From NCBI GenBank assembly GCA_018065885.1, contig JAGHSL010000041.1, positions 1-37,213 of the forward strand: a DNA stretch of 37,213 bases, written 5' to 3'. Position 1 is the first letter of the stretch. Each line of letters starts with the position of its first letter. Below are positions 1 through 37,213 of the stretch, one piece after another. The notes beneath the pieces are model-generated. The model did not search any database. It worked only from the letters and a program-made list of their open reading frames with translations, and had not been told where the DNA came from. The position numbers were made by a program, and so were the translations under genes. The stretch comes from Candidatus Limimorpha equi (GTDB lineage Bacteria > Bacteroidota > Bacteroidia > Bacteroidales > F082).

Positions 1-157
1 ACCATTGCGTTGTGTCTAATCGTGTGATACCATTATCACCATATCTCTTCTTGATACCCGAATATGAGCTGATGAACTCAACGGGATATCCAAGAGCATC
101 ACCAACGGCTCCGCCTATGAGCGAGCCACGGATTTTGTCTTTTTTATTCTTGTCCAT
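1..157 (-). CDS. ADP-ribosylglycohydrolase family protein, 5' fragment (gene runs off the left edge)
   Basis: Minus-strand reading from the ATG at 157..155 gives MDKNKKDKIRGSLIGGAVGDALGYPVEFISSYSGIKKRYGDNGITRLDTTQW with no stop before position 1. The G-x-x-x-GDALG-x-P-x-EF block is the classic N-terminal motif of DraG-type ADP-ribosylglycohydrolases. It is absent from the ORF track because the window truncates it. Confidence 0.6.
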   Translation of the reverse strand, partial: MDKNKKDKIRGSLIGGAVGDALGYPVEFISSYSGIKKRYGDNGITRLDTTQW

Positions 158-425
158 TTCTATTTACACTTTCTTTTATCAATTATCTCTTACCAATAAG
201 ACACCAAAAATACAAAAAATCTATCACCAAGCACTGACTTTTTTCATTCAACTGCATATCAGATGTTTACGTTTCTGCACCTATGGTTTTCCCCGACAAT
301 CTGGTGCAACCATCTGTATTGTCATACCCTTTTGTCAGCCATTCATCAGCAGAAAAAACTTATTCTTCCCCTAATGGATGTCGTCTTTTCATCTCTTATT
401 CATATTGTTTTTCCCCACATTCCTT

Positions 426-1595
426 TCACCGCACAATCTGGCCCTTGCCATCGACGATGACATTGTCGCCATCGCTGACCAAGCAAAGATAGGTGTCGGG
501 GCCAATGGCAGTGATGCTTCTGTAGAGCGGCATGGTGACAATGTGGCCATCACGAGTCATCAGCCCTTCGTAGCTCATGCAAGAGTAGGCCATCAGCCGT
601 GCATTGGCTTCCTCGTTGATTCCTGACATGTATTCGTGTTCTTCGCCTTCAGAATCAATATCACTTTGCATGACATAAGAGATTTCACCCGTTTCATACC
701 TCAGGTAATGGACCTCGGTGACATAGAAGTCGTCAACGAGATTGCCATCGTAGTCATACTTCCGCATCGTGTGGTCCGACATGGTTACGTCGATATACTC
801 GCCCAGATAGGCACGGCCATCAATATATGGAAGAACGACATTGAAATCCTTGTCGAGCACGGCCCACTGACCATCCTTGCCAACGCTCCAGTACTGTTTG
901 TTGGCCGACACTTCGATCTCTTCGTATTCCTTGGCGAGAACCAGTTTACCCGTCTTGTCCATCAGGCCGAACTTGTCATCTTCCATCACGACAAGATAGC
1001 CATCGTGGAAAACATAGCCGCACGACTCAGGGTCATAATCCCTGCCGTCATCAATGACCACCTTGCCGGTACCGTCGATGAACTTGACCTTGCCGTGTTC
1101 GACAACCGCAGCAAGTCCATCCGAGAACACCCATGCGTGTTCATACTTCGGTTCAATGACCACCTTGCCATCGTTTATGTTGAAATAACCGCGCTTCGAT
1201 CCGTTGCTGAAGCAGCACAGCGTGTCGTTGCCAAGAGGCATAGAAATCCACTGGATGCCTTTCAGCACCTTCTTGCCGGTTTCCTTATTAAAAATATAGC
1301 CTTTGCTGTCGCATTCGGGAATATAGCCGATGGTCTGGCTGATGAACCTGCCACCGTTCTTCTTCCACTCACGATTGCTGCTATGCTCATAAAAGTAGTG
1401 GTCGTAAGCGGCATCGGCTAACACACAAGCCAAAACCGCCATGACAACAGCTGCGCTGACCGCGAACAGTCCCCATACGCACTTTGCAAATTTACCCTCG
1501 CGTTTGTAGCCGAACAGTCCGAAAAACCATCCCAAAGCCTGACAGACGCCACTCCACATTACAGTGAAGAATTCTTTTAATGTTACCTTTTTCAT
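426..1595 (-). CDS. Membrane-anchored WG-repeat (KWG-like) protein
   Basis: 389-aa ORF with ATG at 1595. It has an N-terminal hydrophobic segment (WGLFAVSAAVVMAVLACVLA). This is followed by tandem ~35-aa units such as KRGYFNINDGKVVIEPKYEHAWVFSDGLAAVVEHGKVKFIDGTGKVVI and KFGLMDKTGKLVLAKEYEEIE, typical of WG-containing repeats. The opposite-strand ORF 636..1421 is a shadow. Confidence 0.75.
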   Translation of the reverse strand: MKKVTLKEFFTVMWSGVCQALGWFFGLFGYKREGKFAKCVWGLFAVSAAVVMAVLACVLADAAYDHYFYEHSSNREWKKNGGRFISQTIGYIPECDSKGYIFNKETGKKVLKGIQWISMPLGNDTLCCFSNGSKRGYFNINDGKVVIEPKYEHAWVFSDGLAAVVEHGKVKFIDGTGKVVIDDGRDYDPESCGYVFHDGYLVVMEDDKFGLMDKTGKLVLAKEYEEIEVSANKQYWSVGKDGQWAVLDKDFNVVLPYIDGRAYLGEYIDVTMSDHTMRKYDYDGNLVDDFYVTEVHYLRYETGEISYVMQSDIDSEGEEHEYMSGINEEANARLMAYSCMSYEGLMTRDGHIVTMPLYRSITAIGPDTYLCLVSDGDNVIVDGKGQIVR

Positions 1596-1762
1596 CTTGA
1601 TAGAAATTTTACGTTAATAATGTTTTTTGTTACGTTCACTTATATGGAAACATAATTAGGCGTTTTTCTATCACCATGCCAGAAAAAAAATTTATTTCCT
1701 ACAACTGATATATTTCCTGCCATTCCACATTCTATTATCAATGAACAAAACAATCAAACGCT

Positions 1763-2983
1763 ATGCAACACATTATCGAATATCTGGTACAATCAAATTC
1801 AACCACCACTTTATTAATGATAGCGATCACCATTTGCGTGGGGACGATTATCGGGAAAGCCAAGATCATGTCGCTCCGGATTGGAGTCATTGCCGTGCTG
1901 TTCTCAGGAATGATACTCGGTATCGTTTGTGGCAGATTAGGCATCGGGCTCAATGCCGACATGACTGGCATATTAAAGGATTTAGGTCTCATCCTTTTCA
2001 TCTACATCATCGGTCTTCAGGTTGGCCCATCATTCTTCGCCGGCCTTAAGAAAGGAGGACTGCGCCTTAACCTGCAAGCCTTCGTCATTGTTGTCTTAGG
2101 CTTGGTCATCACCCTACTCATTTCGGAGTTCGACGGAGTGCAACCTGATATGATGGCTGGTATCTACAGCGGTGCCATCTCCAGCACACCAGGCCTGTCG
2201 GCAGCTCAGGAAACTGTCAGGAATCTCGGAGCAGGCGATGCCGAAGCAGTAGCTGCCGGTTATGCGCTGGCCTATCCCATTGGCGTAATCATCCCTATCG
2301 TTTGCTGCATTCTCATCCGGCGCATCTGCAACGTACGTATAGAAGACGAGAACTTCAACGAGATTATCGGCAAGGCTAGTGATGCCAAAAGCAGCACCGA
2401 AGCAGCATCTTCTGTCGGTAAGAGTGTGATAGTGCTGTTTGGAGGCATCCTGTTTGGTTTGCTTGTCGGCTCCATTGCCATCCATATCACCATCAAGGGC
2501 ACTACCGTACCGATGAAGCTGGGCTACACAGGCGGTCCACTCGTCACGGCCATTCTCATCGGGCATTTCGGCACAAAGTGGGGCTGGATCGACAGTACCA
2601 TAACCAATAGCGAAGGATACTCTTTGCTGAAAGAAGTAGGATTGGTCATCTTCATGGCCTTAGTGGGACTCACCTCTGGAAGTAAGATTCTCGAAATCAA
2701 CATCCTGAGCGGTGCCAAATGGATAATCTACGGACTTATCATCGCCCTCCTCCCCACGCTGATAGTCGGTCTTTTCGTCAGGATGCGCCACAAGACCAAC
2801 TACTTCACCCTGATGGGGCTGATTGGCGGTGCCACCACCGACACCCCTGCGCTGGCCTATGCCAACAATGTTGCGACCAAACGTGCCGAAGGCCTTCCGG
2901 CCGAAGCTTACGCCACCGTCTATCCCCTCACCGTGTTCCTGAGGATTCTTACCGCACAATTCTTCGTGCTCATCATGCTATAG
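1763..2983 (+). CDS. YidE/YbjL/AspT-type (AAE family) duplicated permease, short form
   Basis: 406-aa polytopic ORF with ATG at 1763. LRIGVIAVLFSGMILG...LKDLGLILFIYIIGLQVGPSFFAGLKKGGLRLNL...GIYSGAISSTPGLSAAQE closely follows the N-terminal half of YidE/YbjL. The C-terminal half repeats the pattern (LMGLIGGATTDTPALAYA). Confidence 0.75.
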   Translation: MQHIIEYLVQSNSTTTLLMIAITICVGTIIGKAKIMSLRIGVIAVLFSGMILGIVCGRLGIGLNADMTGILKDLGLILFIYIIGLQVGPSFFAGLKKGGLRLNLQAFVIVVLGLVITLLISEFDGVQPDMMAGIYSGAISSTPGLSAAQETVRNLGAGDAEAVAAGYALAYPIGVIIPIVCCILIRRICNVRIEDENFNEIIGKASDAKSSTEAASSVGKSVIVLFGGILFGLLVGSIAIHITIKGTTVPMKLGYTGGPLVTAILIGHFGTKWGWIDSTITNSEGYSLLKEVGLVIFMALVGLTSGSKILEINILSGAKWIIYGLIIALLPTLIVGLFVRMRHKTNYFTLMGLIGGATTDTPALAYANNVATKRAEGLPAEAYATVYPLTVFLRILTAQFFVLIML

Positions 2984-3075
2984 GACAAATACAATTAATC
3001 AGATAACAACGTTTTAAACAATCAGCAACTATGAAAAAGATTACAATGTTCATGGCCATCTTCATGGTTTAATAA

Positions 3076-3363
3076 TCACAACGTTATCAAACAATACACC
3101 ATGGCCCAAACCACCAAAACGGTCTGCACCAGCAATGCCAACGGAACTCCAACGGCAAACGATGTGTGAAGCGTTTTGTGACGATATTCGTGCATGGCAC
3201 AGAAAGCACCCAATGCTCCTCCAAGAAACGAGACGGCAAGCAAAGCCGCCTCCGAAATACGGTATTCACCACGTTCTGCATGCTGCTTATCAATGCGGTA
3301 CATGTGAAACGCGACCACATTCATCACTATAATATAGAAAAAAAATACCAACATAACTGACAT
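3076..3363 (-). CDS. DUF1294 family small membrane protein
   Basis: 95-aa ORF with ATG at 3363. FHMYRIDKQHAERGEYRISEAALLAVSFLGGALGAFCAMHEYRHKT matches the conserved DK..A......RI.E..L......GG..G......RHKT core of DUF1294. Confidence 0.7.
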   Translation of the reverse strand: MSVMLVFFFYIIVMNVVAFHMYRIDKQHAERGEYRISEAALLAVSFLGGALGAFCAMHEYRHKTLHTSFAVGVPLALLVQTVLVVWAMVYCLITL

Positions 3364-3381
3364 TTACATCTATTCATAAAA

Positions 3382-5091
3382 CTAATTCTCATTTGCAACT
3401 GAAAGCGCAAGTCGGAAGCCGAGCCATTCGTGCCTTCCTTTTGGCGAAACGTACATCCGATATGTATTGCGGGAAGAACCCGCACTCTGAAGGTAATAGC
3501 CTCCTCTGCGCACTTTCATCGGTTTGTCGATGCTATTGGAATCTGGCCCACAAGGATTATACATTTCTTCTCCAGAATACCTCTCATACCAATCGGAGCA
3601 CCATTCAATCACATTTCCCGTCATGTCGTACAGCCCCAATTCGTTAGGCTGCTTCCGCTTCACAGGGTGCGTCTGACAATGGTGGTTTTTCTCCAGACTG
3701 TTCAAGCTGTCATTGCAATAATCCCAGCCAATGTAATCATCTCCACTGTTTCTCCAATACCAAGCCACATCGTCAATATTGTCACTACCTGCATATTTGT
3801 ATTGTTTGCTGTGGATGCCTCCTCGGGCGGCAAACTCCCATTCAGCTTCCGTCGGAAGCCTGAATTTTTTTCCAGTCTTGTCATTCAGTTTCTGGACAAA
3901 CGTGAGGCAATCATCATAGCTAACCTGTTCAACAGGATTTTGTTTTCCCTTGAATTGGCTTGGGTTATCGTTCATAACCGCTTCCCACAGTTCCTGAGTG
4001 ACCTCTGTCTCTCCGATATAATAGCCATCAAGCGTTACCCGATGCCGAGGTTTTTCCCAATCTTTTGCATCCGAATCATCAGCGGCAGCTCCCATCATGA
4101 AACTTCCCCCCTCTACCTTATTCATGGTAAAAGAAACACCGTTGACTTTGAAAACCTCTGAAGTGAATTGGTCTCCTTCCTGCTCATGCCCACAATGGTT
4201 GATAATGACAGGCAGGATGACCGCCACGGCAACTAATGCCAGCAATCCGAAAGCAATCCGTTTTGACAGCCTTTTCGCTGGTGATGGAATTGGTGGGCCA
4301 TATACGCATTCCCTATCAATTTGTAGATCAGGCATTATCCTCACCTTGGATTGTGGATTTACATCTACGGGCGGATTCACATTGTCGGTTCGCATCGGTT
4401 CCGGCTGTGGTTCAGCATCAGCTGGTCTGTCAGCGATGGTGTCGGCAACGGGATTCTGATTCATTTCCATCTCGGCATTTGGATCAGCCTCGACTACTTC
4501 AACCGACGGATGCTCTCTGTCGGCTGTCAGCAGACCCTTTCCGCAAAACACGGTTCCGTATCGGGCAAAGCTGACGTTCCACATATTGCGAAGCATTTGC
4601 GAAAGGCCGCCTTGGTAAAAGGCAACTTCACCATCAGCCGGAGCCGTGTAGCCCGAAACGACATCGCCATCGGACACAAGGCTCCCCTCTACATCCTGCG
4701 ACAATGGACTGAGGAAACTCCAGTCGCACTCATACTGAATCACGTTCTGACGGATGAATTTCGAGTGGTTCAGAATCATTTCCCTCGAAATCCGTCCGAG
4801 CACGGCCTCGCCATTCAGCTGCCTGCCTCGCGGTATCAGAAACGAAAACATGAGGTAGGCAGGCGCGTAGTTGGCGTCGAAAGCCCGCTCCACGCGGTGA
4901 AGCCACATCCCCGACGGCGCCGCGCTCATGGCCCAGCCTGTGGTGGGCGTGCCGTCGCCGTACTGATTCGAGAGGTAATGCCGGATGTCGTGAAGGACCT
5001 TCACGTCGCTATCGGCCAGTGAACCGCCGTCAACGACAACTTCCTGACGGTAGGCCGTGCCCAATATGCCATGTACAACTATTGAAATCAT
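3382..5091 (-). CDS. Single-pass membrane protein: conserved cytoplasmic 'head' domain + TM + extracytoplasmic FGE-sulfatase (SUMF1/EgtB/PvdO-type) domain
   Basis: The track start at 5103 is TTG; the first ATG is 5091 (MISIVVHG...). The head and linker (nt ~5091-4288) are ~87% identical in protein to the N-terminus of the 9434..11203 product. TM is IAFGLLALVAVAVILPVII (nt ~4257-4201). The C-terminal blocks GGSFMMG, RVTLDGYYIGETEVTQELWEAVM, FRLPTEAEWEFAARGG, GLYDMTGNVIEWCSDW and LGFRLA are FGE-sulfatase signatures. Confidence 0.85.
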   Translation of the reverse strand: MISIVVHGILGTAYRQEVVVDGGSLADSDVKVLHDIRHYLSNQYGDGTPTTGWAMSAAPSGMWLHRVERAFDANYAPAYLMFSFLIPRGRQLNGEAVLGRISREMILNHSKFIRQNVIQYECDWSFLSPLSQDVEGSLVSDGDVVSGYTAPADGEVAFYQGGLSQMLRNMWNVSFARYGTVFCGKGLLTADREHPSVEVVEADPNAEMEMNQNPVADTIADRPADAEPQPEPMRTDNVNPPVDVNPQSKVRIMPDLQIDRECVYGPPIPSPAKRLSKRIAFGLLALVAVAVILPVIINHCGHEQEGDQFTSEVFKVNGVSFTMNKVEGGSFMMGAAADDSDAKDWEKPRHRVTLDGYYIGETEVTQELWEAVMNDNPSQFKGKQNPVEQVSYDDCLTFVQKLNDKTGKKFRLPTEAEWEFAARGGIHSKQYKYAGSDNIDDVAWYWRNSGDDYIGWDYCNDSLNSLEKNHHCQTHPVKRKQPNELGLYDMTGNVIEWCSDWYERYSGEEMYNPCGPDSNSIDKPMKVRRGGYYLQSAGSSRNTYRMYVSPKGRHEWLGFRLALSVANEN

Positions 5092-5175
5092 AAGAATACA
5101 CAAAAAAACTTATAATGGTTGAAAACAAATCGCAAAAACAAATGGACATGAGATTCTTCGTATGTCCGGCTGTAA

Positions 5176-6120
5176 TCAATCTACATCACACAAATGCAGA
5201 TTCTCCTCTAAGGCACTCAAGCGGTCTTCTTCTTTCTCCACTTTATTGGCGCTGTCGTATGCTCTATTGTACTCCTCCTCTCCAACACAAAGTGCCAACC
5301 TGATAATATGCTCAGCCCTTTCCGACAAACCCCAATTCATAATCATGTATTTATCACCGAACAATCTGTAACCACCCTTCACATTCTCCCATGTCAGACA
5401 TGAAAATAATTTCGATGAAGTTGAGATTTTACTGTCGATATATATTTCGAACAAATACTCCTTCAAAAATTCGAAACGTTCTTGTTCATCCTTGATTTTG
5501 CTTGCTTTCTCGTATGCTCTCTCATAATCTTCTTCTCCAATCCTGTATCCCAAAGCATAATTAATAATATCTATAGCCCATGACTCAAGTTCCAGATTCA
5601 TTTTATGTTTCTCAAAAAAAAGTATGGGACCTTCTTGTACATTTTCCCATGTCAGATATGAATATAATTCTGACAAAGTGGACACATGCGTTTGGGGCAA
5701 GCGCACATACTCCTGCAAAGCATCCAAACGGGCTTCATTTCCCTTGACTCCGTATGCTTTTAAGTATGCTTTCTTGTAATATTCTTCTTCAATACTGTAT
5801 TCCAAAACATAATCAATAATAAAGGAAGCACTTTGCTTCAAGTTTTGGTCTATTACTTCGTATTTCTCATAAAACAGTCTGCCTTCATCTTTTACATTCT
5901 CCCACGTCAGGCAAAAATATAATGTTCCTGAAGAATTGATTTTTATTTTCTCTGACGGCTTCATTTCTGTTTCACATCGTTCGGGTTTTGGATTTCCACC
6001 ACTGTCGTTATCACATTTACAGAAAACCATCAAAACCAAAGCGGCGACAGCAGCTATCCTGATTATCGGAAAGACACATTTCAGCATTTTTATAGTACGA
6101 TGTAAAACGATTGAGATCAT
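5176..6120 (-). CDS. Secreted/probable lipoprotein made of three ~85-aa 'LTWENV' helical modules
   Basis: 314-aa ORF with ATG at 6120 (alternative ATG at 6087, MLKCVFPIIRIAAVAALVLMVFCKC signal). Three repeats carry (L)(Y/F)xxLTWENV(K/Q)xG..LF..K(Y/H)..., then EE(E/D)Y..AY and (R)(L/F).(A/F)L.E(Y/N)(V/L), at aa ~66-139, 150-222 and 237-309. Confidence 0.7.
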   Translation of the reverse strand: MISIVLHRTIKMLKCVFPIIRIAAVAALVLMVFCKCDNDSGGNPKPERCETEMKPSEKIKINSSGTLYFCLTWENVKDEGRLFYEKYEVIDQNLKQSASFIIDYVLEYSIEEEYYKKAYLKAYGVKGNEARLDALQEYVRLPQTHVSTLSELYSYLTWENVQEGPILFFEKHKMNLELESWAIDIINYALGYRIGEEDYERAYEKASKIKDEQERFEFLKEYLFEIYIDSKISTSSKLFSCLTWENVKGGYRLFGDKYMIMNWGLSERAEHIIRLALCVGEEEYNRAYDSANKVEKEEDRLSALEENLHLCDVD

Positions 6121-6179
6121 AAGGACTAAACAAAAACTTTAAATTGACTAAAAAAAGCAAGACGAACAGGCATAAAGAC

Positions 6180-6257
6180 TTGAGACAGCGAAGCCCCGCG
6201 AGAGGCGATTGCCAAGAATGCCGGAAGCATCACATTCTCGCGACCTCGCTGTCTCAA
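6180..6257 (-). terminator. Long GC-rich imperfect hairpin downstream of the DUF805 gene (terminator-like or REP-like)
   Basis: ttgagacagcga (6180-6191) pairs with tcgctgtctcaa (6246-6257). An inner stem pairs cgcgaga (6197-6203) with tctcgcg (6236-6242). On the minus strand a T-run (cttgcttttttt) follows only ~20 nt later, so it is not a textbook intrinsic terminator. Confidence 0.3.
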
Positions 6258-6273
6258 AGCCTGCGTTTGCAAA

Positions 6274-6588
6274 TCATTCATCAGGTTCGTCGCCATATTG
6301 GTTTGCTCCCGATTCGGATTTCATGCATGCAAACACAATATTTGCTATGGGAATAAAGAGACACCATCCCGACCTGCCCGTATCGTGCATTCTGCGGACA
6401 GCCACAGCAAGTGATGGCAATAATAAAGCCAGCGAAACTATCAGATTTAGCGTCTCGTTAATTGCTCCACAAACCAAGCCAACGAGAAAATTGAAAAGAT
6501 AAAACCACCAATACTCAGATCTTGATGCTCTTCCATTGAAACTTACATACTTGCTTAGACAAGTAGCGACTGATTGTCCAAATGTCAT
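6274..6588 (-). CDS. DUF805 family inner-membrane protein
   Basis: 104-aa ORF with ATG at 6588. F.GRASRSEYWWFYLFNFLV, then RRMHDTGRSGW, then GANQYG are the hallmark blocks of DUF805 (YhaH/YhaI-like). Confidence 0.8.
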   Translation of the reverse strand: MTFGQSVATCLSKYVSFNGRASRSEYWWFYLFNFLVGLVCGAINETLNLIVSLALLLPSLAVAVRRMHDTGRSGWCLFIPIANIVFACMKSESGANQYGDEPDE

Positions 6589-6714
6589 AATGATATTTTT
6601 TTAAGTGTTTAAGGGTTCCATAACTTCATTTTCCCAATCCAAAAGGTGGCATAGAACCCATGAATCCACCTATAGGACAAATTATATGTAAACTAAATAT
6701 GCTCATTTACTTAT

Positions 6715-7479
6715 CTATAGCTCCTCTGGCTCTATGCACACCGAGAAGGCCTTACCGCTTGACGTGCCGACATACTTGTATTTCAGTCCATAGTGCGTTT
6801 TCTTCAACAGGTCACTCAAATCCTTTATCATAATGTCGTCAGAACCAGAGAGTTCTACCAACATCAGTTCCTTCAATTCATCCATATTTTCCTCCATAAA
6901 ATTCAAGTCGTAAACCGACTCGTCACATTCATAGATATAAGTGAAGTAATGGTCGTCAAGAAACACATCGGTCATAACCATGCCTTCGTCCACTGGCATC
7001 GGAGTTTGAAGCCTTGTGCTTTCAACCACTGATTCCAGCAATGCCAGCGGATTGTCATCCGAACAGTCAAGGTTGTCTTTCAGTTCTTTTGCCGTAAAGG
7101 TAAAGGAGATAGCCTTGTCAGGATTCCCGACATTATACACGACATTCAAATCGGCATCTGCTCCAATTATGGCCTCAAGGAACTTCCTGAATCCCTCGTT
7201 CGGATTGTTGACGAAACTCATAAGCATGTTGCTACGAAAGCTTTCCTTGTTTGCCACAACACCGTCGTAGTCAAGGATTTCTTCGTCAAACGTGTATGCA
7301 ATTGTCACGGTATGACCGTCATACTCCACCTTGTCGATGTCCGCAAATTCGCTGTCTAATCCGAAATCTGACAATTCGTTCATTGCCTGAACATATTCCC
7401 TAAGTTCCTTGTCACTGTTGCCACACGAGGCAAACGCTACCATAATGGTGGTAAGCATAATGTAAATCTTTTTTCTCAT
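6715..7479 (-). CDS. Lipoprotein, module architecture A-B (paralog of 7839..9404)
   Basis: 254 aa. MRKKIYIMLTTIMVAFASCGNSD has a canonical lipobox. The N-terminal module A is (EYDGHTVTIAYTF...FRSNMLMSFVNNPNEGFRKFLEAI). The C-terminal module B ends HYGLKYKYVGTSSGKAFSVCIEPEEL. Confidence 0.75.
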   Translation of the reverse strand: MRKKIYIMLTTIMVAFASCGNSDKELREYVQAMNELSDFGLDSEFADIDKVEYDGHTVTIAYTFDEEILDYDGVVANKESFRSNMLMSFVNNPNEGFRKFLEAIIGADADLNVVYNVGNPDKAISFTFTAKELKDNLDCSDDNPLALLESVVESTRLQTPMPVDEGMVMTDVFLDDHYFTYIYECDESVYDLNFMEENMDELKELMLVELSGSDDIMIKDLSDLLKKTHYGLKYKYVGTSSGKAFSVCIEPEEL

Positions 7480-7530
7480 GATAAATTTGTTTGTTATTGT
7501 TACTGTTTAATATTGGTTCTAGTTTAGTAA

Positions 7531-7787
7531 ATGACTGATTTTTCTATTATCACAATTAGATTCCCGCGTTGCGGGAAATCGAAGATTACCTCACTTCGTG
7601 TCGGTGAATTTACATTTCGACGTAGTCAATGGCCGCCCTATGTGTTATCAGTGCATACGGCGGCGGCTGAGGTCTACATTTAGGTTGAAAACAGGTTGCC
7701 ACCGTTGTTCTAACAATCTCAACTGTATGCCATTCCCGTCGGCAGACGGGAATCTGCGCAAATTCCATTCGCTATAAAATCAGTCAT
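7531..7787. other. Hairpin-rich ~257-nt intergenic element bounded by a 12-bp inverted repeat (candidate structured RNA, MITE-like or invertible element)
   Basis: atgactgatttt (7531-7542) is the reverse complement of aaaatcagtcat (7776-7787). Two related hairpins lie inside: ttcccgc-gtt-gcgggaa (7561-7577) and ttcccgtc-ggca-gacgggaa (7733-7752). Further hairpins are cgaag-attacctca-cttcg and ccgccctatg...catacggcgg. It sits in an unusually long 359-nt spacer between two paralogous lipoprotein genes. Confidence 0.3.
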
Positions 7788-7838
7788 CCGTTATACTACA
7801 GCCTTAATATTTTGCCAATTCCATGTTTTTTTCAACAT

Positions 7839-9404
7839 CTATAGTTCCTCCGGTTCCATGCCCACCGAGAAGACCTTACCGCTTGATGCGCCAACATACT
7901 TGTACCTTACTCCATAATGCGCTTGCTTCAACATATCGCAAAACTCCTTATTTTCCTCATTATTAACAATTTCACTCCTCAACAACGATTTCATCAAGTC
8001 CTTATTCCTATTCATTACGTCCAGGTCAAGTTTCAACTCATCACATTCATAAACGTATGTGAAATATGATTTATCCAAGAACACATCGGTCAGAACCATC
8101 CCATTGCCTAAATCAGTCGGGGTTTGGCTTTTAAAATAGTTGGCAGTGTAATCCAACAGAGCCTTGGGGTCATGCAAATCTTCGTCAGATTCTTCAACCA
8201 CTTCTTCAACCACTTCAGGCTCTGTTTCAACATTCCATACAGCAATCTCATACGGCTCAATGCACACTGCGAGCATCTTCCCACTTGACTTGCCAACATA
8301 CTTGTATTTTACACCATAATGCACTTTCTTCAGTATGTTGCACAGTTCCCTGTTATCTTCATCATCAAAAAACTGGCTCTTGAGCATCAATCTTACCAAT
8401 TCTTTATTCTCTTCAATCATATTCATCAGGTCAGATTCCGACTCGTCTAATTCAAAAACGTATGTGAAGTAAGATCCATCAAGAGTCACCTCGGTCATAA
8501 CCATTCCATCCGACACTTCCGTTGGGGTTTCAAGGTCTGCCAAAACCGCAATAGCTTTCAATAGTTCCATTGAACCCTCATCGTCTTCATCAATGTCATC
8601 ATCCTCTTCTGCATATAACTCCGAAGCATCATACACCAAGCCTTCAACAACCTCATTCGGTTCAATATATATCGTACAGTCGTCTCCGCTTAACGAACCG
8701 ACAAACTTGAAAATCACTCCATAATGTAATTTCACCAACAAATCATAAATGGCTTGATTCATAAAATCATCAGAATTGGAGATAAATTCCAACATTGACA
8801 CCTTTAGCACGTTCTTGTTCAAATTCAAATCATCAATGTCAATTATCAACTCGTCACACTCAAACTCGTATGCCATGTAACGTGCATCATAGTAAATATC
8901 AGTCATCGTCATTCCGTCACCACAATCCATCGGGGTTTGGAATTTTCCATTATCAACAAAAACTTTTAACCTTAACAGAGGATCGGCATCAGCATTCGAA
9001 AGGCATTCTTTCAGTTCTTTGGTTGTATAGCGCATGGTGAAAGACTCGTTATAATCGCCATTAATTACGATTTTCAATTCAGCATCTGATTCTACTATGG
9101 CTTCAAGCAGTTTTTTGAATTCGTCAGTCTCGTTATTGGCATAACTCAGAAGCATATTGTTGCGGAAACTTTCCTCGTTTGACCTGGCGCCATTAAAATT
9201 GAAGCCTCCTTTTGCAACCAAATAGGTCAAAGTCACCACATGACCGTCATATTCAGCCTTATCGAACCTAAAGGCATCGCCTGTATTGGCTTTATTTAAA
9301 TTGTTCAGCCTCCCAACAATCTCCCTAAGATCCTTGTCATTGTTGCCGTATGTGGCTATTGCCGTCAAAATGGCGGCAAGCATAATGTAAATCTTTTTTC
9401 TCAT
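7839..9404 (-). CDS. Secreted repeat protein, module architecture A-B-B-B (paralog of 6715..7479; lipobox Cys replaced by Tyr)
   Basis: 521 aa. The N-terminus MRKKIYIMLAAILTAIATYGNND is collinear with the paralog's signal peptide, but Tyr sits where the paralog has Cys. The three B modules end HYGVIFKFVGSLSGDDCTIYIEPNEV, HYGVKYKYVGKSSGKMLAVCIEPYEI and HYGVRYKYVGASSGKVFSVGMEPEEL. About 35 nt of 5' leader is also shared with the paralog. Confidence 0.75.
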   Translation of the reverse strand: MRKKIYIMLAAILTAIATYGNNDKDLREIVGRLNNLNKANTGDAFRFDKAEYDGHVVTLTYLVAKGGFNFNGARSNEESFRNNMLLSYANNETDEFKKLLEAIVESDAELKIVINGDYNESFTMRYTTKELKECLSNADADPLLRLKVFVDNGKFQTPMDCGDGMTMTDIYYDARYMAYEFECDELIIDIDDLNLNKNVLKVSMLEFISNSDDFMNQAIYDLLVKLHYGVIFKFVGSLSGDDCTIYIEPNEVVEGLVYDASELYAEEDDDIDEDDEGSMELLKAIAVLADLETPTEVSDGMVMTEVTLDGSYFTYVFELDESESDLMNMIEENKELVRLMLKSQFFDDEDNRELCNILKKVHYGVKYKYVGKSSGKMLAVCIEPYEIAVWNVETEPEVVEEVVEESDEDLHDPKALLDYTANYFKSQTPTDLGNGMVLTDVFLDKSYFTYVYECDELKLDLDVMNRNKDLMKSLLRSEIVNNEENKEFCDMLKQAHYGVRYKYVGASSGKVFSVGMEPEEL

Positions 9405-9433
9405 GATAAATTTGTGTTTGTTATTGTTTCTGT

Positions 9434-11203
9434 TTAACCTAATCCAAATTTTGGAGCAGTTTTTTTTGCTTCTTCGCCCACTAACGAATCAAATGTCCTC
9501 AAGTCAATAATTACTTGCAAATAATGCTTCAAACCATCTAAACGATCATTATTATCGTCATTGCCGATTTCGTTTTTGTATGCACTCTCATATTCATCTT
9601 TTTTAACACAACGTGCTTTTTTAATAATATCGTCAGCTTGTCGACTCAGTTTTGGATCATCTACTTCGTATTTCTCATAAAACAGCTTGCCACCGTCTTT
9701 CACATTCTCCCATGTCAGGCAAAGGAACAGCTTTGATTCCTGACTGACATTTATCTTTTTTTTCTTATTTTCCACAATCGGCTCGGCCACCTCTTCTGCA
9801 ACTGTTTCCTCAACGCTATCCATCATTATGCTCTCGTCATATTCAACTACATCTTCTTCAATTTCCTCAATTACATACTCATTATCATCACGGCTTGCCT
9901 CCATAACACTATCGGAGCCGCGTTTATACGAAATCAACATAACCACGGCCAACGATGTCCAGATCACTAAAGCAGTTATCGACCGTTTACCGGCAATCGG
10001 ATTTTCAGAAGCCACAGGTTCTTTCGGATTGGCTCCATATTCGTTGTCACCACGTTCACCATTTTTGAAAAGCATCACATACGGATAAAATGGTATCAAT
10101 TGGAACCATCCGGAACGTCCAATGTCGTGACACCGTTTCGCGCCTTGGACCAACAGGACCCAAGATGACAGAATCCAGAGAAGAACCCATGACAAGGAAA
10201 AAAATGATATGCAAGACTCAGGACATCCTTCTTCATCAATCAGATACGCAAGCTCACCTGCTGCCATCAACAACAGAAAAACATGTATCATGAAAAAGAC
10301 TACTGTAAGCCCATATTCCAATCTCCGTATCCTGCCTTTGGGTGAAAGCACATCATGAAACATTCTGGCTTTTTTCCCTTTAACTGGTGGAATTGGTGGA
10401 ATTGGCGGGCCATATACGCATGGATGATCAATTCGTGGATCAGGCATTATCCAATCCTTGGATTGTGGATTTACATCTACGGGCGGATTCACATTGTCGG
10501 TTCGCATCGGTTCCGGCTGCGGTTCTGCATCAGCCGGTTTGTCAGCAACACTGTCGGCAATGGGATTCCGACTCTTTTCCATCTCGGCATTCGGTTCAGC
10601 CTCGGCTACTTCGACCGAAGGAAGCTCCCTGTCGGCAGTCAGAAGCCCCTTTCCGCAAAACACGGTTCCGTATCGGGCAAAGCTGACGCTCCACATATTG
10701 CAAAGCATCTGCGAAAGGCCGCCTTGGTAAAAGGCGACTTCGCCATCAGCCGGAGCCGTGTAGCCCGAAACGGCTCCGCCTTCAGGCACAAGGCTCCCCT
10801 CCACATCCTGCGACAACGGACTGAGGAAACTCCAGTCGCACTCATTCTGAATCACGTTCTGACGGATGAATTTCGAGTGGTTCAGAATCATTTCCCTCGA
10901 AATCCGTCCAAGCACGGCCTCGTCATCTAACCGCTTGCCTCGCGGTATCAGGAAAGAAAACATGAGGTAGGCAGGTGCGTAGTTGGTGTCGAAAGCCCGC
11001 TCCACGCGGTGAAGCCACATCCCCGACGGCGCCGCACTCATGGCCCAGCCTGTGGCGGGCGTGCCGTCGCCATACTGATTCGAAAGGTAACGACGGATGT
11101 CGTGGAGGACCTTCACGTCGCCATCGGCCAGTGAACCTCCGTCAACGGCAACGTCCCGACGGTAGCCCGTGCCCAATATGCCATGTACAACAATTGAAAT
11201 CAT
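9434..11203 (-). CDS. Membrane protein: conserved cytoplasmic 'head' domain + DUF805 membrane domain + extra TM + acidic linker + one 'LTWENV' module
   Basis: The track start at 11209 is TTG; ATG at 11203 gives MISIVVHG.... The head and linker span nt ~11203-10400. The DUF805 blocks RIRRLEYG...AKRCHDIGRSGW...GDNEYGANP span nt ~10363-10019. TM is ITALVIWTSLAVVMLI. The C-terminal LFLCLTWENVKDGGKLFYEKYEV...DEYESAY...RLDGLKHYL spans nt ~9733-9515. Confidence 0.85.
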   Translation of the reverse strand: MISIVVHGILGTGYRRDVAVDGGSLADGDVKVLHDIRRYLSNQYGDGTPATGWAMSAAPSGMWLHRVERAFDTNYAPAYLMFSFLIPRGKRLDDEAVLGRISREMILNHSKFIRQNVIQNECDWSFLSPLSQDVEGSLVPEGGAVSGYTAPADGEVAFYQGGLSQMLCNMWSVSFARYGTVFCGKGLLTADRELPSVEVAEAEPNAEMEKSRNPIADSVADKPADAEPQPEPMRTDNVNPPVDVNPQSKDWIMPDPRIDHPCVYGPPIPPIPPVKGKKARMFHDVLSPKGRIRRLEYGLTVVFFMIHVFLLLMAAGELAYLIDEEGCPESCISFFSLSWVLLWILSSWVLLVQGAKRCHDIGRSGWFQLIPFYPYVMLFKNGERGDNEYGANPKEPVASENPIAGKRSITALVIWTSLAVVMLISYKRGSDSVMEASRDDNEYVIEEIEEDVVEYDESIMMDSVEETVAEEVAEPIVENKKKKINVSQESKLFLCLTWENVKDGGKLFYEKYEVDDPKLSRQADDIIKKARCVKKDEYESAYKNEIGNDDNNDRLDGLKHYLQVIIDLRTFDSLVGEEAKKTAPKFGLG

Positions 11204-11302
11204 AGTCAAAACACACTAATTCTTGTTAATTTCACTTATTTTGATAGCCAAAACATCATAAACCTATCACCTGACACCCAAAATAATTCACCATTCTTCC
11301 TT

Positions 11303-12097
11303 TCACTTCCGCCCAATAGGTAGTTTGGCCCATGCCTGTTTTGCAAGATAGGGAAAATCAGCGTCCAAATCAACGCCATATTCGTTCATCAGGTATCTCT
11401 TGAATTCCATCAGTTCTTTCAACGTACTGATTTCACTGCCTTTACCTTTGTCGAGTTCGTCCTTAATGTAGCCATGCACGGCCAGCAAACCGTCGATGTT
11501 CCATTTCGTGTCGCATCCGGTAATAAGCTTCAACCCGTTCTGATACCTTTTGTTTTTTTCGGCATCATACTCCTCCTTCAACGAAGACGCGCTTTCTGCC
11601 AACAGCAGCAAGTCGTCAATCTTCTTAGGATAGTTTGTGCCCAACAGCTTCTGGTGCAGCTTGAGTGTCGGAACGCTGGCACAAGGATGCCGGTCATCTC
11701 CGCGATACAGCTCGTCAAGCGAATGGCTATCGTAATATTTGCGAAGCTCGTCAATCCATGCCATTTCTTCCTTTATCGAATCGATGGCGGTGTTTGCATT
11801 TTCCATACTTTCCTTCGCCTTATCACATTGTTGCTTCACATCTTTCATCCTGGCATCAATTGCCTTGCCCTGAAACCATTTGTCGTTCATTCCGTTGTAA
11901 ATTTGACATAGCGAATCCACTTCGTTTATCAAATCGGCAACACGCTGATTGAGATCATTGATCTGAGTGGAATCGACGCTGCCTTTAGCCTTCCCAACGG
12001 CAGGCTTGGGATTCTTCCTAACGGTCTGGGCATTGGCCGTGAATGAAAGCAAAACTGCAAATAACAATACTATCTGTTTCATGGTTGTCGTTTTCAT
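11303..12097 (-). CDS. Secreted alpha-helical/coiled-coil protein of unknown function
   Basis: 264 aa with signal peptide MKQIVLLFAVLLSFTANAQ. It is helix-rich and charged. The C-terminal DADFPYLAKQAW resembles APDAYPYLYGVL of the upstream gene product. Its ATG overlaps the upstream stop (ATGA at 12094-12097). Confidence 0.6.
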   Translation of the reverse strand: MKTTTMKQIVLLFAVLLSFTANAQTVRKNPKPAVGKAKGSVDSTQINDLNQRVADLINEVDSLCQIYNGMNDKWFQGKAIDARMKDVKQQCDKAKESMENANTAIDSIKEEMAWIDELRKYYDSHSLDELYRGDDRHPCASVPTLKLHQKLLGTNYPKKIDDLLLLAESASSLKEEYDAEKNKRYQNGLKLITGCDTKWNIDGLLAVHGYIKDELDKGKGSEISTLKELMEFKRYLMNEYGVDLDADFPYLAKQAWAKLPIGRK

Positions 12098-12969
12098 AAC
12101 TTATCAATTAAATTCTTAATATCTTTGGTCGGGTCATCTATCTTGATTTTCATGGTTTCCATCAGCACGCCATACAAGTAAGGGTAAGCATCGGGAGCGA
12201 ACAATTCCTGATCGAGTTCCGTTTCTATTATTTCATAAAAATCTTCAAGATAATTTTTTATGATAATATCCGCATCTCCTTCTTCTACTTTCTTCATTTT
12301 GCAAACGAAATCCAATACAGTTTTCAGCTGTCCGGTCATGCGTCCGTAATCCTTGAGGCGTGTAGCTATTTCCGAGCACTTTGATTTTTCCGAGAGATGA
12401 ATATCATTGGCCTTTGCCATTGCATCCAGTTCGGCAGCAGCCGAGACGACACGTTCGCTTACGGAAGCGTAGGGTTTGCTCAACAGGGCTTCGGCCCTAT
12501 GGCAAGCCAGCAGATCGCTGACGGTTTTTTCCGATTCCTTATCGCCGAGATGTCCCTTGACCTGCAGCAGCATGACGGTGTCGTAATCAGCATACAGATT
12601 TTTGAACCAATCCTTATCGCCCTTATTGCTGCACAAGTCTTTTTTCAGCACGCCTTGGGCATACTTGAGCCGGGATTCAACGTCTTTACGGACGCTTGCC
12701 AGACTATCGGCTTCTTTGCGCAGCTTCTCAAGTTCAGCATTTCCCTTTTCAAATTCATCGATGGCTTTTTGCCAGCGGTTCATATCCGCCAACTGCTTCC
12801 CTGCCTTTTCAAGGTCTTTTTCCGACCATCCGCATGTGGCATCCGGCGCTGTTTTCACATCCGGTGCTTTTTTCCCTTTGGATTGTCCGTGTGCCCATGC
12901 CGGGACGGTCACGCACAGCATCATGATTGCCAACTTTGTGGCAAAACGGCATTTCATCATTCTTTTCAT
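12094..12969 (-). CDS. Secreted alpha-helical protein of unknown function (distant paralog of 11303..12097)
   Basis: 291 aa with signal peptide FATKLAIMMLCVTVPAWAHGQ and coiled-coil-like sequence. It overlaps the next gene by 4 bp, implying translational coupling. Confidence 0.6.
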   Translation of the reverse strand: MKRMMKCRFATKLAIMMLCVTVPAWAHGQSKGKKAPDVKTAPDATCGWSEKDLEKAGKQLADMNRWQKAIDEFEKGNAELEKLRKEADSLASVRKDVESRLKYAQGVLKKDLCSNKGDKDWFKNLYADYDTVMLLQVKGHLGDKESEKTVSDLLACHRAEALLSKPYASVSERVVSAAAELDAMAKANDIHLSEKSKCSEIATRLKDYGRMTGQLKTVLDFVCKMKKVEEGDADIIIKNYLEDFYEIIETELDQELFAPDAYPYLYGVLMETMKIKIDDPTKDIKNLIDKL

Positions 12970-13231
12970 AAGTATAACTGCTTTATGTGATAATTAAAAA
13001 ATAACCTATAACGATAATAGTTGTTTTTTTCGCTTTGCAAAACGCAAATTATCGTAAATGAATCATAAATTATTAAAAGTTATAATTAAATGTATATCAG
13101 TTAATTCGCATTAATTTACGGCTGATTTGTGGCAATTTGCGTTCAACAGGAAATCAATGGCTAATGTTTAGATGTGTTACACACTTATTTTTTAGCGTTA
13201 CTATATCATTAAACGATTCCTGCAAAATTTC

Positions 13232-13307
13232 GGGGCGGCAAGGCTTTTGCCGATTGGCGTCGGCCCCCTGAGCCTGCCGAAATGACGAAGCATCCTCAAT
13301 TTCGGCA
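13232..13307 (-). terminator. GC-rich double hairpin ending the 13-gene cluster (putative intrinsic terminator or structured element)
   Basis: Hairpin 2 has the 9-bp stem tgccgaaat (13275-13283) / atttcggca (13299-13307). Hairpin 1 pairs ggggc (13232-13236) with gcccc (13263-13267) and encloses ggcaa/ttgcc. On the minus strand GAAATTTTG follows. It lies 48 nt downstream of the stop at 13355, in an otherwise AT-rich 385-nt spacer. Confidence 0.35.
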
Positions 13308-13354
13308 AGCTCAATGAGCGGACTTCTCAAGCTACCGTGCCTCCACATTAAATG

Positions 13355-14281
13355 TTACCGAGATGGCTTTGGGAACGCATCCAGCATTTCATTCCAACGC
13401 TTGACATTGCCGTTCACATCGCCCGAACTCACTCCATAGAGCGACTTAGCCATGTTCTGGTATAAGGCCATCTCACTGTCCTTATCGGCTATCTTGTTGA
13501 TTACAGAACGATACTGGCTATCGGTAGGAATGTCAGGAAGGGCAACCTTTCCTTTTTCCATCAAGGCATCCACGAAAGCCACATGGCCGCTGTGGAGCTT
13601 TTTCTGAACGGCTGCTTTCCGCGTGCTTTCGTAGAGCGTAGTGTTGCTGACTGGAGCGCTTGCCGTGGGCACATTGGCCAAGAGATTCTCCACCGTCTTG
13701 TAGTTCCATCTGTCGTCGATGGATGACGGAAGCTGCTTGCTTTGCCTATTCACATTCGAATTGTAATTTACAATTACACGGTATTCCTTGCAGATCCCGT
13801 CGATTTCCATCAGGTCGCTGTTGCTCTTTTCCCCTTTGAGGAAGTCCGCTGTCATGGCCTCGATGCTTTTAAAGTTATCCCAGTTCCAGCTTTTCTTTGC
13901 AAATTCGCTTCTTGCCATGGCGATGAAACGCACCAGGCAGCGGTTGCGGATGACCACGTTCACGCTCGTCATACATTCTGGTTCGACGTTCTGATTAGCG
14001 AAAAACTTACGCAGCTCTTCGGGAAGCGCCTGCAGCTTCTTGAAATCGCCGTCGCCGACGGCATTGACCTGCGCCTCAATGAGCTTTCCGGCCGAAGCCA
14101 CCGTCCCTTCGCATACTTCAGGAATTATGATTTCTTCTTGTTGCTGTTGTTCTGGTTCGTTTGTGGCAATCTTGTAGATTCCGAAACCCAAGGCGGCTGC
14201 TATGGCCACCACGATAATGATTTTAATTGTTTTCATTGGTTTGTGTTGTATTATGATTTTTATTTTATTGCAATTTTCCAT
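13355..14281 (-). CDS. Single-pass (N-terminal TM) protein of unknown function, last gene of the cluster
   Basis: 308 aa. ATG at 14281 overlaps the upstream gene by 17 nt. The alternative ATG at 14236 gives MKTIKIIIVVAIAAALGFGIYKIA (signal-anchor). I recognised no known motif. Confidence 0.6.
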   Translation of the reverse strand: MENCNKIKIIIQHKPMKTIKIIIVVAIAAALGFGIYKIATNEPEQQQQEEIIIPEVCEGTVASAGKLIEAQVNAVGDGDFKKLQALPEELRKFFANQNVEPECMTSVNVVIRNRCLVRFIAMARSEFAKKSWNWDNFKSIEAMTADFLKGEKSNSDLMEIDGICKEYRVIVNYNSNVNRQSKQLPSSIDDRWNYKTVENLLANVPTASAPVSNTTLYESTRKAAVQKKLHSGHVAFVDALMEKGKVALPDIPTDSQYRSVINKIADKDSEMALYQNMAKSLYGVSSGDVNGNVKRWNEMLDAFPKPSR

Positions 14282-17200
14282 CTAAAGCATTTACTAAGCA
14301 AGTCAAAATATCCCAATCATTTTTTTTATTAGCTTCTGAGGAAACATAACCATTGGCTCTTTGAAATGATTGTTCATATTGATCTTTGCCCATTTTTCTT
14401 GCTCTATCTTTGATATTTGAAATTTGCTTACTATACCTGTCGACGCTATTATTCAAAGAAAATTCCTCAAAATACTGATCTATAGTTAACTCTGCAGCAT
14501 TGTGATAATTAAGGCTGTTGAATATTTCATTTATTGTGTTTAGTGTTTTCTTCCCACCGCCATCACCATCTGATTTTTCAACAGATTCCTGGGCACCCAG
14601 GGAAGTACTTTCACCTTGAGTATCTTGGAGCCTTTTTTTCAGATCTTCCACCCAACCAGTCACTTTCTTAACCATCTTAGAATCAGGATATTCACTCTGA
14701 TAATTATTGAGGAAACCTTTACATTCTTCTAATGTCTTTGTATTTTCATAAAATTTTTTAAAAGCTTTCACCGCTCCAACATCTTCTGAATACCTTCCGC
14801 CATACTTGCCATCACCATACTTTTCAATAAAACCACGGGCAGAATCTGGCCCATCTACCATATTAAGCTCTTCCCATTCTTCCCTTTCCTCTTCGGCATT
14901 TGCTAATGATTTTTTTTCTTTTTCCCTTTCATTAATCCATTTGTTCACCTGCTTTCTATGTGCTTCAGACATCGGGGCTGTCAAATCACCAATTTTATCC
15001 TTAATCTCATCATAAGACTTCATATCTACATCATTCCATTTCTTTTCCAAGAAGCTAAGTCGGGCAAAATTCACGCTATCGCGATGCCTGAAGTCACATT
15101 GTTTTTGGTACAAGCTTTCAAAAGCGAGATACAATGAATCCTGTTGGGCTTCTTTTTGCTTTTCATTTTTTTCCAATCCTTCAATTATCTTCAGACATTC
15201 TGAATGACATTGTTCTGCACCTGCCATAAGTGTGAAATCGCCACAATAACATTCAAAGCCTTTCACCTGATCATTGAAATGTTCCATTCTTTCCTTTTGT
15301 TCTGCAAACACGTTGTTGTCGTCCTTCAGAGCCAAGGCCAAAGCCAATGCACCGCCAACCACAAGCAGAAGCGACACGACCAACAGGAACATGTATTTTG
15401 TCCGGAGCTTCCTGACAACCTTGTATGGCTGAGGTTTTTCGGTTTCTTGCCGCCAAACAACCTCTTCCTCATCTCCAAGTTCCAGCCTATACGAATAACG
15501 GTCTTTCTCAACTTTCGCAAACTTTGGTTCAACCGTAGGCATGTCTTGACACTCAATCACAAGCCTATGATTTTTTTTGTCATAGGAGATACCTTTATCT
15601 TTGATGATTTCATCAGGACCATTTCCAAAGACAGAAAATTTCTTCGATTTCTTATCCAGCAGCAGCACCCACTTCTTTATTGGCTTTTCTACCGGTTCTT
15701 CTTTTTTCCTAACATCTTTATCTTTGTAGGTGTTCTCTTTTCTCTTTGGCCGTCCCGGGTCTGAGGCCGTTAGCTGAACGGAAACGCCGGAGTTTGCCGA
15801 GTTGGACCCGTCGTGCGGGGAATTTCCTCCGGCTTTGACCGGAGGAAGCGAAACGGCTTCTTTCTTCTTAAAATACAGTTTCACATTCCCATTTGAATCA
15901 TCGCATTTGTCAAATTCCAGACCTTGATCAGCGTAACACCTTTTCAGTTCATCGATTTTTGCATCCAATTCGTTTTTCCGGACGGACATTTCAGAAATTT
16001 TCTGAAAATCAAGTATAATCTTTACCGTGATTAGCGGATACTTGGCCTTTATTGTCACGGTTCTGTTTGCGGCATCCTCCTGTGGCGGAGCCACTTCAAG
16101 TCCTGCGACATTCAAACTGCGTTTCAGCTTTTCGATTTCCGTGTATTTTCCGTTTTGCTTCACTGGGAATGTTCCTCCGTTTACGGGCGAAATCACGTTG
16201 ATGGTCCAAGTCGGGTTGAACGTAAGCTGAACATCAACTTTACCAACAGTGCCGTCGGCAATGGCGACAGACAGTTCATTATCATCGTAGCCGTTGCAGC
16301 TCACCTTGACGGTCCAGACCTCGTCACATTCCTCTCTCTCAAACTTGTAAAGTCCGTTTTCAGCAGTTCTTTTTTCCCAAGACGAGTCGTAGAACTTGCC
16401 TTTTTTCCATTCAACGGTAGTCTCTCCACTTAGAAACAGATTTCCAGTTGCTTTGTCAATGATTCGAAGCGAAACCGATGCGCTTTTGGGGACGAGAATG
16501 GGCAGCTCCACATTGATGGTTTCGCCATCCGAGCTTTGTGTGCCGGAAGGGATATAGACCTCGGCAGGCCTATAGCCACTTCTTTCGAGTCTGCCGCACC
16601 GGAAGTCTCCTGCACTTGTTTCCAGTTCTTTCTTTTTGACAGATGATTTCAAGCCATTAGTGAAGTATCCGTTCGGGTTGTTATATTCAATGGCATAATC
16701 GATGTCGTCGATATCCACATCGTTTGTCGTCAGCACTTTGTAGCCTTCTTCGCCATTGTCCGACACCATTTGCGGGTCGAGCAGGCTTTCGGTAAGAAAC
16801 ACCTGTTCGAAGTTGGCAAAGCCAGATTTTAGGAAATGGGGATATTGGAAATAATCGTCCACGCGGTTTTCGGCCCCTTGCATCAAGGCCGTGCGCGATG
16901 CGTCGCCAACTCGAGGGTGCTGTTTCCAATGCTTGCTTTCCACCAGTTTGTTCAGTTCGTCGGATTTGTCTTTCACAAACGACCAATCGACATCCACATT
17001 AGCCATTCCCCCCACGATGTGCATCTTGTATTTCAAGACAATATCGTCCAAAGCCTTCTTGATTTCGGTGCCAGCCAGTTTTTCTCCCTTAGGCAGGAAA
17101 AGGCTGGCCATCATGAAACCGTCGCGGCCAAAACCATCGAAAAGAAGAATCAGCTTATGGAACAGGACACCTGTAGCCAAAGGCTGAAAGCTATAGCCTT

Positions 17201-17342
17201 CCTTGTTGAGCCTATCAGCGTCGCGGGTGAGAAAACGGCGGCGGTCCAATAAAGATTTCGAAATCTCGTCATCAAGGATACCATCCGTGGCATATCTGGG
17301 ATAGAAGCCGTCGGACGTACCGCTAATTATTATCTTAATCAT
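14265..17342 (-). CDS. 1025-aa single-pass membrane protein: 'head' domain (distant homolog of the 3382 and 9434 heads) + beta-rich middle + TM + helical extracytoplasmic C-terminus
   Basis: ATG at 17342. The head MIKIIISGTSDG...GFMMASLFLPKGEKLAGTEIKKALDDIVL...VDVDWSFV aligns with MISIVVHGILGT...AYLMFSFLIPRGRQLNGEAVLGRISREMIL...YECDWSFL. A CarboxypepD_reg-like stretch follows (VSLRIIDKATGNLF...WTVKVSCNGYDDNELSVAIADG). The only TM is YMFLLVVSLLLVVGGALALALAL (nt ~15395-15327). Confidence 0.8.
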   Translation of the reverse strand: MIKIIISGTSDGFYPRYATDGILDDEISKSLLDRRRFLTRDADRLNKEGYSFQPLATGVLFHKLILLFDGFGRDGFMMASLFLPKGEKLAGTEIKKALDDIVLKYKMHIVGGMANVDVDWSFVKDKSDELNKLVESKHWKQHPRVGDASRTALMQGAENRVDDYFQYPHFLKSGFANFEQVFLTESLLDPQMVSDNGEEGYKVLTTNDVDIDDIDYAIEYNNPNGYFTNGLKSSVKKKELETSAGDFRCGRLERSGYRPAEVYIPSGTQSSDGETINVELPILVPKSASVSLRIIDKATGNLFLSGETTVEWKKGKFYDSSWEKRTAENGLYKFEREECDEVWTVKVSCNGYDDNELSVAIADGTVGKVDVQLTFNPTWTINVISPVNGGTFPVKQNGKYTEIEKLKRSLNVAGLEVAPPQEDAANRTVTIKAKYPLITVKIILDFQKISEMSVRKNELDAKIDELKRCYADQGLEFDKCDDSNGNVKLYFKKKEAVSLPPVKAGGNSPHDGSNSANSGVSVQLTASDPGRPKRKENTYKDKDVRKKEEPVEKPIKKWVLLLDKKSKKFSVFGNGPDEIIKDKGISYDKKNHRLVIECQDMPTVEPKFAKVEKDRYSYRLELGDEEEVVWRQETEKPQPYKVVRKLRTKYMFLLVVSLLLVVGGALALALALKDDNNVFAEQKERMEHFNDQVKGFECYCGDFTLMAGAEQCHSECLKIIEGLEKNEKQKEAQQDSLYLAFESLYQKQCDFRHRDSVNFARLSFLEKKWNDVDMKSYDEIKDKIGDLTAPMSEAHRKQVNKWINEREKEKKSLANAEEEREEWEELNMVDGPDSARGFIEKYGDGKYGGRYSEDVGAVKAFKKFYENTKTLEECKGFLNNYQSEYPDSKMVKKVTGWVEDLKKRLQDTQGESTSLGAQESVEKSDGDGGGKKTLNTINEIFNSLNYHNAAELTIDQYFEEFSLNNSVDRYSKQISNIKDRARKMGKDQYEQSFQRANGYVSSEANKKNDWDILTCLVNALDGKLQ

Positions 17343-17369
17343 GTTGTTTCCCTAATTTAAATAACTGTT

Positions 17370-17377
17370 CAAAAATA
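17370..17377 (-). promoter_or_regulatory. Candidate Bacteroidetes -7 promoter box (TATTTTTG) upstream of the 1025-aa gene
   Basis: The plus strand reads caaaaata, which is minus-strand TATTTTTG and matches the TAnnTTTG consensus. It lies ~28 nt upstream of the ATG at 17342, inside a 161-nt spacer. This is a motif match only. Confidence 0.3.
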
Positions 17378-17503
17378 AAACGAAAATCAAAAACGGGCGA
17401 AGCCTTCGGTGTTCCGAGGGCATGGGATTACCACTACCACAATGTCGTGCAATCCCACAGCCTCCTCCTGTTTCCTTGCTTCACGAGTGCATCTGCTTAA
17501 AAA

Positions 17504-19165
17504 CTATCTCCTAAACACGTTTCTTGTTCTTCTTCTCCAACTGTCCGTTTCCGCAACCTTCGAGTATTCAATCAGCTGCTTCACCAAAACAGAAGCTGGT
17601 TCAGGATCGAACAGGCACAGGCTTTGGAAGAACACCTCGCCGATTGAAAGAGGAACCACATCTATTGTGCCATTAGTAAGACCTAATCCACCATTTCCGG
17701 GGTTACCAAGGATTTTTTTCAACTGGGTCACTAAAGAGCCGAAATATTCATCTGCCGCCTCCATCGCGCTATCCTTCCATCGGTTTCTATCAGGCGACAG
17801 CTGATCACATTTCGTAACTATCAGGCTTATGCCTTGCGTGGTACTGTTGAACAAATGATGAGTTTTAAAATATGTGGCGGCATTCTGTAGGATGAGCACC
17901 TGGTCAGCGTTATGCAACGGCCTGCTGTCGAGAATGAAATAGTGGTATTTGGGATTATCCGTATTTTCAAGATATTTTTTCAGTTGCTCATAAGTCGCCT
18001 TATGCGCTCCAGTCTTAAATGTCCTGCCCTCAACTTCGCAACTGAAGCATTCAAATATCTCGCCGGAAATCTCAACGACTGCGAGCTTGTGTTCCTTGAT
18101 GCTTTCATGTCCTCTTCTGTCTCTGACTGTTTCATTCAAGGTCAATGGAAGATACTGTGTGGTATCCACATCCGAAGCGGTAGGAAAACAAACGGCGGGC
18201 TTGTTAGGATCGCCAAGAAACATGGTAGAGAGTTGGTTCATATAACCTAAACCTTCACCCTCGCGAGGTTCAAAGCAATTTCCTTTTCGCGCCATGCTAA
18301 GGATGGCAGCCATGGCGCAAGTCTTGCCCGAACCCGGCACGCCCCAAAAATAAACCTCCGTGTTTCCCTCGGGAATACTCGTGGGAGTTTTGCCCATCCT
18401 GAGAGACACCGGATTTTTATCCCAGCTTTTCAACACCTCGTTTCTGATTTGGCCCTTACTGTCCTTGACCTTATCCCTTAGGTCATTGGCCGTGATGCCG
18501 CAAACTTTGAGGTAACCCAATGGGTAGGCGTTGCTGTCTTCTTCCAAATCGCGAATGATGTTCTCTTTCTGTTCCTTCATTATTTCAATTACCTTTGCTG
18601 TTGCTTCGGCCACATGCATTCCATGAGGATAGGATTCCTTGTAGAACTCGTATGAGGCCGAGGTGTTGTTGCTGCATGCCGACTGCCAGGCTTCTTCATC
18701 CTTTCTCTGCTCTTCCTGTCGTGCTCTGACTTCATCCGTATGCTTACCGTTAGGGAAATTGGTGACATAGGCATCGTATGTGCCGTTGGCTTCTGCCACA
18801 GCCCAAACCTTGTCGTCAACTTCGGCGGCATGGACGCCATTAGGATAAGCGTGTAAGTATCCGATATAACCCGTCATGTTGTTTACCTTCAAGGCATCGT
18901 TCCACTTTTCCTGTTCTTCCCTATTTCGGGTCTCGGCAATCTTGGCATTGGCATCCGCAACATGTCTGCCGTTAGGGTAAATGTCCATATAGCGTTGGAA
19001 ATCGTTTCTGCTATTGCACAAGTCCCATGCCGCATCATCGACCATGGATGCCCTGCCCATGAAAACCGGCACCGACATCAGCTGGGTTAAGGTCACTTCT
19101 CTGTTAATGAGTGCTTCTGCGATTTCGCTTGCATCGCTACACTGGATTCGTAATTCATCCCACAT
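17504..19165 (-). CDS. P-loop GTPase-like protein with four N-terminal 'YPxGxH' helical repeats
   Basis: 553 aa. The repeats are YMDIYPNGRHVADANAKI, YLHAYPNGVHAAEVDDKV, YVTNFPNGKHTDEVRARQ and YKESYPHGMHVAEATAKV (nt ~19003-18581). G1/Walker A is GVPGSGKT (18343-18320). The G3-like motif is VVEISGEIFE. The G4-like motif is IVTKCDQL (TKCD at 17815-17804). Confidence 0.8.
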   Translation of the reverse strand: MWDELRIQCSDASEIAEALINREVTLTQLMSVPVFMGRASMVDDAAWDLCNSRNDFQRYMDIYPNGRHVADANAKIAETRNREEQEKWNDALKVNNMTGYIGYLHAYPNGVHAAEVDDKVWAVAEANGTYDAYVTNFPNGKHTDEVRARQEEQRKDEEAWQSACSNNTSASYEFYKESYPHGMHVAEATAKVIEIMKEQKENIIRDLEEDSNAYPLGYLKVCGITANDLRDKVKDSKGQIRNEVLKSWDKNPVSLRMGKTPTSIPEGNTEVYFWGVPGSGKTCAMAAILSMARKGNCFEPREGEGLGYMNQLSTMFLGDPNKPAVCFPTASDVDTTQYLPLTLNETVRDRRGHESIKEHKLAVVEISGEIFECFSCEVEGRTFKTGAHKATYEQLKKYLENTDNPKYHYFILDSRPLHNADQVLILQNAATYFKTHHLFNSTTQGISLIVTKCDQLSPDRNRWKDSAMEAADEYFGSLVTQLKKILGNPGNGGLGLTNGTIDVVPLSIGEVFFQSLCLFDPEPASVLVKQLIEYSKVAETDSWRRRTRNVFRR

Positions 19166-19263
19166 AATGATATTATTTTTAGTTTGTTATTTACTTGTAA
19201 TTATTCAATTTAATATTTCCCAATGAAAAGGTTTCGAGGCTTGCGGTCTCGCGTTCCTGCCGC

Positions 19264-20244
19264 CTAAAGCCGTCCTATGCCGTTTTCTTCCTCATCATCG
19301 TCTTCATCCTTGAGCAGTTCCTTGAACAAGCCTTTGCTGCGGCTGTCGCGTTCGGCCGTAAGATAGGGAAGCAGGAAGAGCAGGATGCCCACCAAGCCGC
19401 ATATCACCGTCCAGATGCTGCTGATGAAGCCATCCGGCTCGGTGAAGCATTTCATAACTTCGGATGCGGTGGTAAAGGAATAGCTCCAATATTCGGGAAC
19501 AGTTATGCCAAGATCAGTATACGCTTCACCATATTCACGAAGAATGGTCATGTCGGTCGTGTCATTCTTGGCCCTTTCAGCCAAAACGTTGTATTTGGCC
19601 TGAAGAGCGCCGGAAATTTCATCGACATTGTTCATAACGGATGGCAGCTGCCACCAGCTCAGCTTTTCCCTGTTCATCACATCTGGCACAGAATCATTGA
19701 GGATAGACAGGTTTCCTTCCAGGTTAGTCACCATAAATTCAACTTTCGTCATATCTGCCAAATCGGTACTTTCAAACAATCGCTCGCAAAATTGCTCATT
19801 TCCGACCTTGTTATTTACGACTTCTTCCAGTAAACTTCTCCAATTCTCAACCCTTCTATTGACATAATCGTTGTAACTGGCGGTCATTGAATCCAATTGT
19901 TGGCGCTGGTCGGCAACAATGTCCTCAATTTGTTTGGTGCGGCCATTCACCGTAAAGAAATGGTTGATGAGGCCCATGCCACCCACGAAAACGACGAGCA
20001 TGATGCCCAACATAACCGTTTCGGTGACAGCCGACTTTTTGAAATAGAAAGGCTTGCTGCACAGCTTGGCCTTTTCAAGCTGCATGCACACCACAATAGG
20101 AACCACCAAAAGGCATACAGCCACTATGATGCTCCATAAAAGTTTTCCACCATTCAGGTAGTAGAAACTCATAAAACCCATGGCTGCCAAAACCAACGCA
20201 GCCCCAACGGACAAAATCCATCCAAGATTAAACTTGCTTTTCAT
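19264..20244 (-). CDS. 4-TM membrane protein with a ~170-aa soluble loop and an acidic C-terminal tail
   Basis: 326 aa. There are three N-terminal hydrophobic helices (ILSVGAALVLAAMGFMSF, LLWSIIVAVCLLVVPIVVCM, VMLGIMLVVFVGGMGLI). One helix lies near the C-terminus (IWTVICGLVGILLFLLPYL), followed by DEDDDEEE. I recognised no family. Confidence 0.65.
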   Translation of the reverse strand: MKSKFNLGWILSVGAALVLAAMGFMSFYYLNGGKLLWSIIVAVCLLVVPIVVCMQLEKAKLCSKPFYFKKSAVTETVMLGIMLVVFVGGMGLINHFFTVNGRTKQIEDIVADQRQQLDSMTASYNDYVNRRVENWRSLLEEVVNNKVGNEQFCERLFESTDLADMTKVEFMVTNLEGNLSILNDSVPDVMNREKLSWWQLPSVMNNVDEISGALQAKYNVLAERAKNDTTDMTILREYGEAYTDLGITVPEYWSYSFTTASEVMKCFTEPDGFISSIWTVICGLVGILLFLLPYLTAERDSRSKGLFKELLKDEDDDEEENGIGRL

Positions 20245-20317
20245 AATGATAAGATTTAATTGCTATTTGTTGTTTGTTTCTATTCGTATAGATATCATTT
20301 TTTCCGAAATCTATCAG

Positions 20318-21241
20318 TCACTTACATTTTTTATTTCTTGCCACAAAGACGGCGAAGCAGAACTCACGGCAGAAAAAGTCGTAATCCACCCAAATGCTGC
20401 CTTCGTCGCCCCAGTCGGTTCCCCACGAGTTGCGCACTCGGAAAGCATGGCGCCCGTCGTCGTAACCCACCAAGGTCATGGCATGAAAGGCATGCATTCC
20501 CGAATAATTATAGGTGTCATAATCGATCACCTTGTCAGTTTTCCATCTCATGAAGCGGTCGCCAAGATGCGCTCCAAAAGCCAAGGGTATGGTGTCGTTG
20601 AGATAGGCTTTCAATTCGCCTACTGTGGGCAAGTCTCCATCACGAGCCACGACAAAGAAGTCCGTTATCCGGTTCGTAGTGTCGCCAAATCCAGTCCCAT
20701 CGCATCCTTTCAGCTCTTCGTATGGAACTTTTTCCATAGAAGCCACTCCGTTGGTCATCAAGACATTGAATGCAGCCTCGAAACCAGTTCCCGAACATCC
20801 TTCACCCTTTTGCCCTTGTGGGATTGACAGCCACAGGTCTTTGGGCGAAGTCTGGTTGGAGGCTTGTTCCAGCATTTCCCCTGTCCAATGCCCATCGATG
20901 GCATTGAGAGCCGTCTTCAGGTTGTAGCCTGTCGCCCACGCCACGCAAGTGCCCTTGTTGCCTTGGTCACCAATAGGCGGGAAATACTGCTCAAGCAGCA
21001 CTTGCTTGGGAAGATTCAACGTGTCGTCATCTTGATAGGGTGGCACCACGTTTGGCATGTTGTCCCAGTCGTCATAATCGGGCAGGAAACCTGTCCGCTC
21101 AACAATATGTGCCTTATAGTTGCATTCGGCGCAAGTCTTCACGAGACATGCTATCAGCATCAGAATCAGCAGCAAGCCCACCACTCTCAGAATGATGGAA
21201 AAGGGTCTTGAATTACCCACATATTCTTTTTCTCTTTTCAT
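20318..21241 (-). CDS. Signal-anchored papain-like (C1 family) cysteine peptidase
   Basis: The track start at 21247 is TTG; the first ATG is 21241. TM is FSIILRVVGLLLILMLIACLV. The catalytic-type blocks are GDQGNKGTCVAWATGYN (Cys), HAMTLVGYDD (His) and VRNSWGTDWGDEGSIWV (Asn/Trp). Confidence 0.8.
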   Translation of the reverse strand: MKREKEYVGNSRPFSIILRVVGLLLILMLIACLVKTCAECNYKAHIVERTGFLPDYDDWDNMPNVVPPYQDDDTLNLPKQVLLEQYFPPIGDQGNKGTCVAWATGYNLKTALNAIDGHWTGEMLEQASNQTSPKDLWLSIPQGQKGEGCSGTGFEAAFNVLMTNGVASMEKVPYEELKGCDGTGFGDTTNRITDFFVVARDGDLPTVGELKAYLNDTIPLAFGAHLGDRFMRWKTDKVIDYDTYNYSGMHAFHAMTLVGYDDGRHAFRVRNSWGTDWGDEGSIWVDYDFFCREFCFAVFVARNKKCK

Positions 21242-21247
21242 AGTCAA

Positions 21248-23020
21248 TCAATCGTTTGGACAATGCACCATAAAACTCCAGGCGGTCCCTGAATCGCCAT
21301 CAGGAATTACTTCTATATAAATCTTCGGTTTATGGAACTGGATTGTTTTCGTGATTTCATACTCGTCCGTAAGTCCGAAAAACCTAAAGATTTCCTCACC
21401 TTTGTTATCTTCACCATCATAGATGACGATAAGGTCAGGGTAGTAATTACCCGTAAAGTAATCGAACTCGAAAGAGCCGGAATTCTGCCCCATATCGACA
21501 ATAAAGCTCTCTGGGGTATTGCTTCCCGATTTCTGTACCTCATCGCAAGGTCTTAACACAGGAGGCGGAATCACTTTATCGTCCGGATTAACATTATCGT
21601 CCGGAATAACATTGTTGGTTGGAATAATAGGACGGACAACTGGATCGGTGCAGCCACACCCGCAGAAGTCGTAATGCCCATGACCCAGCAAAATCAGCCA
21701 TAACAGCAGGAAAAGCAGCAGCAAGCCCAAGGCAAGCAGCAGCCAATTGAGCAAGGCATGCCACAGTCCGCCGCGCCCTGATTTCACAGGTTCTTTCCTT
21801 TCAGGCTTTTGGGCGGTAAAGTCTCTGTCTTCGACAATACTTTCGGCCATAGGGTCGGCATTCCATTCACTGCAGGTCTCGCCGTCAACCACAGGCAAGG
21901 GCGGCACCTGACCGGGAGTCAGCCTTGTTCCATGCTCAACCAGAAACTGCGTGATGACTTTTCCATCGGGAAGGAGAAACCTCACCGTATGCTTCTGCGT
22001 GTCGGGCGGTGCTGGCGCAATGGCCTTATAGTCGCGGTTGTCATTGACCACATCGTTCATCGGGTCGCCATCCCAAGTCGTACAGACAACTCCATCAACA
22101 ACTGGAAGTTGAGGAATATAGTCGCTGCCAATCCGTTTGCCATGCTCAGCATCGAATTCGATGATAACCTGCCCGTCAGGTGTAAGGAAACGGATGTGAT
22201 GAGTGATTGGCGGTTCTTCCTTCGGATCTTCTTTCAGTTCTTCCTTCGGATCTTCCTTCGATTTTTCTTTCGGCTCTTCTTTCGGCTTAGGCTGTTCTTT
22301 GTATTGGGCCGTAAAACTAAGGTCAGATTTCACCTCAACACCTATGGGATTCCTATCCCAGCCCAAGAAATCACAGCCATCATTGGCTCGAACCAACGGC
22401 ACCTGATGGGGCTCAATCCTTGAGCCATGACTTTTCTTCAGCTCTGTGGGATTGTCAGTAGTGCCACGGACACCAAGTTCGAACCTGACAATATGTAATT
22501 CCTTTTCAGGGAATAAGTCCGCAAAGATAATCGACTCTTCAAAATCGAAGCCATCTCTGGGCCGCATACCCCAAACCGTGGCTACCACACGATTGTCTCC
22601 ACAATAGACATTACTCTCCGAATCACCGGCATACTTAAGCGAAAGCTGAAGGAAGTTAGCTTCTTCGGCCAATCCTTCGTTCTTCAGCCGGTCAAGCACC
22701 GAATGATAATGGGCGAGCGTCTTGTCGAGCAACGACTTGTAAAAGTCATGGTCGGCGCCAGCCTTGCTCAAGCGCACAAATTCGGCATCGGAACGCGGCG
22801 TGAACCAATAGAAATACTCTTCCGATTTCTGCTTGTCAACATCATAATACGGCAGGGCAAGAAAATCACGATAAGGTTCATCGACAAACTGGTCGATGAT
22901 GCCTTTCACACTGTCGTAACGTTTCCACATGGGCCACTGTCCTATCCCCTGCTCATCGCATACCTGCGACCGTAAGGTGACACATAACGGTTTGTAGCCT
23001 TTAACTGCTGGTATTGGCAT
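21248..23020 (-). CDS. SrfA-like N-domain + 3 InlB-type B repeats + TM + Cys-rich/beta-rich C-terminal domain (paralog of 23033..24643)
   Basis: 590 aa with no signal peptide. The N-domain contains WPMWKRY, YWFTPRSD, LSLKYAGDSESNVYCGDNRVVATVWGMR. The repeats start HIVRFEL, HHIRFLT and HTVRFLL, with (F/V)xGWD or W(D/N)xxP. The low-complexity KEQPKPKEEPKEKSKEDPKEELKEDPKEEPP spans nt 22300-22208. TM is LWHALLNWLLLALGLLLLFLLLWLILL (21766-21683). A 144-aa tail follows. Confidence 0.75.
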   Translation of the reverse strand: MPIPAVKGYKPLCVTLRSQVCDEQGIGQWPMWKRYDSVKGIIDQFVDEPYRDFLALPYYDVDKQKSEEYFYWFTPRSDAEFVRLSKAGADHDFYKSLLDKTLAHYHSVLDRLKNEGLAEEANFLQLSLKYAGDSESNVYCGDNRVVATVWGMRPRDGFDFEESIIFADLFPEKELHIVRFELGVRGTTDNPTELKKSHGSRIEPHQVPLVRANDGCDFLGWDRNPIGVEVKSDLSFTAQYKEQPKPKEEPKEKSKEDPKEELKEDPKEEPPITHHIRFLTPDGQVIIEFDAEHGKRIGSDYIPQLPVVDGVVCTTWDGDPMNDVVNDNRDYKAIAPAPPDTQKHTVRFLLPDGKVITQFLVEHGTRLTPGQVPPLPVVDGETCSEWNADPMAESIVEDRDFTAQKPERKEPVKSGRGGLWHALLNWLLLALGLLLLFLLLWLILLGHGHYDFCGCGCTDPVVRPIIPTNNVIPDDNVNPDDKVIPPPVLRPCDEVQKSGSNTPESFIVDMGQNSGSFEFDYFTGNYYPDLIVIYDGEDNKGEEIFRFFGLTDEYEITKTIQFHKPKIYIEVIPDGDSGTAWSFMVHCPND

Positions 23021-23032
23021 TGTATGTCTGTT

Positions 23033-24643
23033 TTATTTAGAACACGGATTACAAAGATAAATGATATAAAGTACAACAAAAACGAACAATATGAACAACG
23101 CGATGCGTAACATCCAGCGCCAAAAGCCGTTACCCATGCCACTGCCTCCTCCAAAGATCTTCGGCATGATGCCGTGGCGGCGACTCTGTAACTTAATGTC
23201 GGTATCTTTATTAATAATCAGTTTCAGCGGATTAGGTACCCAAAAATGGCTTTGCTTGCCATTCGCGACAGGCAACGGCGGCACCTGTTCGCTTTTCAGG
23301 CAATTGCCATGCAACACCTGCGTCCGCATCACCTCTTTGCCATCGAGGCCGATGAAACGCACTCTATGCCACACCTGGTCTTCGTCCTTTCCCGCGTCTT
23401 CCTGTTGCGGTGGCTTTGCCATGAAATCACGGTCAGCATTAATAAGTTCACCTACGGGATTGACATCCCATGCGGGGCTTAACACTCCATTCAGCACTGG
23501 CAGGGGCGGCACCTGTGCAGCCGACAAGCGCGAGCCATGTTCCACCTTCAACTGCGAACAAACCTGTCCGTCGGGCAAAAGGAAACGGACCGTGTGCTGT
23601 GGCTTCTCCGGCATCTTCGGCTTAAGAGCCTTATAGTCATGGTCTGCAACGATAACGTCATTCAATGGGTTTCCATTCCATGCCGGGCACACCATCTTTC
23701 CAACAGAAGGCAACTGGGGAACAAGTCCCGGAAGTATCCGTTTGCCATGCTCCACATCCAATTCCTTGACAATAAGGTTTTCGGGCGAAAGGAAACGCAC
23801 ATGATGCTTCTTGGGTTTAGGGTTGTCGCCATGTTCTTCTTCTACCTGATTTCTTGTTATCGGCTTCTCATCCACTGGATTATTCGGCGATTCTGGAACA
23901 GGAGGGACTTCCTGCTTAGCCTGCTCCTTGTACTCGGCTTTAAACAGCAAATCGCCTTTCACTTCAACCCCTATAGGATTGCGGTCCCAGCCCGTGAAGA
24001 CGTATCCGTTCTTGGCTTTCACCAAAGGCACTTGAGACTGATGTATCTTTGATCCATGGCCTTTCTTTAGTGAAACGGATTCGCTTGCTGTGCCTAAGTC
24101 ACCTAATTCAAATCGCACAGTATGATACTCCACTTCGGGTATCAGCTCAACAGATAACATCGATGCGCCCATCTCATGTCCCGGACGCTGACGCATACCC
24201 CACACTGTAGCCACCACATGGTCATCGCCACAATAGATGTTGTCTTCCGAATCGCCGGCATACTTGAGCGACAGCGACAGAAAATTGGCATCTTCTGCCT
24301 TACCTTCGCTTTGCAGTTTGGCCACTACCGACCGATAGTGTTTCAGTGTATCAGCAAGGATGCCTTTGTAAAAGTCATGGTCATCACCAGCCTGGCTCAA
24401 GCGGACGTATGCAGTATCGCATCGGGGAGTGTACCAATAGAAAAGTTCCTCCGCCTTCATCTTGTCAATCTCATGATAAGGCATGGCAAGGAAACTACGG
24501 TATGGCTTGTCAATATATTGGTCAACAATGCCTTTAACGCTTTCGAAGCGTTTCCACATTGGCCATTGGCCAACACCCTGCTCATCGCAAACTTTCGAAC
24601 GTGGGGTGACACATAGCGGCATATAGCCTTTAACTGCTGGCAT
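23033..24643 (-). CDS. SrfA-like N-domain + 4 InlB-type B repeats + C-terminal tail anchor
   Basis: 536 aa. The N-terminal ~165 aa are collinear with the 21248..23020 product (MPAVKGYMPLCVTPRSKVCDEQGVGQWPMWKRF...VVATVWGMR). The repeats start HTVRFEL (with GYVFTGWDRNP), HHVRFLS, HTVRFLL and HRVRFIG. The only TM is at the extreme C-terminus (FWRWMLRIALFILFVFVVLYIIYL). Confidence 0.75.
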   Translation of the reverse strand: MPAVKGYMPLCVTPRSKVCDEQGVGQWPMWKRFESVKGIVDQYIDKPYRSFLAMPYHEIDKMKAEELFYWYTPRCDTAYVRLSQAGDDHDFYKGILADTLKHYRSVVAKLQSEGKAEDANFLSLSLKYAGDSEDNIYCGDDHVVATVWGMRQRPGHEMGASMLSVELIPEVEYHTVRFELGDLGTASESVSLKKGHGSKIHQSQVPLVKAKNGYVFTGWDRNPIGVEVKGDLLFKAEYKEQAKQEVPPVPESPNNPVDEKPITRNQVEEEHGDNPKPKKHHVRFLSPENLIVKELDVEHGKRILPGLVPQLPSVGKMVCPAWNGNPLNDVIVADHDYKALKPKMPEKPQHTVRFLLPDGQVCSQLKVEHGSRLSAAQVPPLPVLNGVLSPAWDVNPVGELINADRDFMAKPPQQEDAGKDEDQVWHRVRFIGLDGKEVMRTQVLHGNCLKSEQVPPLPVANGKQSHFWVPNPLKLIINKDTDIKLQSRRHGIMPKIFGGGSGMGNGFWRWMLRIALFILFVFVVLYIIYLCNPCSK

Positions 24644-24649
24644 AATTCA

Positions 24650-37213: not shown

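What the first reader, a model, noticed from the sequence alone, without database searches (positions are those of the whole stretch)
3382..11203. Two ~87%-identical cytoplasmic heads carrying completely different extracytoplasmic tails (cassette swapping)
Seen in sequence:
- Residues MISIVVHG...VYGPPIP (268 aa) of the 3382..5091 and 9434..11203 products differ at about 35 positions by my count.
- Immediately after the proline-rich linker the proteins diverge entirely. One continues with TM + FGE-sulfatase domain. The other continues with a DUF805 polytopic domain + TM + acidic linker + LTWENV module.
- The head-coding segments (~4288-5091 and ~10400-11203) are visibly GC-richer than the tail-coding and neighbouring DNA. 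Long shadow ORFs 4351..5022 and 10355..10930 exist only there.

Established knowledge: FGE-sulfatase domains are commonly used as extracytoplasmic ligand-binding modules on signalling proteins.

Inference: this is a conserved-head, variable-tail family, a logic reminiscent of polymorphic sensor or toxin families. The breakpoint sits at the PxxP linker.
Basis: partly seen in the sequence, partly recalled or inferred. Interest (0 to 1): 0.75.

Follow-up and report, generated by a model that had tools for sequence, protein, structure and literature searches.

The report
Shared protein heads, different membrane tails
Two neighbouring genes share a nearly identical cytoplasmic front end of an undescribed protein family but carry unrelated outer parts. 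The front ends seem to be kept alike by gene conversion, probably because both must fit one GTPase/SrfB/SrfC machine encoded next door.

Summary
An 808-nt ungapped block (4285..5092 and 10397..11204) is 91.1% identical. It starts at the ATG and stops at the PIP linker, and the flanks are unrelated. One gene continues into a TM helix and a non-catalytic FGE-sulfatase fold. The other continues into DUF805, a TM helix and an 'LTWENV' module.

The head is an unannotated domain of about 195 aa. It defines 110 protein clusters, always sits at residue 1, and is nearly always followed by a TM segment and varied tails. The AlphaFold2 model (pLDDT 92) has a longin-like order of elements, and its best, weak PDB match is TagF.

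A third, distant head opens the 1025-aa gene at 14265..17342. That gene belongs to a conserved cluster: SrfB, SrfC, protease, TM protein, TKxD GTPase, long-head protein, then small genes. In one metagenomic protein the head is fused to that GTPase.

Heads group by genome (81-90% identity within a genome, 65-71% between genomes). The FGE tails group across genomes (73%). A sister locus shows a mosaic breakpoint (p<0.0002). This points to gene conversion of the heads, not import of tail cassettes. The high GC of the heads is a property of the whole family.

The heads resemble SrfA in architecture but show no detectable homology to it.

The parts
3382..5091 (-). Short-head gene A (569 aa): head, linker, TM helix, FGE-sulfatase fold
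   Evidence: ORF; Pfam PF03781 E 3e-47; orthologue P0005/L9_576 at the same position, just before DUF1294
4507..5091 (-). Globular head of A (residues 1-195)
   Evidence: 90% identical to the head of B; dN/dS 0.23; AF2 pLDDT 92.3
4279..4506 (-). Low-complexity Pro/Glu/Asp linker of A, ending in CVYGPPIP
   Evidence: Still inside the shared block; dN/dS 0.54
4201..4257 (-). TM helix of A (residues 279-297), preceded by KRLSKR
   Evidence: Hydropathy scan and motif coordinates; the topology is inferred
3406..4122 (-). FGE-sulfatase (C-type-lectin-like) fold of A, non-catalytic
   Evidence: Pfam. Best PDB relative is T. denticola TvpA, E 7e-31. The enzyme's two Cys (LCH..YCNRY) align to Q and S here
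9434..11203 (-). Short-head gene B (589 aa): head, linker, DUF805, TM helix, acidic linker, LTWENV module
   Evidence: ORF; Pfam PF05656 E 1.6e-15; module HMMs
10619..11203 (-). Globular head of B (residues 1-195)
10031..10348 (-). DUF805 membrane module of B (residues 286-391)
   Evidence: Pfam; TM segments at 10256..10315 and 10148..10204
9926..9979 (-). Extra TM helix of B (residues 409-426)
9524..9757 (-). LTWENV module of B (residues 483-560)
   Evidence: Local HMM built from the four window copies. It finds the module at the C-terminus of 36 family members, both long and short
4285..5092 (.). Copy 1 of the 808-nt shared DNA block
   Evidence: Local alignment, 736/808 identical, ungapped; repeat family D1
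10397..11204 (.). Copy 2 of the 808-nt shared DNA block, a direct repeat 6112 nt away
14265..17342 (-). Long-head gene (1025 aa). A third, distant head occupies residues 1-200 (16743..17342). Then come a conserved cytoplasmic mid region, a TM helix near residue 646, and an extracytoplasmic tail ending in a divergent LTWENV module
   Evidence: BLASTP against head A: 24% identity, E 4e-9; alignment A5; architecture; conserved position in L009, L012, L014 and L005
17504..19165 (-). TKxD-type P-loop GTPase with N-terminal YPNG repeats, immediately upstream of the long-head gene
   Evidence: Invariant FWGxPGSGKT, E[IL]SGE and [VI]TKxD motifs in 5 homologues; fused to a head in P0096
11303..14281 (-). 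Three conserved small genes (13355..14281, 12094..12969, 11303..12097) between the long-head gene and the short-head array
   Evidence: Homologues in the same order in L001, L008/L012 and L009
5176..6120 (-). Headless array gene: lipoprotein with 3 LTWENV modules. Its first ~24 nt (MISIVLHR) copy the head's 5' end
   Evidence: The COesterase lipoproteins of L009 and L012 likewise start MISIVSNG / MIANVSHN
6274..6588 (-). Stand-alone DUF805 gene in the array
   Evidence: Pfam E 1.8e-26
6715..9404 (-). Two related repeat lipoproteins (6715..7479 and 7839..9404) between genes B and A
   Evidence: Repeat families D2, D5, D8; a homologue lies between the 635-aa and 576-aa head genes of L009
3076..3363 (-). 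DUF1294 gene that closes the array in every genome
   Evidence: Pfam; 68-77% identical homologues right after the last head gene in L001, L008 and L009
24650..30768 (-). SrfB (27574..30768) and SrfC/Virul_Fac (24650..27541), at the head of the same-strand cluster
   Evidence: Pfam E 3e-166 and 5e-89; the same order SrfB-SrfC-protease-TM-GTPase-long head is seen in L012, L014 and Runella L010
11243..11271 (-). 29-nt palindromic element GGTGATAGGTTTATGATGTTTTGGCTATC, 40-68 nt upstream of gene B
   Evidence: Unique in the window, 0 expected; conserved upstream of the MISIV-starting COesterase genes of L009 and L012

Best explanation
Genes A and B are paralogues of an undescribed family of inner-membrane proteins. 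In this family an N-terminal cytoplasmic domain of about 195 aa (the 'head') is joined through a disordered linker and one or more TM segments to interchangeable extracytoplasmic or membrane modules.

The head belongs to a conserved Bacteroidota gene cluster: SrfB, SrfC, a protease, a TM protein, a TKxD GTPase, a long-head protein, then small genes. In one Bacteroidales subclade, 1-3 short-head genes and DUF1294 are added to this cluster.

Most likely mechanism: the head is a non-enzymatic docking platform with a longin/TagF-like fold. It binds the cluster's GTPase and, through it or alongside it, SrfB/SrfC. Different periplasmic modules would then be coupled to one cytoplasmic machine. Those modules include a non-catalytic FGE-fold binder, DUF805, LTWENV and Sel1/TPR. 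This is the role proposed for SrfA in proteobacterial SrfABC.

Because all heads in a cell must fit the same partner, they evolve in concert. Gene conversion or unequal recombination between the direct repeats homogenises the head-coding segment from the start codon onwards, and the tails keep their own histories.

Shown here: the duplication and its sharp edges, the family and its architectures, the synteny, purifying selection, the by-genome clustering and mosaicism of heads, the fold model, and the head-GTPase fusion.

Inferred: the topology, physical binding to the GTPase/SrfB/SrfC, the adaptor role, and partner co-evolution as the reason for homogenisation.
For: - Family: a full HMMER scan finds 110 representative clusters (53 at E<1e-30). 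The head always sits at residue 1, and a TM segment lies downstream in nearly all.
- Tail diversity: among the 52 closest members, DUF805 occurs in 11, Sel1 in 5, FGE in 2 and TPR in 2. LTWENV occurs in 36 proteins.
- Synteny: the order TM protein, GTPase, long head, three small genes, short head(s), DUF1294 holds in the window, L009, L008/L012 and L001.
- Link to SrfB/SrfC: these two genes lie upstream in the window, L012, L014 and Runella L010.
- Concerted evolution: head identity is 90% (A-B) and 81-88% (three L009 heads) within genomes, but 65-71% between genomes. FGE tails are 73% identical between genomes.
- Timing: dS is 0.20 within the window. It is 1.45-1.95 for heads and 1.50 for the FGE tail between genomes.
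- Mosaicism in L009: the nearest neighbour switches at nt ~240, max chi-square 27.3, 0 of 5000 permutations reach it.
- Selection: dN/dS is 0.23 for the globular head and 0.54 for the linker.
- Fold: AF2 pLDDT 92.3 with element order bb-a-bbb-a-a. Both models return P. aeruginosa TagF first (probability up to 0.97) and then Lst4/FLCN longin domains.
- Fusion: P0096 is a head fused to the TKxD GTPase domain (hhalign probability 98%, E 1e-13; 33% identity to residues 180-536 of the window GTPase).
- SrfA parallel: SrfA has the same architecture and is modelled as the platform for SrfB and then SrfC. An FGE-family gene flanks srfABC in two proteobacteria (bioRxiv 10.64898/2026.09.18.752743).
Against: - No binding or topology data exist.
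- The structural match is weak: TM-score 0.40-0.43, rmsd about 9 A, E 2e-3, and PAS/LOV folds appear lower in the list.
- The head profile shows no similarity to SrfA-N (hhalign probability 0.2%), nor to any Pfam, NCBIfam or PDB sequence.
- With only two heads in the window, conversion cannot be told apart from a duplication at dS 0.2. The mosaic evidence comes from the sister locus.
- In L001 the two heads are only 51% identical, so homogenisation is not universal.
- The head-GTPase fusion rests on one 1.9-kb metagenomic contig, and its head is cut by the contig end.
- The short-head genes lie 13-26 kb from srfB/srfC, and co-transcription is not shown.
Confidence: 0.6

Rival explanations
1. 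Plain recent duplication with no ongoing conversion. In each lineage a head segment was copied once, independently, and landed in front of a pre-existing tail gene. The similarity simply reflects the age of that event.
For: Differences between A and B are spread fairly evenly along the block, with no long identical tract other than a 64-nt run. Headless array genes that start with the head's first 8-10 codons could be landing sites. The L001 heads are only 51% alike.
Against: Both the window and L009 carry head+FGE and head+DUF805+LTWENV genes in matching positions, including the lipoprotein between them and DUF1294 after them. Independent duplications would therefore have had to recreate the same architectures twice. 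The three L009 heads are mosaic, with a significant breakpoint. The tract ends differ between genomes, as expected for repeated events.
Confidence: 0.2
2. The heads are true but extremely diverged homologues of SrfA-N, so these genes are simply multiplied SrfA genes of a Bacteroidota SrfABC system.
For: The architecture is the same: an N-terminal domain, a disordered Pro/Ala/Glu linker, a TM helix and a periplasmic domain. The genes share a cluster with SrfB and SrfC, and no canonical srfA lies upstream of srfB. An FGE-family gene is associated with srfABC in proteobacteria.
Against: NF040486 scores 557 bits on Rahnella SrfA but gives no hit on any head protein. Profile-profile comparison gives probability 0.2%. 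SrfA-N is reported to have a kinase-like fold, whereas the head matches TagF/longin. The gene position and the C-terminal domains also differ.
Confidence: 0.25
3. A polymorphic toxin or effector-like system: a constant N-terminal trafficking domain that delivers swappable C-terminal cassettes, with orphan cassettes stored between the genes.
For: The head is constant and the C-terminal part is variable, with sharp junctions. Headless modules (LTWENV x3, DUF805) sit between the two genes.
Against: The tails are a non-catalytic lectin-like fold, a small membrane module and repeat modules, not toxins. No immunity-type genes follow them. The proteins are membrane-anchored and lack a secretion-system marker domain. 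PADLOC gives no hits. The tails are orthologous between genomes rather than polymorphic.
Confidence: 0.04
4. Programmed DNA rearrangement (shufflon, phase variation, or a diversity-generating retroelement acting on the FGE fold) that switches which tail is expressed.
For: Bacteroidales often use invertible cassettes (my own knowledge). The closest solved relative of tail A is the DGR variable protein TvpA.
Against: The two blocks are direct, not inverted, repeats. No inverted repeat of 40 nt or more exists in the window, and no second copy of the FGE 3' end (TR/VR) is present. No recombinase or reverse transcriptase appeared among the ORFs scanned. Both genes are intact and under purifying selection.
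Confidence: 0.03

Closest known systems
SrfA of the proteobacterial SrfABC operon (NCBIfam NF040486)
   Same: It is a bitopic inner-membrane protein with an N-terminal cytoplasmic domain of 130-165 aa, a disordered Pro/Ala/Glu-rich linker, one TM helix and a periplasmic domain. It is encoded with SrfB and SrfC and is modelled as the platform on which SrfB and then SrfC assemble. An FGE-family gene is a neighbour in some species.
   Different: No detectable sequence or profile similarity. SrfA is a single gene immediately upstream of srfB and has a lipocalin-like C-terminal domain. Here there is one long and two short head genes downstream of srfC. They lie next to an extra TKxD GTPase and carry varied tails.
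TagF (type VI secretion accessory protein; PDB 6iz8, 2qnu, 9t0n) and eukaryotic longin domains (Lst4, FLCN, GATOR1)
   Same: These are the best structural matches for both independent models. The element order matches the longin description in PMC3747258: a five-stranded meander with one helix on one face and two on the other. TagF is a cytoplasmic, non-enzymatic interaction hub of a membrane machine (PMC5995506; bioRxiv 10.64898/2025.12.08.692957). Longin and roadblock domains are platforms for small GTPases, and the head is adjacent to, and once fused to, a GTPase.
   Different: TM-scores are only 0.40-0.43 and sequence similarity is nil. TagF is soluble and tied to the T6SS, and no T6SS genes are present here. 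The head carries an extra C-terminal subdomain (residues ~138-190).
Multigene families whose shared segments are homogenised by gene conversion
   Same: Paralogues within a genome are more alike than orthologues between genomes. The tract edges are sharp and one locus shows a mosaic pattern.
   Different: In the classic cases conversion diversifies exposed parts (my own knowledge). Here the homogenised part is the conserved cytoplasmic domain, under purifying selection, and the exposed parts are left alone.
FGE-sulfatase (FGS) fold binding modules of conflict and DGR systems (Kaur et al. 2020, PMC7159879; TvpA, 2y3c)
   Same: Tail A is an FGE fold without the catalytic cysteines. It sits at the C-terminus of the protein, following the 'FGS always C-terminal' syntax.
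   Different: There is no vWA, MoxR, STAND or DGR partner in the window. The N-terminal partner domain is the new head.

Membership tests
SrfA family (NF040486) | Sequence match to the SrfA model or SrfA-N profile | tested here: not met
   There are no NCBIfam hits for the head proteins. The positive control, Rahnella SrfA, scores 557 bits. hhalign of the head profile against an SrfA-N profile gives probability 0.2%.
SrfA family (NF040486) | Architecture: cytoplasmic N-domain, disordered linker, TM helix, periplasmic domain | tested here: met
   Hydropathy and motif positions; a low-complexity linker with dN/dS 0.54. The topology itself is inferred.
SrfA family (NF040486) | Gene immediately upstream of srfB-srfC in one operon | tested here: not met
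   The head genes lie downstream of srfC on the same strand, 7-21 kb away. The gene directly upstream of srfB is a trypsin-like peptidase, preceded by an anti-sigma factor. Linkage to the cluster itself is conserved.
SrfA family (NF040486) | Lipocalin-like C-terminal domain (FLNGxW motif) | tested here: not met
   The tails are FGE, DUF805 and LTWENV. The Rahnella SrfA sequence shows FLNGNW; the head proteins do not.
SrfA family (NF040486) | Physical platform for SrfB and SrfC | not testable with these tools
   This needs AF3/AF-multimer models or binding assays.
Longin / TagF-like fold | Element order b1-b2-a1-b3-b4-b5-a2-a3 | tested here: met
   The AF2 model (pLDDT 92.3) has E4-10, E13-20, H27-30 (DSSP; a full helix H27-42 appears only in the first, low-confidence model), E51-58, E61-71, E77-87, H96-107 and H127-135. 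The longin description is taken from PMC3747258.
Longin / TagF-like fold | Significant global structural superposition on a solved member | tested here: inconclusive
   TagF is the top hit with both models, but E is 2e-3, probability 0.97, TM-score 0.43/0.40 and rmsd 9.5 A.
Longin / TagF-like fold | Works with a partner GTPase | tested here: inconclusive
   The long-head gene is always preceded by a TKxD GTPase gene, and one head-GTPase fusion exists. Binding has not been tested.
FGE-sulfatase (PF03781) enzymes | Pfam match above the gathering score | tested here: met
   161.9 bits against a cut-off of 23.3.
FGE-sulfatase (PF03781) enzymes | Catalytic cysteine pair | tested here: not met
   In the alignment to S. 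coelicolor FGE (2q17/6muj), the enzyme's LCH..YCNRY aligns to LQS..SRNTY. That these Cys are the catalytic pair is my own knowledge.
DUF805 (PF05656) | Pfam match above the gathering score | tested here: met
   Gene B scores 58 bits and the stand-alone gene 93 bits, against a cut-off of 25.7.
Polymorphic toxin systems | C-terminal toxin domain followed by a cognate immunity gene | tested here: not met
   There are no toxin families in Pfam, NCBIfam or PADLOC. The downstream genes are DUF1294 and lipoproteins that are conserved between genomes.
Shufflon / invertible cassette | Inverted repeats flanking the cassettes, plus a site-specific recombinase | tested here: not met
   There are 0 inverted repeats of 40 nt or more. 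The blocks are direct repeats. No recombinase was seen among the ORFs examined.
Diversity-generating retroelement target | Template repeat matching the 3' end of the FGE fold, plus a reverse transcriptase | tested here: not met
   No second copy of 3382..3700 exists in the window. The rest of the genome could not be searched.

The most novel reading that the evidence does not exclude
The head is a prokaryotic longin-type GTPase platform built into membrane receptors. The Bacteroidota SrfB/SrfC cluster would then be a trans-envelope machine switched by a GTPase, comparable in logic to MglA/MglB. Several interchangeable periplasmic sensor modules feed into one TKxD GTPase, and the heads are forced to evolve in concert with that single partner. 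This would give SrfB/SrfC a testable mechanism, and it would put longin-like GTPase platforms in bacteria, where a 2013 review (PMC3747258) stated there were none.
Probability: 0.3. Interest if true: 0.75.

Novelty: new variant of a known kind. Interest (0 to 1): 0.55.

Why it matters
SrfB and SrfC are widespread and still have no accepted mechanism. They have been called virulence factors and components of a tripartite toxin.

This locus shows that in Bacteroidota they travel with a new GTPase and a new family of membrane proteins. The N-terminal domain of that family has no annotation, folds confidently, resembles TagF/longin platforms, and is once fused to the GTPase. Together these give concrete, testable partners: head-GTPase, head-SrfB and head-SrfC.

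The locus is also a clean example of gene conversion confined to one domain-coding segment. The constant cytoplasmic interface is homogenised while the exposed modules are left untouched. That pattern is a usable signature for finding shared-partner adaptor families in other genomes.

Tried and rejected
- **Word-indexed protein searches** found only 2-3 relatives. The family appeared only in the full HMMER scan.
- **The search for related loci** with the broad alignment failed for lack of a conserved stretch. With the narrow alignment it gave 1 genome locus and 2 metagenome loci.
- **The first AF2 model**, built from 5 sequences, was poor (pLDDT 62). It was superseded by the 27-sequence model.
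- **Sequence searches for the head** found nothing. Pfam at E up to 10 gave only scattered single-member noise, each family matching 1 of 27 members with E of 0.09 or more; NCBIfam at E 0.01 and the PDB sequence search at E up to 10 gave no hits.
- **The BFVD fold search** gave nothing meaningful.
- **The SrfA-N homology test** was negative.
- **PADLOC** on 10 cluster proteins gave no hits. **Rfam** on the whole window gave no hits.
- **Single-linkage clustering of tails** was uninformative, because shared LTWENV and DUF805 modules merge almost everything. It was replaced by per-module HMMs.
- **P0064** (2270 aa, 15 partial matches to profile positions 101-163) was treated as a repeat artefact and not followed up.
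- **GC-rich heads as foreign DNA, or as a by-product of conversion,** was rejected. The single-copy long heads and the heads of the other genomes show the same excess.
- **Assembly artefact** was rejected. The copies differ at 9% of sites, the long-head part of the locus is present in an independent Logan assembly, and the same organisation recurs in other genomes.

Full report
**1. The observation**

The two minus-strand ORFs 3382..5091 and 9434..11203 share 230 of 265 N-terminal residues, with no gaps. After that they have nothing in common.

At the DNA level the shared block is 4285..5092 versus 10397..11204. It is 808 nt long, ungapped and 91.1% identical. Identity rises from background (8/30) to 28/30 within a few bases of the ATG. 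It drops to background right after the CCAATTCCA (P-I-P) codons.

- Tail A is a TM helix followed by FGE-sulfatase (PF03781, E 3e-47).
- Tail B is DUF805 (PF05656), another TM helix, an acidic stretch and one LTWENV module.

The heads are GC-richer than the tails (GC3 0.60-0.67 versus 0.32-0.47). The antisense 'shadow' ORFs exist, but they are not unique to the heads. A 243-aa antisense ORF also overlies the FGE tail.

**2. What the head is**

The head has no Pfam, NCBIfam or PDB-sequence match.

A third, distant copy (24% identity, E 4e-9) forms the N-terminus of the 1025-aa ORF 14265..17342 in the same window.

A full HMMER scan of 1.84 billion representative proteins, using a 5-sequence profile, found 110 clusters. 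In every one the match starts at residue 1. Nearly all have at least one hydrophobic TM segment downstream. The members fall into three groups:
- short forms of 380-720 aa, with the TM segment near residue 250-330;
- long forms of 860-1330 aa, with the TM segment near residue 560-870, which include the window's 1025-aa protein (P0007, 100% identical);
- a more distant set of 700-900 aa.

With a 27-sequence alignment, AlphaFold2 gives a confident model (pLDDT 92.3, pTM 0.90). Its element order is b-b-a-b-b-b-a-a, followed by a small extra subdomain. This is the order given for longin domains (PMC3747258).

Foldseek against the PDB puts P. aeruginosa TagF first for both the poor and the good model, followed by the Lst4, FLCN and GATOR1 longin domains. 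The scores are modest: E 2e-3, probability up to 0.97 and TM-score 0.40-0.43. I treat 'longin/TagF-like' as a supported lead, not a demonstrated membership.

**3. Tails in the family**

Among the 52 closest representatives, Pfam finds DUF805 in 11, Sel1 in 5, FGE-sulfatase in 2 and TPR in 2.

Local HMMs show the LTWENV module at the C-terminus of 36 proteins of both the long and short types. By a divergent match this includes the window's own long-head protein. The same HMMs show YPNG-type repeats and pieces of the long-head tail on some short heads.

This is a constant-head, variable-tail family.

**4. Genomic setting**

Everything from 30768 down to 3076 is on the minus strand. The order is:
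- SrfB (PF07520, E 3e-166) and SrfC/Virul_Fac (E 5e-89);
- two paralogous TM proteins;
- a papain-like peptidase;
- a TM protein;
- a P-loop protein;
- the long-head gene;
- three small genes;
- head gene B;
- two repeat lipoproteins, a stand-alone DUF805 gene and an LTWENV x3 lipoprotein;
- head gene A;
- DUF1294.

The P-loop protein has invariant FWGxPGSGKT, E[IL]SGE and [VI]TKxD motifs across five homologues. It is therefore a GTPase with an NKxD-type specificity motif.

The core order TM protein, GTPase, long head and small genes recurs in L005, L008/L012, L009, L013 and L014. SrfB, SrfC and a protease lie upstream wherever enough sequence is available (L012, L014). The same is seen in a Runella plasmid, where the 784-aa protein after the GTPase matches the head only weakly (E 7e-4).

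Short-head genes followed by DUF1294 are an add-on seen in four genomes. There is one such gene in L008/L012, two in L001 and in the window, and three in L009.

One metagenomic protein, P0096, has a head (hhalign probability 98%, E 1e-13; its N-terminus is cut by the contig end). That head is fused directly to the TKxD GTPase domain and the protein has no TM segment. This fusion argues that the head is cytoplasmic and works with that GTPase.

**5. How the two heads came to be so similar**

Head identities group by genome:
- 90% for A versus B;
- 81-88% among the three L009 heads;
- only 65-71% between the two genomes.

The FGE tails of A and of L9_576 are 73% identical.

Synonymous divergence tells the same story. 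It is 0.20 between A and B and 0.57-0.97 within L009. Between the genomes it is 1.45-1.95 for heads, 1.50 for the FGE tail and 1.58 for DUF1294.

Gene A (head plus FGE tail plus the downstream DUF1294 gene) is therefore an ordinary orthologue of L9_576. Both genomes also carry a head+DUF805+LTWENV gene, with a lipoprotein between the two head genes. The paralogues thus predate the split of the two genomes, and the heads were homogenised afterwards.

In L009 the three heads are mosaic. The 635-aa gene's head is closest to the 576-aa gene's head in nt 1-240, and closest to the 383-aa gene's head in nt 240-576. The max chi-square is 27.3, and 0 of 5000 permutations reach it.

The tract starts at the ATG in both genomes. 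It ends at the end of the globular head in L009 and at the PIP linker in the window.

All comparisons show purifying selection. dN/dS is 0.1-0.23 in the globular heads and 0.54 in the linker.

Gene conversion, or unequal exchange between the 808-nt direct repeats, is the best reading. A single recent duplication cannot be excluded for the window pair alone.

**6. GC content**

The head-coding part is GC3-richer than the rest of the gene in the window, L001, L008 and L009. This holds for the single-copy long-head genes too. Along the window's long-head gene, GC3 falls from 0.60 to 0.23.

The compositional step is therefore a family-wide property: a conserved cytoplasmic part against fast-evolving, AT-drifting exposed parts. 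It is not evidence that the heads or tails were imported.

**7. The 5' edge**

Headless genes of the array begin with the head's first codons:
- window 5176..6120 starts MISIVLHR, then a lipoprotein signal peptide with its own Met;
- the COesterase lipoproteins start MISIVSNG (L009) and MIANVSHN (L012).

The region upstream of gene B is homologous to the region upstream of those COesterase genes. The homology includes a 29-nt palindrome (11243..11271) that is unique in the window and conserved across genomes whose synonymous sites are saturated.

The extreme 5' end (palindrome, ATG and about 10 codons) therefore behaves as a shared module and a recurrent recombination edge. Why this is so remains unexplained.

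**8. Comparison with what is known**

Proteobacterial SrfA has the same layout. It is modelled as the platform for SrfB and then SrfC, and an FGE-family gene is a neighbour of srfABC in two species (bioRxiv 10.64898/2026.09.18.752743; Rahnella locus).

The head is nevertheless not a detectable SrfA homologue. NF040486 scores 557 bits on Rahnella SrfA and nothing on the head proteins. Profile-profile comparison gives probability 0.2%. I therefore file the heads as 'works like SrfA', not as 'is SrfA'.

Tail A lacks the two cysteines that align with the FGE active site. Its nearest solved relative is the DGR variable protein TvpA. It is therefore a binding module and not an enzyme. No TR/VR repeat or inverted repeat is present in the window.

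Nothing links the tails to toxins or to known defence systems. Two contexts do hint at conflict-system neighbourhoods: SIR2 and TIR genes follow one long-head locus, and BREX precedes the Runella SrfB/SrfC genes.

**9. Verdict**

What is there is a multi-copy family of SrfA-like membrane adaptors with an undescribed, probably longin/TagF-like head. The family is embedded in a conserved SrfB/SrfC/GTPase cluster. The heads evolve in concert and the tails diverge.

The evolutionary and architectural statements are well supported. The docking mechanism is an inference from fold, gene order and one fusion protein.

Noticed in passing
window 11243-11271 (-); L009 6907-6934; L012 19333-19360: A 29-nt palindromic element (GGTGATAGGTTTATGATGTTTTGGCTATC) lies 40-68 nt upstream of head gene B. 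It is conserved upstream of the MISIV-starting COesterase lipoprotein genes in two other genomes whose synonymous sites are saturated. It could be an operator or a terminator-like element.
   Followed up: partly
window 6097-6120 (-), start of ORF 5176..6120; L009 6971-7000; L012 19395-19420: Headless array genes (the LTWENV x3 lipoprotein and the COesterase lipoproteins) begin with the head's first 8-10 codons (MISIVLHR, MISIVSNG, MIANVSHN), followed by a lipoprotein signal peptide. The extreme 5' end of the head acts as a shared module or recombination edge.
   Followed up: partly
window 17504-19165 (-): An unannotated P-loop GTPase with FWGxPGSGKT, E[IL]SGE and [VI]TKxD motifs. Its N-terminal half is made of YPNG(x)H..A/E repeats (weak BamD/YfiO-like hits). 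It is conserved next to the long-head gene in every locus examined.
   Followed up: partly
window 21248-23020 and 23033-24643 (-): Two tandem paralogous proteins share a conserved N-terminus (MP.PAVKGY.PLCVT...). They contain internal repeats of the type H.VRFL.PDG..., a TM segment and different C-termini. There are no family hits except a faint Listeria-Bacteroides repeat match.
   Followed up: no
window 34399-34629 and 34801-35031 (-): Two tandem 76-aa ORFs, 87% identical at the DNA level (repeat D3), look like small DNA-binding regulators. They lie upstream of the trypsin / ECF sigma / anti-sigma genes that head the cluster.
   Followed up: no
window 6715-7479 and 7839-9404 (-): Two lipoproteins are built from one versus three to four copies of the same module of about 130 aa. 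Their 5' ends are nearly identical (MRKKIYIML). A homologue sits between head genes in L009.
   Followed up: partly
window 14265-17342 (-): GC3 falls steadily along the long-head gene, from about 0.60 in the head to 0.23 at the 3' end. A similar head-versus-rest step is seen in the other genomes.
   Followed up: yes
P0002 (ENA metagenome protein, 224 aa): This protein has head residues 1-160 joined directly to the last 50 aa of an FGE-sulfatase tail. It is an internal-deletion variant of an A-type gene and shows that these genes suffer recombination or deletion in nature.
   Followed up: no
L009 10601-10924 (635-aa short-head gene): A module of about 100 aa from the cytoplasmic mid region of the long-head protein (window residues 403-502, 36% identity) is inserted into the linker of a short-head gene, just before VYGPPIV. 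Modules therefore also move between the long and short forms.
   Followed up: no
L005 7688-9715; L010 1-12382: SIR2_2 and TIR_2 genes directly follow one long-head locus. A complete BREX system directly precedes SrfB/SrfC on a Runella plasmid. Both hint at a defence-island neighbourhood for this kind of cluster.
   Followed up: no
window 3406-4122 (-): The closest solved relative of the FGE-fold tail is the Treponema denticola DGR variable protein TvpA (E 7e-31), ahead of true FGE enzymes. No template repeat was found within the window.
   Followed up: partly

Follow-up and report, generated by a model that had tools for sequence, protein, structure and literature searches.

A probable GTPase and a single-pass membrane protein with a predicted longin/TagF-like head, encoded side by side in an enlarged SrfABC-type cluster of Bacteroidota

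Known longin and roadblock platforms work with Ras-like, Rag or SR-beta GTPases. Longins, the classic GTPase platforms, are built in the order bb-a-bbb-aa, as a five-stranded beta-meander with one helix on one face and two on the other, and prokaryotes were stated by Levine et al. (2013) to have no longin domains (PMC3747258). TagF/ImpM (PDB 9t0n, 6iz8, 2qnu) is a bacterial accessory repressor of the T6SS, a non-GTPase regulator that binds Fha, Hcp and the N-terminal peptide of a TM protein, and that acts at the inner membrane with the single-pass TM partner TagZ (bioRxiv 10.64898/2025.12.08.692957). A Glu in Walker B is the defining mark of DO-GTPases (Kaur, Burroughs, Iyer & Aravind 2020, PMC7159879), and Srf genes go unmentioned in the main text of that study. 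SrfA is bitopic, with an N-domain, a linker, a TM helix and a periplasmic domain, and its export in vesicles has been proposed (bioRxiv 10.64898/2026.09.18.752743). Cytotoxicity has been reported for the SrfABC system of Xenorhabdus (PMC6950479). In the literature on SrfB, SrfC, PF07520 and PF10139 we found no account of the Bacteroidota module described here.

The present analysis concerns two neighbouring genes of Candidatus Limimorpha equi, located in a 37,213-nt stretch (contig JAGHSL010000041.1) that was analysed as a whole and is referred to as the window. Their products, a 553-aa protein and a 1025-aa 'giant', appear to form a new membrane-to-GTPase switch in bacteria, set within an enlarged SrfABC cluster. 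The coordinates and sizes of the pair and its spacer in a preliminary description of the window were confirmed (Table 1). For the two satellite head proteins, the ATG starts proposed there (5091 and 11203) suit the family N-terminus MISIVVHG better than the mechanically called TTG starts. The p308 ORF and the stop of the giant overlap by 17 nt, and a TM helix lies in the C-terminal portion of both SrfA-N-type paralogs (aa 427-445 in the 590-aa protein; aa 512-530 in the 536-aa one).

Table 1. Features of the cluster in the window (aa, residues of the encoded protein)
Feature	Coordinates	Strand	Basis or content
Satellite head protein	3382..5091	(-)	order: head, linker, TM, FGE-sulfatase domain
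Satellite head protein	9434..11203	(-)	order: head, P-rich linker, multi-TM DUF805, C-terminal LTWENV module
308-aa N-terminally anchored protein (p308)	13355..14281	(-)	conserved neighbour downstream of giant
1025-aa single-pass inner-membrane giant head protein	14265..17342	(-)	ORF call, AF2 model
Giant: extracytoplasmic all-helical region, aa 672-1025	14268..15329	(-)	degenerate TPR-like hairpins (FIEKYGDGKY..., FLNNYQSEYPDSK...)
Giant: TM helix, aa 648-671, N-terminus inside	15330..15401	(-)	hydropathy, flanking charges, AF2 helix
Giant: disordered K/E/P-rich linker, aa 494-582	15597..15863	(-)	pLDDT <50
Giant: cytoplasmic beta-sandwich region (aa ~215-385) and two ubiquitin-like alpha/beta units (aa 390-493)	15864..16700	(-)	AF2 secondary structure
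Giant: head domain, aa 1-205	16728..17342	(-)	predicted longin-order core bb-a-bbb-aa (aa 1-131) and extension (aa 147-205); AF2 pLDDT ~83-98
Spacer GTPase/giant	17343..17503	(-)	161 nt; hairpin, U-rich tract, single TATTTTTG at 17370-17377
553-aa probable GTPase gene	17504..19165	(-)	family without Pfam match
P-loop GTPase-like domain, aa ~265-553	17504..18373	(-)	GVPGSGKT, TQYLP, VVEISGE, HYFILD, IVTKCD, LSIGE; columns nearly invariant in alignment
Four YPxGxH TPR/BamD-like repeat units, GTPase N-terminal part (aa 54-196)	18578..19006	(-)	unit HMM, 4 hits, E 5e-11 to 5e-8
326-aa four-TM protein	19264..20244	(-)	conserved neighbour upstream of GTPase gene
SrfA-N-type paralogs, 590 and 536 aa	21248..24643	(-)	N-domain homologous to proteobacterial SrfA-N
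SrfC (Virul_Fac, PF10139)	24650-27541	(-)	Pfam E 5e-89
SrfB (PF07520)	27574-30768	(-)	Pfam E 3e-166

The 553-aa protein is a probable GTPase, and we infer its class and its specificity for GTP from its motifs. G1 (GxxxxGK[ST]), Walker B/G3 and [NT]KxD occur in order and are conserved throughout the family, where the alignment gives FWGxPGSGKT for G1, followed by ExSGE, TKxD and FSLGE; G275, G280, T282, E365, S367, G368, E369, T451, K452 and D454 are at least 90% conserved, if not invariant. Walker B is of the Glu type (hhELSGE), with E365 nearly invariant. Homologues fall into 199 clusters, none of which (0/199) has a Pfam domain over the GTPase region. Searches of Pfam, NCBIfam and PADLOC with the window protein gave only weak Walker-A-type matches, and PDB sequence and profile searches were empty. 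The best Pfam match, DO-GTPase2, is below threshold (16.7 bits for the family consensus against a cut-off of 27, E 0.0062), and weak DO-GTPase matches were obtained for 6/38 family members. Two other assignments were rejected: hhalign was not significant against H-Ras, nor against the SrfC G-domain as a possible paralog (E 0.048, prob 1.1%).

The locus has several traits in common with DO-GTPase/GAP1 systems: a probable TRAFAC-like GTPase with a Walker B Glu and DO-GTPase2 as its weak best Pfam match; a constant adaptor that is fused or linked to variable modules, with frequent TM components; and an HSP70-fold ATPase, peptidases, FGE-sulfatase and Sel1/TPR domains as associates. It differs in its score, which lies below the Pfam threshold, and in its adaptor, which is a different domain, the head. 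No GAP1-N/M/C or GASH domain was detected by Pfam among the window neighbours. Moreover, DO-GTPase/GAP1 systems usually comprise two paralogous GTPases, whereas only one GTPase gene lies in the window; locus L089 alone showed a second copy, which is truncated.

The preliminary description had traced homology between the N-terminus of the giant and those of the two satellites. This is borne out by BLASTP between the giant head and the head encoded at 3382 (E=7e-11, 24% identity, 134 aa), and the three-way alignment holds under profile comparison, which recovered a family of 144 representative clusters (E<=1e-3). Word-indexed searches with either head had given 1-2 relatives, and an exhaustive profile search was needed. 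The satellite heads share 86% identity with each other (~88% at the DNA level). The head match begins at the N-terminus in all family proteins except two repetitive outliers, and exactly one TM helix follows the head in 116/141 members, while the outer parts vary on a constant head (helical/TPR-like, FGE-sulfatase, DUF805, Sel1). The head can therefore be regarded, as first proposed, as a distinct cytoplasmic N-terminal module on membrane proteins with variable outer domains. Neither the head protein nor the family consensus matched Pfam, even at E<=10, or NCBIfam; sequence and profile searches of the head against the PDB were empty, and no sequence-level link was found to longin, TagF or any PDB chain. 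There was likewise no confident match to a well-known enzyme or to an unrelated housekeeping fold, and a kinship with the described GTPase-associated adaptor domains of NTPase-centred conflict systems, also raised in the preliminary description, found no match (no Pfam hit).

A first head-only AF2 model (6 sequences, pLDDT 59.6) was replaced by a 64-sequence model, in which most of the head has pLDDT >90. The predicted elements are E3-8, E14-18, H26-29 (a short, irregular helix), E48-54, E58-68, E74-84, H91-106 and H121-131, and their order, bb-a-bbb-aa, is identical to that of longins. With the high-confidence 1025-aa model as a whole chain, Foldseek returned TagF 9t0n (E 1.1e-3, prob 1.0), 6iz8 (7.7e-3) and 2qnu (2e-2). 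The low-confidence head-only model also placed TagF on top, together with the longins of Lst4 (E 9e-3), Sec22b (1.6e-2), FLCN (2.2e-2), Nprl and SMCR8 (3.8e-2), and a Loki longin at 0.12, with TMq ~0.4 for the longins and probabilities of 0.85-0.99 for TagF and longins. The head reaches only marginal E-values (1e-3 to 5e-2), and PAS/LOV folds occur further down the list. We conclude that the head is an unnamed cytoplasmic domain whose predicted fold resembles that of longins and TagF.

Longin, PAS and GAF domains have a similar beta-meander sandwich in common. This fold kinship, and the LOV/PAS structures in the Foldseek list of the head-only model, would suit a head that is a PAS/GAF-like cytoplasmic sensor of small molecules, with the giant as receptor and the GTPase as an independent downstream enzyme. 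We consider this very improbable, given that the PAS/LOV matches have probabilities of 0.1-0.5 and TM-scores of ~0.25, against 0.85-0.99 for TagF and longins, that the order bb-a-bbb-aa with two C-terminal helices is that of longins, and that there is no Pfam match to PAS or GAF.

Returning to the longin/TagF-like reading, the head can be set beside the longin/roadblock platforms (MglB-MglA, Ragulator-Rag, SRX-SRbeta, DENN, Mon1-Ccz1, FLCN-FNIP, GATOR1). Its predicted fold follows the longin element order, with marginal Foldseek matches to longin domains, and it is likewise paired, genetically, with a GTPase-like protein; the several paralogous heads per locus would permit the dimeric platforms that are typical of these systems (PMC3747258). 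It differs in lacking sequence similarity to them, in having a partner outside the Ras superfamily, and in its fusion to a TM helix and periplasmic domains; its predicted topology is that of longin, not roadblock, and this in a bacterium, against the statement of Levine et al. on prokaryotes. Structurally, the head is matched best by TagF/ImpM (E 1.1e-3 to 2e-2, prob 0.97-1.0), which is also bacterial and, with TagZ, also linked to a single-pass TM protein of the inner membrane. TagF/ImpM has no sequence relationship or Pfam hit to the head; it is a soluble protein, and no GTPase partner is known for it.

The remainder of the giant fits the architecture proposed in the preliminary description, with ~650 cytoplasmic residues, one TM and ~350 helical extracytoplasmic residues. 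Its sole hydrophobic segment (aa 652-670) has a K/R-rich N-flank, and the AF2 model is all helix over 675-1020, after helix 648-671. Searches of Pfam, NCBIfam, PADLOC and PDB with the giant gave no matches, while Foldseek matched its post-head cytoplasmic region to pilin/TIE domains, the transthyretin-like domain of carboxypeptidase D and ISG15/di-ubiquitin.

The GTPase repeat region matches BamD/CpoB weakly, and the copy number of the YPxGxH unit ranges from 0 to 5 over the family. Two strings in the C-terminal part of the giant had been read as an echo of these repeats. Both exist in the sequence, but an HMM built from 190 GTPase repeat units does not match the window's giant (E>10). It does match the post-TM regions of other giants of the family (P0134, 2e-11; P0140, 8.5e-9), and in a rough full-length alignment the YPxG/FPxG units of P0134 and P0166 lie opposite the two strings. 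Because the units in these other giants sit across the membrane from the GTPase, and given the HMM result, the echo was dropped as a sign of direct contact between GTPase and giant.

The two genes keep company well beyond the window. The GTPase is encoded in at least 168 species-level Bacteroidota genomes, among them gut and rumen Prevotella, Segatella and Bacteroidales and also free-living flavobacteria. By HMM, 52/74 loci have a head gene directly downstream of the GTPase gene, and hhalign adds 19 (prob 98.5%, E 2e-15), which brings the count to at least 71/74 Bacteroidota loci, so that the head co-occurs with this GTPase in other genomes. The intergenic gap has a median of 6 nt, with 9 overlaps (71 loci). 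The reverse look-up, starting from head proteins, again returned neighbourhoods with an adjacent GTPase gene. A four-TM gene directly precedes the GTPase gene in 62/74 loci, and p308 is present in 52/62. The usual order is SrfB-SrfC-SrfA-like-TM-GTPase-head-p308, with SrfB/C beside the block in 57/63 loci; in 5 loci the TM-GTPase-head-p308 block occurs without adjacent SrfB/C. Locus L071 also has no adjacent SrfB/C, but there the other genes of the block are missing too. On our reading, GTPase and giant stand at the core of a four-gene block, conserved as 4-TM protein, GTPase, head protein and p308, which Bacteroidota as a rule carry as an addition to SrfB, SrfC and an SrfA-like gene.

Across the 71 other loci the median gap of 6 nt makes the 161-nt spacer of the window atypically long. 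A terminator-like hairpin within this spacer parts the GTPase gene from the giant gene in the window. The fold of the spacer is not significant against shuffled sequence (z-score -1.04), and an Rfam scan of the window returned nothing. A candidate promoter box noted earlier, TATTTTTG, is indeed present in the spacer, but the window contains 33 copies of TANNTTTG, with 26.7 expected, and no TTTG lies at the expected -33 spacing from the box. With the motif unenriched and the spacing off, the box is not statistically notable, and it was discarded as a meaningful promoter signal.

Adjacency fits equally well with binding of the head to the 4-TM protein, to p308 or to Srf proteins. The head could accordingly be a generic interaction or scaffold domain like TagF, tethering the 4-TM protein, p308, SrfB/SrfC or proteases, with the GTPase acting elsewhere and gene adjacency reflecting membership of one machine. 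The closest structural match being a non-GTPase regulator speaks for such a scaffold, as does co-conservation that spans the whole block of 4-7 genes and not just the pair. We nevertheless hold it to be unlikely: it is specifically a head gene that comes next after the GTPase gene, with so small a median gap, the extra satellite heads come without extra copies of the other genes, and no T6SS families were found among the 19 window ORFs scanned.

The relation to SrfABC of Proteobacteria is one of partial likeness. SrfB and SrfC are present, and the SrfA N-terminal domain (SrfA-N), a proposed platform for SrfB and SrfC, has its homologue in the family of the 536/590-aa paralogs (hhalign prob 96.5%, E 7.8e-10). 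The Bacteroidota gene order differs, being B-C-A, and the 4-TM, GTPase, head and p308 genes are missing from the four proteobacterial plasmid loci examined. The head proteins share the SrfA layout of cytoplasmic N-domain, disordered linker, TM and periplasmic domain, but the Bacteroidota head is a different domain from SrfA-N; an identity of the two was rejected (hhalign prob 0.1% for SrfA-N against the heads). The preliminary description had supposed that the head couples membrane sensors both to the GTPase and to the Srf NTPases. The tight genetic linkage to the GTPase gene favours the former part; the latter is weak or unsupported, since the SrfA-N-type domain sits in the 536/590-aa paralogs and not in the head, and the four-gene block is also found in 5 loci with no SrfB/C beside it.

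The shared layout bears on a further alternative, in which the cluster is a Bacteroidota 'SrfABC toxin', with the head proteins serving as membrane-anchored cargo or as scaffolds for export (in vesicle release, for example) and the GTPase driving assembly or export, not signalling. Cytotoxicity of the Xenorhabdus system (PMC6950479), the vesicle export proposed for the similarly built SrfA (bioRxiv 10.64898/2026.09.18.752743) and the frequent presence of SrfB/C beside the block all agree with it. It seems improbable to us, as the head is unrelated to SrfA-N, the block is also found without adjacent SrfB/C, and the toxin role of Srf is itself poorly established, with free-living flavobacteria and rumen commensals among the carriers.

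The homology of the heads, the extent of their family, the predicted topology and fold, and the close adjacency of the two genes in nearly all loci are shown by the analysis. We infer physical binding, and likewise the direction of signalling and the output; at somewhat better than even odds, we lean towards the head being a membrane docking or regulatory platform of the GTPase. Against this reading stand the marginal Foldseek values of the head, its lack of a sequence-level link to longins, a GTPase that is not Ras-like and, in the window, the long spacer with its hairpin. Such a head, possibly as a homodimer or as a heterodimer of giant and satellite heads, would dock the soluble GTPase at the membrane and might bias its nucleotide state, by offering a GEF- or GAP-facilitating or an effector-binding surface, as longin/roadblock domains do. 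Sensing by the periplasmic domain would thereby switch the GTPase at the membrane, and the TPR-like repeats at the GTPase N-terminus may recruit further partners. A more specific version is possible but distinctly tentative: a Bacteroidota longin/GTPase switch, in which dimerising receptor longins (giant and satellites) would be a GEF/GAP platform for a non-Ras, DO-like GTPase that gates an envelope defence or toxin machine of SrfB/SrfC.

The head domain and the GTPase represent two protein families without a Pfam or NCBIfam model. Through them, the poorly understood SrfABC system is seen to have a seven-gene form with a second NTPase-adaptor pair, which gives new handles on Srf biology. Should the longin/GTPase switch be real, no GTPase platform of longin topology would have been described in bacteria before it, and it would be a counterpart, independent or ancestral, to the partnership known from eukaryotes. 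If the longin-like head does regulate the GTPase, the pair would be a bacterial case of the partnership of longins and GTPases by which membrane traffic is organised in eukaryotes, fused here to transmembrane sensors, and the evolutionary origin and minimal mechanism of such platforms would become testable in cultivable Flavobacterium, Niastella, Gelidibacter and Xylanibacter ruminicola.

Protein sequence comparison shows the head, the N-terminal ~200 aa of the 1025-aa giant, to be a real, unnamed domain family. It is homologous to the heads of the two small head proteins, as the preliminary description had proposed (~135 N-terminal aa against the head of 3382-5091, BLASTP E=7e-11), and the two small heads share 86% identity over 267 aa, with complete divergence beyond. 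Word-indexed homologue searches with the heads returned almost no relatives; an exhaustive HMMER search with a profile built from six sequences gave 144 representative clusters at E<=1e-3; for 53 of these, E was below 1e-30. Nearly all members begin their match at residue 1-14, later starts being confined to fragments or weak partial matches; in two repetitive outliers, P0184 and P0224, the match is internal. There are 'giants' of about 860-1330 aa and small proteins of about 380-720 aa, and a simple hydropathy scan found exactly one TM segment in 116 of 141, always C-terminal of the head. Among 53 mostly small head proteins (380-962 aa), C-terminal domains were DUF805 (11), Sel1 repeats (5) and FGE-sulfatase (2), the rest having no known domain. 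These bitopic proteins keep the cytoplasmic head constant and differ in their outer domains. The heads of the window proteins and the family consensus had no match in Pfam, NCBIfam or PDB sequences.

ORF calls place almost all genes of the window on the minus strand, and several proteins 3' of p308, the 308-aa protein, had no family match. The DNA of the small heads is about 88% identical (4282-4581 against 10394-10693) and their C-termini, FGE-sulfatase in 3382-5091 and DUF805 in 9434-11203, are unrelated; their sequences indicate a recent duplication with the outer domain swapped. An ~85-aa 'LTWENV' module is present in three copies in a 314-aa protein (5176-6120, -) with a lipoprotein-like N-terminal hydrophobic segment, as a single C-terminal copy in the DUF805 head protein (9434-9800, -) and, by BLAST, C-terminally in the orthologous giant of locus L001 (11639-14251); it is an extracytoplasmic module common to several cluster proteins. 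Two paralogous lipoprotein-like genes (6715-7479 and 7839-9404, -) encode identical signal peptides (MRKKIYIML...) and had no family match; the second contains a repeated ~135-aa unit, with direct DNA repeats spaced about 400 nt.

Genes of the cluster, listed 5' to 3' along the minus strand; identities are from domain and family-model annotation of ORFs
Feature	Coordinates	Strand	Remark
Trypsin-like peptidase	33164-34249	-	
ECF-type sigma factor	32560-33159	-	weak matches
Anti-sigma-like protein	31889-32563	-	
Trypsin-like peptidase, second copy	30777-31883	-	
SrfB	27574-30768	-	PF07520, E 3e-166
SrfC/Virul_Fac	24650-27541	-	PF10139, E 5e-89
Paralog pair, 536 and 590 aa	23033-24643 and 21248-23020	-	
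Papain-like peptidase	20318-21247	-	
Four-TM protein	19264-20244	-	326 aa
P-loop protein (GTPase)	17504-19165	-	553 aa
Giant	14265-17342	-	1025 aa
p308	13355-14281	-	308 aa, N-terminally anchored
Smaller head proteins, two	9434-11203 and 3382-5091	-	

With each species represented by one genome, GTPase relatives were detected in 168 genomes; by record title, the best 80 of the 168 belong, with few exceptions, to Bacteroidota (Bacteroidales, Flavobacteriales, Cytophagales, Chitinophagales, Sphingobacteriales). The exceptions are a small number of metagenome-assembled genomes with other labels (Limnohabitans, Lachnospiraceae, Bacilli, Clostridiales, Candidatus Fibrimonas), taken to be mis-binned or mis-assigned. 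ORFs called in all loci and searched with HMMs revealed a recurrent order, SrfB - SrfC - SrfA-like (about 850-1000 aa) - 4-TM protein - GTPase - head protein - p308. Where sequence was present 3' of the GTPase (74 loci), the very next gene encodes a head protein in 52 (E<1e-4). In the other 22 it usually encodes 514-685 aa; 19 of these proteins, aligned jointly, match the head profile (hhalign probability 98.5%, E 2e-15, 190 columns), and the last three, which are fragments or duplicates, match the head weakly but in register. Between the GTPase stop and the head start, the median gap is 6 nt; 55 of 71 loci have a gap of <=20 nt, and in nine the genes overlap. A GTPase-motif gene thus lies immediately 5' of the head gene in essentially every locus, at a spacing typical of translationally coupled partners, and reverse lookups from two head proteins found the GTPase adjoining in these as well. 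On one contig four head proteins follow a single GTPase (1109 aa; 383 and 635 aa with DUF805; 576 aa with FGE-sulfatase).

SrfC adjoins this block in 57 of the 63 loci having enough upstream sequence. Five loci (L036, L037, L054, L056, L064) carry the 4-TM - GTPase - head - p308 block with no adjacent SrfB/C, so the block acts as a sub-module that can stand apart. In L071, the sixth locus, nothing of the block was found beyond the GTPase and a 191-aa ORF that partly matches the head.

None of the 199 homologous clusters in the GTPase family is annotated or has a Pfam domain in this region. The family alignment displays an N-terminal helix, zero to five TPR/BamD-like YPxGxH units and a C-terminal P-loop domain with nearly invariant motifs (FWGxPGSGKT, TQYLP, hhE-x-SGE, HFFhhD, hhhTK-x-D, FSLGE). 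TKxD is the motif that gives GTPases their guanine specificity. The closest Pfam model, DO-GTPase2, stays sub-threshold (6 of 38 members; consensus 16.7 bits against 27), and no significant profile match was obtained to PDB sequences, to H-Ras or to the N-terminal region of SrfC. A Walker B glutamate is the DO-GTPase hallmark of Kaur et al. (PMC7159879). The sequence evidence reaches as far as a probable GTPase, possibly distantly DO-like, and no further. Like DO-GTPase systems, which have paralogous GTPase pairs, some loci may hold two: L089, with four head proteins, has a shorter second GTPase-family gene (335 aa, 18334-19341) at the far end of the cluster. One family member, P0044 (691 aa), ends in RCC1 repeats (PF13540, PF25390), a curious fusion since RCC1 propellers are the Ran exchange factor in eukaryotes.

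In a high-confidence AlphaFold2 model of the giant (64 sequences; mean pLDDT 79.8, above 90 across most of aa 1-310) the head elements are E3-8, E14-18, H26-29, E48-54, E58-68, E74-84, H91-106 and H121-131, extended to about aa 205 by E147-154, H158-164 and E178-182. This is the longin order, bb-a-bbb-aa, and not that of roadblock, a-bb-a-bbb-a (PMC3747258). A Foldseek search that used a preceding model of the head alone, of low confidence, matched it to TagF (9t0n, 6iz8, 2qnu), the Lst4 longin domain, Sec22b, FLCN, Nprl2/3, SMCR8, TRAPP subunits and a Lokiarchaeal longin (E 4e-3 to 0.1, probabilities 0.85-0.99), and with the full model the head again matched TagF (9t0n, E 1.1e-3, probability 1.0). 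Because the order and the repeated matches agree at modest E-values, a longin/TagF-like head is consistent, if statistically modest, and the resemblance is one of fold only. We somewhat favour the head as a platform for the GTPase, its neighbour. The TagF matches also bear on a TagF-like scaffold for other components, which is unlikely; a toxin or export scaffold is less probable again. PAS/LOV domains ranked lower in the head-only search, with probabilities below 0.5, and a PAS-like ligand sensor is very improbable.

The remainder of the giant was as first described, with ~650 residues inside, one TM and ~350 helical residues outside (hydropathy and AlphaFold2). The TM segment (aa 652-670) follows six K/R residues and precedes an acidic stretch; in the model, helix 648-671 leads into an all-helical 675-1020, and Foldseek relates the middle part to pilin/transthyretin-like beta-sandwiches and to ubiquitin-like units in tandem. 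Two strings in the C-terminal part of the giant had been noted as loosely echoing the YPxGxH repeats of the GTPase. An HMM built from 190 units of the GTPase family finds four in the GTPase of the window and none in the giant, and clear units in the giants P0134, P0140, P0166 and P0179, C-terminal of the TM helix in the last three; P0134 has no TM segment by the hydropathy scan. In a rough full-length alignment, YPxG/FPxG units of P0134 and P0166 face the two quoted strings, so the likeness reflects a common TPR-like unit that has degenerated in the giant of the window. As a mark of contact it was rejected, since it lies in the periplasmic part and the GTPase is cytoplasmic. The string '...YPNG...MRDSMTVYGPP...' is common to the GTPase homologue P0034 (N-terminal region) and the small head protein P0002 (post-head linker), and both small heads of the window keep 'CVYGPPIP' in the cytoplasmic linker. 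Such sequences suggest module exchange or shuffling between the two partner families.

Protein sizes, gene order and the 161-nt spacer (17343-17503) proved exact on re-check; the spacer is an outlier against the 6-nt median of the 71 other loci. The promoter-like box TATTTTTG is present at 17370-17377, but TANNTTTG shows no enrichment across the window (33 observed, 26.7 expected) and no TTTG was found at the canonical distance, so the box is given no weight. The spacer holds a GC-rich hairpin, then a U-rich tract (fold z-score not significant), and may therefore be an internal terminator/promoter particular to this lineage.

Proteobacterial Srf loci were taken from plasmids for comparison. 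The N-domains of annotated SrfA (Rahnella, Ewingella) and of the genes 5' of srfB in Methylobacterium and Gluconobacter are homologous to the N-domain that the 536/590-aa paralogs share with their orthologues (hhalign 96.5%, E 7.8e-10). Since these follow SrfC, the Bacteroidota cluster reads, by sequence, as SrfB-SrfC-SrfA in permuted order. The paralogs contain ...VVATVWGM..., compared with ...PVLTFWGF... in Rahnella SrfA; the SrfA-like protein of at least Gelidibacter and Runella carries an S8 peptidase. The head itself is not the SrfA N-domain (hhalign 0.1%). A 2026 preprint gives SrfA an N-domain followed by a disordered linker, a TM and a periplasmic domain, and models SrfA-N as a platform for SrfB, then SrfC (10.64898/2026.09.18.752743); head proteins share this architecture but differ in N-domain and neighbouring NTPase. 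By analogy, the cluster would pair adaptor and NTPase twice, matching SrfA-N to SrfB/SrfC and the head to the new GTPase. The head had been proposed to couple sensors to both; on this reading, context supports the GTPase part and leaves the Srf NTPase part unsupported. Trypsin-like peptidase genes bracket the ECF sigma/anti-sigma pair 5' of SrfB (30777-34249, -), and one precedes an SrfA-like gene on a Methylobacterium plasmid (L087, 516-2294); this peptidase may be a recurrent Srf-locus accessory.

On plasmid pSP2_1 of Runella sp. SP2 (L085, 1-12382 and 13653-29547) the Srf-GTPase-head module lies directly 3' of a complete BREX type 1 system (brxC, pglX-like methylase, pglZ, brxL), a single case that hints at a defence-island context. 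The likeness to NTPase-centred conflict systems is suggestive only: it comprises the Glu-Walker-B GTPase, an HSP70-fold partner (SrfB's FtsA/actin-fold match being weak, E 0.0086, below threshold), the peptidases, FGE-sulfatase and Sel1 modules, and this BREX neighbour.

If the head is a platform for the GTPase, it would dock the enzyme at the membrane and modulate or read its nucleotide state. Two heads may act together as a dimer, given that this is the usual form of longin/roadblock platforms (PMC3747258) and that as many as four heads are present in a locus. Input would come from the outer domains, and output from SrfB/SrfC/SrfA-like proteins and peptidases. We found no paper on this Bacteroidota block, and Pfam and NCBIfam hold no model for either family. 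A GTPase with a longin/roadblock-type platform is already known as a kind; new here would be a bacterial domain of predicted longin topology, fused to transmembrane receptors and serving a non-Ras GTPase, in an extended Srf system.
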